From Bacilli bacterium (GTDB lineage Bacteria; Bacillota_I; Bacilli_A; RFN20; CAG-826): 64,000 nucleotides of DNA. The position numbers and the translations under genes are program-made. Below, in pieces: positions 1-64,000 of the stretch (position 1 is its first letter; each line of letters begins with the position of its first letter). The stretch covers positions 50,854 through 114,853 of the forward strand of contig JAKSVG010000001.1 in assembly GCA_024408105.1 (NCBI GenBank), in the 5' to 3' direction. The notes under the pieces are model-generated. The model was not told the DNA's origin, did not search any database, and saw nothing but the letters and a program-made list of their open reading frames with translations.

Positions 1-1335
1 AACGATAAAGGGCAACCTGGCCTATCAATTTTTGGAGCAAATGGTGCAGTTGCAAAAGTTACAATTAACTGGGCAACAGGAAAAGACAAAGTTGAAAGTA
101 GTGGCGAAGCCAAATATAGAAACGAAGGTAAAAAGATTTATCTTTTTGCTGGTGAAAATGACTTACCATTTGTTGATGTTAATGATTTAAAACTTGATGC
201 ATATAAAGTTGGCAATGCAATCAAAGTATTTGAATTTGATCCAGCACATGCCTCACAAACATTTATGATGCCTGGAGGTGTTCATTATATTGGTATCAAG
301 TCAAGTGGTTCAGTTTACTTAGACTCACTTGTATGCTCATGGTCTGATGTAGATAAACCAGCAACATTAAATTCAATGACACTTTCTGGCACAGTTCACG
401 CAGAATGTAGTGCAGATGATACATGGAATTTTGAAAATGTTACCGTTAAAGGTAAACTTAGCAATACTAGAGAAGTCGATGTCACTCGCTATTGCTCATT
501 CTCTTCAACAACACCAGTACCAACTTCCCATGTTGAAGGCCATCAAGTGTCTGTGAAATCTACATATTTACCAGATACCACAAAAACCCAAACAACTGAC
601 CTTAACGGAACAGCAATCGAGGTTGCTTCAATCGAATTAAGTGGAACAGTATCATCATCTACTGGTGAAACAAGCTGGAATTTTGAAAATGTTAGAGCAA
701 TTGCCACATATAACGATAATTCAATAAGAGAAATTACAGATGAATGTGACTTCTCATCAACAACACCTATTCCATTAACTCCAGTGGCAGAAATGGATGT
801 TGTCGTAAATGCTCAATGGCAAAAAGACGTCTCTAAGACAGGATCAGCTACACTTAAAGGAAGTGTAGAACAATCTTATCCAACAGCTGCAAGCTGGGCA
901 TATCCTGAAGTTGCAACAGGTGGCGATTTCACAAAAACTAATCTAAAAAATGACACAACAAATAAGTGTGTTACAGAAAATAGTGCAGTCGATGCAGTTG
1001 GATATATTCAAGTATTAAATGGAACTGAAGAAATTATGAACGCCAAATCTGCAACACTAACAGCATTAATAGGTGCCGGAAGTGCAAAAGAGTTTACCTC
1101 AGAAGATTATTACGTTAAAGCATCTTTACTTGACGCTAGTGGAAACGAAATAACTAATACAACAAAAGTTCTTGCAGCATCATTAGTAAAAGAAGCAACA
1201 GAATACACTGTAATATACAGTGAGCAAGAGTTATCAGGGCTAGATGTTTACGGTGTTAGAATCTCTCATAAAAAAGTTTCAGGTTATAACATTAGATTAT
1301 TCAGTTTCGAATTAAAATACGATCCAGCAGAATAA
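1..1335 (+). CDS. Ser/Thr-rich secreted or surface protein, C-terminal part; 5' end lies upstream of the window. The reading frame is open from nt 1. Contains two ~84-aa internal repeats.
   Basis: Frame 1 is open from position 1 to the stop at 1333-1335. The ORF-track start at 265 is only the first in-frame Met. The sequence is T/S/N-rich and carries repeated WNFENV...C-FSSTTP-P blocks. No recognisable enzymatic motifs. Confidence 0.55.
   Translation, partial: NDKGQPGLSIFGANGAVAKVTINWATGKDKVESSGEAKYRNEGKKIYLFAGENDLPFVDVNDLKLDAYKVGNAIKVFEFDPAHASQTFMMPGGVHYIGIKSSGSVYLDSLVCSWSDVDKPATLNSMTLSGTVHAECSADDTWNFENVTVKGKLSNTREVDVTRYCSFSSTTPVPTSHVEGHQVSVKSTYLPDTTKTQTTDLNGTAIEVASIELSGTVSSSTGETSWNFENVRAIATYNDNSIREITDECDFSSTTPIPLTPVAEMDVVVNAQWQKDVSKTGSATLKGSVEQSYPTAASWAYPEVATGGDFTKTNLKNDTTNKCVTENSAVDAVGYIQVLNGTEEIMNAKSATLTALIGAGSAKEFTSEDYYVKASLLDASGNEITNTTKVLAASLVKEATEYTVIYSEQELSGLDVYGVRISHKKVSGYNIRLFSFELKYDPAE
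418..930 (+). repeat. Two imperfect tandem repeats of ~250 bp inside the surface-protein gene.
   Basis: tggaattttgaaaatgtt occurs at 424 and again at 676. ttctc(t/a)tcaacaacacc occurs at 496 and again at 751. The corresponding protein blocks are TWNFENV...CSFSSTTPVP and SWNFENV...CDFSSTTPIP. Confidence 0.6.
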
Positions 1336-1355
1336 TTGTAATATCATTAAATATC

Positions 1356-1392
1356 AACGCTTATAGATTCGTCTATAGGCGTTTTTATTTTA
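1356..1392 (+). terminator. Rho-independent terminator after the surface-protein gene.
   Basis: Stem acgcttataga (1357-1367), loop ttcg, stem tctataggcgt (1372-1382) with one G-U pair, followed by ttttatttt. Confidence 0.7.
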
Positions 1393-1403
1393 ATTTAAAT
1401 AAA

Positions 1404-3638
1404 GTGGAGTATAATATGTTCAATATGTCAAACGATGCTATTCAAGAAAAAGTTAAAAATAGTAAATTACATTCATTCGATGATGTAAAAGAACTTTTCT
1501 ATGCCTACATCACAAACCAAGAATCACGTAAACTTGTCGAAGATGCATACGAATTAGCAAAAGAAAAACACAAAACTCAATTTCGTAGAAGCGGCGAACC
1601 ATACATTCATCATTTAATTGAGGTTTGTTATATCCTTGCCACTTTAAACTGCGGTCCGACGACATTGGCTGCCGGTCTTTTGCACGATATTATCGAAGAT
1701 ACAGATACTTCTTTAGAAGAAATTAAAAATGCGTTTGGAAAAGAGGTTTGTTCAATTGTTAATTCTTTAACAAAAATCCAAAGAATGAAATTGTCTCATC
1801 GACCTGAAGATGAATTTGTAGCCGAAGATCATCGAAAAATATTTTTAGGAATGGCAAAAGATGTCCGCGTCATTGTCATTAAATTGGCAGATAGACTTCA
1901 TAATATGAGGACATTAGATTCTTTGCCTCCTCATAGGCAATTAGCATTAGCTAAAGAAACGTTAGAAGTTTTTACTCCAATTGCGCATAGATTAGGTATT
2001 AATACCATCAAAACTGAACTCGAAGATCTATCCATAAAATATCTTGAACCAGAAAAATATCAAGTTGTTGTAGATTTAGTTAACCGAAAAATAAAATATG
2101 GTCAAAAATCCTTGGACTCATTTACAAAAAGAATTGTCGGCATCTTGATGGAGAAAAACATTCCTTTTGAATTGGAATCAAGAGTTAAATCAATCTATTC
2201 TATTTATAGAAAAATTTACTTAAAAAACCACAAGCCAGAGGAAATTTATGATTTGCTCGCTATTAGAATAATTACTCATACAGAGTTAGAGTGTTACGAG
2301 ATTCTCGGAATCATTCATGCAACTTATACTCCTCTACCTGGGAGATTTAAAGACTACATCGCTGTTCCTAAACCGAATATGTATCAATCTCTACATACAT
2401 GCATAATTTCTGGAGATGGTAATATTTTCGAAGTTCAAATAAGAACCAAGGAAATGGATGAAATTGCTGAAAGTGGTATCGCAGCTCACTGGAGATATAA
2501 AGAGGGAACAAATTACAACCCAAAACAAGAGCAAAAAGAAATTGAAGAAAAATTGCATTGGCTCAAAGATTTGGTGAATTTATCAGAAAACGAAGAAACA
2601 TCTGACGCTAAAGAATATATGAATTCTTTATCTCACGATATTTTTGAAGCAAACGTTTATTGCTTTACACCTAAAGGAAAAGTCATTGATCTTCCAGCAG
2701 GGTCAACTCCTATCGATTTTGCTTACAAGATTCACACGGGTGTTGCTGAAAAAATGGTTGGAGCCATAATAAATAATCAAATGGTGCCTCTAACCACAGT
2801 TCTAAAAACAGGTGATATTGTTGAAATAAAGACTTCTAAAACTTCACTTGGACCTAATGAAGACTGGCTAAAAATAGCCACAACATCATTTGCGAAATCC
2901 CATATTAGAAAATTCTTATCGAAAAAGAATGCTAACTTTGTTAAAGATGAAAAAATAACTCGTGGCAAACAGGCTTGTTTGGAAGCATTTAAGAACATTG
3001 GATTCGGCGAATCACAAACATTCCAATATATAGAAAAACCAGAAGTGCTAAGTCATTTTGGTTTTGATGAAGTGGATGATTTATATGTTGCTATTTCGAA
3101 TAAAAATCCTATTCCTGCAGCAATAATCGATTTCTTAGGAATTAGACCTAAAGAAGAAATCAGATTAGACAAAAAAGAGCGATTTGAAAATGATGGTTGC
3201 CCAGTTTATGTTAACGGAGCAAGCAAAATAGCAATTAATCTTGCACCATGCTGTACGCCTATTCCAGGAGACGAAATTGTTGGCTATATTACCAAAGGTA
3301 AAGGAATAACTGTTCATAGAAAAGATTGCCCAAATATTATTAATGAAAAACAAAGATTAATCGAGGTATTTTGGAAGCCAAATCTTGAAAAGGGGAATTA
3401 TCCTGTTGATATTAGGATAACATGCAATGATAGGCAAAATCTTCTTACTGATGTGATGAATGTTCTAAATCAAAATGGAATCCCTGTAACTGCAATCAAT
3501 GCACACCTGCATACATCAACAATGGAAACAGTGATAAATGTCACAATATATGTGAGTGATTCAGAAAGATTGCAAGATATATTTAACATATTAAAAAATG
3601 TTAAAAATGTTAATCAATTGGAAAGATTGATTCATTAG
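1404..3638 (+). CDS. relA: Bifunctional (p)ppGpp synthetase/hydrolase of the Rel/SpoT family.
   Basis: HD hydrolase motifs (HDIIEDT, RLHNMRT) are present. They are followed by the synthetase domain and C-terminal TGS and ACT regions. The 744 aa length is typical. A GTGGAG RBS lies upstream. Confidence 0.9.
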   Translation: MEYNMFNMSNDAIQEKVKNSKLHSFDDVKELFYAYITNQESRKLVEDAYELAKEKHKTQFRRSGEPYIHHLIEVCYILATLNCGPTTLAAGLLHDIIEDTDTSLEEIKNAFGKEVCSIVNSLTKIQRMKLSHRPEDEFVAEDHRKIFLGMAKDVRVIVIKLADRLHNMRTLDSLPPHRQLALAKETLEVFTPIAHRLGINTIKTELEDLSIKYLEPEKYQVVVDLVNRKIKYGQKSLDSFTKRIVGILMEKNIPFELESRVKSIYSIYRKIYLKNHKPEEIYDLLAIRIITHTELECYEILGIIHATYTPLPGRFKDYIAVPKPNMYQSLHTCIISGDGNIFEVQIRTKEMDEIAESGIAAHWRYKEGTNYNPKQEQKEIEEKLHWLKDLVNLSENEETSDAKEYMNSLSHDIFEANVYCFTPKGKVIDLPAGSTPIDFAYKIHTGVAEKMVGAIINNQMVPLTTVLKTGDIVEIKTSKTSLGPNEDWLKIATTSFAKSHIRKFLSKKNANFVKDEKITRGKQACLEAFKNIGFGESQTFQYIEKPEVLSHFGFDEVDDLYVAISNKNPIPAAIIDFLGIRPKEEIRLDKKERFENDGCPVYVNGASKIAINLAPCCTPIPGDEIVGYITKGKGITVHRKDCPNIINEKQRLIEVFWKPNLEKGNYPVDIRITCNDRQNLLTDVMNVLNQNGIPVTAINAHLHTSTMETVINVTIYVSDSERLQDIFNILKNVKNVNQLERLIH

Positions 3639-3640
3639 TA

Positions 3641-3676
3641 TTGTTAGACAAAAGTTATCTTTTAATAGGTAACTTT
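3641..3676 (+). terminator. Rho-independent terminator of relA.
   Basis: Hairpin agttatc / ggtaact with an 8-nt loop, followed by a run of 12 T. Confidence 0.65.
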
Positions 3677-3715
3677 TTTTATTTTTAATTTCAAAATGCT
3701 ATGTATTGAATTTAT

Positions 3716-3744
3716 ACATAATAAAATGTATAATACAAAAGATT
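3716..3744 (+). promoter_or_regulatory. Sigma-A type promoter for hisS-aspS.
   Basis: -35 TTGAAT (3716-3721), a 17-nt spacer, and -10 TATAAT (3739-3744) preceded by TG. It lies about 19 nt upstream of the GGAG RBS of hisS. The ORF-track start at 3706 falls inside this promoter and was rejected. Confidence 0.65.
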
Positions 3745-3762
3745 AGAAACGGAGATTTTCGT

Positions 3763-5064
3763 ATGGCTATAAATCCTGTCAAAGGCACACATGATATCAT
3801 CGCAGACGAAGCGAATACCTATTCTGGCATCGAATATGATTGCCGAATATTAGCTGAATTATTTGGATATTCAGAAATTAGAACACCTATCATTGAACAT
3901 ACTCCATTGTTTTTAAGATCGGTTGGTGAATCAAGCGATATTGTTACAAAAGAAATGTATACATTCGATGATAAAGGCGGTCGTTCATTAACATTACGTC
4001 CAGAAATGACTGCTGGTGTCATGAGAAGTGTGGTAAGTAACAAGTTATATGCAACTAATGACTTGCCATTAAAGTATTTCTATATTGGTCCATGCTTTAG
4101 GTATGAAAGGCCGCAAGCAGGGCGATATAGACAATTCCATCAATTTGGTGTTGAAGCAATAGGTTCAACCTCCTATCTTCAAGATGTAGAAGTTATAACC
4201 TTGGGAAAAAGAGTGCTTGATTCATTAGGAATTGACAAAGTCAAAGTCTTAATAAACTCCCTTGGTGATGAAGAATCTAGAGAGAATTATAGGGCAGCAT
4301 TAAAAGAGTACTTCAGTAAGCATATTGATTGCATGTGTGAAGATTGCAAGCGCAGGCTTGAAGTCAATCCACTTCGCATTTTAGATTGCAAAGTTCCTGA
4401 AGATAGAAAAATAATCGAAGGAGCGCCAAAGATTCATGATTATTTAAGTGATGTTGCTCGTGGACATTTTGATAATGTTGTAGACATGCTTAAAAAAGTA
4501 GGCATCGATGTTGAAATTGATGATACGCTTGTGCGCGGTCTAGATTACTACACTGGCATTGTGTTTGAGTATCATATGAATGACTCTGATGATGTTGGAG
4601 CTATCGGCGGTGGAGGCCACTATAAAAATCTCTTAAAAGAGGTTGGTGGACCAGATCTTGAAGGTGTTGGGTTATCGTTTGGAATTGAACGTTTATACTA
4701 TGTATACAATAAAGTTAATGCTGGTGAGGAAATGTTTGTTAACGGTCCAGACTTCTATTTAATGGGCATGGATGCACACGCAATAGAACTCAACTTTACA
4801 TTAGCAAATATTCTTCGTATGAACGGATACGCAGTTGAAATGAACTACGAAAATAAATCATTTAAATCTTTATTTAAGATTGCAGAACATAAACATTCAA
4901 AATTTGCAATTATCGTTGGTGAAGATGAAATCAGAAACGGAACCTTGACAGTAAAGAATTTAAATACTCAAGAACAAACAACTGTAAAAACTGATGATAT
5001 GTTGCTTGTCTTTAAATCTATGCTCGAAGATTATATGCGTGATTTACGTAAGGAGGCAAAATAA
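3763..5064 (+). CDS. hisS: Histidine--tRNA ligase.
   Basis: Class II aaRS motifs and the HisRS signature region (MAINPVKGTHDII..., GGGRYDGL-like GGGGHY). Start reassigned to ATG 3763, which has a GGAG RBS. Confidence 0.9.
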   Translation: MAINPVKGTHDIIADEANTYSGIEYDCRILAELFGYSEIRTPIIEHTPLFLRSVGESSDIVTKEMYTFDDKGGRSLTLRPEMTAGVMRSVVSNKLYATNDLPLKYFYIGPCFRYERPQAGRYRQFHQFGVEAIGSTSYLQDVEVITLGKRVLDSLGIDKVKVLINSLGDEESRENYRAALKEYFSKHIDCMCEDCKRRLEVNPLRILDCKVPEDRKIIEGAPKIHDYLSDVARGHFDNVVDMLKKVGIDVEIDDTLVRGLDYYTGIVFEYHMNDSDDVGAIGGGGHYKNLLKEVGGPDLEGVGLSFGIERLYYVYNKVNAGEEMFVNGPDFYLMGMDAHAIELNFTLANILRMNGYAVEMNYENKSFKSLFKIAEHKHSKFAIIVGEDEIRNGTLTVKNLNTQEQTTVKTDDMLLVFKSMLEDYMRDLRKEAK

Positions 5065-6788
5065 TGGAAAGAACTTGTTATAACACCGATTTATCACTTA
5101 GTGATGTTGGACGAAAAGTTACATTGGTTGGATGGGTAAGCAAAAGACGAAATCTAGGAAGCTTATTGTTCATTGATTTACGCGACAGAAGTGGAATCAT
5201 CCAAATCGTTGTTAATGAAGATGTTAAAATTCCTGACGTCAGAAATGAATATGTTATATCTGTAAAAGGAACTGTTTCAAAAAAAGAGGTTCCAAATAAG
5301 TTATTAAAAACAGGAGAAATTGAAGTTATTGCTGAATCAATTGAAGTATTTAGCAAAGCTAAAACAACCCCGTTAATTATCGCTGATGAAACAGATGCAT
5401 TAGAAGATGTTCGTCTAAAATATAGATATCTTGACTTACGTAGACCATCGTTACAAAAGAATTTAATGAATCGTGCAAAAATTGTAAGAATTGCACATGA
5501 ATATTTTGATAACAATGGTTTTATTGAAGTAGAAACACCGTGTTTAACTCTATCAACCCCTGAGGGTGCAAGAGATTACTTGGTTCCTTCAAGAATCAAT
5601 CACGGAAGTTTTTTCGCACTTCCTCAATCACCTCAGTTATTTAAGCAATTGCTTATGATTGGAGGGTTCGAACGTTACTATCAAATCGCAAGATGCTTTA
5701 GAGATGAGGATTTAAGGCAAGATAGGCAACCAGAATTTACTCAAATCGATCTAGAAATGTCATTCCTTGATCAAGATCAAATCCTAACAATTATGGAAGG
5801 ATTCCTAAAAAAAGTTTTTAAAGAAACAGTTGGTTATGAACTTAAAACTCCTTTGAGGAGAATGACTTATGCTGAAGCAGTTAACGATTATGGCTCTGAT
5901 AAGCCAGATACTCGGTTCGACTTAAAATTAATTGATGTAAAAGGCATTTTGTCACAAAGCGATTTTGTTGGATATAAAGATGCTTTAATGATTAAAGCAA
6001 TTGTTATTCCTAATGTTGCTGAATCCACATCAAGAAAAGTCATTGATGGTTTGAATCTTGAAGCTAAGAAATTCGGGTTATCCGGAATTGGCGTTTACAA
6101 GGTTAACGGAAACTCATTGGATGGTTCATTAACAAAATTTGTTAACGCTGATATCCAAAAATCCCTTATTGAAAAAGTTAACGCAAAAACAAACGATATT
6201 ATTCTTGTTGCAAGCGGCAAGCCTGAACAAGTTAATTTTGGTTTAGGTGCTTTACGTAGTAAATATGGCCACGAATTGGGCTATGTAAAGCCAAACACAT
6301 ATGATTTATTATGGGTTGTCGATTTTCCATTATTTGAAAAAGACATTCACGACGGATCATATAAACCGTTACATCACCCATTCACAAGGCCAACACCAGA
6401 AACGGCTCAATACCTTAATTCTGATCCAAGCAAATGTTTATCAGCTGCTTATGATATTGTGATTAATGGTTATGAAGCTGGTGGTGGTTCACTAAGAATT
6501 TACAATCAAGATATGCAAAAGAAAATATTTGAAATTCTAGGCTTCACCAGTGAAGATATCAATCGTAAATTTGGCTATTTCGTGGGGGCATTTGAATACG
6601 GAACTCCTCCTCACGGCGGAATAGCGTTTGGTTTAGAAAGATTGTCGATGATTATTTGTGGCACAGATAATATTCGAGATGTCATTGCTTTCCCTAAGAA
6701 TCTTAAAGCAAGCTGCCCAATGAGTAGTGCGCCACAGCAAGTTGATGAACAACAACTAATAGATTTGGGAATAAAAGTTGATAAATAA
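5064..6788 (+). CDS. aspS: Aspartate--tRNA ligase.
   Basis: Overlaps hisS by TAATG. N-terminal anticodon-binding OB fold and class II motifs (FRDEDLR, GGGSLRI, GLERL). 574 aa. Confidence 0.9.
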   Translation: MERTCYNTDLSLSDVGRKVTLVGWVSKRRNLGSLLFIDLRDRSGIIQIVVNEDVKIPDVRNEYVISVKGTVSKKEVPNKLLKTGEIEVIAESIEVFSKAKTTPLIIADETDALEDVRLKYRYLDLRRPSLQKNLMNRAKIVRIAHEYFDNNGFIEVETPCLTLSTPEGARDYLVPSRINHGSFFALPQSPQLFKQLLMIGGFERYYQIARCFRDEDLRQDRQPEFTQIDLEMSFLDQDQILTIMEGFLKKVFKETVGYELKTPLRRMTYAEAVNDYGSDKPDTRFDLKLIDVKGILSQSDFVGYKDALMIKAIVIPNVAESTSRKVIDGLNLEAKKFGLSGIGVYKVNGNSLDGSLTKFVNADIQKSLIEKVNAKTNDIILVASGKPEQVNFGLGALRSKYGHELGYVKPNTYDLLWVVDFPLFEKDIHDGSYKPLHHPFTRPTPETAQYLNSDPSKCLSAAYDIVINGYEAGGGSLRIYNQDMQKKIFEILGFTSEDINRKFGYFVGAFEYGTPPHGGIAFGLERLSMIICGTDNIRDVIAFPKNLKASCPMSSAPQQVDEQQLIDLGIKVDK

Positions 6789-6815
6789 TTTATTAATAAA
6801 TTAAGGAGAAATATT

Positions 6816-8786
6816 ATGAATCAAAAAGAATTAGACAAATTAGCAGTTAGCGCAATTAGAGCGACATGTATTGATGTAGTAAATAAAGCAAAATCAGGGC
6901 ACCCAGGAATGGCACTTGGTAGTGCTCCAATACTTTACACACTATTCAGTAAACATCTAGTTGCAAACCCAAAAGATCCTTTATGGATTAATCGTGATCG
7001 TTTCATTTTGTCTGCAGGTCATGCAAGTTCATTGCTTTACACAATGCTTCATGTATCAGGATACAGAGTATCACTTGATGATTTAAAATCATTTAGACAA
7101 CTCGGTTCTCTTACACCTGGACACCCTGAATATAAGCATACTGAAGGTGTGGACGCAACAAGTGGACCATTAGGGCAAGGCATTGCACAAGCAGTAGGTG
7201 TCGCTATGGCAGAAAGAGCAACAGCTGCTCAATACAAAGACGGAGAAAAGTTAATTAACCATTACACATACGCTTTATGCGGTGACGGTTGCTTGCAAGA
7301 AGGTTTGTCACAAGAAGCAATTTCTCTTGCTGGTCATCATAGGTTAAATAAGTTAATTCTTATTTATGATTCAAACAATGTTACTCTTGATGGAGGACTT
7401 GATCTTTCCTTCTCTGAAGATGTTAAACATAGATTTCTTGCTTCTGGATGGGATGTTTTAGAAGTTAATGATGGCAACGATATCGAAGCAATCGATAAAG
7501 CTATTACGAAAGCGAAAGATAGCAAAGATAAACCAACATTAATAATCGTAAAAACTGTAATTGGTTACGGAAGCGAAAAACAAGGCACTTCAAAAGTCCA
7601 TGGTAACCCACTCGGTGAAGAAGACGGCGCACATGCAAAAGCATTCTATGGCTATAATTACCCAGCATTCACAATTCCTGAAGAAGTTTATAACTACTTC
7701 AAAGATACATTTGCTAAACGTGGTGAAAAAGCAGAAGAATCATGGAAGAAAGTTTATGATAGCTATGCTAAAGCTCACAAAGATGAAATTAAAGTCTTTG
7801 AGGACGCATTCACAGGCAATGTTTCATCATATGTTGGAAAAGAGCCAGAATTTGCCGCTGACAATGCAGATTCAAGCCGTGTCGCAAGTGGTAAGGCTTT
7901 AAATGATTTACATAGTAAAGTTCCATTCTTAATGGGTGGTAGTGCCGACGTCGCTGGATCAGTTATGACAAAAATTACTGATGGTGTAAATTTCACAAAA
8001 GAAACACCTTCTGGAAGAAATATTAATTTCGGTATTCGTGAATTTGCAATGGCAGCTGCTCAAAACGGTATGTTACTCCACGGAGGCGTAAAAACATACG
8101 TTGGAGCATTCTTAGTATTTGCTGATTATATGAAAGCCGCTATAAGAATGGCTGCATTAAGCAAACTTCCAGCATTTTATTTGTTCTCTCATGATAGCAT
8201 TGCAGTTGGAGAAGACGGTCCAACACATCAGCCTATTGAAACATTGGCTATGCTTAGAAGCATACCAAATGTCAATGTGATTCGCCCATGCGACTCACGC
8301 GAAACATATGCAGCATGGAAAATCGCTTTAGAAAGCAAGGAAACTCCAACAGCTTTAATTCTTTCAAGACAAAATCTACCTTTACTAAATTCATCATATT
8401 CTGATGTTTCTAAAGGTGCTTATATAATAAGCAAGGAATCAAAAAAGCTTGATGCAATCTTAGTTGCAACAGGCAGCGAAGTATCTTTAGCGATTAGTGC
8501 ACAAAAGATTCTTTTTGAAAAAGGACTTGATGTTAGAGTTGTTTCCATGCCATCGACATTCTTATTTGATAAACAATCTGAAGAATATAAGCACAAAGTG
8601 TTATCGTTATCAAAAGACAAAATTATTTCAGTCGAAATGTTATCAACATTTGGTTGGCATAAATATGCAAATCATACATATGGCATAGATACATTTGGAA
8701 CAAGCGCTCCAGCAAAAGATGCAATTAAATCGTTCCATTTCATGCCAGAAGATTTAGCTGATTTTGTAATGAAATCAATTAAGTAG
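6816..8786 (+). CDS. tkt: Transketolase.
   Basis: GHPGMALGSAPI ThDP-binding signature. Full-length 656 aa. AAGGAG RBS. Confidence 0.9.
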   Translation: MNQKELDKLAVSAIRATCIDVVNKAKSGHPGMALGSAPILYTLFSKHLVANPKDPLWINRDRFILSAGHASSLLYTMLHVSGYRVSLDDLKSFRQLGSLTPGHPEYKHTEGVDATSGPLGQGIAQAVGVAMAERATAAQYKDGEKLINHYTYALCGDGCLQEGLSQEAISLAGHHRLNKLILIYDSNNVTLDGGLDLSFSEDVKHRFLASGWDVLEVNDGNDIEAIDKAITKAKDSKDKPTLIIVKTVIGYGSEKQGTSKVHGNPLGEEDGAHAKAFYGYNYPAFTIPEEVYNYFKDTFAKRGEKAEESWKKVYDSYAKAHKDEIKVFEDAFTGNVSSYVGKEPEFAADNADSSRVASGKALNDLHSKVPFLMGGSADVAGSVMTKITDGVNFTKETPSGRNINFGIREFAMAAAQNGMLLHGGVKTYVGAFLVFADYMKAAIRMAALSKLPAFYLFSHDSIAVGEDGPTHQPIETLAMLRSIPNVNVIRPCDSRETYAAWKIALESKETPTALILSRQNLPLLNSSYSDVSKGAYIISKESKKLDAILVATGSEVSLAISAQKILFEKGLDVRVVSMPSTFLFDKQSEEYKHKVLSLSKDKIISVEMLSTFGWHKYANHTYGIDTFGTSAPAKDAIKSFHFMPEDLADFVMKSIK

Positions 8787-8795
8787 GTAAAAATA

Positions 8796-9140
8796 ATGTC
8801 TGACTATGTCAAAGTAAAAAACTATGCAAAAGATGGCGATATCGCTATATCTCGCAGAGTTTTTGAAGAGCTTGCAACAGAAGCAGCCAATCGTGTTATT
8901 GGCGCAGAAGTAAGCAAAGTAAAATCAAAAAATAAAATTCTTGTTAAACTTTACCGTCCGACGAAAGTAACATTTAGAAGTGACGGAAAGGTTGAAATTA
9001 GAATTTCAATCACCATAGCAAAAGGAGCGAATGCTAACGAAGTGTGTTTAAAAATTCAAGAAGAGGTTGCTCAATCGCTTTTGTTCTACACAGAAAGCGT
9101 TCCTTTCGACATTGAAATTAAAGTAGATTCTATTGCCTAA
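8796..9140 (+). CDS. Asp23/Gls24-family alkaline shock protein (YqhY-like).
   Basis: 114 aa, acidic, Asp23-like core IAISRRVFEELATEAANRVIGA. It sits upstream of nusB as yqhY does in B. subtilis. Confidence 0.65.
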   Translation: MSDYVKVKNYAKDGDIAISRRVFEELATEAANRVIGAEVSKVKSKNKILVKLYRPTKVTFRSDGKVEIRISITIAKGANANEVCLKIQEEVAQSLLFYTESVPFDIEIKVDSIA

Positions 9141-9141
9141 T

Positions 9142-9750
9142 ATGAAAAAAGCAAAACGTCAAAAACACCAAATCACTTATAGTGAAGCCCATAATAAAGC
9201 GGTGAAGATGTATCAAAGAAGTGCAATCTTCCTCCTTTGGGCTGGAGTTGTAAACGTTTTTGCTATCGTAATAGGGGTAATTCAACTTGCTGCAAATTCA
9301 TTAGCAACTCAAGTTCAATTCCCTTGGCCAACATCAGGGTTCGCAATGAGTTTTAGCGTACAAATATTATTAAACAGCGTAATGATAAAATCATTAGATT
9401 CATTAGCTGCTGATATTTTAATGATTATAATCGGCCTTGTCTTAGGAGGACTTTTTGCTGCGCTAGGATTTTTCGCATCAAAAGGAAAACGTTGGGTTCT
9501 TCTGCTCGGCACCGCTTTGTATGCAATAGACTTTGGAATAATGTTTTTTGTTTATGAATCAGGCTTTGTTGCAAGACTATGGACAAACTATGCATTTACT
9601 CTAGTAACTCATATCGTCGTTTTAGTTGCATGTATTGTGGCAATAGTTGAATACTATAACGTTATTCATATTGAAAAAGTGTTTAAGGGCAATAAAGCTC
9701 TGAAATTAGATGAAGAAGTAGAAGGTGAGGTAATTGCTCGTGGAAAATAA
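9142..9750 (+). CDS. Integral membrane protein of unknown function (4-5 TM helices).
   Basis: Hydrophobic segments present. The ORF-track start at 9133 is TTG; an ATG at 9142 (MKKAKRQ...) is more plausible. Lies between the Asp23 gene and nusB. Confidence 0.5.
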   Translation: MKKAKRQKHQITYSEAHNKAVKMYQRSAIFLLWAGVVNVFAIVIGVIQLAANSLATQVQFPWPTSGFAMSFSVQILLNSVMIKSLDSLAADILMIIIGLVLGGLFAALGFFASKGKRWVLLLGTALYAIDFGIMFFVYESGFVARLWTNYAFTLVTHIVVLVACIVAIVEYYNVIHIEKVFKGNKALKLDEEVEGEVIARGK

Positions 9751-10165
9751 TTTATCAAGAAATAAACAGCATGAATTGAATACTATTTGCATCTATGATG
9801 CATTAACATACGTCTATTCCGGTCAAGAATTTTCTGTTGAAGAAATTATGTCATCCATATTTGAAAAAGAATATGTTGAAATACCTTCTTTCGATAAGGA
9901 AGTTGTTATAAAATCTCTTACCCATTTAGACGAAATTATTTCCATTTTTCAAGAAAAAATGCCCAAAATGTCTTTTGATAGGTTAAATTTACTTGAAAGA
10001 TCGATTCTAATTATGAGCTATACAAATTTTAAATTTGTTGGCGGGGTTGATAAAAGAGTTGTTATCGATACTGCAATAAAATTATCAAAAAAATATTTAG
10101 GAACAGACTATTCTGGCAAGGACGACTATAAATTTGTGAACGCAATATTGGATAATGTTTTATGA
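9740..10165 (+). CDS. nusB: Transcription antitermination factor NusB.
   Basis: ~140 aa. RNKQHELNTICIYDA aligns to the NusB N-terminus (RRKARELALQALYQ). A C-terminal FVNAILDNV-like motif is present. The ORF-track start is TTG 9734; GTG 9740 has better spacing to the GGTGAGG RBS. Confidence 0.7.
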   Translation: MENNLSRNKQHELNTICIYDALTYVYSGQEFSVEEIMSSIFEKEYVEIPSFDKEVVIKSLTHLDEIISIFQEKMPKMSFDRLNLLERSILIMSYTNFKFVGGVDKRVVIDTAIKLSKKYLGTDYSGKDDYKFVNAILDNVL

Positions 10166-11376
10166 TGCAAAATAATGAAGCTTTCTCAGTTACAGCTTTA
10201 AACAAATACATCAAACTTATGTTTGATAATAATTTTTCGTTGCGAAATTTAACTGTGAAAGGTGAAATTTCAAATCTAAAAAAATATCCAAGCGGCCATG
10301 TGTATTTTTCATTAAAAGATGAAGAATCTGTCATCAAAGCTGTTATGTTTTATGATTATGCAAAGCATCTCAACCAAAACATCAAAGATGGCGATGAGGT
10401 ACTTGTCACAGGAAATGTCAGCGTATATCCATCTAGGGGTGAATATCAAATATATGCAGTCGCAATGGAACTAAATGGAGCTGGAGCTCAGCTTTTAGAA
10501 TTGGAACTTCTTAAAAAGAAACTTGCCGCAGAGGGATTATTCGACATCTCTCGCAAAAGAAAAATTAATATTTTTCCAAAATCTGTTGGCGTTATTTGCG
10601 CGCCTAACTCAGCGGCAATGGCTGATATAGTCACGAATTTGCTCCGCAGATTTCCTCTTGTAGAGGTCAAAAAATTCCCTAGCCTTGTCCAAGGTAGCGA
10701 AGCAGTAAAATCGCTCTTAAATGCCTTAAATGAGGCCAAAAACAGCAATTTAGATACATTGATTATCGGTCGAGGTGGTGGAGCAAGCGAAGACTTGAGC
10801 GCATTTAATGACGAAACGCTTGTGCGCAAACTCGCAAACTTCCCAGTCCCAACAATAAGTGCTGTCGGCCACGAAATTGATTTTACACTGATAGATTATG
10901 TTGCTGATGCCAGAGCATCAACTCCCACAGGAGCTGCAGAATTAGCAACAGTTGATAAAAGAGAGATATTTCAAAAATTAGATCATGCTGATTCATCATT
11001 AACTAAGTTAATAGAAGACAAGAATGAACGTTATAGATCAAAGCTTGAATCAATTAGCAAAAGACCTTTCTTTATTAATCCAAAAACAATGTATATTGAT
11101 AAGTTGAAGGATTTAAAAATCATTAGTGATAAACTTAATTTAGTTGTAAAGCATCTTATAGATGAGAAAATCAATTATATAAATTCTCAAAGCAAACATT
11201 TGCATGCATTATCTCCCAATGGAGTTTTAAAAAGAGGTTACTCAATATTGCAAAACGAGAATGGCGCAGTTATTAACAGCACATCGATGATAAAGTTAGA
11301 TTCTACTGTTAAAACAGTATTAGCTGACGGAATAATAACATCAAAAGTTATAAAAAAGGAGAGCAAAAATGGATAG
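10162..11376 (+). CDS. xseA: Exodeoxyribonuclease VII large subunit.
   Basis: N-terminal OB fold plus catalytic domain, 404 aa. Followed immediately by xseB with an overlap. Confidence 0.88.
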   Translation: MMQNNEAFSVTALNKYIKLMFDNNFSLRNLTVKGEISNLKKYPSGHVYFSLKDEESVIKAVMFYDYAKHLNQNIKDGDEVLVTGNVSVYPSRGEYQIYAVAMELNGAGAQLLELELLKKKLAAEGLFDISRKRKINIFPKSVGVICAPNSAAMADIVTNLLRRFPLVEVKKFPSLVQGSEAVKSLLNALNEAKNSNLDTLIIGRGGGASEDLSAFNDETLVRKLANFPVPTISAVGHEIDFTLIDYVADARASTPTGAAELATVDKREIFQKLDHADSSLTKLIEDKNERYRSKLESISKRPFFINPKTMYIDKLKDLKIISDKLNLVVKHLIDEKINYINSQSKHLHALSPNGVLKRGYSILQNENGAVINSTSMIKLDSTVKTVLADGIITSKVIKKESKNG

Positions 11377-11557
11377 TAGTAAATTTGATTTTGAAAAATC
11401 ACTAAAAAGATTAGACGAAATTGTTGAAAAAGTAGAAAACGAAACCCTTCCTTTGGAAGAAACATTAAAATTGTATGAAGAAGGCAAGAAACTTATCAAG
11501 GAATTAGAGTCTACACTAAAAGAGGCTGAAAAGAAAATAGAGGAACTATCAAAATAA
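11369..11557 (+). CDS. xseB: Exodeoxyribonuclease VII small subunit.
   Basis: 62-aa coiled-coil protein (FEKSLKRLDEIVEKVENETLPLEE) overlapping the xseA stop. Confidence 0.85.
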   Translation: MDSSKFDFEKSLKRLDEIVEKVENETLPLEETLKLYEEGKKLIKELESTLKEAEKKIEELSK

Positions 11558-11604
11558 CATAGTTAAATTGTGTTATTAGTATTTTTTTAGTATTTATTTA
11601 GTTT

Positions 11605-13476
11605 ATGTCAAAAAAGAGAATTAACAAAGTTAAACATATCGATATTAGTGAGATAAAAAATCCTAAGTTTTTAGGAGGGCTATCTTTTAACGAACTCAAA
11701 GTTTTGGCTGAAGATATCCGTTCTGAAATTTTAAGAGTCACAAGTGTTTACGGTGGTCATCTATCAAGCAATTTAGGTGCAGTTGAATTAACTATTGCTT
11801 TGAATAGAATTTTCGACTTTTCAACTGATAAGTTGATATTTGATGTTGGCCATCAATGCTATACATATAAAATTTTAACAGGAAGATCACTTGAAGGGTT
11901 GAGGACTGAAAATGGGGTTTCTGGATTCCAAAAAATCAAAGAATCAAAATATGATTGTTATGAAGCAGGCCATTCATCAACTTCCATAAGTGCTGCAAAT
12001 GGCTTTGCCATTGCTAGAGATTTAAATAAAGAATCATATAACGTTGTAGCTTTTATTGGTGATGCTTCAATTGTTTCCGGCTTGGCTTTTGAAGGTTTAA
12101 ATAATCTAGCATCATCTAACCATAAGGTTATTGTTGTTTTAAACGACAATGGTATGTCTATTTCTAAACCTGCAGGTGGTGTGGGGAAAATGTTCGCACG
12201 CATCTCATCAGCTGCAGGCTACAATCGTATGAAGGTCGCTTATAGAAAAGTAATGTTTAAAACCAAATTCGGTAAAAGCGTGTATAACACAACTCTTAAA
12301 TTTAAAAATTGGTTTAAACGAAAAGTCGTACCACAAACTATTTTTGACTCCATCGGTTTATCCTATATTGGGCCTATAGATGGTCATAATATTAAAGCTA
12401 TTGAAAAAGCATTAAAAAGAGCTAAAAACACAACAAAATCAGTTGTTGTCCATTGCTGTACCTTAAAAGGTAAAGGATACAAATTTTCAGAAAATGACAC
12501 AACAGGATATTGGCATGGCGTTACCCCTTTTGAAGTCGAAACTGGAAAACCAAAAAATGAACACCCTGGTTTTAACTCCTGGTCTCATATCTTTGGAGAC
12601 TTAACAATGAGAATTATGGAAAAGCATAATAATGCTTATCTCATATCTCCAGCAACAATGAAAGGCGCAAGTATGGATGAAGCGTTTACTAAATATCGTG
12701 AACGCTCTATCGATGTTGGCATAGCTGAAGAACACGCTGTTACACTAGCTAGTGGCATAGCAGTTAATGGCTATCATCCTGTTATAAGCATTTACTCTAC
12801 ATTTATGCAAAGAGCATACGATGAAATATCACACGATATAGCGCGTATGAATTGCAATGCAACATTTCTAGTCGATCGTGCTGGTTTAGTGGGCTCTGAT
12901 GGCGAAACACATCAAGGCATCTATGATGTAGCATTCTTATATAGTGTGCCTAATACTGTAATCACAATGCCTTCAAGCATAGATGAAGCAAATTATTTGT
13001 ATGAAGAGTCGTTCAACAATCATGGACCATTCTTTATAAGAATACCTAGATGTATGGTGAAGCATGAAGAAACAATACACGCTTTATCCTACGAGTACGG
13101 AAAATGGCCAAAACTCAAAGAATCCCAAAACAAAAAGTTGGCAATTGCTGGGGTTGGACCACTCTTAAGAGAACTTGCAAAACTCATTGAAGAGAATGGC
13201 ATCGACTGTACAATTTATAACGCAATTTATATTAAACCGATGGATGATGCAGCAATTTCTGAGCTCACATCATACGATAAAATCGTGATTTATGACCCTT
13301 ATTCAACCCAAGAAGGCTTTGTAAATGCGCTAATAAGCAATTTATCGTTAAAAAACTTTAAAGGGCTAATTTCGCCGTTTGTGATAAAAAATGAGTTTAT
13401 TACGCAGGCAACAGTTGAAAAACAATTAGAACGATATGGCTTAATGCCTCAACAAATAATTGATTCAATTAAATAA
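11605..13476 (+). CDS. dxs: 1-deoxy-D-xylulose-5-phosphate synthase (MEP pathway).
   Basis: ThDP enzyme with GHSSTSISAANG and GDASIVSGLAFEGLNN motifs. 623 aa. No SD sequence upstream. Confidence 0.9.
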   Translation: MSKKRINKVKHIDISEIKNPKFLGGLSFNELKVLAEDIRSEILRVTSVYGGHLSSNLGAVELTIALNRIFDFSTDKLIFDVGHQCYTYKILTGRSLEGLRTENGVSGFQKIKESKYDCYEAGHSSTSISAANGFAIARDLNKESYNVVAFIGDASIVSGLAFEGLNNLASSNHKVIVVLNDNGMSISKPAGGVGKMFARISSAAGYNRMKVAYRKVMFKTKFGKSVYNTTLKFKNWFKRKVVPQTIFDSIGLSYIGPIDGHNIKAIEKALKRAKNTTKSVVVHCCTLKGKGYKFSENDTTGYWHGVTPFEVETGKPKNEHPGFNSWSHIFGDLTMRIMEKHNNAYLISPATMKGASMDEAFTKYRERSIDVGIAEEHAVTLASGIAVNGYHPVISIYSTFMQRAYDEISHDIARMNCNATFLVDRAGLVGSDGETHQGIYDVAFLYSVPNTVITMPSSIDEANYLYEESFNNHGPFFIRIPRCMVKHEETIHALSYEYGKWPKLKESQNKKLAIAGVGPLLRELAKLIEENGIDCTIYNAIYIKPMDDAAISELTSYDKIVIYDPYSTQEGFVNALISNLSLKNFKGLISPFVIKNEFITQATVEKQLERYGLMPQQIIDSIK

Positions 13477-13482
13477 CATTTA

Positions 13483-13526
13483 AGCATATCTTGGTTAACA
13501 TAATATTGATATGCTTTTTTATTTTA
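13483..13526 (+). terminator. Rho-independent terminator of dxs.
   Basis: Stem agcatatc / gatatgct around a 17-nt loop, followed by ttttttatttt. Confidence 0.55.
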
Positions 13527-13540
13527 TCTAAAATAATAAT

Positions 13541-14743
13541 ATGTCAAAGATTATTCTCCATATTGATTTGAACCAATTCTTTGTTCGCTGCGAAGAAATT
13601 AAAAATCCTAACCTTATAGGAAAACCAGTTATTATTGGACACGATGGTCGAGGCGGAATTGTTTCAACATGTTCATATGAGGCAAGAAAATTTGGCATCA
13701 AAAGCGGTATGCCAACATTCATGGCTATTAAATTAAATCCAAAAGTGATAATGATTCCAGGCGATTATAAATTTTATTCGTCAATGTCGCGAAAATTTAT
13801 TAATTTTATTAAAACAAAAGCAACGAATATAGAACAAGCCTCAATTGATGAGTGTTATGTTGATATGACAAAAGAATTAAAAGACGTAAAAAATGTTGAG
13901 CAATATCTTTTAGATATGCAAAACGAGTTATATGAAAAAACGGGGTTAAAATGTTCAATAGGCGTAGCTCCCACCAAATTTCTTGCAAAAATGGGGAGCG
14001 ATATGAAAAAACCAATGGGATTAACTATAATTCGCCGAAAAGACATAAGAAAAATGATTTATCCGTTGCCCATTAGTGATTTTTATGGAATTGGTAAGAA
14101 AACTACGCCTAAATTAGAAAAGATTGGAATTAAAACTATCGGTGATTTAGCAATAAGAGTAAATAATGATGACAAAGTCATAAAAAACGAATTAGGCAAA
14201 TTCTTTTTTGCGGTAAAAGATATGATTAATGGACAGAGCAGCGATTATGTAGACTCTGAACCATTTGATCCAAAATCAATTGGTAATAGCCATACGCTTC
14301 CATTTGATACAAATAGCTATAATGATTTGAAAGAAAATTTAGTTATATTGGCCGAGGAAGTATCACAACGAGCAAAAGAAGCAAATAAGGTTGGAACAAC
14401 AGTTCAAGTAGTTCTAAAAGATAACGGATTCAAAGTTATCAATAGATCTATATCATTTAGCAAGCCAACCAACGATTTTGATGTAATCAAATCTTATACA
14501 ATTCAATTGTTAGACAAAAACTACGATAGCGAAAAAATGATTAGGTTAGTAGGAGTAACACTTCAAAATCTAATTAACCCTTCGGAGGTTACTATTCAAA
14601 TGTCTATTTTTGACGATTTTGAGAAGATAAAAGAAGAATGCGCAACAAAGTTGCTCATTTCAGAACTAAATAGAAAAATGAACAAGTCTGTTTTTAAGAC
14701 TGCTGCAGAATTGGAGTCAGAAAAAAGAAATGGAAGTAAATGA
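13541..14743 (+). CDS. dinB: DNA polymerase IV (Y-family).
   Basis: N-terminal HIDLNQFF plus catalytic DE residues; UmuC/DinB fold. 400 aa. Confidence 0.88.
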   Translation: MSKIILHIDLNQFFVRCEEIKNPNLIGKPVIIGHDGRGGIVSTCSYEARKFGIKSGMPTFMAIKLNPKVIMIPGDYKFYSSMSRKFINFIKTKATNIEQASIDECYVDMTKELKDVKNVEQYLLDMQNELYEKTGLKCSIGVAPTKFLAKMGSDMKKPMGLTIIRRKDIRKMIYPLPISDFYGIGKKTTPKLEKIGIKTIGDLAIRVNNDDKVIKNELGKFFFAVKDMINGQSSDYVDSEPFDPKSIGNSHTLPFDTNSYNDLKENLVILAEEVSQRAKEANKVGTTVQVVLKDNGFKVINRSISFSKPTNDFDVIKSYTIQLLDKNYDSEKMIRLVGVTLQNLINPSEVTIQMSIFDDFEKIKEECATKLLISELNRKMNKSVFKTAAELESEKRNGSK

Positions 14744-15608
14744 TGCAATCGATTTATTTATCCAATACCTTAGAGTAGAAAAAGGCGTGAGCGAGGATAC
14801 GGTCAAGTCATACTTATATGATTTAAAGCAATTTTTCTTAGCGTTGCCTAAAAAAGATACAGCTGAATTTCTGCCAGTTGATATAGCAGACTTTATTAAA
14901 ATACAAAATAAAAAAATGCTATCAAGTTCTACGGTTTTAAGAAGACTTTCATCGACAAAAAACTTTTATTTATTTTGCCAAAGAGAACATATTATTGATT
15001 TTAATATCAATAAATTTGAAACGCCAAAAGGGATGAAACATCTTCCTATTTCAATATCAGTTGAAGAGGTTGAGAATTTGCTTAATGCACCAAATGAAGA
15101 AAAGCCTGAAGGATTAAGAGATCGTGCAATGCTAGAAACAATGTATTCTAGCGGACTTCGTGTTAGCGAACTTATTATGCTAAAAATATCACAAGTCAAT
15201 TTTGACAAAGGCATCATAAATGTTATCGGTAAAGGAAACAAACAAAGAAAAGTACCAATCGGAGATTTTGCTTTGGATTATGTCCAAAAATATGTTCAGA
15301 CAGCAAGATATAAGAATCCAGGAAAAAATACTCCTTATTTATTTTTAAATAGATATGGTCAACCTATTTCCAGGCAATTCTTTTTCAAACAAGTTAAAAA
15401 ATATGCAGAACAGGTTGGAATAGAAGAAAATATCTCGCCTCATACTTTAAGGCATTGCTTTGCAACGCATCTTTTGGAAAATGGGGCTGAACTTAGAGCG
15501 GTGCAAGAAATGCTCGGACACACAAATATTGCAACAACGCAAATTTATACCAATATTTCAAGCAAGCGCATTATGAGTGCGTATGATTTGTATGTGAAAC
15601 GAAAATAG
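14730..15608 (+). CDS. xerD: Tyrosine site-specific recombinase XerD (RipX-like).
   Basis: C-terminal R...HxxR...Y catalytic region (LRHCFATHLL...GHTNIATTQIYT). 292 aa. Lies upstream of deoB as in B. subtilis. Confidence 0.85.
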   Translation: MEVNDAIDLFIQYLRVEKGVSEDTVKSYLYDLKQFFLALPKKDTAEFLPVDIADFIKIQNKKMLSSSTVLRRLSSTKNFYLFCQREHIIDFNINKFETPKGMKHLPISISVEEVENLLNAPNEEKPEGLRDRAMLETMYSSGLRVSELIMLKISQVNFDKGIINVIGKGNKQRKVPIGDFALDYVQKYVQTARYKNPGKNTPYLFLNRYGQPISRQFFFKQVKKYAEQVGIEENISPHTLRHCFATHLLENGAELRAVQEMLGHTNIATTQIYTNISSKRIMSAYDLYVKRK

Positions 15609-15642
15609 TGATAATATAATTATCGTCTAAGGGAGTGAAAAA

Positions 15643-16836
15643 ATGAAATTTAAAAGAATATTTGTTATTGTAGCAGATTCAGCTGGAATTGGAGAAATGC
15701 CTGATGCTGCCAAATTTGGTGACGCAGGAACAAATACATTTGTTCATACTTCAGAAAAGTGTGGCGGATTAAATGTACCAGTCATGAATTCAATGGGTTT
15801 AGGCGAATTAGCTCCTGTCCTTGGAACAAGCAAAGTTTCTCATCCAAATTCATATTGCATGAGACTAAGAGAAGCAAGTGCTGGAAAAGACACTATGACT
15901 GGACACTGGGAAATGATGGGAATTTACACAACCAAACCATTCCAGACATTTACCGATACAGGTTTTCCTCAAAGTTTAATCGAAGAATTAGAAAAACGCA
16001 CTGGTCACAAAATAATTGGCAACAAAGCCGCAAGTGGAACAGAAATTCTTAAAGAATTAGGCGAAGAACAAAAACGAGATAATTCTTTAATTGTATATAC
16101 ATCCGCTGATAGCGTTCTCCAAATTGCTGCTCATGAAGAAACTACTGGTGTAAAAGAGTTATATAGATGCTGTGATATAGCCCGCGAACTATGTATGAAA
16201 CCCGAATATTTTGTCGGAAGAATCATTGCAAGACCTTTTATTGGTGACAGCGCAGAAACATTTAAACGTACTCCAAATAGACATGATATAGCTGTCAGCC
16301 CAACTGGTACGACTGTTATGAATATTTTGCAAGATAACCATTTTATGGTTAGTTGCGTTGGAAAAATAGGAGACATTTTCAACCAGGTCGGAGTTGTCAA
16401 AACCCAAAAGACTGTGAGCAATATGGATGGAATGGATAAAACAATTGACGAAGCTAAAAATCACGATTTTGAAGGATTGTGCTATGTCAATCTAGTTGAA
16501 TTTGATTCCGAATATGGTCATAGAAGAAACGCACTAGGATATGGAAAAGCATTAGAAGAATTCGATGTTCGCATAGGCGAACTCATAAAAGTTCTACACG
16601 ACGATGACTTACTAATGATTACAGCAGATCACGGAAACGATCCAACCCATACCGGGACAGATCATACAAGGGAAAAAGTTCCTTTACTTGTTTATAGTAA
16701 ATCATTCAAAAACGGAAGATATCTTGATGAAAGATCTACATTCGCAGATATTGGTGGTACAATTCTCAAAAACTTTGGGTTAAAGAAATCAGACAATGAG
16801 ATTGGAGAACCAATCTATGAGTTGTTCGAAGATTAG
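15643..16836 (+). CDS. deoB: Phosphopentomutase.
   Basis: MKFKRIFVIVADSAGIGEMPDA... is typical of DeoB/Drm (alkaline phosphatase superfamily). 397 aa. GGGAG RBS. Confidence 0.9.
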   Translation: MKFKRIFVIVADSAGIGEMPDAAKFGDAGTNTFVHTSEKCGGLNVPVMNSMGLGELAPVLGTSKVSHPNSYCMRLREASAGKDTMTGHWEMMGIYTTKPFQTFTDTGFPQSLIEELEKRTGHKIIGNKAASGTEILKELGEEQKRDNSLIVYTSADSVLQIAAHEETTGVKELYRCCDIARELCMKPEYFVGRIIARPFIGDSAETFKRTPNRHDIAVSPTGTTVMNILQDNHFMVSCVGKIGDIFNQVGVVKTQKTVSNMDGMDKTIDEAKNHDFEGLCYVNLVEFDSEYGHRRNALGYGKALEEFDVRIGELIKVLHDDDLLMITADHGNDPTHTGTDHTREKVPLLVYSKSFKNGRYLDERSTFADIGGTILKNFGLKKSDNEIGEPIYELFED

Positions 16837-17791
16837 AAAAATTTCAATTTTGCCTTTATTGACAATAGCCTTAATTAGTTGTTCTAAAACTAAGCAAAGT
16901 CTCATGTGCGTGTGTCCTAAGGGAGCACCTGCACTTAGTTTTTATAACGTAAATTTCGAAGAAATTGAATTCAGATCAGAACCAACACTAGTTTTATCAG
17001 AATTACAAAAAAATGATTTTGATATGGTTGTTTTCGACTCGATTAATGGATTAAAAAGCTGCGTGAAAAACAAAGCTAACTATGCTTTAGCAAAGCTAAT
17101 TACAGGTGGCAATTTCTATTTAGTAGGAATTGATGTAAAGCCATTAAGCGATGGAAGTTATCCTCTCCCAAAGAGTGATGACATAGTTGTTTCGTTTGGG
17201 CAAAACCTAATACCAGATTTAGTTTATTCAAAACTATGTTCTGACTTTTGGCACATAGAAAATAATGCACATTACGTTAATAGCGTAAACGATGCCTTGG
17301 CCGTATTGAAAAGTGGAAGATATAGTGGTGGAAATGCCAATTACGTATTTATTGCTGAACCAGCATTAACAGCAGCATTAAACGACAAAACATGCGAAAC
17401 ATACGGAAAAGTTAACATAGTTAAAAATATACGTTCAGAATGGAAAATTTATTCTGGCCAAGATGGGTTAGCTCAAGCTGGTATATTCGTGAACAAATCT
17501 TCATATGAAAAGAGAAAAGATGAATTGCATAAATATATTGTTAATGTAGAAAATGCTATTGAAACCGCTATAAACGATCCTTTAAGTGTAAAACACGATA
17601 TGGATTCAAAGCTGAGTCTTAATGAACAAATTGAAAAATACGGGTTTAATTCAAACACAGTTCTTCAAGTCCAAAGTGATAACCGCAATGGATTCGGATT
17701 AGTGGGGAAAAATGAATCAATTGACGTTAATAAATTTTTGGAATACTTAGGACAAAGTCCTATACCAGAGGATTATTTTATTGAAGTATGA
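16817..17791 (+). CDS. Lipoprotein, putative ABC-transporter substrate-binding protein.
   Basis: Signal peptide with lipobox LISC|S. GGAGAA RBS in front of ATG 16817. The ORF-track start at 16796 overlaps deoB more deeply. Directly followed, with overlap, by a permease gene. Confidence 0.6.
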   Translation: MSCSKIRKISILPLLTIALISCSKTKQSLMCVCPKGAPALSFYNVNFEEIEFRSEPTLVLSELQKNDFDMVVFDSINGLKSCVKNKANYALAKLITGGNFYLVGIDVKPLSDGSYPLPKSDDIVVSFGQNLIPDLVYSKLCSDFWHIENNAHYVNSVNDALAVLKSGRYSGGNANYVFIAEPALTAALNDKTCETYGKVNIVKNIRSEWKIYSGQDGLAQAGIFVNKSSYEKRKDELHKYIVNVENAIETAINDPLSVKHDMDSKLSLNEQIEKYGFNSNTVLQVQSDNRNGFGLVGKNESIDVNKFLEYLGQSPIPEDYFIEV

Positions 17792-18561
17792 GAAGAATCA
17801 CAAGATTTTATAAAAATAATCGTATTCTAATTTGGACAATTATCGGAACAGGAACATTGTTTTTACTTTGGTGGATAATTTCATTGCTTGTAAATTCAAC
17901 ATTGTTTCCTGGCCCACAAGTGGTTGTTCCAGAATTTGTGGCGCATTTAGGCAAAGGGGGCACATATCTTGCAATTGGAGGAACATTAATAAGGTTATTA
18001 ATCTCGATTGCTTTAGGTTTTTTCTTTGGAATACTTCTAGGTATATTTGGTGGTCTTTCAGTTGGGTTTAGAGCATTTATGAGACCGTTTATTATTGTTT
18101 TTAGAACAATTCCAACGGCAGCAGTCGTTTTCATTATAGTCGCTTTGCTAAAACCAATGTTTGCACCGACAATTATCGTATTTCTAATTGTGTTCCCAAT
18201 TCTCTATGAATCGGTTGTCAGCGGAATTACAAACGTAGATCAATCAATTGTTGACGCACTAAAAATCGATGGAACAAATGTTAGAAAGGCAGTATTCAAA
18301 ATATATTTGCCATTATCATGGAGTTATATTCTTTTAGGATTGGTATCAAGCATTGGCTTAGGAATGAAAGTTGGAATAATGAGTGAAATATTAGCTGGAA
18401 GCGATTCGGCAAATGGGCTTGGAAAGCTAATTCGTGATGCTGCGACAATTGCTGATATGAAAGGCGTTTTGTCCTATTCGTTAATCGCTATCATATTGAT
18501 TGGGTTAATTGATATAGGAATGTATTTCCTGAAGAAAAAATTAAAAAATTATGCAAGATAA
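17788..18561 (+). CDS. ABC importer permease (binding-protein-dependent inner-membrane component, NitT/TauT-like).
   Basis: Six TM helices and an EAA-loop motif (VDALKIDGTNVRKAVFKIYLPLS). The start overlaps the stop of the lipoprotein gene (ATGA). Confidence 0.75.
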   Translation: MRRITRFYKNNRILIWTIIGTGTLFLLWWIISLLVNSTLFPGPQVVVPEFVAHLGKGGTYLAIGGTLIRLLISIALGFFFGILLGIFGGLSVGFRAFMRPFIIVFRTIPTAAVVFIIVALLKPMFAPTIIVFLIVFPILYESVVSGITNVDQSIVDALKIDGTNVRKAVFKIYLPLSWSYILLGLVSSIGLGMKVGIMSEILAGSDSANGLGKLIRDAATIADMKGVLSYSLIAIILIGLIDIGMYFLKKKLKNYAR

Positions 18562-18563
18562 CC

Positions 18564-18590
18564 AAGCCATTGAAATGTGGCTTTTTTTCT
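18564..18590 (+). terminator. Rho-independent terminator of the deoB-SBP-permease operon.
   Basis: Hairpin aagcca-ttgaaatg-tggctt followed by ttttttt. Confidence 0.75.
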
Positions 18591-18799
18591 TGCAAACCAA
18601 GCAAAAATTGGAGTGGTAGTGAATCATAATTAGTAGATATTTAGTAGTTTTTATCCACAAAAATAATTGTTGAAAGATGGTTATTAGATATTTTATGCAA
18701 TCATTTGTTTTCGAAAAATATTCAAAAAAGATTCGATGAATACTTATATTTATACATTTTGGTTAACATAATAGTGATTATACGAAGTTATATGTTTTT

Positions 18800-18826
18800 A
18801 AGAAAACGTGCTTTTTAGTCAGCACG
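18800..18826 (-). terminator. Rho-independent terminator of the yqeG...rsfS operon (minus strand).
   Basis: On the minus strand: cgtgct-gactaaaa-agcacg followed by tttt, 8 nt after the rsfS stop. Confidence 0.7.
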
Positions 18827-18833
18827 GCTTCTC

Positions 18834-19157
18834 TTACTTAGATTTTAGTAATTCATCAAGACTAATTCTATCGCGTTCTTCTTTCGTAAAGATGTTTACA
18901 ATTACATGATGAGCATCAATTAATATCCAACCAGATTCTGCTTTCCCTTCAATGTGCCCAATGCTTATTTTATTCTTTTCAAATTCATCTTCAATCAATT
19001 CGACAAGCGCTTTTAACTGTCTGTTACTTCCTGCTGTTGCTAAAACATAATAATCAGCGAATGGGGTTTTATCCTTAACATCAATTACTTGAATATTTTC
19101 AGCCTTATGTTCGTTTAAAACTTTTTCGGCTAAAGACACGGTTTTATCTTTTTTCAT
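18834..19157 (-). CDS. rsfS: Ribosomal silencing factor RsfS (Iojap/YqeL).
   Basis: 107 aa. Conserved YYVLATAGSNRQLKAL core. Follows nadD/yqeK as in B. subtilis. Confidence 0.88.
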   Translation of the reverse strand: MKKDKTVSLAEKVLNEHKAENIQVIDVKDKTPFADYYVLATAGSNRQLKALVELIEDEFEKNKISIGHIEGKAESGWILIDAHHVIVNIFTKEERDRISLDELLKSK

Positions 19158-20262
19158 TATTTAACTCCTTTGGTAAATACATCTCAAAACATTTATCAGT
19201 TAATTCATTGGTAATATCTTTGTTGTGCGCCAATAAATATTTTTTATTATCAATTAACGTATCAATGAACCCTTGCTTGTAATTGGCAAGGCTTGAATTA
19301 ATTAGCCATCTAGAATCAAAACCTCTTGTAGGTTCTATTTTATCGCTCGTATAAACAACCATTCCTAATGGACTCATATTCTCGTTGCCTGTGCAATGAT
19401 ACTTGATTGCCTCTAACATTTCTTCATCTTCAATGCTAAATAATTCTTTGGCAAGGTATTCACCAATAAATTGGTGGTATGAAAACGAAGGAAAATTTAC
19501 ATATTCTGGATAATACTTTTTCATCAGCGAAACCATATTCTCATCTTCTTTATAATAAGTTTTGCCAACATCATGAAGTAATCCAGCAAAATAATATTTT
19601 TCTAAGTTAGACAATTTATTGACCTTTGCGATTCTAAGTGAGAGATTAGCAACTTGAATGCAATGTTCTAAACGATCTTTTGGTAAAATCTTTTCTAGTT
19701 TAGAAAAGAAATATAATTTATGTTTTTCAATATAGTCTAAAACTTTTTCAGGAATATCAATAGATTTCATCTCTCTAAAACTAGTCGAGCTTACATCTCC
19801 ACTCTCGAGAAAACTTAAATCAAGCATATGGTATGTCTTTATAACATTTTGATCTAGTTTTACGCTTGGTCGAGAAACAAATGTTATTTGAGCTAGATTA
19901 GCTATTTCCTCAGCGTTTTTCCATTCACTAAATCTATTGACCTGGTCTGCGCCAATTAATAAATACAATTTATCTTTTGGATATTTTTTCTTGAAATGAC
20001 GAACTGTATCAATTGTGTAGTTAATATCAGCATTACTCTTAATTTCAAAATCTGATATGGTAGTTCCACTCGGGCATTGCTTTATAGCCAATTTTAGCAT
20101 AGCTAATCGTTCTTTATATGTCGTTAATGGCGTTTTCCATCTAGGTGATCTAGCAGGAATGAAAATAACATCAGCATTCAACTTTAAAGAGGCAGCTGAC
20201 GCGATTCGCACATGTCCATTATGGATCGGGTCGAATGTTCCACCGAATAGGATATAATTCAT
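19144..20262 (-). CDS. nadD: Fusion protein: nicotinate-nucleotide adenylyltransferase NadD (N-terminal) plus HD-domain hydrolase YqeK (C-terminal).
   Basis: N-terminal GGTFDPIHNGH nucleotidyltransferase motif (about 190 aa). C-terminal HD domain (LEHCIQVANLS...LLHDVGK). These are separate adjacent genes in Bacillus. Confidence 0.85.
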   Translation of the reverse strand: MNYILFGGTFDPIHNGHVRIASAASLKLNADVIFIPARSPRWKTPLTTYKERLAMLKLAIKQCPSGTTISDFEIKSNADINYTIDTVRHFKKKYPKDKLYLLIGADQVNRFSEWKNAEEIANLAQITFVSRPSVKLDQNVIKTYHMLDLSFLESGDVSSTSFREMKSIDIPEKVLDYIEKHKLYFFSKLEKILPKDRLEHCIQVANLSLRIAKVNKLSNLEKYYFAGLLHDVGKTYYKEDENMVSLMKKYYPEYVNFPSFSYHQFIGEYLAKELFSIEDEEMLEAIKYHCTGNENMSPLGMVVYTSDKIEPTRGFDSRWLINSSLANYKQGFIDTLIDNKKYLLAHNKDITNELTDKCFEMYLPKELNNEKR

Positions 20263-20263
20263 T

Positions 20264-21424
20264 TTATTTTTTCTTCTTAATTAATATTTTTGAACGTGAA
20301 TGATACATTGAAACATTCTTAGGCACATAAACTCTAATGGTTTGTTTGTTTGCTTCAAATGAAACCCATCCAAGACCTAATATGCCAATATCACGTTGAT
20401 TTGATTCGGTGACCACCACATCATATACATCCAAATCTTTTACTGATTTAATATACGATAAAGCTGGCTTTAATGATTTCTTTGAAATCATCTTTACAAA
20501 TCTTTCATCAATTGGCAGTGATTCTTTGTTATGGTGTTTTTTAAATTTAATATGTTCGTGGAAATAGCAAGAGAACGTAGTTTTTTTGCCACTTACAAGT
20601 TCAATAATTGCCATTCCTCCAATAAGCATGCATTGTTTGCGATTCAATGTCACTACACGTGGTTTAACACTTTTTGTGATCCAGATTTCACGCATAGTAG
20701 CCTTATCAAGGTTAAATAGAATAGAGTTATCTAAGGATATACCAGGAGTATTATAAAGATTTGATTTTGTACTTAGAGGAATTTTCATAACACTCAAATC
20801 TGTGTTTTTGTATGGTTCAGTAACAATATTTCCTTTGGAAAGATTGTTAAATACTCTTAAAAATGATGAAAGTAATGTTGACTTACCAGAAAGCTGACTA
20901 CCAACAAGATAAACATCCTTGCCATTTTTTAATTCATAAATTCTGGTCATGATTTCACGAGCTGTTTCATCATCAAACGCATTCGCAACAATAACGTTTT
21001 CAGAATGAATAGTTAAACCGGCAGCTCTAAATCTATGAGCAACATACTCTTTGGTTAATTCTTTGCTTGTTTTTGCAGGGAGAAGGTCAAATTTGTTTCC
21101 AACAACAAGAATATTCATCCCTTCTAATATTTCATTAATTTGATGATTAAATGCTGCTTCAAAAGAAAATAAGTTAACAACATAAACTATTAAGGACCCT
21201 TTCTTCTTTGCGTCATTTAACAAAGTTAAAAAGTCAGGATCAAGCAATGGCTCGTTACTTCTTTCTTTGAAACGTTCGAGTTCAAAACATTTGTCACAAA
21301 ATAAGAAATTTTGTGTCGCGTTTTCTAAAACCTCTTTTTTAACATATCCTTCTTTTGAAGGGTGCTCACATTGAAGTATTGCGCCACAGTTGTAACATCT
21401 TCTTACTTTACTTATTTCCGCCAT
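20264..21424 (-). CDS. yqeH: Ribosome-biogenesis GTPase YqeH.
   Basis: N-terminal CxxC...CxxC zinc finger (CYNCGA...CDKCF) plus a circularly permuted GTPase (GNKFDLL, GSQLSGKST). Start moved to ATG 21424 (MAEISK), which has a GGAGG RBS. The ORF-track start upstream is unlikely. Confidence 0.82.
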   Translation of the reverse strand: MAEISKVRRCYNCGAILQCEHPSKEGYVKKEVLENATQNFLFCDKCFELERFKERSNEPLLDPDFLTLLNDAKKKGSLIVYVVNLFSFEAAFNHQINEILEGMNILVVGNKFDLLPAKTSKELTKEYVAHRFRAAGLTIHSENVIVANAFDDETAREIMTRIYELKNGKDVYLVGSQLSGKSTLLSSFLRVFNNLSKGNIVTEPYKNTDLSVMKIPLSTKSNLYNTPGISLDNSILFNLDKATMREIWITKSVKPRVVTLNRKQCMLIGGMAIIELVSGKKTTFSCYFHEHIKFKKHHNKESLPIDERFVKMISKKSLKPALSYIKSVKDLDVYDVVVTESNQRDIGILGLGWVSFEANKQTIRVYVPKNVSMYHSRSKILIKKKK

Positions 21425-21953
21425 ATAATTTCTCCTTCCAATCAATTATTAGGTTCTTTTTAAACAATTTCTTTTTTATAGGTCTTTCAAATATCCTATT
21501 AAATCTTGTTGTAGGTTGATCCTCTTTAACTAACTTTTCAACATATAACGATTTTATTTTAGCACGATTTGCAGCGGCAATATCAGTCATTAACTGATCT
21601 CCCACTAACATTACTTCGTTTTTACTGATATTTTTTGATTTAAGAAATTTATTAATTCCTCTAGCAAAAGGTTTTCCTATTGAACTTACATAAGGAACCT
21701 TTAACTCATCTGCATATATGCCAACACGCTTGCCTGTGTTATTTGAAAGGATATACATCTCAATACCATGATTATAAAGTTCTTCTTTAAGAAGAAAAAC
21801 TTGTTCGGATGGTTTCTTTGTTTTATATGAATCTAAAGTATTATCCAAATCAACAAGCAAAAATTTTACATTGTTTGCGACAAAAAATTCAACGTCAACA
21901 TCGAATATATTTTTAGCATGAACATAAGGAATGTAAGTTTTTAGCATATACAT
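21408..21953 (-). CDS. yqeG: HAD-IIIA family phosphatase YqeG.
   Basis: DxDxT motif (LLVDLDNTL). 181 aa. First gene of the yqeG-yqeH-nadD-rsfS cluster. Confidence 0.8.
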   Translation of the reverse strand: MYMLKTYIPYVHAKNIFDVDVEFFVANNVKFLLVDLDNTLDSYKTKKPSEQVFLLKEELYNHGIEMYILSNNTGKRVGIYADELKVPYVSSIGKPFARGINKFLKSKNISKNEVMLVGDQLMTDIAAANRAKIKSLYVEKLVKEDQPTTRFNRIFERPIKKKLFKKNLIIDWKEKLYGGNK

Positions 21954-22020
21954 ATTATAATGAAAAATTTACAAAAGAATATCTTTTGCAAAGAAAATAT
22001 ATAAATAACATATGCACGAA

Positions 22021-22046
22021 AAGAAAAATGTGGCAACTTTTGCCAC
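22021..22046 (-). terminator. Rho-independent terminator of parC (minus strand).
   Basis: Minus strand: gtggcaa-aag-ttgccac followed by atttttctttt. Confidence 0.7.
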
Positions 22047-22058
22047 AATTTTCATTAA

Positions 22059-24677
22059 TTAGAAATCATCATCATCTTCAAATATTGAGATTTGTGTATA
22101 GCCTTTTTCTTCTTCAACTTTTTCTTCGGTTTGATTAGTAGAATTTTCGTTGTCAGATTCAATGGCAATTGGCTCAGTTTTTATTTCCTTTGATTCAATG
22201 TCTTTCGAGATATAATCATCGCCTTCGATGAACGGTATTTGAAGTGATAATTTTTTAGGCATATCGATTGTCATTTTCGCATAACGATCTATCGGTGTAA
22301 CATGATAGTCATCAACAACAATATCAACCACTTCTTTTATGTTGTTTAACACTCTAATGAGTGTTTTTTCACAATTTGTATCAAGTTTTTTAACATAAAT
22401 TAATTCGTGTGGTTCATTCTTAAATGAGCGGAAAACGATAGATGTTTTTCCAAGTCTATTTGTTAGATTTGTATTTGTAATATCATAGATGCGAACACAC
22501 CCTTTATCAGTAAGCAAAATTACCTTGCCTTTTGTATTATCTGCATCATATGTTTTTATAGCTGAAATAGTTGCTTTTCCTAGGTGAGAAAATGCTTTTA
22601 CTCCACCTGATTTCATGCCAGCAGATGGCAGTCCATTTTCGTTAAACATAGAAGAATTGCCATCACTAGTAAATAAGACGATATTAGAATTTCCAGTTGA
22701 GAAAGCAACATCGCATATTTCATCATCTTGAAGCAATTTCATGCACATTAATGGTTTGGAATATCTAATTACAGAGAAATCGCTTAAACGTAAACGTTTA
22801 ATTTGGCCATATTTCGAAACAAGAATAAAGAATAAATCATCTCTAAACTTTTCGATAACGTAGGCGCGCACAATTTTTTCATTAGGATTTAAGGAAATAA
22901 GATAATTTATGTGCTTTCCTTCATCTTTCCATTTATTTTCATTAATTTCGTGAATTGGAATATATAAGAAGTTTCCAACATTAGTAAAACAGATTAAATA
23001 ATCTGTTGTCATAGCCTTTCCAGAATAAATGCAAGCATCGCCATCTTTCATACCTGGCAATGGATTTACTCCACTGCTTCTATATGATTTAATTGATGAA
23101 TATTTAATATATCCATCACGACTAACAGCAAGCATAATTTCTTCCTTTGAAATAAGGTCACGTTTATCAATACTTATAGAGCCTTCTTTTTCAATAATTT
23201 GAGTTTTTCTAGGCTTACCATACTTGCTCGCAATTGCTTTCAAATCGCTTACTAATAAACGATCTAATTTCTTTCTATCTTGAAGTATTCCGTTAAGTGT
23301 GTCGATCGTAGACTCAAGTTGCTTTTTCTCATTGACTAAAGTAGTTAAATCTGTGTTGGACAACTTATAAAGTTGTAACATAACAATTGCTTCGCTTTGT
23401 GGCTCGCTAAAATTAAATTTTTCTTGTATGTTTTTCTTAGCATCAGCCTTGTCTTTACTAGCACGAATTGTATCAACAACATCATCCAAAATTGAAACTG
23501 CTTTAATTAATCCATCAACGACTTCAAGACGTGATTTAGATTTCCTTAAATCATAGTTCGAACGTCTGGTAATAACATCAACTTGATGGTCAATAAATGC
23601 ATCAATAAAATCTAATAAATTTAATGTTTTTGGTCTTCCGTTAACTATTGCAACATTATTTGCTGAGTATGAGGTTCTTAGTCCAGTTTTATTCATTAAA
23701 TAATTATGAATAACTTCAACATTTGCTTCTTTCTTTAAGTCGATTGCAATGCGTAAACCATCTCTTCCTGATTCATCTCTAACTTCAGAAATTCCGGAGA
23801 CGACCTTATCATGAATTAATTTATCAATCTCGTAAACGAGATTTGTTATTGTTGATTTATAAGGAATTTCACTAACAATAATTTGTTTTTCGTTTTTGTT
23901 ATCTACAATTTCAGTTTTAGCAGCAATTTCAATTCTTCCACGCCCAGTCAAATATATATCTTCTAAACCTTTGCTTTTATAGATATATCCACCACTAGGA
24001 AAATCTGGGCCAGGAATAAATTGCATCAAATCAATAGGTTCGACACGAACATGGCCAATTCGATAAATAACTGCATCTATTACTTCGCAAAGATTGTGTG
24101 TTGGTATTTCAGTTGCTAAAGCAACTGCAATTCCCTCGGATCCGTTAACTAAAAGGTTTGGGAATCTAGCAGGCATAACGACTGGTTCAAAATCAGTGTC
24201 ATCAAATGTTAAGGCCATATCAACAGTTTCTTTATCTATATCTCTCACCATTTCTTCAGCTATTTGGCTGAGTCTGGCTTCGGTATAACGATATGCTGCT
24301 GCTGGGTCACCATTTATAGATCCATTGTTACCTTGAAAGTCAATTAATGGATTATTTAATTTCCAATCTTGTGACATTCTCACTAAAGCTTCGTAAATTG
24401 ATGAATCACCATGTGGATGATATTTCCCCATAACTTCGCCGACTGTGTGAGCAGATTTTCGTGTTGGTCGAGTGAAAATATTGCCAGTTTTATACATAGA
24501 GAAGATTATTCTTCTCTGAACAGGTTTTAAACCATCTCTCGCATCAGGTATTGCTCGATCTTGAATAACATATTTTGCATATGTCGCATAACGAGTCGCC
24601 ATTATTTCTTCGACTGTTTCATTATGAATGTTTTCTTGTATTTCAATTTCGACGGGTTCTATTTTTCTTTTTGCCAT
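22059..24677 (-). CDS. parC: DNA topoisomerase IV subunit A (ParC-type type IIA topoisomerase A subunit).
   Basis: AAAYRYTEARL active-site Tyr region. No GyrA-box QRRGGKG in the C-terminal domain. Located downstream of parE and next to plsY, as in B. subtilis yneS-parE-parC. Gyrase A cannot be fully excluded. Confidence 0.75.
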   Translation of the reverse strand: MAKRKIEPVEIEIQENIHNETVEEIMATRYATYAKYVIQDRAIPDARDGLKPVQRRIIFSMYKTGNIFTRPTRKSAHTVGEVMGKYHPHGDSSIYEALVRMSQDWKLNNPLIDFQGNNGSINGDPAAAYRYTEARLSQIAEEMVRDIDKETVDMALTFDDTDFEPVVMPARFPNLLVNGSEGIAVALATEIPTHNLCEVIDAVIYRIGHVRVEPIDLMQFIPGPDFPSGGYIYKSKGLEDIYLTGRGRIEIAAKTEIVDNKNEKQIIVSEIPYKSTITNLVYEIDKLIHDKVVSGISEVRDESGRDGLRIAIDLKKEANVEVIHNYLMNKTGLRTSYSANNVAIVNGRPKTLNLLDFIDAFIDHQVDVITRRSNYDLRKSKSRLEVVDGLIKAVSILDDVVDTIRASKDKADAKKNIQEKFNFSEPQSEAIVMLQLYKLSNTDLTTLVNEKKQLESTIDTLNGILQDRKKLDRLLVSDLKAIASKYGKPRKTQIIEKEGSISIDKRDLISKEEIMLAVSRDGYIKYSSIKSYRSSGVNPLPGMKDGDACIYSGKAMTTDYLICFTNVGNFLYIPIHEINENKWKDEGKHINYLISLNPNEKIVRAYVIEKFRDDLFFILVSKYGQIKRLRLSDFSVIRYSKPLMCMKLLQDDEICDVAFSTGNSNIVLFTSDGNSSMFNENGLPSAGMKSGGVKAFSHLGKATISAIKTYDADNTKGKVILLTDKGCVRIYDITNTNLTNRLGKTSIVFRSFKNEPHELIYVKKLDTNCEKTLIRVLNNIKEVVDIVVDDYHVTPIDRYAKMTIDMPKKLSLQIPFIEGDDYISKDIESKEIKTEPIAIESDNENSTNQTEEKVEEEKGYTQISIFEDDDDF

Positions 24678-24678
24678 A

Positions 24679-26619
24679 TTATTTTACCTCGTCAATGAAT
24701 GAGTCAACTTCGTTGAAGTTAACATTTTCTTCAACCCATTGTCTTCTTATAACTGTGTCATTTCCCATTAAAATCGATATTTCGCGAGCTGCAGAAACAG
24801 GGTCTTCAATAGTGACTTTGCACAATTGTCTTTGGGATGGATCCATTGTGGATTCCCATAATTGATTAGCGTCCATTTCGCCTAGACCTTTATAACGAGA
24901 AATTCTATATCCTGCGCCAATTTCTTTCTTTGCTTTTTCTAAATCAGCTTCATCCCATGCATATCTATAAACTAACTTATGATTCACTTCTTTAGAAACA
25001 CGATATAAAGGTGGCATTGCAACAAACAATTTTCCTTTTAAAATAAGTGGTTTCATATAGTTATAGAAAAATGTTAAAAGCAATGTTTGAATATGAGCAC
25101 CATCTGTATCAGCGTCTGTCATAATAATAACTTTTCCGTAATGTGAATTATCAGCTTTGAAGTCCTCACCAAAACCTGCTCCAATAGTATTAACAATTGT
25201 TGCAAATTCTTCATTTTTGAGCATTTTTTCCGTTGATACGGAATCCGTATTTAAAGGTTTACCACGAAGTGGTAGAATTGCTTGATGTAAATTGTTTCTT
25301 CCTTTTCTAGCGGTTCCTCCAGCAGACTCACCTTCAACAATAAAAAGTTCGTTTTTATCATAATCCTTTGATTGGCATGGAGTTAATTTATCAGACAAAA
25401 TCATTTCAGATTTTGCACGTTTCGTATTTCTTATCTCATCCTTTGCTTTTCTTGCAGCAACACGAGCATTTTGCGCATCAATGCATTTTTTAATTAAGTT
25501 TACAGCAAACTCTTTATTTTCGTTAAGATAATAACTAAAGTTATTATACACAAAGTTACTTACAATAGTTAGTGCCTCAGGCGTTCCAAGTTTTTGCTTT
25601 GTTTGTCCTTCATATTCTAACTTTTGTTCAGGGATCTTTAATGATATAACTGCGGTTAAACCTTCTCTTATATCAGTGCCCTCTAATTTAATTTTGCCTT
25701 TTAAAAGTTGGTTCTCTTCAGCATAATCATTTACTGCTTTCGTGATTCCTGATCTAAATCCGCTTTCGTGAGTACCACCATCTTTTGTTCTTACATTATT
25801 GGCATACGAATAAATATATTCGCCATAATCTCTTGAACAATATTGCATAGCAATATCTATCTTGATCGTGTCTTCTTCGCCAGAAAATGTTAACACTTCC
25901 CCGAGTTGCGATTTTTCTTTGCAAAGATTGGAAACGTATTCTTTAATGCCTTCTTTATAGCAAAACTCAACTTTTTCTCCATTTCTTTCATCAGTAAGAG
26001 CAAAAGTTACGCCTTTTAACAAAAATGCACTTTCTTGAATATGATTGGAAATAATCTCAAATTGAAAATTGGTTGTAGAAAATATTTTTGAATCAGGTTT
26101 GAACCTTACTAAAGTGCCGTGCTTCTTGGTACTACCAAGAACCTCTAGAGGTATAGCAAGTTTACCACCATTTTCAAAACGAAGATGATGGATACTGCCT
26201 GACTTAAAAACAGTAATGTCGCAATACTCACTAAGTGCGTTTGTAACACTTGATCCAACACCATGAAGACCAGCTGAAGAAGCATATACTTTAGATGAGA
26301 ATTTTCCACCACTATGCAGTGTGGAAAAAATTAATTGAACAGCTGGCATACCAGTTTGTTTATGAATATCGACCGGAATACCTCTGCCTTCATCTAAAAC
26401 GGAAACGGAACCATCTTTATGAATAGTTATGGTGATTTTATCACCATATCCGTTTAAAGCTTCGTCAACAGCGTTGTCTATAATTTCCCAAACAAGATGA
26501 TGTAAACCGGTCGAATTTGTTGAACCGATATACATTGCAGGACGTTTTCTAACGCCCGCTAATCCTTCGAGAATTTCGATGTCAGCCGCTGAATAATTAT
26601 TACTTTTCTCTAGTGCCAT
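24679..26619 (-). CDS. parE: DNA topoisomerase IV subunit B (ParE-type GHKL ATPase).
   Basis: GyrB/ParE N-terminus (EGLAGVRKRPAMYIGST) plus TOPRIM (EGDSAGG). The ORF-track start at 26637 is TTG; ATG 26619 (MALEKSNNY...) matches the family N-terminus. Confidence 0.75.
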   Translation of the reverse strand: MALEKSNNYSAADIEILEGLAGVRKRPAMYIGSTNSTGLHHLVWEIIDNAVDEALNGYGDKITITIHKDGSVSVLDEGRGIPVDIHKQTGMPAVQLIFSTLHSGGKFSSKVYASSAGLHGVGSSVTNALSEYCDITVFKSGSIHHLRFENGGKLAIPLEVLGSTKKHGTLVRFKPDSKIFSTTNFQFEIISNHIQESAFLLKGVTFALTDERNGEKVEFCYKEGIKEYVSNLCKEKSQLGEVLTFSGEEDTIKIDIAMQYCSRDYGEYIYSYANNVRTKDGGTHESGFRSGITKAVNDYAEENQLLKGKIKLEGTDIREGLTAVISLKIPEQKLEYEGQTKQKLGTPEALTIVSNFVYNNFSYYLNENKEFAVNLIKKCIDAQNARVAARKAKDEIRNTKRAKSEMILSDKLTPCQSKDYDKNELFIVEGESAGGTARKGRNNLHQAILPLRGKPLNTDSVSTEKMLKNEEFATIVNTIGAGFGEDFKADNSHYGKVIIMTDADTDGAHIQTLLLTFFYNYMKPLILKGKLFVAMPPLYRVSKEVNHKLVYRYAWDEADLEKAKKEIGAGYRISRYKGLGEMDANQLWESTMDPSQRQLCKVTIEDPVSAAREISILMGNDTVIRRQWVEENVNFNEVDSFIDEVK

Positions 26620-26715
26620 ATATGTAAAACTCTTCAATTTGTGAAATTGATTATACCAAGAAAAAAGTTGAAAAGTAATCTACTTTTTTAGTATCATTGT
26701 TGAGGTTGTGAGGTT

Positions 26716-27453
26716 TTGAACATGGATATTATTTTATATAATATAGTAACAGCATTTTGCTCATTATTTTTTGGATATATTTTTGGAAGTATACCAACTG
26801 GAGTTATGGTTGGGAAGTTAATATATCATCGTGATCCCCGCCAAGAAGGTTCTAAAAATTCAGGTGGAACTAATGTTGGTCGGCTTTTTGGAAAAAAAGC
26901 CGGTGTGCTTGTAATTATATTAGATATGCTTAAATGTGTATTACCAACAATTTCTGCATGGGCAATTATAAGCTTTTCAGGATTAAGTGAAGCATTAGCT
27001 TCAGATACCTGGAGTCAATTCCATATTTTATACATTTATTTAACACCATTAGGCGTAGCTTTAGGACATTGCTGGCCATTATTCGGCGGGTTTAAGGGCG
27101 GAAAAGCAGTTGCGACATTCTGTGGATTCGCTGCTTGCTCATGTTGGGCAATATTGATTTTGGGTGTTATTACATTCTTCACAACATTAAAAGCAAAAAA
27201 ATATGTCTCACTGGCATCAATAATCACAAGTCTAGTCGCTAGTATTTTGGCATGGATTTTGTTTGTTCTAAAAATCACTGTTTTTCCAAGCCAAATTGAT
27301 ATCGTTATGTGGGGTGCTGGATCCTTCCTAGTTTGTGGGTGGGAATTCGCATCTGTATTAACGCTAATTTCTTTAATGCTAATAATTCGCCATAGAGCAA
27401 ATATCGTCCGTTTGGTTAGACACGAAGAAAGAAAGATAAAATGGATGAAGTAA
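26716..27453 (+). CDS. plsY: Glycerol-3-phosphate acyltransferase PlsY.
   Basis: SKNSGGTNVGR (PlsY GxGNxGATN-like motif), multi-TM, C-terminal HRANIVRLV. Lies divergent to parE as in Bacillus. 245 aa, somewhat long for the family. Confidence 0.8.
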   Translation: MNMDIILYNIVTAFCSLFFGYIFGSIPTGVMVGKLIYHRDPRQEGSKNSGGTNVGRLFGKKAGVLVIILDMLKCVLPTISAWAIISFSGLSEALASDTWSQFHILYIYLTPLGVALGHCWPLFGGFKGGKAVATFCGFAACSCWAILILGVITFFTTLKAKKYVSLASIITSLVASILAWILFVLKITVFPSQIDIVMWGAGSFLVCGWEFASVLTLISLMLIIRHRANIVRLVRHEERKIKWMK

Positions 27454-27518
27454 TAGTATGTCGTTAGTAGTTTTTTAGTAGTTTTATTTATTGTGTGAAA
27501 TTCCTAGATAATTTGAAG

Positions 27519-27554
27519 ACTCCCAAAATTGTTTCGATGAATTGGGAGTTTTTA
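27519..27554 (+). terminator. Rho-independent terminator of plsY.
   Basis: actcccaa ... ttgggagt hairpin followed by ttttt. Confidence 0.7.
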
Positions 27555-27768
27555 ATTGACGTTTTTTTACAGAGAGTTCGTATCTTATGAAAAAGTTACT
27601 TCTTCCACTACTATGATTTTTTTAGCTTGCAACAGAGGCCTATTTTAGCCTCGTAATATATGTCTATGAACAATTCCCTACCCTATTATTATTTGCGTGA
27701 TTCTAGCGCCTTTTCTGTAATAATTTTATTTTTGATTTTTGGCTTATATTTTTCGCAAAAATTCCCAC

Positions 27769-27793
27769 AAAAAAAGCGCCGAATTTTCGACGC
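27769..27793 (-). terminator. Terminator of the efp-yneF operon (minus strand). T-runs on both sides make it bidirectional-looking.
   Basis: gcgccgaa-tttt-cgacgc hairpin (7 bp with one G-U), flanked by A7 upstream and T7 downstream. Confidence 0.6.
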
Positions 27794-27811
27794 ATTTTTT
27801 TGCATGTTTTT

Positions 27812-28033
27812 TTATTGATTTCGCTTCATTGAATTCATGACAGCTTTGATTTGTGCTTCAGATGGTTTGCGACCCATTTGCATAAACATTGCTCTTATCA
27901 TGTTTTCGTTTATTGGTGGATTTTTTTGGAGTTGTCTTTTGAGAAACCATCTCGTGACAATAAATCCGATTATCAATCCTCCAACCAAACAGCCGATTAG
28001 GGCAGCGACAAATACTCCTACTTCAATATTCAT
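27812..28033 (-). CDS. UPF0154/YneF-family small membrane protein.
   Basis: 73 aa with a single TM helix. KNPPINENMIRAMFMQMGRKPSEAQIKAV matches the conserved YneF core (KNPPINE.M...MQMGQKPS). AGGTGA RBS. Confidence 0.8.
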   Translation of the reverse strand: MNIEVGVFVAALIGCLVGGLIIGFIVTRWFLKRQLQKNPPINENMIRAMFMQMGRKPSEAQIKAVMNSMKRNQ

Positions 28034-28041
28034 ATAATCAC

Positions 28042-28599
28042 CTATGCACGGCCGTCATATATGCCTGTATCTGTGCGAACAAGTATAGTTTCACCGTTTT
28101 CAATGAATAATGGAACTTTAACTTGGAATCCTGTTTCTACAGTAGCTAATTTCATTGCTTTATTGACTGTATCTCCACGAACTCCTGGCTCACAATCAGT
28201 AATCTTGAGTGCTACACTTGTAGGAAGTGTGATACCTAAGATTTCCTCTTCAAAGAAGAGAATGTCAATTTCTGCATTTGATACAAGGAAATTTTGTTCC
28301 CACTCAAGTCTTGATTTTGCAATCTCAATTTGTTCATATGTTGTGTTGTCCATAAAGACAAGAGTTTCACCAGCATCATATAAATAAGCCATTTTCTTTT
28401 TATCTAATACGGCTTTTTCAACATCATATCCACTATTTCTAGCAAGTTCTGTGATTGCGCCTGTGCGCATATTCTTAGCTTTAACTTTTGCAACCATTTT
28501 TCTCATGGCTGTTTTATTAAGAAGAATATCCATAACTTGATAAAGATTGCCTTCATCAATGAAATAGTTTCCTGGTCTTAATTCAGTAACGTTCATCAT
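28042..28599 (-). CDS. efp: Elongation factor P.
   Basis: 185 aa with three OB/KOW domains and a conserved N-terminus (ELRPGNYF..., VKAKNMRTGA). Confidence 0.9.
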   Translation of the reverse strand: MMNVTELRPGNYFIDEGNLYQVMDILLNKTAMRKMVAKVKAKNMRTGAITELARNSGYDVEKAVLDKKKMAYLYDAGETLVFMDNTTYEQIEIAKSRLEWEQNFLVSNAEIDILFFEEEILGITLPTSVALKITDCEPGVRGDTVNKAMKLATVETGFQVKVPLFIENGETILVRTDTGIYDGRA

Positions 28600-28634
28600 T
28601 AAATCCTCCTAATGTAAAAATATTATACTTATTT

Positions 28635-29252
28635 TTATATATTCCGCAAATACGGATTATATTTTGATTCTCTTTCAATCGTCGTGTTTGGCCCGTGCCC
28701 AGGGAAAACTTTTGTTTCTTTTGATAAAATCAAAAGTTTTCTCAAACTCGATTCAATTGTTCTACTGGATCCGCTAGGCAAATCAGTTCTTCCGATTGAA
28801 GACATAAATAATGTGTCGCCTGAAAATAGCACATTTTCTTGTTTAATATAAAAACACGAACTACCAATCGTGTGAAAAGGCGTATGAATCATTGTAATTT
28901 CATAGCCGCCCGCTTTAAATTGCTCGTTGTCGCATAAAATAACTACGTTTTTTGGAACATAAGTTAAACTATTTCTTAAATTATATTTTGGATCACCAAT
29001 TTCAATTAATGTATGATCCGAACAATAAATTTGTGCATTTGGAAACATAGAACAAATATCTTCTAATGCTCCAATATGGTCAAAATGACCATGAGTTATT
29101 AAAATTGCTGTTATCGTTAAACCAAGCTTTTTAATATGCTCAATTAAACAATTTCCGCCATTATATCCAGGGTCTACGATAAGCGCATTATTCTTATCTT
29201 TGTATAAAAAATAAGTGTTACAACCAAGTGCTTTTTCGTATTTATCTAACAT
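28635..29252 (-). CDS. MBL-fold metallo-hydrolase (YqgX-like).
   Basis: HxHxDH motif (ITHGHFDHIGAL). The ORF-track start at 29312 would overlap rpmG by 37 nt. The internal Met at 29252 was chosen, but the start is uncertain. Confidence 0.7.
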   Translation of the reverse strand: MLDKYEKALGCNTYFLYKDKNNALIVDPGYNGGNCLIEHIKKLGLTITAILITHGHFDHIGALEDICSMFPNAQIYCSDHTLIEIGDPKYNLRNSLTYVPKNVVILCDNEQFKAGGYEITMIHTPFHTIGSSCFYIKQENVLFSGDTLFMSSIGRTDLPSGSSRTIESSLRKLLILSKETKVFPGHGPNTTIERESKYNPYLRNI

Positions 29253-29275
29253 ATAAAAAAGAAGGATTATAAATC

Positions 29276-29425
29276 CTACTTTTTCTCCTTGTGCAATGTT
29301 TGCTTTTTGCATCTTTTGCAGTATTTTTTTGTTTCTAATCTGTCTGGATGCTCTTTTTTATTTTTTGTTGTAATGTAATTCTCTTCACCACAAACAGTGC
29401 ATTTCAATGTAATGTTGTCGCGCAT
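29276..29425 (-). CDS. rpmG: 50S ribosomal protein L33.
   Basis: Hand translation of the minus strand gives [49 protein letters not shown] (49 aa). It has the CxxC...CxxC zinc ribbon and a GGAG RBS. Absent from the ORF track because it is under 60 aa. Confidence 0.85.
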
Positions 29426-29513
29426 AAGGTTCTCCTTTTATTTTCGCAAGTAGAATAATAGCACATTCAAAAAAAGATATCTACAAGATATTTTTATACT
29501 ATATAATGAAAGC

Positions 29514-30581
29514 ATGAAAAACAAATTGCCAAGAGAAAAAACAAAACGAATTCAGATCGGAAACACTTTCATTGGTGGAACCAATAATGTATTAATCCAA
29601 TCCATGTGTAATATTAAGACGGAAAGATATAAAGAAGTTGCTGATCAAATCAATCGTTGCGAAAAATTAGGAGCGGATTTGATGCGCGTTTCTGTTTTAG
29701 ATGAAAAAGATGCTGAAGCAATCAAAGAAATAAAGAAATTGATAAATATCCCTTTGATAGCTGATATTCATTTCGATTATCGCTTGGCGATAAAATCAAT
29801 TGAATCAGGAGCAGATGCTGTTAGATTAAATCCCGGAAATATCGGTTCTAAGGAAAACATAGAAAAAGTAGTCTCATTATGTAAACAAAAACATATACCT
29901 ATTAGAATTGGAGTTAATTCTGGATCAATAGATAAAGAAATAAATAATTCAACAAAATCAGTTCGCTCAAATGAGTTAAATGAATCAGCTAAAAGAACAG
30001 TTAAAATTTTAGAAGATTTAGAATTTTATGATATTGTAATATCATTAAAAGGGAGTCATGTACTAGAGACTGTTGAGGCATATAGACTCGCAAAAGACGC
30101 ATTTAACTATCCTTTGCACCTCGGAATAACAGAGGCTGGGCCAAAGGATATCGGTCTAGTTAGAAGCGTCGCCGGCTTAGCTCCTATCTTGTTAGAAGGA
30201 ATAGGTGATACAATTCGCATTTCATTGAGCGATGAGCCAGAAGAGGAAGTTAGGGCGTGTAGGAGATTACTAAAAGATCTAGAAATTAGAACTGATTATC
30301 CAACGTTGATTTCTTGTCCAACATGTGGAAGAACGCAAGTTAATTTGGTTCCTCTTGCAGAGCAAGTATTGAATTTTTTAGAAGAAAATAAAATTAATTT
30401 AACTGTTGCGATAATGGGTTGCATAGTCAATGGACCAGGAGAAGCCAAACGTGCAGATATTGGCTGTGCAGGAGGCAAGGGTCAATGGGTTATTTTCAAA
30501 AAAGACAAGATATTAAAAACTGTTCTTGAAAAGGATATCTACAAAGAATTAACATCTGAAATATTAAAAATGAAGTCTTAA
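29514..30581 (+). CDS. ispG: 4-hydroxy-3-methylbut-2-enyl diphosphate synthase (MEP pathway).
   Basis: GcpE family: N-terminal TIM barrel (RIQIGNTFIGG...IQSM) plus C-terminal 4Fe-4S domain (CPTCGR). 355 aa. Confidence 0.9.
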   Translation: MKNKLPREKTKRIQIGNTFIGGTNNVLIQSMCNIKTERYKEVADQINRCEKLGADLMRVSVLDEKDAEAIKEIKKLINIPLIADIHFDYRLAIKSIESGADAVRLNPGNIGSKENIEKVVSLCKQKHIPIRIGVNSGSIDKEINNSTKSVRSNELNESAKRTVKILEDLEFYDIVISLKGSHVLETVEAYRLAKDAFNYPLHLGITEAGPKDIGLVRSVAGLAPILLEGIGDTIRISLSDEPEEEVRACRRLLKDLEIRTDYPTLISCPTCGRTQVNLVPLAEQVLNFLEENKINLTVAIMGCIVNGPGEAKRADIGCAGGKGQWVIFKKDKILKTVLEKDIYKELTSEILKMKS

Positions 30582-30591
30582 AGACTTCTTT

Positions 30592-31467
30592 TTATTTTCT
30601 CCAGTCAGCTTCGAATTTATTATTTAAAAGCATTTCGATTTCTTTTTTATATGGAGGTTTGCCATCATAATATGGAGTTTCAAGAATTTTTGGGATATTA
30701 ATTAACCGAGGATCATGAACGTATTTGGCAAGCGCTTCAAATCCTATTTCTCCATATCCAATATTTTCATGTCTGTCTTTATGCGACCCCATTGGATTCT
30801 TTGAATCATTAATGTGAATGCATAATAGATACTTTAAACCAACAATTTCATCAAACGATTTCAAAACATTATCAATATCATTGATATCTAGGCCCTCATC
30901 ATTCACGTGACAGGTATCTAAACACACTCCAACACGTTCAGGATTACGAACGTGAGTAATAATATAATGAAGCTGATCAAATGATGAACCCATTTCACCG
31001 CCTTTGCCTGCCATAGTTTCAAGAGCAATTTTAACTTCTGTACCATCTTTGGAAAAAACTTCATCCAAAGCCTTTACAATAGAATCTAGGCCGTTTTCAA
31101 CACCAGTGCCAACATGACTGCCTGGATGAAGAACAAGTATTTTTAAGCCAAAATCTTGAACACGTTTAAGTTCTTTTACCAAATTATCTTTAGATATTTG
31201 GTATAATGATTCATTTAACTGATTGGCAATGTTTAAAATATATGGAGCATGAACAACAATTTTATCTTCATTTAGCCCCGCTTCTTTAATAAGTTTTCTG
31301 CCTTCAGCAATTTTTAGTTTATCTGTTGGTATTCTAAAGGAGTTTTGTGGAGCACCTGTGTAAAACATAAAAGTAGATGAACCATAGGTTAAAGCTTCTT
31401 TAACAGAGCCAATATAATAATCGGGTCCAGACATCGATACATGTGAACCAATATAAATCTTATCCAT
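30592..31467 (-). CDS. nfo: Endonuclease IV (AP endonuclease).
   Basis: TIM-barrel Nfo with IGSHVSMSG...TGAPQN signature. Follows the cshB-like gene as yqfR-yqfS do in B. subtilis. Confidence 0.88.
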   Translation of the reverse strand: MDKIYIGSHVSMSGPDYYIGSVKEALTYGSSTFMFYTGAPQNSFRIPTDKLKIAEGRKLIKEAGLNEDKIVVHAPYILNIANQLNESLYQISKDNLVKELKRVQDFGLKILVLHPGSHVGTGVENGLDSIVKALDEVFSKDGTEVKIALETMAGKGGEMGSSFDQLHYIITHVRNPERVGVCLDTCHVNDEGLDINDIDNVLKSFDEIVGLKYLLCIHINDSKNPMGSHKDRHENIGYGEIGFEALAKYVHDPRLINIPKILETPYYDGKPPYKKEIEMLLNNKFEADWRK

Positions 31468-32821
31468 TATTGCGACCTTCTTTTTTATAACGTTCGACTC
31501 TTTGACGACGAATATCTTTTTTTATAATCTCACGTCTATGTTTTTGCTTAGCTTTTTCGATAGCTTGTTTCTGTTTCTTTTTATAACCAGGTTTAACTTT
31601 TTTATTTTTAGTTGATGATTGATTGCTTATTCTTTTAATTTCTTTTGCAAGCTCAGGATCGATATGTTTTTTGCTAGGATGAGTTCTTTCGATCGGCTTT
31701 CCGCTAACGAGTTCGCCTTCCTTTAAAGCGAGATATTCAAAAGAGAGTCCATTAGAAATTAATGCTAATGGTTTTCTCGTGGAATCATTATTATAAAATG
31801 TAAAACATTTTCCTTTTTTATCAAAACGACCCGTACGGCCCGCTCTATGATAATAAAATTCAAGATTATTAGGTAAATCAATATTCAAAACCTCGGTTAC
31901 GTTAGGAATATCTAAACCACGCGCAGCCATATCGGAGCAAACCAAAATAAAAATCTTGTCATTTTGGAGTTGCTTCATAACATTTTTGCGTTCTCTAGAA
32001 GATAAATCTCCAGTCAATAAACCAGCCTTATAGCCATTAAGTTTTAAAAATTTATAAACCGAATTCGCTGTTTCTTTTTTAGAAGCAAAAATAAGGAGCA
32101 AATAAGGATTAACAGCATCGATAAATTGCTTTGTCGCATTGTTAATGTCAATATGCTTAATGTCTACCATATAATGAGTGACATTACTTGATGTCATGAC
32201 CTCTTCATTAACAATAGGAGTATTTGGCCCAACGTATTTTTCTAATTGGTGGGCTAAATTTGCTTCAAGAGTTGCACTAAAAACTAAAAATTGTGGATTT
32301 TTTATTTGCAAAACAAATTTGTCTATTTCTTCAAAATATCCTTCTGATAAAAGCATGTCAGCTTCATCAAAGACAATAGTTTTCACATTATTTAATAATG
32401 TAGAATGTTTTTGAGCTAAAACTTCAGACAATCTTCCCGGTGTTCCAATTAAGATATGTGGAGAAATAGATAAGCCTTTCATGGAGTTTTCAATTTCTTC
32501 GCCAGATTTTAATAAACGAATTTTTAACCTGCGGAATTCATCAGCAAATGGAATTGCAAAATTATAAATTTGTTGTGCTAATTCTCTTGTAGGAGCAATT
32601 ATAATTGCTTGTGTTTCTTGCTTGCTTAAATTGATTGAATCAATAATTGGGATTAAAAAGCATAATGTTTTCCCGCTTCCTGTAGAAGATTGAACCATTA
32701 ATGTTTCGCCTCTAAGTGCCTTTGGAATAGTTCTTAATTGAATTTGAGATGGCTCAAAATATTTCTGACGATTCAGAGATTTAATCATTGATTCGGATAA
32801 ATTTATCGCTTTAAAAGACAT
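31460..32821 (-). CDS. cshB: DEAD-box ATP-dependent RNA helicase (CshB-like).
   Basis: Q motif (FEPSQIQ), Walker A (SSTGSGKT), DEAD, SAT and HRAGRTGR motifs, with a basic C-terminal tail. Start moved to ATG 32821 (MSFKAINL), which has a GGTGA RBS. Confidence 0.85.
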   Translation of the reverse strand: MSFKAINLSESMIKSLNRQKYFEPSQIQLRTIPKALRGETLMVQSSTGSGKTLCFLIPIIDSINLSKQETQAIIIAPTRELAQQIYNFAIPFADEFRRLKIRLLKSGEEIENSMKGLSISPHILIGTPGRLSEVLAQKHSTLLNNVKTIVFDEADMLLSEGYFEEIDKFVLQIKNPQFLVFSATLEANLAHQLEKYVGPNTPIVNEEVMTSSNVTHYMVDIKHIDINNATKQFIDAVNPYLLLIFASKKETANSVYKFLKLNGYKAGLLTGDLSSRERKNVMKQLQNDKIFILVCSDMAARGLDIPNVTEVLNIDLPNNLEFYYHRAGRTGRFDKKGKCFTFYNNDSTRKPLALISNGLSFEYLALKEGELVSGKPIERTHPSKKHIDPELAKEIKRISNQSSTKNKKVKPGYKKKQKQAIEKAKQKHRREIIKKDIRRQRVERYKKEGRNNG

Positions 32822-32876
32822 ATTTTCACCGCGATTTATTATACACGAAATATTACACACGTGTTATTATGAAGAC

Positions 32877-33740
32877 ATGAAAATTGAGATTTTAGAACCA
32901 AGTGGGTACTGTTCAGGCGTAAATCGCGCTATAGAACTTGCCATAAGCGCAAGAAAAGAAAATCCTTTAAAAAGGATTTGTGTCTTAGGAAAATTAGTTC
33001 ACAATAACGACGCTTTGCAAGAACTTAGTAAAATGAATATAGAAACATTGGATAATGATATGTCTGTTGTTGATAGTCTGTCAGATGATACAATCGTAAT
33101 ATTAACTGCCCATGGCCACGACAAAAATATTGAAAATATTTTGAATAAAAAGAATATTAAGTTTATTGATGCAACGTGTCCTTTTGTGAAACAAGCATTA
33201 AGAATTATTACAAATGCAATAAACACTAATAAAGAAGTTATTTATATTGGAAAGAAAAATCACCCTGAAGCAAACGCAGCATTGTCCATTTCAAACAAAG
33301 TACATTTGATTGATATTAATGAAAAATTCGACCCGTCTATTACAAACGACAAAAATCCATTAGTTATTTCCCAAACCACTTTTAGTGATTTAGAAGTCAA
33401 TGCTTTGAATAAAGAAATTAAGAATTGTATTCCTAATGCAACAATTCATAATGGGGTATGTAATGCTTCAACATCAAGGCAAAAAGCTTTGCTTTCATTA
33501 CCAAAAGATGTTGAATTGATTTATGTGGTCGGTGGGAAGAACTCAAATAACACAAAAACATTATTTAATTTAGCAAAAAAGAATTTTCCAAATTCAAAAG
33601 TATTAATGATTGAAAATAAAAATGAAATTAATAAAAAAGACCTTAAAGGTCTTAATTATATCGCAATATCTTCGGGAGCATCTACTCCGTTATCAATTGT
33701 TTCTGAAATAAAATCGTATATTGAATTACTCGGTAATTAA
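32877..33740 (+). CDS. ispH: 4-hydroxy-3-methylbut-2-enyl diphosphate reductase (MEP pathway).
   Basis: LytB/IspH fold: MKIEILEPSGYCSGVNRAI, with three conserved Cys (C12, CPFV, ...). 287 aa. Confidence 0.88.
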   Translation: MKIEILEPSGYCSGVNRAIELAISARKENPLKRICVLGKLVHNNDALQELSKMNIETLDNDMSVVDSLSDDTIVILTAHGHDKNIENILNKKNIKFIDATCPFVKQALRIITNAINTNKEVIYIGKKNHPEANAALSISNKVHLIDINEKFDPSITNDKNPLVISQTTFSDLEVNALNKEIKNCIPNATIHNGVCNASTSRQKALLSLPKDVELIYVVGGKNSNNTKTLFNLAKKNFPNSKVLMIENKNEINKKDLKGLNYIAISSGASTPLSIVSEIKSYIELLGN

Positions 33741-34502
33741 TTCAGGAAGATTTTCGTGATTAATTATTGTAACTTGAATATCTGGATCAATTTCTCTAAG
33801 TATTTTTTTCATTTGTGGCATAAAAATTCTTTCAACTTCGTGAGAGACATCTAAATAGTTGAATTTATTTGATATAACGTCCCGACGAATATGATGAGGT
33901 GTGTCGCCACTAATATAAATATCATATCCTTCAAGCATAGCATTCACATATTTATATGAACCGCCACCACCGATAATAGCGACTTTTTTAATCATATCTT
34001 TTCCGCCATGAACAAGATGCGAATATTCAATAGATAAACATTTATTTGCATATTTTGCAAATTCGTGAATTTCCATTGCTTCTTTTAATTCACCACCACG
34101 AGCCATCTTGCATGTTTCTAATTGAACAATATTTTGAAGTCCTAAAGCTTCAGCTAATGCATCGTTCATTCCATCTTTGCCCGTGTCAAAATTTGTATGC
34201 ATGCTATATACAGGGATGCCTAAATTATCAATCCTTTCACACAAATCCTTTTTTATCTCATCGTGTTTAAAAACACGATATTTTGTGCCGTAAATAAATG
34301 GATGGTGTGTCAAAATTAAGTCCGGTTTAATGCCTAATTTCTTGATTTCATCAAGAGCGACATCATCAAAATCAAGGCATAGAACAATTGACTTTATATC
34401 TTCTGGCAATTTTCCTGTCATTAAGCCAACATGATCGCCTGGAGTTTTTATTGACTTTGGGAATCTTTTTGCCAAAGTCCTAAGTAGTTTTATTGAATTC
34501 AT
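33726..34502 (-). CDS. Nif3-family dinuclear metal-centre protein (YqfO).
   Basis: 258 aa. Nif3-like N- and C-terminal halves with an HTN/H metal ligand pattern. Synteny with trmK and sigA. Confidence 0.8.
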   Translation of the reverse strand: MNSIKLLRTLAKRFPKSIKTPGDHVGLMTGKLPEDIKSIVLCLDFDDVALDEIKKLGIKPDLILTHHPFIYGTKYRVFKHDEIKKDLCERIDNLGIPVYSMHTNFDTGKDGMNDALAEALGLQNIVQLETCKMARGGELKEAMEIHEFAKYANKCLSIEYSHLVHGGKDMIKKVAIIGGGGSYKYVNAMLEGYDIYISGDTPHHIRRDVISNKFNYLDVSHEVERIFMPQMKKILREIDPDIQVTIINHENLPELITE

Positions 34503-35149
34503 AGTGATTCCAACCTTTCAATTTTTGATTCCAGTTTTTTTATTTGATCTGGTTTGATAATTTTTGCTTTCTTTTGTTTTATTAAGTTCAAACTTAGCCT
34601 TTTAATTTCTTGAGTTTTAAATTCTTGAAATAATGGGTCGCGAGATATTTGATAGCCAAATTCTATCTCAATATCTTTGTATGAGGAATTGCCTTTCACA
34701 AAAGATATTATAAAATAATATTTGCCGTTCTCTTGAATGATTTTTTCTCTTTCAATGCAATAACCAATTCTTGTTATTTCTCGCCTCACCAACTCAACAT
34801 CTTTATGAGCATCTATAACGATTTGACTTATGTAATTTAATTTTTGGATAAATCTAGTAAGAATATCTACAATAGCGAATCCACCCATACCGGCGATGAC
34901 TATCGTGTCGCAAGAATCATCCAAATCTTCGATTCCATCGCTTAACAAAACTGTTGCTTTATAGTCTTTTAGACTATTTTTTAAAATTTTATATGGTCCT
35001 TCTTTATTTTCAACCGCTACGATGTTTCTAACTAAAGAATTGTCCAATAGATACTTTTCTAATAAGCCGTGATCAGCACCGACATCAAAAACGCTCGCAT
35101 CTTTATGGATAAAATTTGCAATTGTTATAAGTCGATTTGATAACGACAT
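34499..35149 (-). CDS. trmK: tRNA (adenine22-N1)-methyltransferase TrmK (YqfN).
   Basis: SAM-MTase N-terminus (DVGADHGLL). 216 aa. Immediately downstream of sigA as in Bacillus. Confidence 0.8.
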   Translation of the reverse strand: MSLSNRLITIANFIHKDASVFDVGADHGLLEKYLLDNSLVRNIVAVENKEGPYKILKNSLKDYKATVLLSDGIEDLDDSCDTIVIAGMGGFAIVDILTRFIQKLNYISQIVIDAHKDVELVRREITRIGYCIEREKIIQENGKYYFIISFVKGNSSYKDIEIEFGYQISRDPLFQEFKTQEIKRLSLNLIKQKKAKIIKPDQIKKLESKIERLESL

Positions 35150-36424
35150 TTACACTACCTCGTGATAGTCTCCTAGTTTTTTGAGTTTACTTTTCTTTCT
35201 TAACGTTCGGATAGCTTTTGCTTCAATCTGTCTAATACGTTCACGAGTAACGCCAAACTCTTTGCCAACTTCTTCAAGTGTTCTTGGGTGATTATCATCA
35301 AGGCCATATCTTCTACGAAGAACCTTTTCTTCACGTTCTGTCAAACTCTCAGCCATAACATCATAAAGTTCTTGTTTAAGAAGTGACTTAGTTGTGTATT
35401 CACTAGGCGATAATGTTTCTTTATCTTCAACAAAGTCCGATAACCTTGAATCATCTTCTTCACCAATTGGTGTTTCTAGAGAAACAGGTTCTTGATTCAC
35501 ACGTTGAATTTCTCTAATTCGATCAGCAGACAAAGCGCCTTGAAGTTTATCAGATATTTCCTCAGCTGTTGGATCACGTCCCAATTCTTGGACTAATTCG
35601 CGTTGAGCTCTTGTAATCTTATTAATTGTTTCCACCATGTGAACAGGAATGCGAATTGTGCGAGCTTGGTCGGCGATAGCGCGCGTAATTGCTTGCCTAA
35701 TCCACCATGTTGCATACGTAGAAAATTTAAATCCTTTTTGGTAATCAAATTTTTCAACTGCTTTAATAAGACCCATATTTCCTTCTTGTATCAAATCAAG
35801 GAATGGCATTCCCCTACCAGCATAACGTTTAGCAATGGAAATAACTAAACGAAGGTTTGCATTGATGAGTTGCTGCTTTGCGTCTTCATCACCAGCAACA
35901 ATTCTTTGAGCTAATTCTTGTTCTTGCTTTGCATTTAATAATGGGACTTTTCCTATTTCTTTAAGATAAATCTTAACAGAGTCATTAACTTTAACATCTC
36001 CGGTAACCAATTTACTTAAATCATTTAATTCTTGTTCAGATGGGACATCAGAATCTCCTATATCTAAATCGTCATCCAATAAATCGTCTTCTGCATCTTC
36101 ACTGAATTCTAGTTCGTCAATATCACCATCAGGATTATCAGTTAAAACGTTGACACCGTTTTTTCTGAAGAACTCTAAGAGTCCATCCATCGATCCATCA
36201 TCCATATCAAGGTGTTGAATTGCGTCAAAAATCTCGGATTGTTCAATCTCGTTTCCGTTATTCTTTGATTGTTTTAATAAGCGTTTCTTAATCTGTTCAA
36301 GATCTTCGATTTCATTTTCGTTGTCATCAAATTCGTCTTTGGCAGCTTTCGCTTTAGTTGGTTTTTTCGCTTTTTTAGCGCTTTTAGCAGCCTTTTCTGC
36401 GGGTTTTTTAGCTTTTGCTGGCAT
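35150..36424 (-). CDS. sigA: RNA polymerase primary sigma factor.
   Basis: Acidic region 1.1, then regions 2-4 ([27 protein letters not shown], region 4.2 [21 protein letters not shown]). Confidence 0.92.
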
Positions 36425-36452
36425 AATTCCTAGTCCTTCTTTCTAACGAGTC

Positions 36453-38258
36453 TTATTTCGCCTTTTTCTCGTTTGTGCGTTTAATATAATCATCAAGCAG
36501 GCGTGCTTGTTCAGCAGGAGATTTTCCTTCAAGGGCAAGTTTAATATTTGTCCTATTGTAATTCTTGGTTCGTTCTTCGTTGATTGTTATCAAACAATCA
36601 TTAAGAATTTCGTCAAGCTCATGCTTTTGGAATTTATGCAATGGAATTGCACTCAGTTCGTATAACAGTTTCCCCTTATTTGGATTATCGCTTTGCGAAA
36701 TATAATCCATTACCATTGATACATCCACTGAATTGTATTTTGATGCATACTCCACAAAATAATTTGCTAAGTCCCTATGTAAATCAATATTGAAGTAACC
36801 TATATTTTTTTCATAAAAATCTATTGCGTCCTTATCGTTTGCCATAAGTTCAAGAACTTGTCGCTCAGCACAGGCGAGTCTTCTTAGTTCGCGACTCACA
36901 TTAATGCCTTCATATTTTGGTTCATCTATTAAAATAGATTTGTCTGTTTTATCATGATTATCTGCTTTGTATTCTTTAATGAAATTTTTAATTGCATTCG
37001 CATTAAATCTCGTTACATCTGCGAGTTTATATATGTAATCCTCATATTCTAATTTTGACTTTATTCCAATTAGCATTGGAGCAAAATGAGAAATAACTTT
37101 TTTTCTATCCTCAACGGTTTCTAGAGGCGAAATATTTTTGTAGTAATTTAATGCAAAGTTAAACGGATCAACTAATGTCTTTACAAAAACTTTTAGTTTT
37201 TCTTCCCCATCTTGCTTAAGTATTTCATCTGGGTCACGAATTTCTCCAGGAAGCGATACAACTCTATATGAAATTCCAGCCTTATCAAGTGAGGACATAA
37301 TTTTCATCATTGCTTCTTGGCCTGGTTTATCTCCATCAAGGCATAATCTAATTTCTACATTTAGTCTGCGAATGAGCTCAATATGCTTATCTGTCAATTT
37401 TGTGCCCATTATAGCAACAGAAGAAGATATTCCTATGGAATCTAACGCAAATACATCCATAAAACCTTCAACCAAATATAGATATCCGTCATGTTTTGCT
37501 GACTGCTTTGCGATATGGTAGTTGTATAAAATTGATTCTTTTTTAAAAATTTTGGTTGTTGGAGAATTCACATATTTAGGTGCATCATCACCACTAGTCA
37601 TTTTTCTAGCAGAAAAACCTACCACTTGACCATTTGAGTTTTTTATTGGAAATATTAAACGACCAGCATTTGAGTCAGAAGTATCGGATGATCGAACTAA
37701 CGCAATACCAATATCTTCAATATTTTTCAAAGAAAAACCTTTCTGTTGCAAATAAGAAATAGTCATTTTTCCATTTTGCAATGAATAACCTAATGAATAT
37801 TTTTCTATTTGTTCTCTTGAAATTTGTCTTTTAGCTAAATAATCTAGAGCGGGCTTACCCTCATCGATCTGAAGACCGTATTCATAAAATTTTTGAAGTT
37901 CATTAATGCAGTTATAAAGAGTTTGTACATCTACATCAACAGGTTTTATTACCTCGTGTTTATGTAATCGTGGGTCATCGAAATTGATAATTTCGCAAAC
38001 CCTTTTAACTGCTTCACTAAAAGTAATTTTTTCGTAATCAGCGACAAAAGTAAAAACGTCTCCACCGTGATGACACACATAGCAATGGAATGTTTGTCTT
38101 TCTTTGTTAATGTCCATACTAGGAGTATGATCATCATGAAATGGACAAAGAGCAACGTAGCGTCTTCCTTTTTTAATCACGTTTAAATAGGAAGAGATGA
38201 CATCCACAATGTCGGCTCTACTTTTTATTTCTGCTAATAAATCGTGATCAAATACCAT
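36453..38258 (-). CDS. dnaG: DNA primase.
   Basis: Zinc-binding CPFHDDHTPS...CYVCHHGGD, TOPRIM domain, C-terminal helicase-binding domain. The ORF-track start is TTG 38279; ATG 38258 (MVFDHDLL) was preferred. Confidence 0.88.
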   Translation of the reverse strand: MVFDHDLLAEIKSRADIVDVISSYLNVIKKGRRYVALCPFHDDHTPSMDINKERQTFHCYVCHHGGDVFTFVADYEKITFSEAVKRVCEIINFDDPRLHKHEVIKPVDVDVQTLYNCINELQKFYEYGLQIDEGKPALDYLAKRQISREQIEKYSLGYSLQNGKMTISYLQQKGFSLKNIEDIGIALVRSSDTSDSNAGRLIFPIKNSNGQVVGFSARKMTSGDDAPKYVNSPTTKIFKKESILYNYHIAKQSAKHDGYLYLVEGFMDVFALDSIGISSSVAIMGTKLTDKHIELIRRLNVEIRLCLDGDKPGQEAMMKIMSSLDKAGISYRVVSLPGEIRDPDEILKQDGEEKLKVFVKTLVDPFNFALNYYKNISPLETVEDRKKVISHFAPMLIGIKSKLEYEDYIYKLADVTRFNANAIKNFIKEYKADNHDKTDKSILIDEPKYEGINVSRELRRLACAERQVLELMANDKDAIDFYEKNIGYFNIDLHRDLANYFVEYASKYNSVDVSMVMDYISQSDNPNKGKLLYELSAIPLHKFQKHELDEILNDCLITINEERTKNYNRTNIKLALEGKSPAEQARLLDDYIKRTNEKKAK

Positions 38259-38290
38259 ATATAAATTACTATTAATCAACTAATTTTTAA

Positions 38291-39664
38291 CTATTTTTCA
38301 ATTTTATCTAAAAGATAGTTTCTAACATCACTTATAGGCATTCTAATTTGTTCCATAGTATCGCGGTCTCTAATTGTGACACAATTGTCTTTTTCGACAG
38401 TATCAAAATCTACTGTTATACAGTAAGGTGTGCCTATCGCATCCTGCCTTCTATATCTTTTGCCAATCGAGCCTGTTTCATCATAAATAACAGAGAAATG
38501 CTTATTAAGCATCGATAACACTTCTTTCGCTTTTTCTCCAAGCTGCTTGCTTAATGGTAATACGGCTGCTAAATATGGTGCAAGAATTGGCTTTAAATGC
38601 ATTACGACTCTTGTATCATTTTCTTTTAATGTTTCAACATCATATGCTTCGCATGCAACCATCAAAAAGATTCTCTCCACCCCCATCGAAGGCTCAATGC
38701 AATAAGGAACATACTTTTCGTTTGTTTCTGAATCTAAATATTCTAATGATTCACCACTTGCTTCCATGTGGCGTTTAAGGTCATAATCCGTTCTATCGGC
38801 TACGCCGAGAATTTCTCCCCAACCAAATGGGAACATATATTCAACATCGGTGGTTGCTTTTGAATAGAAGGCAAGTTCTTCCGGTTCGTGATCCCTGTAT
38901 CTAAGGTTTTCTTGACTAATATTTAAAGATGACAAGAAATCTAATGAAAACTTTTTCCAATAGGAAAACCACTCTAAATCAGTACCTGGTTTGCAGAAAA
39001 ATTCCATTTCCATTTGTTCAAATTCGCGTACTCTGAATATAAAGTTCCCTGGAGTGATTTCATTGCGGAAACTCTTTCCTATATTGCAAATGCCGAAAGG
39101 TATTTTTCTTCTTGATGTTCTTTGAACATTTTTGAAGTTCACAAACATTCCTTGGGCTGTTTCTGGACGTAGATATACTAAGCTTTCGGAAGCTTCGGTC
39201 ACGCCAATGTGGGTTCTAAACATTAAATTAAATTGACGAATATCAGTAAAATCTGACTTCCCACATACAGGACACGAAACTTTGTTATCTTTGATAAACT
39301 TAACCATTTCTTCATTAGTCATCCCGTTTACGTCAACGTCTGGATATGCTTTTTCAATCAAATTATCAGCGCGATGGCGTGAATGGCAATTTTTACAATC
39401 AATTAAAGGATCAGCAAATGTGGCAACGTGTCCAGTTGCTTTCCAAACATTAGGATTCATCAATATTGCTGCATCAATTCCAACATTAGTTGGAGATTCA
39501 CGAACGAATTTCTCCCACCAATATTTTTTAATATTATTTTTTAGCTCAACACCTAGCGGACCAAAATCCCATGAATTGGAAAGACCACCATAGATTTCAG
39601 AATCTTGATAAACAAATCCGCTAGTAATTAAGTGTGTAACAATTTCATCAAATTTCTTTTTCAT
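38291..39664 (-). CDS. glyS: Glycine--tRNA ligase (dimeric alpha2 type).
   Basis: 457 aa class II GlyRS of the GlyQS/eukaryotic-like single-chain form (IVTHLITSGFVYQDSEIYGG...). Confidence 0.88.
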   Translation of the reverse strand: MKKKFDEIVTHLITSGFVYQDSEIYGGLSNSWDFGPLGVELKNNIKKYWWEKFVRESPTNVGIDAAILMNPNVWKATGHVATFADPLIDCKNCHSRHRADNLIEKAYPDVDVNGMTNEEMVKFIKDNKVSCPVCGKSDFTDIRQFNLMFRTHIGVTEASESLVYLRPETAQGMFVNFKNVQRTSRRKIPFGICNIGKSFRNEITPGNFIFRVREFEQMEMEFFCKPGTDLEWFSYWKKFSLDFLSSLNISQENLRYRDHEPEELAFYSKATTDVEYMFPFGWGEILGVADRTDYDLKRHMEASGESLEYLDSETNEKYVPYCIEPSMGVERIFLMVACEAYDVETLKENDTRVVMHLKPILAPYLAAVLPLSKQLGEKAKEVLSMLNKHFSVIYDETGSIGKRYRRQDAIGTPYCITVDFDTVEKDNCVTIRDRDTMEQIRMPISDVRNYLLDKIEK

Positions 39665-39698
39665 AATAGTTAATTATCCTCGTCAATAAACGCAACAT

Positions 39699-39727
39699 AG
39701 TATATGTGCGTGTGAATATCTTGTCAA
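39699..39727 (-). promoter_or_regulatory. Sigma-A promoter of glyS (minus strand).
   Basis: On the minus strand: TTGACA (rc of 39722-39727), 17-nt spacer, TATACT (rc of 39699-39704). There is no room for a T-box leader (80-nt gap). Confidence 0.55.
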
Positions 39728-39744
39728 CCTATTATAAGTGTATT

Positions 39745-40464
39745 TTATATCTTATTCAAAAGATTTATAGATTTTATATCTATTTGGGCATTATCATAAG
39801 CAAACTTCTTAAGATCATTAATTAATTCTAAGCATTCTTGTTTTGTAAATATAACTTTATCAAAGTTATTGATATCTACTTTAAATATGTAACGAATTAT
39901 TTTAAGTTTTCTACTGTCACATTGAACGTGTTTTGAAGGCATATAGCAGTCTTTGCATATAAATCCTCCATCTAGATATGAAACGGCTGTAATTTGGCTT
40001 GTTTTGCCACAAATAACGCAACTATCAACGTTAAGTTGGTATCCAGTTTCTTTTAATACAACTGCAAAATAAATTAAACCAATGGTAAACGGATCAAATC
40101 CTTCATCCAATAATTCTAAGGCTTTGCTAAACCAATTATAAACTTTAGCGGCGTCATCATTTTGGATAAATTTATTTGTTATTTCTCCAATCATATCCGC
40201 AATGGCTAGTGTGGAAATATTATCTTTGATATGAGGGAAACTAGTATGTAATTCTCCACTTCTTAAAGAAAAACCTTCTTTACCTTTAGATAATTGAAAT
40301 TTTGCCTTAGAAAAAAGATTTACAGTTGGTGCGTTTTTGCTTTCAAATTTTAATACGCCTCTAGCCAAAAACGAAATGATTCTATCATTGGTTAAGACAT
40401 TTACCACTGCATCATTTTCACGAAAAGGGGTGGCTCTAATCACAATGCCTTCAATCTCGAACAT
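39745..40464 (-). CDS. recO: DNA repair protein RecO.
   Basis: N-terminal OB fold plus C-terminal zinc CxxC...CxxC (CVICG...CKDC). 239 aa. Downstream of era. Confidence 0.85.
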   Translation of the reverse strand: MFEIEGIVIRATPFRENDAVVNVLTNDRIISFLARGVLKFESKNAPTVNLFSKAKFQLSKGKEGFSLRSGELHTSFPHIKDNISTLAIADMIGEITNKFIQNDDAAKVYNWFSKALELLDEGFDPFTIGLIYFAVVLKETGYQLNVDSCVICGKTSQITAVSYLDGGFICKDCYMPSKHVQCDSRKLKIIRYIFKVDINNFDKVIFTKQECLELINDLKKFAYDNAQIDIKSINLLNKI

Positions 40465-41336
40465 TATTTATAGCCTAATTCCTTCAGTATTTTTGGATTA
40501 TTAATCCAATCTTCTTTTACAGAAACAAATAGGTCGAGGAAAATGTGCTTATTAAAGTACTCTTCTAATGTTTTTCTAGACTTGATGCCAATAGCTTTAA
40601 TTTTCTTCCCGCCTTTTCCAATTACAATTCCTTTATGCGATTCACGGTCAACAATTATTGTTGCCTTGATATAAACTGCATCAGACTTGTGCTGTATTTC
40701 ATCAACTCTAACAGCCAGTTCATGGGGAACTTCTTCCTTTAAAAATTTAAGTAATTTTTCACGTATTATTTCAGAAACATAAAACGCTGCATCCTTATCA
40801 GTGATAGTTTCTTCATCATAGTACCGCGGCCCTTCTTTCATTAATGGCTTAATTTTTTCAAGTAATTCCCTAATGCCAAAATTTTCTATCGCACTCATCT
40901 CAAGGATTTCTGCATTTGGGTATTTATTTTTATAAATTTCTTTAATAGCCACAACTTCAGGAAGCCTAAGCAAATCAATTTTATTGATAATTACAAATAA
41001 AGGGCAATTTTCCGGAATGTTCTTTGCTATATATTCATCACCAGCATCAAACTTCTTAGATCCGTCAACAACTAAGACGATTGCCTCAACTCCTTTTGTG
41101 GAATCAATCGCACCTTGATTCATGATTCTTCCAAGGGAATGGCGTGCCTTATGAATTCCAGGTGTATCAACAAAAACAATTTGATAATCGCCATCATCAA
41201 ATATTCCTCTAATTGCGTTACGTGTCGTTTGTGCTTTTTCGGTAACTATTGATATATCTCGCTCTAAAAGAGCGTTAATCAAAGTCGACTTTCCCGCATT
41301 AGGCCTTCCAATAATAGCTACAAAGCCAGAACGCAT
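40464..41336 (-). CDS. era: GTPase Era.
   Basis: G1 (GRPNAGKST), G3 (DTPG), NKID, and a C-terminal KH domain. 290 aa. Confidence 0.92.
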   Translation of the reverse strand: MRSGFVAIIGRPNAGKSTLINALLERDISIVTEKAQTTRNAIRGIFDDGDYQIVFVDTPGIHKARHSLGRIMNQGAIDSTKGVEAIVLVVDGSKKFDAGDEYIAKNIPENCPLFVIINKIDLLRLPEVVAIKEIYKNKYPNAEILEMSAIENFGIRELLEKIKPLMKEGPRYYDEETITDKDAAFYVSEIIREKLLKFLKEEVPHELAVRVDEIQHKSDAVYIKATIIVDRESHKGIVIGKGGKKIKAIGIKSRKTLEEYFNKHIFLDLFVSVKEDWINNPKILKELGYK

Positions 41337-42181
41337 TATTTCAAATCATCCTCAGAAAATGCAAACGGAAGTAGTTCATCAATAGATGTTTCTTGAACTA
41401 AACCTTTTAGGTTTGCCATAAATATAGGGGCGCTCTTTGGCATAAGTTCTGACATAACTTGTCTACATGCGCCGCATGGAGCACAAGGACCTTCGGTATC
41501 CGCAGCTAATGCTAAGGCAGCAATATCGCCCTTTTTAACGCCATGCATATATGCATTATAGAGAGCGTTTCTTTCAGCACACATGCAAAGTGGGTAAGCA
41601 GAGTTTTCAATATTAGCTCCTAAAAAGACTTTGCCATCGGTTGTCAAAACTGCTGCACCAACTTTGAATTTTGAATAAGGAGAGTAAGATAATTCTCTCG
41701 CCTCAATCGCTTTAGTAACTAATTCATTCTTTTCCATTTTGTGTCCTCCGAGGATTTCATCCTGCAATTGAAACATAACGATTTCATCGTTCTTTTTCAT
41801 ATGATCATAGCCTAATAAATGAAGCATTCCATGAACAAAAAGAAATGACATTTCTCTGTTAACTGAGTGACCGAATTCTTTAGCTTGTTCTTCGGCTTTT
41901 TCATATGAAATAACAATTTGCCCTAAAGATAAAGGAATATCTGAAGAAATTGTTTCATTTTCATCATCAAAAAATGCAAAACTGATTACATCAGTCGGCT
42001 TATCATTTTTTCGATAATCGCGATTAATTTCTTGGATAGATTTATTATCTACAATAATCACATCAACGATATAATTTTCTTTAATACCTAAATGATTAAA
42101 GACCTTCTCAGTTAAATTTGAGAACTGATTTTCAAATGCATCATAAGATGCAGGTCCGTGATTGATAAAATCTAATTCCAT
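41336..42181 (-). CDS. ybeY: Fusion protein: endoribonuclease YbeY (N-terminal) plus cytidine deaminase Cdd (C-terminal).
   Basis: N-terminal HGMLHLLGYDH zinc motif (YbeY). C-terminal CAERNALYNA...PCAPCGACRQVM (Cdd zinc ligands). 281 aa, roughly 150 + 130. Confidence 0.82.
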   Translation of the reverse strand: MELDFINHGPASYDAFENQFSNLTEKVFNHLGIKENYIVDVIIVDNKSIQEINRDYRKNDKPTDVISFAFFDDENETISSDIPLSLGQIVISYEKAEEQAKEFGHSVNREMSFLFVHGMLHLLGYDHMKKNDEIVMFQLQDEILGGHKMEKNELVTKAIEARELSYSPYSKFKVGAAVLTTDGKVFLGANIENSAYPLCMCAERNALYNAYMHGVKKGDIAALALAADTEGPCAPCGACRQVMSELMPKSAPIFMANLKGLVQETSIDELLPFAFSEDDLK

Positions 42182-42223
42182 ATATTAGGGATTTATATAA
42201 TAACATACATTTAATGCTATGTC

Positions 42224-43411
42224 CTATAAATTGCATTTATGAATGAATTTAGCCTTGTCTTTTTTGTAATCAGAAATTTCCCAATCCGCATTAAGAAAAA
42301 CGTCAAAGTTCATCAGAAGAACATAATATAATCCAAAGTGAAAAATCACATAATTTACACTGATTTCTTTAGCAGATAACATAAGCAAAAAGCTAATTAT
42401 AATAACTATAAATGTATTAATACATTTTCTTAAAGCAATTTTTAAAGCAAAAGAAGATGATTTATTACATACTGATTTAATATCTTCAACTAAGTTTGAT
42501 CTTGCAGAACTGCAAAGTGCTTGTTCATTGATAGATATATCATCTTTAATTTTGCAGTCACCTTTATGAAACATAATTTTTTCAATGACACACACTAATA
42601 AAAGAATTAAGAAAGCTATACAATTTTTTGAATCATTTAAAATTAAGCTAACAACTATAATTATCGTGAGAATTAAACTAGAAAATAATTTACGAGAATA
42701 AGAAAAATATTTTGACTTAAAACTTGCATAAAATTTATAGTCATTTTTTGATATATTATTGCTTGAGAAAAATAATGGGATATATTTATTATCAAAGAAT
42801 TTAATTTCTTTGATTAAATACCATTTTTCTACTAATTCGAAAATCATAAATATAGTCAATAAAATAAATGGAGTAAGAATAAAAGAATCACCTTTTATGA
42901 AATATAAACCCGTTACCAAAGAGGCTACTCCTAGTATCGAAAGTGAAAGAGAAATAATTTGGGAAATTGGGGATAGGATATTTTTGTTTTTTATTTTTAG
43001 TTCCTTTCTTTTATATTCTGCTATTTCAAGAGTTTCTCCACTCCAACTATTTAAAAATTTATCAATTTTAATTTTGATAGAACCAAGTGATGGATCATTG
43101 ACTAGGATGAATTTTGTTGTGATCTTTTTCACTAATACTAAATGATTAGAATTAATAAGCACTAAAGCAGGAATGTTTATCTTTGATAAATCTTTATCAA
43201 TATATTTAAACGCACAAAGTTTAACGTTATATCTTGAAGCGATTTCGATTAAATTCGAAAAAGAATATGGACGGTCTTTAAAAGGGGAATTAAGACGCAG
43301 AAAAGATTTATTCTTGTTTATTGTGGCTAAAAGCATTTTTAATGACGCAAAGCCACAATCATGTTCGCTCCCTTGATAGCAAAAATATTTTGACACTAGT
43401 TTCACCTCCAA
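42224..43411 (-). CDS. Membrane protein with an N-terminal peptidase-C39 (double-glycine leader peptidase) domain and a C-terminal multi-TM region; no ABC ATPase domain.
   Basis: Q-x5-DCGFASL (oxyanion Gln plus nucleophile Cys), NHLVLV (His) and NDP (Asp) arranged as in C39 peptidases. This is followed by about 6 hydrophobic helices. The gene is extremely AT-rich. Confidence 0.55.
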   Translation of the reverse strand: MEVKLVSKYFCYQGSEHDCGFASLKMLLATINKNKSFLRLNSPFKDRPYSFSNLIEIASRYNVKLCAFKYIDKDLSKINIPALVLINSNHLVLVKKITTKFILVNDPSLGSIKIKIDKFLNSWSGETLEIAEYKRKELKIKNKNILSPISQIISLSLSILGVASLVTGLYFIKGDSFILTPFILLTIFMIFELVEKWYLIKEIKFFDNKYIPLFFSSNNISKNDYKFYASFKSKYFSYSRKLFSSLILTIIIVVSLILNDSKNCIAFLILLLVCVIEKIMFHKGDCKIKDDISINEQALCSSARSNLVEDIKSVCNKSSSFALKIALRKCINTFIVIIISFLLMLSAKEISVNYVIFHFGLYYVLLMNFDVFLNADWEISDYKKDKAKFIHKCNL

Positions 43412-43443
43412 TATCTAGTAGTCAATTTTCAAGAAAAAATGCT

Positions 43444-43472
43444 AAAAGAAAAAGGGAAGCAAATGCTTCCCA
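43444..43472 (-). terminator. Rho-independent terminator of rpsU (minus strand).
   Basis: Minus strand: gggaagc-attt-gcttccc followed by tttttctttt. Confidence 0.75.
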
Positions 43473-43490
43473 ATTATTGATTAGTACGTA

Positions 43491-43664
43491 TTAGTAAGTT
43501 TTACGTCTTGCCATTTCGCTTTTTAGTTTACGCTTAAGTCCTTTTTTAAGGTAGAACTCTCTTTTACGTGTCTCAAGGAGAACGCCGGATTTGTTCACTT
43601 GGCGTTTAAAACGGCGAAGTGCTTCGTCTAATGTTTCGTTTTCACGAACAACTGTCTTTGGCAT
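43491..43664 (-). CDS. rpsU: 30S ribosomal protein S21.
   Basis: Hand translation gives [57 protein letters not shown] (57 aa). AAGGAG RBS. Missed by the ORF track (under 60 aa). Confidence 0.88.
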
Positions 43665-43702
43665 TTAATTCATCTCCTTCCTTACGTACAGAATAACTAA
43701 TG

Positions 43703-44347
43703 TTATTCACCTTTTACGATTTTAACACCGCAAGAGGCGCCGATGCGAGATGCACCAGCATTAATCATATCTTCAGCTTCAAAGCGATTATGGATACCAC
43801 CACTGGCCTTAACACCAAATGTAGGTCCGACTGCTTCACGCATCATAGCAACATGACGCACTGTAGCTCCGCCTTTTGAGAAGCCTGTAGATGTTTTAAC
43901 ATAGTCTGCGCCAGCACGCACACACGCTCTACAGCACTCAACGATTTCTTCGTCGGTGAGTAAACATGTTTCAAGAATTACTTTTAGTAATTTGCCACCG
44001 CATCCTTCTTTAACTAATCTAACTTCTTTTTCGATAAAATCATAATCATGCTCTTTAGCCATTGAAATGTTTAGAACCATATCAATTTCTTGAGCACCTG
44101 CTTTAACAGCTTCGCTTGCTTCAAACTTTTTAACCTCTGGAAGCGTTGCTCCTAATGGGAATCCAATAACTGTGCAAACCTTAACAATTGAGCCTGCAAG
44201 TAGTTTGCTCGCCACTGGGACAAAGCAAGGGTTGACGCACACAGATGCAAATTCATAACTACGTGCTTCTTCACACAATTTTTTAATTGCTTCTATAGAA
44301 GCATCTGGTTTTAAAAGTGTGTGATCAATCATTCTATTAATTTCCAT
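43703..44347 (-). CDS. deoC: Deoxyribose-phosphate aldolase.
   Basis: DeoC TIM barrel with Schiff-base Lys region (GADYVKTSTGF). 214 aa. Confidence 0.88.
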   Translation of the reverse strand: MEINRMIDHTLLKPDASIEAIKKLCEEARSYEFASVCVNPCFVPVASKLLAGSIVKVCTVIGFPLGATLPEVKKFEASEAVKAGAQEIDMVLNISMAKEHDYDFIEKEVRLVKEGCGGKLLKVILETCLLTDEEIVECCRACVRAGADYVKTSTGFSKGGATVRHVAMMREAVGPTFGVKASGGIHNRFEAEDMINAGASRIGASCGVKIVKGE

Positions 44348-44394
44348 TTTTGTTACCTCTTTGTTAGATTATAACACAAAGTGTTGATTTAAGA

Positions 44395-44643
44395 CTACTC
44401 TGCTTTTTTAGAAGCTGTTTTCTTAGTTGCTTTCTTTGGAGCAGGTTTTACATCAACTGCTTTTGTGTCTTTTTTGCTCATAACGTCTTTTCCGTTATAG
44501 TAACCACATTTAGGGCACACATTATGAGATTTAATAGTTGCACCACAATTTGGGCACTTAACTAATCCAGAAACTGAAAGTTTAAAGTGAGTGCGGCGCA
44601 TTCTTTTTGATGTTTTTGATGTTCTTCTGAATGGGACTGCCAT
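44395..44643 (-). CDS. rpmF: 50S ribosomal protein L32 with a Lys-rich C-terminal extension.
   Basis: [22 protein letters not shown]...CPNCG...CPKCGYY (bL32 zinc ribbon). AGGAGG RBS. Confidence 0.85.
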
Positions 44644-44745
44644 AGAATTTTCCTCCTAACAAACTGCAGTTAATTATAAATTAATGATATATAAAAGCAA
44701 TATTTTTTAATACAATGTTTAAAAATTTACTATCTTTTCTCGACA

Positions 44746-45999
44746 CTATCGAACTTTTAATTTAACGATTTTGCCAATATATTCATCAGGCAAATCTGCT
44801 GATATCTTAAGATAATTCGATGTAAAACCAGACAATAATCCTGTTGTTTTATTTCTCTCTTCTAAAAGAACTTCTAATTCTTTGCCTCTAAATGAGTTGA
44901 AATACTTATCATAAAGAACGTTAGACAATTCAATTAGCTTACTGACTCGTTCGTTTTTAACCTTAGGGTCGACTTGCTCACTCATCTCGTAAGCTGGCGT
45001 TCCTTCTCTAGCAGAAAACGGAAAAACATGTAACTCAGCAAAATTAACTTTTTTTATAAATTCATATGTTTCGTTGAATTCTTCTTCGCTTTCGCCAGGG
45101 AATCCAACAATTACATCTGTCGTGATTGCAATATCCGGTCGCACTTCTCTAATTTTATTAACTTTGTTAACGAAGTCTTGAACATTATATTTTCTGTGCA
45201 TTCTTTTTAGCACACTTGATGATCCACTTTGCAAAGGCATGTGCAAATGGTTTGCAATGTTTGGATAGTTTTTAAGCAAATTAATAAATTTATCGTCGAT
45301 TTCACTTTCTTCAATTGAAGATATCCTTAATCTATATAAGCCAGGTATTTTCAAAATTTCTTCAACTAAATCTGAAAACGTGATTCCTTTTAAATCAATC
45401 CCATAGAACGCTGTGTGAATTCCCGTTAGCACGAATTCTTTGAATCCTTGAGAAATAAGATGCTTTATTTCATCAATAATTTCATCTTTGTCTCTTGATC
45501 GAACATTGCCTCTTGTGTATGGTATTGTACAATATGTACAAAAATTATTACATCCATCTTCAACTTTTATGTATGCTCGAGTAGATTCTGGCAATGTGAA
45601 AACACCAAAAGATTCATATTTTAAATGGCGAACATCGTCATCTATCATTTTTATTGGCTTCTTAGTTTTTAAAAATGTCTGAATCAACTCTAAAATCTTA
45701 TTTCTGTTTGAAGTTCCGACAACAATATCAGCGTTGCATTCTTTTATTACATAATCTGCATTCTTCTGAGAATAGCACCCCATCACAACCACAATAGAAT
45801 TGATATTGTTTCTTTTTTCTCGTCTTATTATCTGCCGAGATTTTTGATCTGCAACAGATGTAACAGAACATGTATTGATAATAGTTACATCTGGTGAAAT
45901 TTGAGATTCCTCATAACCATTTAAAAAAAGCATCTGGCGAATAGCGTTGCTTTCATATGAATTAACTTTGCAACCAAGTGATATTAATTTAAATTTCAT
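44746..45999 (-). CDS. mtaB: tRNA t6A37 methylthiotransferase MtaB (YqeV), radical SAM.
   Basis: MiaB-like N-terminal domain. Radical-SAM CxxxCxxC (CNNFCTYC). TRAM C-terminus. 417 aa. Confidence 0.82.
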   Translation of the reverse strand: MKFKLISLGCKVNSYESNAIRQMLFLNGYEESQISPDVTIINTCSVTSVADQKSRQIIRREKRNNINSIVVVMGCYSQKNADYVIKECNADIVVGTSNRNKILELIQTFLKTKKPIKMIDDDVRHLKYESFGVFTLPESTRAYIKVEDGCNNFCTYCTIPYTRGNVRSRDKDEIIDEIKHLISQGFKEFVLTGIHTAFYGIDLKGITFSDLVEEILKIPGLYRLRISSIEESEIDDKFINLLKNYPNIANHLHMPLQSGSSSVLKRMHRKYNVQDFVNKVNKIREVRPDIAITTDVIVGFPGESEEEFNETYEFIKKVNFAELHVFPFSAREGTPAYEMSEQVDPKVKNERVSKLIELSNVLYDKYFNSFRGKELEVLLEERNKTTGLLSGFTSNYLKISADLPDEYIGKIVKLKVR

Positions 46000-46781
46000 T
46001 TTGCTTTTCTTTCTAATGAATGTTTAATCTTAAAATCTCTATGTTTAATTTTATAAATTAATTTTTCTGATACTAATTTATTTTGAATTAAAGCTTGCAG
46101 CATCCCCTCTTTATCATCATCAAGATAATTTTCAATAACCGGTCTAATTCGTTCAATAATACGACTGGTAGGTGGATGTTTTAAATACTTATCAAATAAA
46201 GGAATTTTTGCATCTAAACGTCCTTGATTATTTATTATATAAATAGTCTTAAAATCGAAATGATAGACCGCCATAACTTTTTCTGTTTTTTTAACAACAA
46301 CAAGTTTCGTAAACAAAGAATCATATAAATCAAAGTTATAAAGTTCAAATAAATCTATACACGAAGTGTTAAAAGAAGAAATCAATTTAGCATAAGGCGC
46401 TTTTAAAAGTTTTCCATGTTGATTCGAATAAAATCCATTGATTGCTCGTGAAAAAATTGGGACATATATTTTTGTTTCGTTTTCTTTTACATATGGAGCA
46501 TTTTTCATTTGCTCACTAATATATTTTTCAACCTCATTTGTTTTCATATTGCTTTCTTTGAAAGCATATAAAATGGCTTTTTCCAATTTTGATTTGTTTT
46601 GCAACGCTTGAATTATTATGTTTGCTCGAATAACGTCGAATTCATCACGAGCATCTAAAAGCATTTTGTACATTTCAATTCCGGAAAATAAATGTCTATT
46701 TGTTAAATAAAAGTAATAGTCTTCAGTTTTTCTAAAGTCTATGCCTTTTTGATATTTATCTAATAATTCGTATAACTGCAT
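45996..46781 (-). CDS. Hypothetical soluble protein (261 aa), inserted and translationally coupled between rsmE and mtaB.
   Basis: The start overlaps the rsmE stop (46781-46783). The stop overlaps the mtaB start (ATGA). No recognisable motifs. Confidence 0.6.
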   Translation of the reverse strand: MQLYELLDKYQKGIDFRKTEDYYFYLTNRHLFSGIEMYKMLLDARDEFDVIRANIIIQALQNKSKLEKAILYAFKESNMKTNEVEKYISEQMKNAPYVKENETKIYVPIFSRAINGFYSNQHGKLLKAPYAKLISSFNTSCIDLFELYNFDLYDSLFTKLVVVKKTEKVMAVYHFDFKTIYIINNQGRLDAKIPLFDKYLKHPPTSRIIERIRPVIENYLDDDKEGMLQALIQNKLVSEKLIYKIKHRDFKIKHSLERKAK

Positions 46782-46782
46782 A

Positions 46783-47502
46783 TTATTTTTTCTCTAACAG
46801 GCAGGATATAACACTCAATGCATATATAGAGGCAGTTTCTGCTCTAAGAATGCGCCTTCCTAATGAAACAGGTACAAACCCTTCGCACTTAGCAATGTTA
46901 ACTTCGTATTCTGCAAAGCCACCTTCAGGCCCTACCATAACCGCAATTGTTTGATCTTCTTTAGCTTTATTTATTTCATCAATAAATGTTTTGGTTATTC
47001 CTGCGTTTAATTCATAAGGAATTATTTTTATATCAGCTTTTATTCGTGAAAGTTCATTAATGCTAATGACTTTTGAGACATCAGGCACAGCTAAACGGCA
47101 TGATTGTTCAGCGGCCTCCTTAGCAATTCTTTTATATCTATCAAGTCTATTGCTGTTGTCACGCCTATTAACTCTAATTATCGTTCGTTCACTTTCTAAA
47201 AAAACGATTTCATTTACGCCTAATTCTGTCGCTTTTTGTACAACAAAATCCATTTTCTCGCCTTTTAATAAAGCTGCAATGAGAATTATCTTGCATTTTA
47301 ATTCTCTTTTTTCGTTAATTTTTCTTTTAACTTTTATCGCTAATGGTTTTATTGATTTAATCTCGCATAAAAAAACTTGATGATTATTTACAACTTCAAT
47401 TTCATCATTGCAGCGAGCTCGCATGACTTTGGTTAGATGAAAAATATCATCATCGGAAAGCAATACATCTTTATCAACGATTGAAGCAAAATATCTTTGC
47501 AT
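46783..47502 (-). CDS. rsmE: 16S rRNA (uracil1498-N3)-methyltransferase RsmE (YqeU).
   Basis: SPOUT fold with C-terminal AVMVGPEGGF motif. 239 aa. Confidence 0.82.
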   Translation of the reverse strand: MQRYFASIVDKDVLLSDDDIFHLTKVMRARCNDEIEVVNNHQVFLCEIKSIKPLAIKVKRKINEKRELKCKIILIAALLKGEKMDFVVQKATELGVNEIVFLESERTIIRVNRRDNSNRLDRYKRIAKEAAEQSCRLAVPDVSKVISINELSRIKADIKIIPYELNAGITKTFIDEINKAKEDQTIAVMVGPEGGFAEYEVNIAKCEGFVPVSLGRRILRAETASIYALSVISCLLEKK

Positions 47503-47942
47503 TATTTTAAAAATTCTCCATCTCCGTCAACTAAATCGTGGCGAATAAAAATCATTATGCCAGAAATAATCATCATAATTTCTAGAACAAAATACGGAAT
47601 TAAAAACGCTAAAGCGTTTGGGATTGCATTTGTAAAGAATAAAATAGAACCTAATGTAGCGATAAACACTACTGTTATTGCTATAAGAATAAATCCGATT
47701 TTTTTACGATTTAAATAAAACATATGTGCACCAAAAACGCCTAAGAAAATAGCTAATATGCCGGCAATTTTTCTACTTTTATGTTTTATTTCTTCAACAT
47801 TACATTCAATTGGATCAAATGCTTTAGTAAAATCTTGAGTCACATTATCGTTGCCTTCAAGAGGCTTTCTTGTGCCACAAAATGGACAAATGTCTTTGTC
47901 TAATCTAGATATTTCTTCACCACAGTTTTTACATTTAGCCAT
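47502..47942 (-). CDS. Zinc-ribbon plus TM2-domain membrane protein.
   Basis: N-terminal CKNCG...CPFCG. TM2 signature LGVFGAHMFYLNRKKIGF. Two or three TM helices. Confidence 0.7.
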   Translation of the reverse strand: MAKCKNCGEEISRLDKDICPFCGTRKPLEGNDNVTQDFTKAFDPIECNVEEIKHKSRKIAGILAIFLGVFGAHMFYLNRKKIGFILIAITVVFIATLGSILFFTNAIPNALAFLIPYFVLEIMMIISGIMIFIRHDLVDGDGEFLK

Positions 47943-47969
47943 AAATACTTCAATAGTATAACACGAAAA

Positions 47970-49502
47970 TTAAAAATTAATTTCGTAATCTACTAGACCA
48001 TCATAAAAATCTTTCTCATGCGAAACAATAATTACGCATCCGCTAAATCTTTCAATAGCGGAAAATAATGCCTCCTTTGCTTTTTGATCCAAATGATTTG
48101 TAGGTTCGTCCAAGATAAGGAAATTTGACTTTATTAAAGTCATTGCAGCGAATCGTGCCTTAGTAACTTCGCCTCCAGATAATTCCTTCATTTTTCTAAT
48201 AGCTAATTCTTTTCTTAGACCGCAAGAACCAAGAATTGTTCTAATTTGAGTATTAGTTAATTCAGGATGAAGGTTATGAATATAATCAAATGGACTTTGA
48301 TTTAAATCAATTGATTTCTCTTGATCATAGTAATTAATTACTGTGCCTTCTAACCACTTAAAAGATCCATCGATTTTTTCTATATGGCCAAGTATCGTCT
48401 TTAAGAATGTTGTTTTCCCAACGCCATTCTTACCTAATATCGCTATCTTTTGTCCTTTTTTTAACGAAAACGATATTGAAGGAAGCAAAGCTTTGTTGTA
48501 TCCAATTACTAGTTCATCAATGGAAAGAACATCTTTGCCAACATCTTTTGTGAAAGGAAAATTAAAATGAACAATGCCTTCTTCTTTTCCTGGAGCTTCC
48601 ATTCTATCTAAATGTTCTAGTTGTTTTCTATGGGATTTAGCGGCTCTAGATGAAGTTGCTCGAACAATATGTTTTTCGATAAATTCTTCCTCTTTTTTTA
48701 TATATCTTTGTTGAGCGTTATATCGTTTTTCATACATTTCTTTATCAAGAGCGTGTTGCTCTAAAAAGTGGTCGAATGATCCTCTATATCTAACAATTGT
48801 TTTATTTTCTAAAGAAAATACAACATTTGCAATTTTTCTTAGAAATTCTTGGTCATGTGAAACAACTAAAAAAGCCTTTGGATAACTATTTAAATAAGAT
48901 GCTAACCAATCAACTTGATTTGCATCTAAAAAGTTAGTTGGCTCATCCATAATCAGTACATCTTTTTGTTCGAGAAGCATTCTCACTAAATACACTTTTT
49001 CTCTTTGGCCAGATGAGAGTTTTGATAAAGGCAAATTAAGTCTATCTTCTTGGATTCCTAAACCAGCAATTAATTTAGCTATATTTTCTTTCAAAGAATA
49101 GAAACCATCTACAGTAAGTTCATCTTGCAATTTAGATGCTTTTTCTAGCAATACTTCGTAATTTTCAAAATCTAATGCAGACTGCTCATACAATTTTTCC
49201 ATTCGTTTTTCTTTTTTAAATAAAAACGAAAATACTTCGTGCAGATAGTCAATTGTTATTAAATCCTGATTAACTTTAAGATTTTGATCCAAATAAGAAT
49301 ATGTTACATGTGGAGTCCATACAACTTTTCCCTTATCAGGAGATAGTTTCTTTGTAAGCAAATTTAAAATAGTTGTCTTGCCTGAGCCATTTACCCCAAC
49401 AAGAACGCAGTGCTCACCATCATTAATTTTCATATTAATAGAACGGTAAAGTTCTTTGTCAGCATAATTAAATTCAATATCCTGTAGTTCAATTAAAGCC
49501 AT
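47970..49502 (-). CDS. ABC-F family ATPase (two tandem ABC domains, no TMD).
   Basis: Two Walker A motifs (GVNGSGKTT, GKNGVGKTT), two LSGG signatures, two Walker B motifs, and an inter-domain linker of about 60 aa. 510 aa. Confidence 0.8.
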   Translation of the reverse strand: MALIELQDIEFNYADKELYRSINMKINDGEHCVLVGVNGSGKTTILNLLTKKLSPDKGKVVWTPHVTYSYLDQNLKVNQDLITIDYLHEVFSFLFKKEKRMEKLYEQSALDFENYEVLLEKASKLQDELTVDGFYSLKENIAKLIAGLGIQEDRLNLPLSKLSSGQREKVYLVRMLLEQKDVLIMDEPTNFLDANQVDWLASYLNSYPKAFLVVSHDQEFLRKIANVVFSLENKTIVRYRGSFDHFLEQHALDKEMYEKRYNAQQRYIKKEEEFIEKHIVRATSSRAAKSHRKQLEHLDRMEAPGKEEGIVHFNFPFTKDVGKDVLSIDELVIGYNKALLPSISFSLKKGQKIAILGKNGVGKTTFLKTILGHIEKIDGSFKWLEGTVINYYDQEKSIDLNQSPFDYIHNLHPELTNTQIRTILGSCGLRKELAIRKMKELSGGEVTKARFAAMTLIKSNFLILDEPTNHLDQKAKEALFSAIERFSGCVIIVSHEKDFYDGLVDYEINF

Positions 49503-49523
49503 GCAAATATAATATCAAATATT

Positions 49524-49551
49524 CTAAAAATAAAAAGGGATTAATCCCTTC
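49524..49551 (-). terminator. Rho-independent terminator of dnaJ (minus strand).
   Basis: Palindrome aaggga-ttaa-tccctt followed on the minus strand by tttttattttt. Confidence 0.7.
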
Positions 49552-49579
49552 TTATCATAATTGTATATTATTATGCGAA

Positions 49580-50716
49580 TTATTTTTTAAATGCCTTAAC
49601 AAATTTATCAAATGCCGTATCGCCTCTTGATTCATTTTTTCTGAATTCTTCAAGAAGTTTCTTTTGTTCCTTAGATAATTTTGTAGGAGTTTTTATTTGC
49701 ATATGTAGATATTGATCACCTGGTGTTCCTCTGCGTAAATCTTTTACCCCACGGCCTTTTAATCTAAGGGTTTGATTTGGCTGTGTTCCAGCAGGAACAT
49801 CAACTTCTACAGTGCCATAAACAGTTGGAACTTCGATTGTCTTACCTAATGAAGCATCAGCAAAGCTGATTGGAACATCGATATGAATATCATTTCCATC
49901 ACGCTTAAATATTTCATGAGGAATAATGACTATCTCTAAATACAAATCTCCATTTTCTCCTCCGTTAACACCGCGTTCGCCTTTGCCTTTAATAACAATT
50001 TGCTGTCCAGCGTTAATGCCAGCAGGAATATTTACTTCTAAATCGCGTTTAATATGTTTATAACCTTTGCCACCACATTCATCGCATTTAGTTTCAATAA
50101 TTTTTCCCGATCCACCACAATGAGGGCACGGAGCTTGACCTTCCATTACGCCAAACAATGTTCTTTGTTGAGTTCTTACATAACCCCTGCCTCCGCAATG
50201 AGGACATGTTTTTATATCATTAGGAGTTTTTGCACCTGTGCCACCACACTTTGAGCATTTTTCATCATAACTGACAGGAACCAATACCTTTTTGCCTAAA
50301 ACAGCATCCATAAATGGGACTCTAATGCGTTGCAACGCATCATCGCCTCTTCTAGGGCCATAACTTTGTCGTTGTTGACGGCCACCACCGAAGAAAGATG
50401 AAAATATATCTCCTAAATCAACTCCGCCAAATCCTTGCGAAGAAAATCCGCCACCAGCAAAAGGATTGCCGTTTCCACCAGTTGATGCGCCTTGCTCAAA
50501 AGCAGCCATGCCGAATTGATCATACATTTGACGCTTCTTATCATCATAAAGAATGTCATAAGCTTCTTGCACTTCTTTAAATTTTTCAGCAGCATCAGGC
50601 TCGTGATTTAAATCTGGGTGATATTTCTTAGCTAATTTTCGATAAGCACTTTTAATTTCATCCTTTGAAGATGATTTGCTAATGCCAAGCACTTCATAGA
50701 AATCTCTTTTAGCCAT
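49580..50716 (-). CDS. dnaJ: Chaperone DnaJ.
   Basis: J domain with HPD (KKYHPDLN). G/F region. Four CxxCxGxG zinc-finger repeats. Confidence 0.93.
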
Positions 50717-50732
50717 ATTAGTTCCTTTCTTA

Positions 50733-50770
50733 CTGAGAAAGCGAAGGGTTTCCCCATTCGCTTTCAGAGT
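50733..50770 (-). other. Stable stem-loop in the dnaK-dnaJ intergenic region (no T-tract).
   Basis: gaaagcgaa-ggg-ttt-cccc-a-ttcgctttc. A 9-12 bp stem lies between the dnaK stop and the dnaJ RBS (AAAGGAA). Confidence 0.5.
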
Positions 50771-50790
50771 ATAGTTTTAACTTTTATAAG

Positions 50791-52608
50791 TTAATTTTTC
50801 ATTTTGCTGTCAGCATCAACAACATCATCTGCTGTTTCTTGTCCTTCAGCTTTAGGTGATTCTTGGGCAGATTTGCCTGTTTGGGTTTGCGCCATCATAG
50901 CAGCAGCCTGCTCAAGTTCATTGATTCTATTCTTAAGAGTTTCGATATCATTATTATCTAAAGCAGTCTTAAGTTCATCTCTAAGTTTTTGAGTTTGTTC
51001 TTTTTGAGATGCCTCGATTGAGTCACCTTTTTCTTGCAAAGCTTGATCAATACTATTTATGTATTGTTCGGCTTTGTTTTTGAGTTCAACTTCTTCTTTA
51101 CGTTTTGCGTCTGCTTCAGCATTCGCTTCAGCTTCGTGAACCATGCGGTCAATATCTTCTTTTGATAAACCATTTGAACCAGAAATTGTAATTTCTTGTT
51201 CTTTTTGAGTATCTAAGTCTTTGGCTGTAACCTTAACAATACCATTAACGTCGATATTAAATGTAACCTCAATACGTGGTTCACCACGTCTTGCTGGTTT
51301 AATACCAGTTAATTGGAAGTGACCAAGTAACTTGTTGTCGGCTGCCATTGGGCGTTCACCTTGATAAACCATGATATCAACAGCTGGTTGATTATCTGCT
51401 GCTGTTGAGAATATTTGACTCTTTGTTGTAGGAATTGTTGTATTTCTTTCAATAAGAGGTGTCATCATTCCACCAAGTGTTTCAATACCAAGAGTTAATG
51501 GTGTGACGTCAAGAAGGACGACATCTTTGATGTCACCACTGACAACACCGCCTTGAATTGCAGCACCGATTGAAACTGCTTCGTCAGGATTAACTGATAA
51601 GTTTGGTGTTTTACCTGTAAGTTTCTTTACTAATTCTTGAACTGCAGGCATACGAATTGAACCACCAATGAGAATAACTTGATCTAAATCACTAGCAGAG
51701 AGTTTTGCATCGCTTAATGCTCTCTTAACTGGTTCTTCTGTGCGAGCAAGTAAATGCTTTGTCATATCTTGGAATTTAGCTCTTGATAGAGTTGCTTCGA
51801 AGTTGACTGGACCATTTCCGCTCATTGCAATAAATGGAAGGGAAATTGTTGTTTCAAGTGAACTTGAAAGTTCAATCTTTGCCTTTTCAGCAGCGTCAAT
51901 GAAACGTTGTTGAGCCATTTTATCAGTAATATCAATTCCATGTTGAATCTTAATTTGAGCACGAATCCAATCAGCAACAACCTTATCCCAGTCATCACCA
52001 CCGAGTTTGTTATCACCGGCTGTTGAGACGACTTCGAATGTGCCATCACCAATATCAAGGATAGAGACATCAAATGTACCACCACCAAGATCATAAACAA
52101 GAATCTTTTCAGATTTGTTTGTATCTAAGCCATAGGCTAATGCAGCAGCTGTTGGTTCGTTAATAATACGAACAACATCAAGACCAGCGATTTGACCTGC
52201 ATCTTTTGTTGCTTGTCTTTGAGCGTCATTAAAGTACGCTGGAACTGTAATAACTGCTTTTGCAATCTTTTGTCCTAAATTTTCTTCTGCATATTTTTTC
52301 ATGTATGCGAGAACTTTTGCAGAGATTTCTTGAGGTGTAAAATCTTTATTTAAAGATTTAATAAAGACCTTTTCACTTGATCCCATTTTACGTTTAATTG
52401 ATGAGACAGTGTCTGGGTTTGTGACAGCTTGACGTTTTGCGGCGTTTCCAACGATTTCTTCACCGCCTGCTTTAAATGCGACAACGGATGGTGTAGTCAT
52501 AGTGCCTTCTGGGTTAGGGATGACCTTAACCTTTCCATCAGCTTGTAAATATGAAACAACTGAGTTTGTTGTACCTAAGTCGATACCAAGAATAATTTCT
52601 TTTGCCAT
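50791..52608 (-). CDS. dnaK: Chaperone DnaK (Hsp70).
   Basis: [18 protein letters not shown] and IVLVGG motifs. 605 aa. Confidence 0.95.
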
Positions 52609-52624
52609 GTTTATTTCCTCCTAA

Positions 52625-53197
52625 CTAGGCATCCATTTCTGGACTATTATCAATTTTTTTGTCATCAATTTTTTCTTTAACCGAGACGATGACCATCGCG
52701 GGGCGAACAAGATGTTCGTGCAACATATAACCTTTGGTTATAACTTTTGTAATTTTGTCTGGATTTTTTTCATCGACGACTGTTTCGACCGCTTGCATTA
52801 GGCTTGGATTGAACTTGTCATTAATTTTTGGAGAAATTTCCTTAACTCCTTCATTTTCTAGAACCGTAACAAGATTTCTATAAATATATTCAAACCCTGT
52901 TAAGAAATTTTTCATTTCAATGGATGAAGGTTCGTTTTGAAGAGCCATTGAGAATCCATCTAATATAGGAAGTAAGTCTCCAACAAAACCTTCTAATCGA
53001 TATTTCATCGCGTCTCGATGATCAGCTTCAACTCGTTTTCTTAAGTTTTGCATATCAGCATAGGCACGGTAATATTCGTTTTTCCAATGCTCTAAATCAG
53101 CGCTTAATTTCTCTATTTGTTCTTTGGTTTTGTCCACCTTTTTGGTTTCTTTGTTTATTTTCTCTTTCACGCTTATCTTCCTTTCTTTCATCTTCAT
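52625..53197 (-). CDS. grpE: Nucleotide exchange factor GrpE.
   Basis: Coiled-coil N-terminus. ...RAYADMQNLRKRVE... conserved core. C-terminal beta domain. The first 100 nt overlap the hrcA 3' end in another frame, so the start is uncertain. Confidence 0.82.
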   Translation of the reverse strand: MKMKERKISVKEKINKETKKVDKTKEQIEKLSADLEHWKNEYYRAYADMQNLRKRVEADHRDAMKYRLEGFVGDLLPILDGFSMALQNEPSSIEMKNFLTGFEYIYRNLVTVLENEGVKEISPKINDKFNPSLMQAVETVVDEKNPDKITKVITKGYMLHEHLVRPAMVIVSVKEKIDDKKIDNSPEMDA

Positions 53198-54185
53198 AAT
53201 ATGAATCTAACTGATTAATTAGATATTCAAGTGATGAAACTACTTTGTCGTAGTCCATTCTTTTAGGACCTACAACTGCGATTGACCGCTCTTGCTTACC
53301 TGGCATTTTAACTTTTGCCTGGACGATTGAGACATCTTCATCTCCTAATGCTTCACCGCCAATATGTATCGAGATATTTTCATTATCATTTTCTACTTCT
53401 CTGAATACATCAGGTCTATTAAGAAGTTCCATCAGTTTTTTCATTTTATTCGCGTCATTTGCGAATTCTGGCTGTTCGAACAATTCTTCTTGCCCAAATG
53501 CTGATAGTCTGTCTTTCGCGAATCCGACAAAGGCTTCAAGCATTGCTTTGTAAATCACATCGTGATTTATTACCATATCATTAATTAATGGTCGAATGGC
53601 TTGCATCTTAGGAATGAGTTCTGAGATAGACGTTCCTTTTAATCTGTCATTTAATAGTTTTACGCAATTTTCTACATCATTAAGTTTATTTTTCTCGTCG
53701 ATTACAAATGTCTTATTTTCGACATATCCTTGATCTGTGACGAATACACATGTTGCGCTTGTATCACTAATAGGAACGAGTTGAACCGAGACAAGGTGTT
53801 CATTGTTTGCTCCAGGACCTAAGACAATGCTGGCAAGATTTGTCATTTGCGACAATATTTCGCAAGATTGTTTGATGACATCTTGAATTGACTTAACTTT
53901 TTGATCTAATACTGTCTGCATCTGATATTTAAATTCTTCGTCAATACTTCTGTCACGAAGATTTGCAATGTAGTATCTATATCCTTTGGAAGAAGGAACG
54001 CGTCCGCTTGATATGTGCGTCTTTTCTAGATAACCATCAACTTCCAAGGCATTCATTTCACTACGAATTGTCGCAGATGAATATTCAAGACCATATTCTT
54101 CGATAAGTGTTTTACTGCCAACTGGTTGAGCGCTTTTAATAAAATGTTCAACAATGAGCTTGAGTACTTTATCTCGTCTATTCAT
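53097..54185 (-). CDS. hrcA: Heat-inducible transcription repressor HrcA.
   Basis: N-terminal winged HTH (ILKLIVEHFIKSAQPVGSKTL). Start placed at ATG 54185 (MNRRDKVL), which has an AAGGAGG RBS. Lys/Glu/Arg-rich C-terminal tail. Confidence 0.85.
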   Translation of the reverse strand: MNRRDKVLKLIVEHFIKSAQPVGSKTLIEEYGLEYSSATIRSEMNALEVDGYLEKTHISSGRVPSSKGYRYYIANLRDRSIDEEFKYQMQTVLDQKVKSIQDVIKQSCEILSQMTNLASIVLGPGANNEHLVSVQLVPISDTSATCVFVTDQGYVENKTFVIDEKNKLNDVENCVKLLNDRLKGTSISELIPKMQAIRPLINDMVINHDVIYKAMLEAFVGFAKDRLSAFGQEELFEQPEFANDANKMKKLMELLNRPDVFREVENDNENISIHIGGEALGDEDVSIVQAKVKMPGKQERSIAVVGPKRMDYDKVVSSLEYLINQLDSYYEDERKEDKRERENKQRNQKGGQNQRTNREIKR

Positions 54186-54199
54186 TTTAGCCTCCTTTT

Positions 54200-54226
54200 T
54201 TGGCACTCATATTTTCCGAGTGCTAA
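54200..54226 (-). promoter_or_regulatory. CIRCE operator (HrcA binding site), promoter-proximal copy.
   Basis: TTGGCACTC-N9-GAGTGCTAA, against consensus TTAGCACTC-N9-GAGTGCTAA. In the 5' UTR of hrcA, just downstream of the -10. Confidence 0.85.
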
Positions 54227-54230
54227 TCAT

Positions 54231-54258
54231 ATTATAGATTGAATATTGGCACTGTCAA
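54231..54258 (-). promoter_or_regulatory. Sigma-A promoter of the hrcA-grpE-dnaK-dnaJ operon.
   Basis: Minus strand: TTGACA (rc of 54253-54258), 16-nt spacer, TATAAT (rc of 54231-54236). Confidence 0.75.
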
Positions 54259-54272
54259 GCGGTAAGTGCTAA
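54246..54272 (-). promoter_or_regulatory. Second, imperfect CIRCE copy overlapping the -35.
   Basis: TTGGCACTG-N9-AAGTGCTAA. One mismatch per arm relative to the first copy. Confidence 0.7.
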
Positions 54273-54279
54273 ATTTTTT

Positions 54280-54308
54280 TAAATAAAAGAAAAACCGCAA
54301 AGCGGTTA
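54280..54308 (-). terminator. Rho-independent terminator after the hemW/RDD genes (minus strand).
   Basis: Minus strand: aaccgc-ttt-gcggtt followed by ttttcttttattt. Confidence 0.7.
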
Positions 54309-54334
54309 AGAAACAATTTGATAATTAAAATTTG

Positions 54335-54763
54335 TTAAATAGAACGATTTCTCCAGTCAGCAACGAGTGTTTTTGTAACTCTATCAAATATTGATTTTTC
54401 AGTGTGACTAATCATTACATATAATGTGTTTATAATCGCTAAAACAATGAGTCCATTCATTGCCGAGCGAGAAATGCAGTCTCCAAATGTTAATTTGCTA
54501 ACATCATTATGAACTACTCTAAGACCTATTATTAAATTTCCTAAGGTTCTTCCGTTAGATGTTTTTAGCCATATAGAATACATCAACGTATAAATTAACC
54601 AATCGGCAGCAATAAACATTAACACTACAAAAAATGCTGGTATAGTGACAAAATCTCTAAACAAAAATATCGCAGCAACCAATACTCCAGCAGAAATTAT
54701 TAATGCAAAAACAAAGTCTATTACATAGGCCCAGGTTCTTTTCATATAACTTGCGATATTCAT
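54335..54763 (-). CDS. RDD-family membrane protein.
   Basis: 142 aa with three TM helices and an N-terminal KRTWAYVIDFV RDD-like segment. Overlaps the hemW stop. Confidence 0.55.
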   Translation of the reverse strand: MNIASYMKRTWAYVIDFVFALIISAGVLVAAIFLFRDFVTIPAFFVVLMFIAADWLIYTLMYSIWLKTSNGRTLGNLIIGLRVVHNDVSKLTFGDCISRSAMNGLIVLAIINTLYVMISHTEKSIFDRVTKTLVADWRNRSI

Positions 54764-55848
54764 AATAATTCCAATAAGACACGATCGAGGGTAACTATCC
54801 CTTCATCGCTAAGCATTATTCTATCATTATTTATGATAAGAAGGTTATCATTAATTAATTTTGTGATTTTAGAAGAAAATATTTCTGTGAAATCGTGCCC
54901 AAATCTTTCTTTAAAATCTAATCTAGAAAAACCATCTTCTAATCTTAAGTTGCATAGCAAATAGTCTTCAAGAATTTCTTCTTTGCTAAGTTTTTCACTG
55001 GTTCCAATAAAATCGTGTTTCAAATAATTGGTCAGGTTTTTTGTGTTTGTATATCTAACGCCATTGACATAACCGGATGCGCCTAAACCGGCCCCATAGT
55101 ATTCTTCATCTTTCCAGTATGTAAGATTATGTCGTGAAAATTTTCCGTTCTTTGCAAAATTACTAACTTCATAACGCTTAAACCCATGCTTTCTCAATGC
55201 ATTTACGATATGATCGTAATATAAACGCGAATCGTCCTCGTTTTGTTCTTTGATTCCTTTGTTGTAAAAAGCTGTATTTTTAGAAACGATAAGAGAATAA
55301 ATAGAAACATGGTTTGTGTTTAAATTGATTATATTGTTTAAATCATTTTTTAGGTCATCCAAACTTTGGTGAGGAAAACCGTAAATCAAATCAACATTTA
55401 CTTCAAAATATTTTTGTAATTCTATGACGGCGTTAATAGCGTCTTGATATGTATGATGTCTGCCTATTGCTCTTAAAAGAGCATCATTTGTAGATTCCAC
55501 CCCTACAGAGACTCTTGTGACACCATATTTTTTCATCAAAATGATTTTTTCTCCAGAAAGATTTTCAATGTTCGCTTCGACAGTGAATTCTCCTCCTTGT
55601 TCGAGCAATGGAGAAACTTTTTTTAGTAGACTTTCAAATTCATCTAGCGATAATGCTGTCGGGGTACCACCGCCAATATAAATCGTCTTTACATGATCAA
55701 TATTGAATGAATCAATTTCATAGAAAAGAGCCTTTAGATAGGGCTCGGAAAATTTTTTGTTATAGAATAGTTTTGTAAAATCGCAATATTCACATATATG
55801 TGCGCAGAAGGGCACATGGATGTACAAAGAATTAGTCTTTTTTGGCAT
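54760..55848 (-). CDS. hemW: Radical-SAM heme chaperone HemW (HemN-like, YqeR).
   Basis: YIHVPFCAHICEYCDF radical-SAM motif. HemN C-terminal domain. 362 aa. Sits between lepA and hrcA as in Bacillus. Confidence 0.85.
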   Translation of the reverse strand: MPKKTNSLYIHVPFCAHICEYCDFTKLFYNKKFSEPYLKALFYEIDSFNIDHVKTIYIGGGTPTALSLDEFESLLKKVSPLLEQGGEFTVEANIENLSGEKIILMKKYGVTRVSVGVESTNDALLRAIGRHHTYQDAINAVIELQKYFEVNVDLIYGFPHQSLDDLKNDLNNIINLNTNHVSIYSLIVSKNTAFYNKGIKEQNEDDSRLYYDHIVNALRKHGFKRYEVSNFAKNGKFSRHNLTYWKDEEYYGAGLGASGYVNGVRYTNTKNLTNYLKHDFIGTSEKLSKEEILEDYLLCNLRLEDGFSRLDFKERFGHDFTEIFSSKITKLINDNLLIINNDRIMLSDEGIVTLDRVLLELL

Positions 55849-56098
55849 CGTTTTTAGTTACATCTTTTAATGTGGCTTCTTCCATTTGCTTTTGGATATT
55901 TTCATCCTCGATTGGAACTAAAATACGATCAAGTTCTTGCTTTGCAAGTTCTTCTTCTGAAATATCGTCTTTTTTGATTTGAAGCGATGTAAAATGTTTC
56001 TTAACTAAAATAATGATTAAAATCAATAATCCAAAAAATGCTAAAACAGAGATTAAGATAACACCTGTTAATGCTGGTCCGTCCAATAATAATTTCAT
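55832..56098 (-). CDS. Small single-pass membrane protein (88 aa) with an acidic C-terminal tail.
   Basis: TM helix LTGVILISVLAFFGLLILIIILV, then a K/E/D-rich tail. Overlaps the hemW start by 17 nt. Confidence 0.45.
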   Translation of the reverse strand: MKLLLDGPALTGVILISVLAFFGLLILIIILVKKHFTSLQIKKDDISEEELAKQELDRILVPIEDENIQKQMEEATLKDVTKNDAKKD

Positions 56099-56118
56099 AA
56101 TTTTTTACCGCCCTTATT

Positions 56119-57495
56119 TTACTCTTTAGTGATTGGTGTGTAAACAAACTTATTTTTTACTTGCTCGCGTCTGTAATAGCCAGCACGCGCTAAATTATCC
56201 ATAGATGTGCGCGCTGTTTCATAAACACATTTTTCACATTGTTTAAATTGTTGAATTGTATAATATTTGCCCATTGTGCAATGCCTCACATAAAAGTGAG
56301 CATGGCTTGGTCTTAATGTAGGATCACTTTCCAACAAATCTTCTGCAGCTCTTTTAAGAGCTTTTTCATCTAACTCTTGGAAAACTTTTACATTTACTTT
56401 TGGTTGATTATTAGCTGGCTGAGCAGGTTTTTTGTTATCAACAACAGGTTTTGTTTCATTGTTTATAGATGGCTGAATATATACTTTTTCATCTTCAACT
56501 TCAGGTTCATCGCTATAAAAAGCTTTTTCAGTTGCGTCTCTAGAAACTGTAACAACTCTATCAAGAACCAAAGATAGAATGTCATCAGTCATTTTAGCTG
56601 ATTCAATAACATAATATGTTAAATCATTATTTTTTTGAGCTTCTTTAGAGCAATTCGATAATAATCCTCTAGTATCAATTAGCAGGATCTCCATAGGAAT
56701 TAATGCTGCCGCATGAATTTTATGATTTTTTTGAATTACTGATTTAATTAAAAGAGCAGTCATCTCTTCATTGTAATTCTCAAAGGGCATAATGTAATTC
56801 ATAGCAAAGCTAATGCCAGCAATTTTTGTCAGAATATCAACATTTGAATCATTCAAAAATACAATCAAATTCTCCATCATCGATTCAATAGCAGATGTTG
56901 GTGCGCCATTATATTCTCGATTTATTAGTACTTTTTGACTAGGAGCGCTTATTTCATTTTCTCTATAAAATGAAGTTAATTCGCCACCCTCGAGTATTTC
57001 TAAAAATTTAGCAATTAATGACTCATCAATAATTAAATTATTAGTTTGTTCTAGCATGGTAAGAGCGGAGTAATATCTCGAAATTGGCTCATATAATAAG
57101 TCACAGCTTCTACCAGCGATAATATTATCTAAAGCTATATCATTTACAATGATGTTTTTAACTTTGGCGATATGTCGTAAACTTTGACGCATCATATCTT
57201 TACGGAAAGTTTCTTTTTCAATAGAGCCGTCCTTTAATGAATCAAACTCAGAAAAGACTTGTTCTATTCTAGAATTTATTTTTTCGCATTTGTTCAATAC
57301 ATTGCTTGTCAATGTTACATAATAAGAGTATTTATTAATATCTTTCAAAGAAAGATAAGACATAAAAGTCTTACGATAATTAATAATTTGAACCCAAATT
57401 GAATCAATTAAATTTGTTCCTAATGATTTCGCAACATCACTTCTAGTTGCGTAAACTTCATCCGTGAAACGAATAGCAAGATTAGAATTAGCCAT
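56119..57495 (-). CDS. Fic-family-like protein with a degenerate catalytic motif and a C-terminal winged-helix domain.
   Basis: AGISFAMNYIMPFENYNEEMTALLI aligns to the Fic core A-x-h-H-x-x-h-I-H-P-F-x-[DE]-G-N-G-R-x-x-R-L-L. The His and GNGR residues are replaced. The N-terminus resembles Fic_N (SLGTN in place of IEGTQ). C-terminal wHTH-like YYTIQQFKQCEKCVYETARTSMDNLARAGYY. Confidence 0.45.
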   Translation of the reverse strand: MANSNLAIRFTDEVYATRSDVAKSLGTNLIDSIWVQIINYRKTFMSYLSLKDINKYSYYVTLTSNVLNKCEKINSRIEQVFSEFDSLKDGSIEKETFRKDMMRQSLRHIAKVKNIIVNDIALDNIIAGRSCDLLYEPISRYYSALTMLEQTNNLIIDESLIAKFLEILEGGELTSFYRENEISAPSQKVLINREYNGAPTSAIESMMENLIVFLNDSNVDILTKIAGISFAMNYIMPFENYNEEMTALLIKSVIQKNHKIHAAALIPMEILLIDTRGLLSNCSKEAQKNNDLTYYVIESAKMTDDILSLVLDRVVTVSRDATEKAFYSDEPEVEDEKVYIQPSINNETKPVVDNKKPAQPANNQPKVNVKVFQELDEKALKRAAEDLLESDPTLRPSHAHFYVRHCTMGKYYTIQQFKQCEKCVYETARTSMDNLARAGYYRREQVKNKFVYTPITKE

Positions 57496-57579
57496 AATTA
57501 TTTACCTCTCAACCATTTTACTATAAAGAATTATCTTATACAATAAGAAATATACTAAATTTAAACTAAAAAACAACTA

Positions 57580-59391
57580 TTAATCTTCGTCATCAATAGA
57601 AAGAACACTCATAAAAGCTTCTTGTGGAACTTCAACTGAGCCAATAGCTTTCATGCGCTTCTTTCCTTCTTTTTGCTTTTCAAGCAATTTGCGCTTTCTA
57701 GAAATGTCACCACCATAACATTTAGCAAGAACATCTTTTCTGACCGCTTTAATATCTGCTCTAGCTATGACTTTGCCATTTATGGCAGCTTGTACAGGAA
57801 CTTCAAATTGCTGACGTGGAATAATTTCTTTTAGTTTTCTAACAACTATGCTACCTCTTTCATAGGCTGTTGATCTATGAACGATAATCGATAAAGCGTC
57901 AATTACATCTCCATTTAGGAGAATATCCATTTTTGCTAATGTTCCGCTCTTATATCCACAGTATTCATAGTCGAATGATGCATATCCTTTTGTATAACTT
58001 TTTAATTTGTCAAAGAAATTGTAAACAATTTCAGATAATGGTAACTCATATGTAATCACCATTCTTGTATCATCAAAATATTGGAGATCTTTATAAATAC
58101 CTCTTCTGTTTTGACATAATTCCATAACAGGGCCAACATATTCCTTAGGAGTCATTATATCGGCTTTAACATATGGCTCTTGGATTTCCTTAATTAAAGT
58201 AACATCTGGCAATTTTGACGGATTATCAAGCTCAATCATATCACCTTTGGTGAGATAAACATGATAAATAACACTTGGCGCAGTCAATATTAAATCTAAA
58301 CCGTATTCTCTTTCGAGTCGTTCTTGAACTACATCCATGTGAAGCAAACCTAAAAAGCCACATCTAAATCCAAAACCTAAAGCTTGCGAGGTTTCAGCTT
58401 CGAATACTAAAGATGCATCATTCAAACAAAGCTTTTCTAAGGCATCTTTTAAATCTAAAAACTTCTTACTATCCACAGGATAGAGTCCGCAGTAAACCAT
58501 TGGATTCATTTTTCTATAGCCAGGCAATGCTTGGGAACATGGGTTATTAGCATTAGTCACTGTGTCACCTGGAAACACATCTTTGATGTCTTTTATTTGT
58601 GCTGCAATATATCCAACTTCGCCAGCAGACAATTGAATCTTTTTTAACTCCTTAGGAGTTCTTATGCCGACTTCGGTAACAAGATATTCTTTTCCTGATG
58701 ACATGAGTCTAATTGTATCGCCAACCTTCACAACACCATTCTTAATATTAACCAAAACAACAACTCCACGGTATGAATCATAGAAGGAATCAAAAATTAA
58801 GGCCTGCAAAGGCGCATTAGAGTCGCCTTTTGGCGCTGGTATATATTTGACTATTGCTTCAAGCACATCGCCCACTCCAACGCCTGTTTTTGCACTGACG
58901 TAACAAGCATTATCGCAAGGAATGCCAATTCTTTCTTCAATTTCTTTTACAGCATTTTCCGGCATTGCACTAGGCAAATCAATTTTATTAATAACAGGAA
59001 TAATTTCCAAATTGTTATCAACTGCTAAATAGACATTGGCTAATGTTTGGGCTTCGACTCCTTGAGTCGCATCAACAACTAGCAAACATCCTTCACAGGC
59101 AGCAAGCGACCTACTTACTTCGTAAGAAAAGTCAACATGCCCCGGGGTGTCGATTAAATTAAACACATAATCTTCACCGTTTTGAGCATGATATTTTAAG
59201 GTAACTGCATTTAGTTTAATTGTAATGCCACGTTCTCTCTCTAAATCCATCGAATCAAGAAATTGCTCTTTCATTTCTCTTTTAGAGATTGTTTCAGTTA
59301 ATTCTAAAATTCTATCAGCCAATGTTGATTTTCCATGGTCAATATGAGCAATGATTGAGAAGTTTCTTATATGTGCTTTATCAAAATCCAT
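57580..59391 (-). CDS. lepA: Elongation factor 4 (LepA).
   Basis: G domain ([19 protein letters not shown]) plus the LepA-specific C-terminal domain. 603 aa. Confidence 0.95.
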
Positions 59392-59420
59392 ACTTTAGTA
59401 TTTTATTACAATCCTAATTT

Positions 59421-61748
59421 TTAGTCATTCCAAAATTTTTTAACTGTTCTATTAACATCTTCTGGGCATGTTACTACTATGTAGTCATTCCATTCGTTTT
59501 TAAACAAATCCCTATAGGTTGAATTCATATATCTTTCGTCAATTAGCAAAGCAACTCCTCGGTCAGATTCACTTCTAATTACTCTTCCGACTGCTTGCAT
59601 AACCTTATTCATCCCTGGATTAATGTAACTATAGTTGTAACCTTTATTATTTTCTTTATCAAAGAACTCGCGAATCTTTTCTTTCTCAAAGCATATTTGT
59701 GGTAATCCAACACCAACTACAACAACGCCAATAAGTCTATCACTCACAAGATCTATACCTTCTCCAAATGCTCCTCCGACTACAGCAAGACCAACAGTTG
59801 TAACTTTAGGCTTGTCGGTAAATAACGATAAAAAGTCGCGCTTATCAACTTCGCTCATATCTTTTTCTTGAACGATTAAATTTGCATCATCAAGATTTAA
59901 AACATTTTTCAAATTTTCAAGATATTCATAACTTGGAACATAAATAAAATAGTTTCCTATTTTGCCTTTAACAAACTCTTTGATGTATGATGCAACAACT
60001 TTATAAGTTGAATTTCTATCTTTATATTTTATTGAAACTTTTGGAGCAATCATTAAACACAAGTTTTCTTTTGGAAATGGCGACGGTAACATTAAAACAG
60101 GACTCTCACCGCTGCCACCAATCATATTGATATAGTAATCAATAGGAGAAAGGGTAGCAGAAAAAACTACTTTACTTCTCACTTTGTCCAATGATTTTCT
60201 TAAAAAATCGCTTGGGTTTAAGCACAACAAGCAAATCTTTGTATCGTTATCGCTTTTAGAGATGTAAAGGCAGAAGTTTTCGTTAAAATACTCAAGCAAA
60301 CGATTAAATCTAACTAAATCATGCGAAAATGAAACAAATTCATCTGTTATGAATTCATGATGATGTTTTGACACATCAATTGATGCTAAAAGATACGCTT
60401 CAATTGCATTCAGCGAGGTTTGGCTTAAAGATTCAATTATTGTTTCGCCATTTTCTAAATTGCTATATTCAGAAAATATCTTTGATATTCTTTTTATGGC
60501 ATTCTTAATCTTTTTATGTTCTAAGTGCTTTAATGAACGCTTTACTTTTTTAAATAGCGATTCACTAATAGATGAACTATACATTCCTCTGCCTCTTTCC
60601 ACAAGATTGTGCGCTTCATCAACTAAGACAGCCATTTTTGAGGCATCTTCATCAAAATAACGTTTCAAGTAAACCATCGGATCGAAGAAATAGTTATAAT
60701 CACAAATTATTATGTCAACATATAAAGACAAATCTAATGATAATTCAAATGGGCATATTCCTTTTTTGGATGCGATGCCTAAAATTACTTCACGTGAAAA
60801 TTCGTTATATGCTTTTATCGAATTAATTAATATCTTTCTGATTTTTGTGTAATAGCCTTTTGCATAAGGACATTCATCAGGATTGCAGGCTTTGCCTGGG
60901 CAATAACACATTTTGTCTTTTGCAGTTATTAGAATGTCACTTGCAATAAGACCATTTTTTCTCATAATTGAGACAGTTTGAAAAGCTGTTTCTTTGCCAG
61001 AGCCCTTCGCAGTTAAGTAGAAAATTTTATCATTGGTTTCATTAGCAAAACTTTTTGCATACGGATAAAGAGTTGAAATTGTCTTTCCAATGCCTGTTGG
61101 GGCTTCGCAGAATAATAAACCACCATCCTTGGCGATGCCATATGAGTATTTAGCTAATTTCTTTTGCCCTTTTCTAAAATTGTCGAATGGGAAAGTGAGT
61201 TTTTTTGCAGATTCATTTCTAATTATTGTTCGATTATAAATTAATTTATAAAAATCAAGGTATTCTATTAGAAGTTTATTTATATCGGTTTCTAATTTCG
61301 ATGTTTTGAATGTAAATTTCTTAATCATTCTTTCATCCGTTAATTGATGGATGTATGTAAGATTAATATTCACATGATCCAGTCCTTTTTCATGAGCGTA
61401 CATTAATGCATAGCATTTTGCTTGACCTAAATGCCATTCTTTCTGCTCATTAAAAAATGACTCTAGAGGGGAAATGGTTGATTTTATTTCATCAATCGTG
61501 ACCTCATTTTTATCTACGATAATTCCATCTGCTCTGCCTTCTAAAGATATTTTGAAGTCATCCACATCAAATGTTTCAAATAATTGGTATTCAGAAATAT
61601 AATTTTTGCCTTGTTTTGTTTGATAAAAGCTATGAATGCGTGTGCCTTCATTCATAGTAGTTTTATTAAAAACGCGATTATCGATATCGCCGGTTCTAAG
61701 CAAAAAATCAACTAACTGATGAACAGATAATTTCAAATTCTTATTCAT
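59421..61748 (-). CDS. Nuclease-helicase: N-terminal RecB/Cas4-like PD-(D/E)XK nuclease domain fused to an XPD/Rad3/DinG-like SF2 helicase with an Fe-S cluster domain.
   Basis: N-terminus: GRADGIIVD (motif II Asp), IDEIKS (E-x-K), QAKCYAL (QxxxY). Helicase: Walker A EAPTGIGKT, 4-Cys cluster CYCPGKACNPDECPYAKGYY, DEAH box VLVDEAHN, C-terminal motifs (QAVGRVIRS). 775 aa. Confidence 0.8.
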   Translation of the reverse strand: MNKNLKLSVHQLVDFLLRTGDIDNRVFNKTTMNEGTRIHSFYQTKQGKNYISEYQLFETFDVDDFKISLEGRADGIIVDKNEVTIDEIKSTISPLESFFNEQKEWHLGQAKCYALMYAHEKGLDHVNINLTYIHQLTDERMIKKFTFKTSKLETDINKLLIEYLDFYKLIYNRTIIRNESAKKLTFPFDNFRKGQKKLAKYSYGIAKDGGLLFCEAPTGIGKTISTLYPYAKSFANETNDKIFYLTAKGSGKETAFQTVSIMRKNGLIASDILITAKDKMCYCPGKACNPDECPYAKGYYTKIRKILINSIKAYNEFSREVILGIASKKGICPFELSLDLSLYVDIIICDYNYFFDPMVYLKRYFDEDASKMAVLVDEAHNLVERGRGMYSSSISESLFKKVKRSLKHLEHKKIKNAIKRISKIFSEYSNLENGETIIESLSQTSLNAIEAYLLASIDVSKHHHEFITDEFVSFSHDLVRFNRLLEYFNENFCLYISKSDNDTKICLLCLNPSDFLRKSLDKVRSKVVFSATLSPIDYYINMIGGSGESPVLMLPSPFPKENLCLMIAPKVSIKYKDRNSTYKVVASYIKEFVKGKIGNYFIYVPSYEYLENLKNVLNLDDANLIVQEKDMSEVDKRDFLSLFTDKPKVTTVGLAVVGGAFGEGIDLVSDRLIGVVVVGVGLPQICFEKEKIREFFDKENNKGYNYSYINPGMNKVMQAVGRVIRSESDRGVALLIDERYMNSTYRDLFKNEWNDYIVVTCPEDVNRTVKKFWND

Positions 61749-61763
61749 AATTATATTTTATAC

Positions 61764-61788
61764 AAAAAAAGACTAATTTAATAGTCTT
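61764..61788 (-). terminator. Rho-independent terminator of fmt (minus strand).
   Basis: Minus strand: aagacta-ttaaat-tagtctt followed by ttttttt. It abuts the fmt stop codon. Confidence 0.7.
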
Positions 61789-62721
61789 TTATTTAAGAAT
61801 GATTCCGCTTAGGGATTTGTTTCCGTTAGCAAAACTCTTTCCGTCCATTTTTTTCTTTCCTTCAAGTTGAACAATATCAAGTTCTATCAGACCATCGATT
61901 AGCTGAAGTTTAATTGTTTTGTTAATATCAATTTTCCCAACCTCTCCTATTTGGTCACTAACTTTATGAGCTTTGAAAATTTTAAGTTTCTTTCCATCTA
62001 TATATAGATATGCTCCAGGCTCATCACTTAATCCCCTTATGTAATTTATAAATTCACATGAAGGTTTTGTTAAATCAAGTTTTTCATCTTCAGGTAAAAT
62101 TTTATCAGCAAAGGTCACAAGCGACTCGTCTTGACTGGCTCCTTGAAGATTTCCATTTAAATAATTTAACAAATTATTAATAGTAACATCTATTGCGGCA
62201 TCAGCTAGCTTATCACACAATGAACTATAATTATCATCTTTATCTATAACTACTTCTTTGATGGCAAACATGCGACCAGCGTCCATCTTGTCGATCATTT
62301 CCATAAGAGTTATGCCGGTTTTTTCTTCGCCATTTATAATTGCACGCTGAATGGGAGCTGCGCCTCTATATGACGGAAGAATTGAACCGTGAAGATTCAA
62401 ACAACCATAGGTTGGTATATCAAGCACAGTTTGAGGAACAATCTGCCCATAAGCCATTGTTAAAATCAAGTCAGGTTTCAAGTCTTTTAAAAAATCAAAA
62501 TCTTTTCTAATTCTGTGTGGCTGAAATACAGGTATTCCATACTTAAGAGCAATAGCCTTGGTCGGAACTGGTTCTAGTATAGCTTTTCTTCCTACAGGTT
62601 TATCTTCTTGAGCAACAAGGCCAACAAAGTTGAATCCATAATTAATTAATGCCTCAAAAACCTTTGCGGCAATGCTTGGTGTCCCCATAAAAACTAATCT
62701 ATATTCTTTCATTGTTTTCAT
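61789..62721 (-). CDS. fmt: Methionyl-tRNA formyltransferase.
   Basis: N-terminal formyltransferase domain (RLVFMGTP, HGSILPSYRGAAPIQ) plus C-terminal tRNA-binding domain. The ORF-track TTG start at 62760 was rejected. An ATG at 62721 or 62712 is likely. Confidence 0.82.
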   Translation of the reverse strand: MKTMKEYRLVFMGTPSIAAKVFEALINYGFNFVGLVAQEDKPVGRKAILEPVPTKAIALKYGIPVFQPHRIRKDFDFLKDLKPDLILTMAYGQIVPQTVLDIPTYGCLNLHGSILPSYRGAAPIQRAIINGEEKTGITLMEMIDKMDAGRMFAIKEVVIDKDDNYSSLCDKLADAAIDVTINNLLNYLNGNLQGASQDESLVTFADKILPEDEKLDLTKPSCEFINYIRGLSDEPGAYLYIDGKKLKIFKAHKVSDQIGEVGKIDINKTIKLQLIDGLIELDIVQLEGKKKMDGKSFANGNKSLSGIILK

Positions 62722-62802
62722 AACGATAGTTATTATAAGAAAAACATTTAGTATTTTCAAATATTGAAAAAAGTTATAAGATTAAATTTCCGGAGGTTAT
62801 AT

Positions 62803-64000
62803 ATGTACTCTGAATACAAACAAGTTAAACAATTTTTCCAAAGTGCAGAAGATTTACTCAAAACATCCAAAACAATGGAAGATATTTTTTTAAGAGCAAC
62901 TTCTTTGCACAAAAAAGAAAAAGCCATTACATGGATTAATGAAAAAGGAAAAGTTTCATCTTTTAAATATAAACATTACAAAACATATTGTTTTGAATAT
63001 GCATCTAGAATTTCACAAAAATTAAAGGATTATCCTCTTGATTCTGTTGTTGCTCTAAAATTTCACAATTGCCCAGATTGGCCATTAGTGTTTTGGGGTA
63101 TTTTAATGAGTGGTTATATCCCATTCTTAATTGATGCAAAACTTCCAAAGGAAAATACAGAAGTTTTGCTAAAAGAATCACACGCTGTCGCCATAATAAC
63201 TCAGGAAATTGTTACATATTCTGTCACAAGTATAAACTTTAATTCTCTCAAAGATGTTAAAGTTAACTTTAAATTTGCAAATAAATGGGCAAATAATGTT
63301 ATTTTTTGTTCCTCTGGCACAACCGGAAATGTCAAATTAATGAAATATGATGGCAAAAACCTTTGCTATCAAATCGCAGCTGCAATTGATATGCCAGAAG
63401 AAACAAAGGATATTATGTATCCTGGTGAGATAAATATTCTCGCTATCATACCTTTCCATCACATTTTTGGCTTTGTTGCAGTCTTTCTATGGTACACATT
63501 CTTTGGTAAAAATATTGTTTTTACAAAAGATCTATCGCCAAAAGAGGTTGCAAATGTTTCTCAAAAATGTTCCGTTACTCACATATATAGTGTTCCACTA
63601 TTCTGGGATTCATTAGCTCAACAAGTTAATAGAAAAGCCGAGTTAGAAGGCGAAAAGAAAATGGATTTACTTGCAAAAATGATCGCTTTCCATACTCACA
63701 AAATTTCAAATGAAGAGGCTGGAATGGCTGCAAGCAATATTGCGCTAAATACAGTTCAATCACAACTCCTTGGTAAGAAAGTTAGATATTGTATTTCTGG
63801 TGGAGGTTATTTATCAGCTGACACATTAAATACCATTAATGGTATAGGATACAACTTATATAACGGCTTTGGCATGACTGAGGTTGGGGTTGTTTCTGTT
63901 GAATTATCGAGTTATGTTGAACAAAGACTTAAAGGTAGCATTGGAAAGCCGCTCCACGGAGTTACATATAAACTAGCAAACACAACAAAACTCGAACCTA
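62803..64000 (+). CDS. AMP-dependent synthetase/ligase (acyl-CoA synthetase-like adenylating enzyme); 3' end beyond the window.
   Basis: Frame is open from ATG 62803 (GGAGG RBS 5 nt upstream) to the window end. Adenylation motifs SSGTTGNVK (A3) and NGFGMTE (A5) are present. Not in the ORF track because no stop falls inside the window. Confidence 0.75.
   Translation, partial: MYSEYKQVKQFFQSAEDLLKTSKTMEDIFLRATSLHKKEKAITWINEKGKVSSFKYKHYKTYCFEYASRISQKLKDYPLDSVVALKFHNCPDWPLVFWGILMSGYIPFLIDAKLPKENTEVLLKESHAVAIITQEIVTYSVTSINFNSLKDVKVNFKFANKWANNVIFCSSGTTGNVKLMKYDGKNLCYQIAAAIDMPEETKDIMYPGEINILAIIPFHHIFGFVAVFLWYTFFGKNIVFTKDLSPKEVANVSQKCSVTHIYSVPLFWDSLAQQVNRKAELEGEKKMDLLAKMIAFHTHKISNEEAGMAASNIALNTVQSQLLGKKVRYCISGGGYLSADTLNTINGIGYNLYNGFGMTEVGVVSVELSSYVEQRLKGSIGKPLHGVTYKLANTTKLEP

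Follow-up and report, generated by a model that had tools for sequence, protein, structure and literature searches.

A family of Fic-fold proteins without the catalytic residues, encoded between lepA and hemW in uncultured Bacilli, and its probable role as a regulator

The window analysed here is a stretch of 64,000 nucleotides of Bacilli DNA, and all features given below with coordinates lie on its minus strand. The genes around the locus of interest come in the order dinG-like gene, lepA (57580-59391), ficL, an ORF for 88 amino acids, hemW, an RDD-family gene, a terminator and the CIRCE-controlled hrcA-grpE-dnaK genes. We use the name ficL for the gene of a 458-aa pseudo-Fic protein (56119..57495, stop codon included), which has lepA 84 nt upstream. 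The gene for a small membrane protein of 88 aa (55832..56098) follows 20 nt past the ficL stop codon and overlaps the start of hemW (54760..55848) by 17 nt; translation of hemW is probably coupled to this small ORF. The product of hemW belongs to the radical-SAM haem chaperone family, and the gene in turn shares 4 nt with that of an RDD-family membrane protein (54335..54763), the last gene of the putative operon, beyond which an intrinsic-terminator-like hairpin with a T-run (54293..54307) marks the end of the unit. The identities of lepA, hemW and the RDD gene are borne out by Pfam and NCBIfam (HemW matches TIGR00539 at 1.9e-83). About a third of related loci have the RDD gene. The initial annotation of this DNA had described two extra co-oriented genes between lepA and hemW, with the small ORF overlapping the hemW start, and both genes and the overlap are indeed there.

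Homologues of the 458-aa protein number 568 at E<=0.001 and those of the small protein 522. The FicL family comprises about 290 clusters overall (288 clusters of 50% identity at E<=1e-30), and at least 426 species genomes contain a gene for a relative. The gene pair is conserved in related genomes: all 80 that were fetched, which are MAGs of uncultured Bacilli and include the RFN20 family CAG-826, keep the order lepA-ficL-(small gene)-hemW, loci with homologues of only 27-30% identity included. The pair had been described as inserted between lepA and hemW. Its position stands, but a recent insertion or a mobile element is ruled out by the GC content, which is like that of the flanks, and by the shared locus in all genomes. 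No mobility genes were seen at the ficL locus, nor any mobile or defence-island context in the 80 fetched loci. A pseudogene or a chance ORF is ruled out by the hundreds of full-length homologues, a confident AlphaFold model and the strict synteny. The FicL family is an uncharacterised, vertically inherited one of uncultured Bacilli with reduced genomes (RFN20-type MAGs).

The small protein has a simple layout of one hydrophobic helix, basic residues directly past it and an acidic tail, in agreement with its earlier description as an acidic partner with a single membrane span. Hydropathy predicts one transmembrane helix at about aa 10-32, followed by KKH (56003..56071), and the hydropathy maximum is about 3 in every orthologue. 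The acidic C-terminal tail contains a conserved motif, ELDRILVPIEDE (aa 55-66; 55901..55936), with the consensus EELDR[IV]LxP[IV][ED]DE, in which conservation reaches 90% or more at L56, R58 and L60. In Pfam the protein finds only sub-threshold matches of the kind that any single hydrophobic helix gives.

FicL itself has a Fic/Fido fold with the architecture of SoFic and CbFic2, that is, a Fic core and then a C-terminal winged helix, to which are added a disordered tether to the winged helix and an extra small winged-helix-like domain at the N-terminus. The AlphaFold model (mean pLDDT 88.6) has the alpha-helical core of the Fido fold, and its closest structures are SoFic, EcSofic and CbFic2. 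The helix pattern of the Fic core that had been noticed earlier, AGISFAMNYIMPFENYNEEMTALL, is found at residues 226-249 and aligns with the part of solved Fic proteins around the FIC motif. The N-terminal domain (aa 1-62; 57310..57495) is made of three helices and a beta-hairpin, and Y15, T27, L29, W34 and R41 are invariant in it. The proposed likeness of this part to Fic_N did not hold up, none of 34 family members matching Fic_N/DUF4172 of Pfam at E<=0.1. After the Fic core (aa 63-330; 56506..57309) comes a disordered linker (aa 331-372; 56380..56505) rich in Pro, Glu, Lys and Val, whose delimitation follows pLDDT (below 50 for residues 331-359) and alignment gaps, and whose length varies. 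The C-terminal winged helix-turn-helix (wHTH; aa 373-458; 56122..56379), also anticipated in the initial annotation, lies past the core as in class II, SoFic-type proteins. It is net basic and is the best-conserved part of FicL (mean column identity 77%); the median charge of the Fic core is -9 and that of the C-terminal domain +5.

Against PF02661 the window protein stays below the gathering score (16.2 bits, cut-off 24), while 33 of 34 relatives reach E<=0.1 (best 1.2e-7). The C-terminal domain has the wHTH fold of the Penicillinase_R family (BlaI/MecI/CopY), for which the corresponding figures are 12.7 bits, a cut-off of 22.6 and matches in 18 of 34 relatives at E<=0.1 (best 2.3e-5). PDB sequence searches with the profile of the N-terminal or of the C-terminal domain alone gave nothing but noise. 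An hhalign comparison of FicL with a canonical SoFic-type sequence covers the core only (residues 200-317), and the equivalent of the inhibitory helix is ambiguous. The segment 'SFYR...LINREY.GAP' aligns with the flap region of 4rgl; the model has no strands at 170-199, with pLDDT there of about 80.

The degenerate FIC motif region (aa 233-248; 56752..56799) reads NYIMPFENYNEEMTAL in place of xxxHPFx[DE]GNGRxxRL. In the window protein the motif is M-P-F-E-N-Y-N-E-E-M-T-A, with Met at the position of the catalytic His; for the family as a whole, the consensus reads N-Y-I-K-P-F-E-x-[YF]-N-x-E-[MIL]-[AS]. The His, both Gly and both Arg of the FIC motif are absent from every homologue; the His column is K in 116 of 121 sequences and the first Arg column is E in 108 of 121. 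The canonical motif HxFx[DE]GN[GK]RxxR occurs in none of 120 close homologues and 136 cluster representatives. The alignments thus show that the catalytic His, the second Arg and the anion hole made up of Gly-Asn-Gly-Arg have been replaced family-wide, mostly by acidic or aromatic residues, and that the structural Pro (121/121), Phe (120/121) and Asn (120/121) are all that survives of the motif. The inhibitory [ST]xxxE[GN] motif is unconserved as well: there are two candidate positions, with Glu in 46 of 121 sequences at one and uncommon at the other. Because the catalytic and anion-hole residues are missing, we infer that FicL would neither bind nucleotide triphosphates in the canonical way nor AMPylate. 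The initial annotation had noted the substituted His and GNGR loop and had suggested a catalytically dead or repurposed Fic protein; the family-wide loss supports this. A Fic protein is usually taken for an AMPylating toxin, an effector or a defence protein. FicL would be a large family outside these roles, in which the catalytic site was lost long ago and the protein is under strong constraint, being kept at a fixed housekeeping locus throughout a group of Bacilli from gut and rumen that are uncultured and in part wall-less.

What, then, might FicL do? An element upstream of its gene is suggestive. Three direct repeats of the TTAGTA type (ATAGTT / TTAGTT / TTAGTA) with a period of 11 bp form a candidate operator (57553..57580) that begins at the final base of the lepA stop codon. 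Next comes an inverted repeat, TCTTAT-TGT-ATAAGA (57534..57548), over the -35 region of a sigma-70-type promoter predicted for the ficL operon (57515..57543), which we read from the sequence as a -35 box TTGTAT (57538-57543), a spacer of 17 nt and a -10 box TAAAAT (57515-57520). The Shine-Dalgarno sequence of ficL, GAGAGG, is at 57505-57510. The putative promoter is absent from a consensus promoter scan because its -35 box is weak. This layout of repeats, TTG, about 17 nt, a TATAAT-like box and GAGG recurs across loci. With such a promoter-like region of its own, ficL heads what reads as a unit of ficL, the small transmembrane gene, hemW and, where present, the RDD gene.

The repeats track ficL closely. 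Two to four TTAGTA direct repeats with 11-bp spacing precede it by about 75 nt in 68 of 78 loci, and TTAGTA-N5-TTAGTA with at most two mismatches is found in the lepA|ficL spacer of 71 of 74 loci. With at most one mismatch, 102 of the 109 sites in 906 kb from the 78 loci lie within 110 nt upstream of ficL and on its strand. The repeats are also present in two divergent loci (L201 and L203), and where a gene has been inserted behind lepA (L064, L065, L073 and L203), the element remains with ficL. The inverted repeat is less uniform: one of at least 5 bp occurs at the -35 position in 60% of loci, compared with 23% of shuffles, and its arms vary between clades yet stay complementary. ficL thereby has a conserved candidate operator upstream of itself, a mark of autoregulated transcription factors. 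Sites are not limited to ficL. In the window, TTAGTA-N5-TTAGTA with at most one mismatch occurs 6 times where 0.6 is expected, and the five clusters in which the seven best PWM matches are found all lie at intergenic junctions, although intergenic DNA is just 6.3% of the window. The repeats recur at glyS|dnaG and after plsY, and these sites are conserved in related genomes. Rfam has no match in the whole window or around the plsY element. A metagenome scan with the exact triple TTAGTA repeat listed matches that are unrelated repeats from many environments, without ficL.

Taken with the protein, these observations suggest that FicL is probably a lineage-specific regulator rather than an AMPylating enzyme. 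Tentatively, and a little short of an even chance, we favour a nucleic-acid-binding regulator that controls its own expression through the TTAGTA repeats and uses its dead Fic core as a scaffold. The TTAGTA repeats would be read along one face of the DNA by the basic C-terminal winged helix, which is near-invariant like the repeats themselves, with possible help from the N-terminal domain. FicL bound there would autoregulate the ficL operon, and it might act at a few further conserved sites (glyS|dnaG-sigA, the 3' end of plsY and xseB|dxs). The Fic core could serve as a scaffold for dimerisation, sensing or partner binding. More speculatively, the acidic, cytoplasmic tail of the co-conserved membrane protein may bind FicL and so set its availability. 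We know of no regulatory biology in ficL-bearing organisms, for which FicL and the TTAGTA element, new here, are a concrete and cheaply testable candidate pair of regulator and operator.

A grander version, which we consider quite unlikely, would make FicL a master regulator of RFN20-type Bacilli. A SoFic-like toxin would have been domesticated into a pseudo-enzyme, its winged helices reading TTAGTA iterons that sit precisely at gene boundaries (lepA|ficL, glyS|dnaG-sigA, xseB|dxs and the plsY 3' end), several of which would replace a Shine-Dalgarno sequence. Sequestration and release of FicL by the acidic-tailed membrane protein, and perhaps by HemW too, would then let replication, transcription and lipid/isoprenoid genes be expressed in step with a membrane signal.

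There are known proteins with which the autoregulator can be compared. [quoted passage not shown] CccR, however, keeps an active FIC motif and is secreted by the T6SS, whereas FicL is predicted to be non-catalytic, and CccR recognises an inverted repeat of 10 bp with a spacer of 26 bp, while the candidate sites of FicL are 6-bp direct repeats with an 11-bp period. CbFic2 of Coxiella burnetii, an AMPylase/deAMPylase regulated by DNA binding, combines a Fic domain with a DeoR-type wHTH that binds DNA (PMC10628234). It is active and has the canonical HPFDDGNGRIGR motif and the inhibitory TSAIEG, neither of which FicL has; its DNA binding is non-specific, while a specific repeat element precedes ficL. 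BlaI, MecI and CopY are winged-helix repressors controlled from the membrane, but their wHTH is N-terminal and that of FicL C-terminal, the membrane partner of FicL has no protease or sensor domain, and BlaI operators are palindromes where the candidate sites of FicL are direct repeats.

The repeats may of course belong to another transcription factor, FicL being a non-catalytic protein-binding adaptor. We regard this as somewhat unlikely. Its Fic core, its winged helix or both could bind LepA/EF4, HemW, the ribosome, the tail of the small protein or RNA. However, gene neighbourhood is the sole link of FicL to LepA or HemW, and the Fic core and the small-protein tail are both acidic, so that mutual docking is unlikely. 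Furthermore, the element tracks ficL and not lepA, which is the usual signature of autoregulation. As to what else might bind the repeats, sites of the OmpR/PhoB family, for example the B. subtilis PhoP boxes (TTAACA-N5-TTAACA), are hexamer direct repeats with an 11-bp period that abut a weak -35 box and are bound by winged helices. The ficL repeats are laid out in the same way and would likewise be bound by a winged helix, and mainly for this resemblance a response regulator, rather than FicL, may be their binder; FicL differs from that family in having no receiver domain. Fic folds acting without catalysis are known in BepC and AvrB (PMC7842960). Both proteins are virulence effectors without a wHTH that are secreted and target host proteins, while FicL is intracellular and encoded at a housekeeping locus of a commensal lineage, adding a bacterial core-genome case to a short list.

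Could FicL instead be an enzyme of another kind? The Lys-Pro-Phe-Glu-x-Tyr-Asn-x-Glu loop would then be a new active site in place of that for AMPylation, for instance for a hydrolase or de-modifying activity or a metal-dependent transferase. The Fic fold supports several chemistries, namely AMPylation, phosphocholination (AnkX), phosphorylation (Doc) and deAMPylation (FICD, CbFic2), and the replacement residues are conserved (K 116/121, E/D 106/121, N 120/121, E 108/121) beyond expectation for a merely decaying site. Nevertheless, we find this decidedly unlikely. The Lys gives way to Met or Leu in the window protein and the sequences nearest to it, and to R, Q, A or E as well in the wider family, where Ser takes the place of the Asn in 30 of 136. 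The loop is acidic and has no phosphate-binding glycine-rich loop or Arg, and the regulatory Glu motif of active class II Fic enzymes is unconserved.

Highly improbable is an SoFic-type module of ficL and the small gene as an AS1-like antitoxin, still active in phage defence or as a toxin-antitoxin pair. In its favour, PADLOC gives the SoFic defence model as best family-level match (E 4.5e-8), the closest structures are SoFic, EcSofic and CbFic2, and the ficL-small gene order mirrors that of EcSofic, whose neutralising partner is a protein of 47 aa encoded directly downstream (PMC12249575). Against it, Sofic is toxic only with its catalytic His intact, the H194A mutant being non-toxic (PMC12249575), and no FicL homologue has the canonical motif. 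In 80 of 80 loci both genes occupy one fixed housekeeping position with no island or mobile context, and their GC content equals that of the surroundings. The small protein has twice the length of AS1, is membrane-anchored and is probably coupled to hemW. Downstream of a plasmid Sofic homologue there was no obvious ORF for a small partner. SoFic/EcSofic is a class II Fic AMPylase with a C-terminal domain, forming a single-gene anti-phage system with the small antitoxin AS1. FicL differs in having no catalytic His, GNGR loop, either Arg, inhibitory [ST]xxxE[GN] motif or DUF4172/Fic_N N-terminus, and in the disordered linker of 40-60 aa ahead of its winged helix; ficL is a fixed core gene and not one of defence islands, with an 88-aa membrane protein as downstream partner. 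Such genes should not be annotated as adenylyltransferases or SoFic defence systems, though PADLOC matches them. A SoFic-like ancestor is plausible as the evolutionary origin of FicL, not as its present function, and FicL may illustrate how a toxin or defence module is domesticated into a regulator.

FicL, the 458-aa Fic-fold protein, is encoded at 56119-57495 in a run of minus-strand genes: a DinG-like helicase gene (59421-61748), lepA (57580-59391), ficL, an 88-aa small ORF (55832-56098), hemW (54760-55848) and an RDD-family gene (54335-54763). A terminator-like hairpin (54307-54293, minus) and then hrcA, grpE and dnaK follow. The initial annotation had reported two extra ORFs between lepA and hemW, the smaller overlapping the hemW start, and their coordinates were confirmed: the FicL stop and the small ORF start are 20 nt apart, and the overlap is 17 nt. 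GC content is flat throughout the lepA-hemW region. The minus-strand hrcA promoter is a perfect TTGACA-16-TATAAT bracketed by two CIRCE elements (both within 54200-54272), TTAGCACTT-N9-CAGTGCCAA overlapping the -35 and TTAGCACTC-N9-GAGTGCCAA past the -10. hrcA probably starts at the ATG at 54185, which has an AAGGAGG ribosome-binding site; the ORF finder gives the GTG at 54206 instead.

Both ficL and the small ORF are genuine genes, and both are conserved. A set of 5.8 billion proteins contains 568 FicL homologues at E<=0.001, and a 50%-identity library contains 288 representatives at E<=1e-30, nearly all full-length and of unchanged architecture; for the small protein the number of homologues is 522. 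When one genome per GTDB species was scanned, 426 encoded a FicL relative. The 80 loci that we fetched (numbered L below) all come from metagenome-assembled uncultured Bacilli, with NCBI labels that include 'Bacilli bacterium', 'Erysipelotrichaceae bacterium', 'Bacillales bacterium UBAxxxx', 'Candidatus Fiminaster equi' and 'Coprobacillus sp. CAG:826'; CAG-826 is a family within the GTDB order RFN20 (PMC10868615). The window's small protein is identical to the NCBI entry 'MAG: hypothetical protein [Bacilli bacterium]'. When conservation of the gene pair was checked in the related genomes, every locus with sufficient flank had the order dinG-lepA-ficL-small gene-hemW(-RDD)-hrcA-grpE-dnaK; in L010 and L011 the dnaK operon has been relocated, yet the lepA-ficL-small-hemW block is kept. 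Two small-protein matches picked for their divergence (120 and 137 aa) are likewise flanked by a FicL homologue (30% and 27% identity) and by hemW. Because the order of the block is kept across loci, the two divergent ones included, the pair is an old, lineage-wide feature. Its description as inserted between lepA and hemW holds only relative to Bacillus subtilis, where hemN/hemW comes after lepA.

On the window's FicL the Pfam Fic model scores below threshold (16.2 bits, E 0.019), but among 34 relatives it is matched by 33 (best E 1.2e-7). A search with a profile built from 121 homologues retrieves the solved Fic structures 4rgl (E 1.4e-10 over 208 residues), 8cil (CbFic2, E 1.9e-7), 7cb8 (E 1.7e-5) and 9vjc (EcSofic, E 8e-4), with 'FIHPFADGNGR' aligned opposite 'YIKPFEKYNEE' of the FicL family. 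In the AlphaFold model (mean pLDDT 88.6, pTM 0.70), three helices and a beta-hairpin make up a small N-terminal domain (residues 1-62). A helical core (63-330) comes next, then a low-confidence stretch (331-359, pLDDT <50) and finally a C-terminal domain in which helices precede a beta-hairpin (377-454). Conservation is uneven: mean column identity reaches 77% for the C-terminal domain and 53% for the N-terminal one, with an overall value of 40-45%. The Fic core is acidic (median net charge -9) and the C-terminal domain basic (+5). FicL has the Fic fold, with a true winged helix flexibly tethered to it. This bears out both the likeness to the Fic core and the wHTH-like C-terminal domain of the initial annotation.

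What the fold has lost is its active site. At the FIC position the family reads N-Y-I-K-P-F-E-x-[YF]-N-x-E-[MIL]-[AS]. In the 121-sequence alignment the catalytic-His column holds Lys in 116, Met in two (the window and its 99% twin) and Leu in one, the first-Arg column holds Glu in 108, and the inhibitory [ST]xxxE[GN] motif is kept at neither of two possible positions. The residues that hold the loop in shape are kept: Pro (121/121), Phe (120/121) and Asn (120/121). The substitution of the catalytic His and GNGR loop, already noticed in the window, extends to the family: H-x-F-x-x-[GA]-N-[GK]-R occurs in none of 120 close homologues and 136 further representatives; two of all these sequences have the His but not the Gly and Arg residues. 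Since acidic and aromatic residues now occupy the phosphate-binding and catalytic positions and only Pro, Phe and Asn survive, canonical nucleotide binding and AMPylation appear to have been lost. Taken alone, the reading of FicL as a Fic fold turned pseudo-enzyme is one that we hold with high confidence.

An ORF of 72-106 aa accompanies ficL at every locus apart from the two longer, divergent ones. As first described, its product has a single transmembrane helix and is acidic: behind a short N-terminus comes a single helix of strong hydrophobicity, immediately followed by basic residues and then by an acidic tail (net charge roughly -2 to -16 at almost all loci; motif EELDR[IV]LxP[IV][ED]DE), which the positive-inside rule would place in the cytoplasm. 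It fits no family in Pfam, NCBIfam or PADLOC. In one clade (L021, L023, L026, L034, L035) a pfkA-like 6-phosphofructokinase gene of about 321 aa lies between ficL and the small gene, which despite this still abuts or overlaps hemW. Hence the small gene is co-conserved with ficL but physically coupled to hemW, and a functional pairing of its product with FicL is possible but unproven.

A cis element can be added to the initial annotation. The lepA|ficL spacer (median 86 nt) has a constant layout although the FicL proteins are only 27-55% identical: two to four TTAGTA-type hexamers with an 11-bp period, a TTG-containing -35 about 5 nt on, a TATAAT-like box about 17 nt beyond it, GAGG and the ATG. 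TTAGTA-N5-TTAGTA is found with <=2 mismatches in 71 of 74 spacers. With <=1 mismatch there are 109 sites in 78 loci (906 kb), 102 of them, spread over 68 loci, within 110 nt upstream of ficL and on its strand. Where a gene or 0.6-1.2 kb has been inserted after lepA (L064, L065, L073, L203), the repeats remain beside ficL. An inverted repeat of at least 5 bp overlaps the -35 in 60% of loci versus 23% in shuffles, its arms clade-specific yet complementary (CTTAT/ATAAG, TATAT/ATATA, CTTGT/ACAAG, ATTGT/ACAAT). In the divergent relative L201 (3415-3475) the ficL ATG stands just 9 nt past the TATAAT box, which suggests a leaderless mRNA; the gene caller had placed this start 13 codons too far upstream.

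The repeats also occur elsewhere. Six <=1-mismatch matches were observed in the window versus 0.6 expected. The five top-scoring clusters, by a weight matrix built from the other loci, all fall at intergenic junctions, though intergenic DNA makes up just 6.3% of the window, and each lies on the strand that codes for the flanking genes: xseB|dxs (11573-11606, plus), after an ABC permease gene (18627-18649, plus), directly past the plsY stop (27453-27483, plus), glyS|dnaG (38264-38297, minus) and lepA|ficL (minus). Among four related genomes chosen through DnaG homologues, three have the glyS|dnaG array (L205 and L206, 9961-9994; L207, 9952-9985), and both whose locus extends there have the post-plsY array (L207, 21551-21573; L208, 21656-21678). 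At dnaG (ATG 38256-38258, minus) and dxs (ATG 11605-11607) the first unit overlaps the upstream stop codon and the array ends 1-9 nt before the ATG with no Shine-Dalgarno, so either mRNA may lack a leader or be initiated in an unusual way. For dnaG, the start matches that of the NCBI protein (601 aa, 100% identity). A simple activator model does not explain these two positions.

Beyond what is established (a Fic fold lacking catalytic residues, a tethered winged helix, core-gene synteny and a repeat element before ficL), we tentatively favour, at somewhat less than even confidence, a nucleic-acid-binding regulator that acts through the TTAGTA units. The invariant basic winged helix would read the invariant units, which the 11-bp period would put on one face of B-DNA, as with winged-helix proteins that bind direct repeats. 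In this way FicL might regulate its own unit, ficL-small-hemW(-RDD), and work at a few additional sites besides, the dead core serving as scaffold or sensor. Each element has a precedent: the Fic toxin CccR autorepresses by its C-terminal HTH (PMC9755527), CbFic2 has an HTH that drives dimerisation and binds DNA (PMC10628234), and BepC and AvrB are Fic folds working through binding (PMC7842960). That FicL is purely a protein or RNA adaptor, the repeats being bound by another factor such as a response regulator, seems to us rather unlikely. Less probable still is a repurposed enzyme built on the conserved K/E/N/E loop, a reading that loses weight since the Lys has gone from the window's own clade and these positions are variable across the wider family. 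A still-active toxin or defence pair of SoFic type is very improbable: the PADLOC SoFic model matches FicL and EcSofic has the recently described small antitoxin AS1 downstream (PMC12249575), as ficL has its small gene, but H194, needed for Sofic toxicity, is absent from every FicL and the locus is fixed, not island-like. Of the known systems SoFic is the closest, on the strength of that match and of AS1, and it could plausibly be the ancestor.

Neither the fold nor its combination with a wHTH is new, and Fic folds that do not catalyse were known before. The novelty lies in a large core-genome family of pseudo-Fic proteins that spans the order, together with a membrane protein conserved alongside it, and in a conserved iteron-like element found at the boundaries of other housekeeping genes as well. 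FicL is of use for understanding Fic biology as well as regulation in uncultured Bacilli with reduced genomes.

Three units at an 11-nt period give TAG in all three reading frames, and the arrays bear a loose resemblance to a -35/-10 pair. A hairpin (27519-27553, plus) lies about 40 nt beyond the post-plsY repeats, with an invariant loop AATTGTTTCGATGAA, a covarying stem and, behind it, a T-run and then TTGAC. Kept in three genomes, L207 and L208 included, it might act as a terminator whose loop has a function, or as a small RNA. It has no Rfam match; at gathering thresholds Rfam returned zero RNA families for positions 1-64000 (no tRNA, rRNA, riboswitch or T-box). A perfect DnaA box, TTATCCACA (18651-18659, plus), lies 4 nt past TTAGTA repeats, in the 272-nt gap between plus-strand genes (265-18561) and minus-strand genes (18834 onward). 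A repeat-like match within a Peptidase_C39-domain gene, GAATTAGTAGAnAAnTGGTAT (42816-42838, minus), recurs in L205 (5426-5448) and L207 (5424-5446) and probably reflects protein-coding constraint, not a regulatory site.
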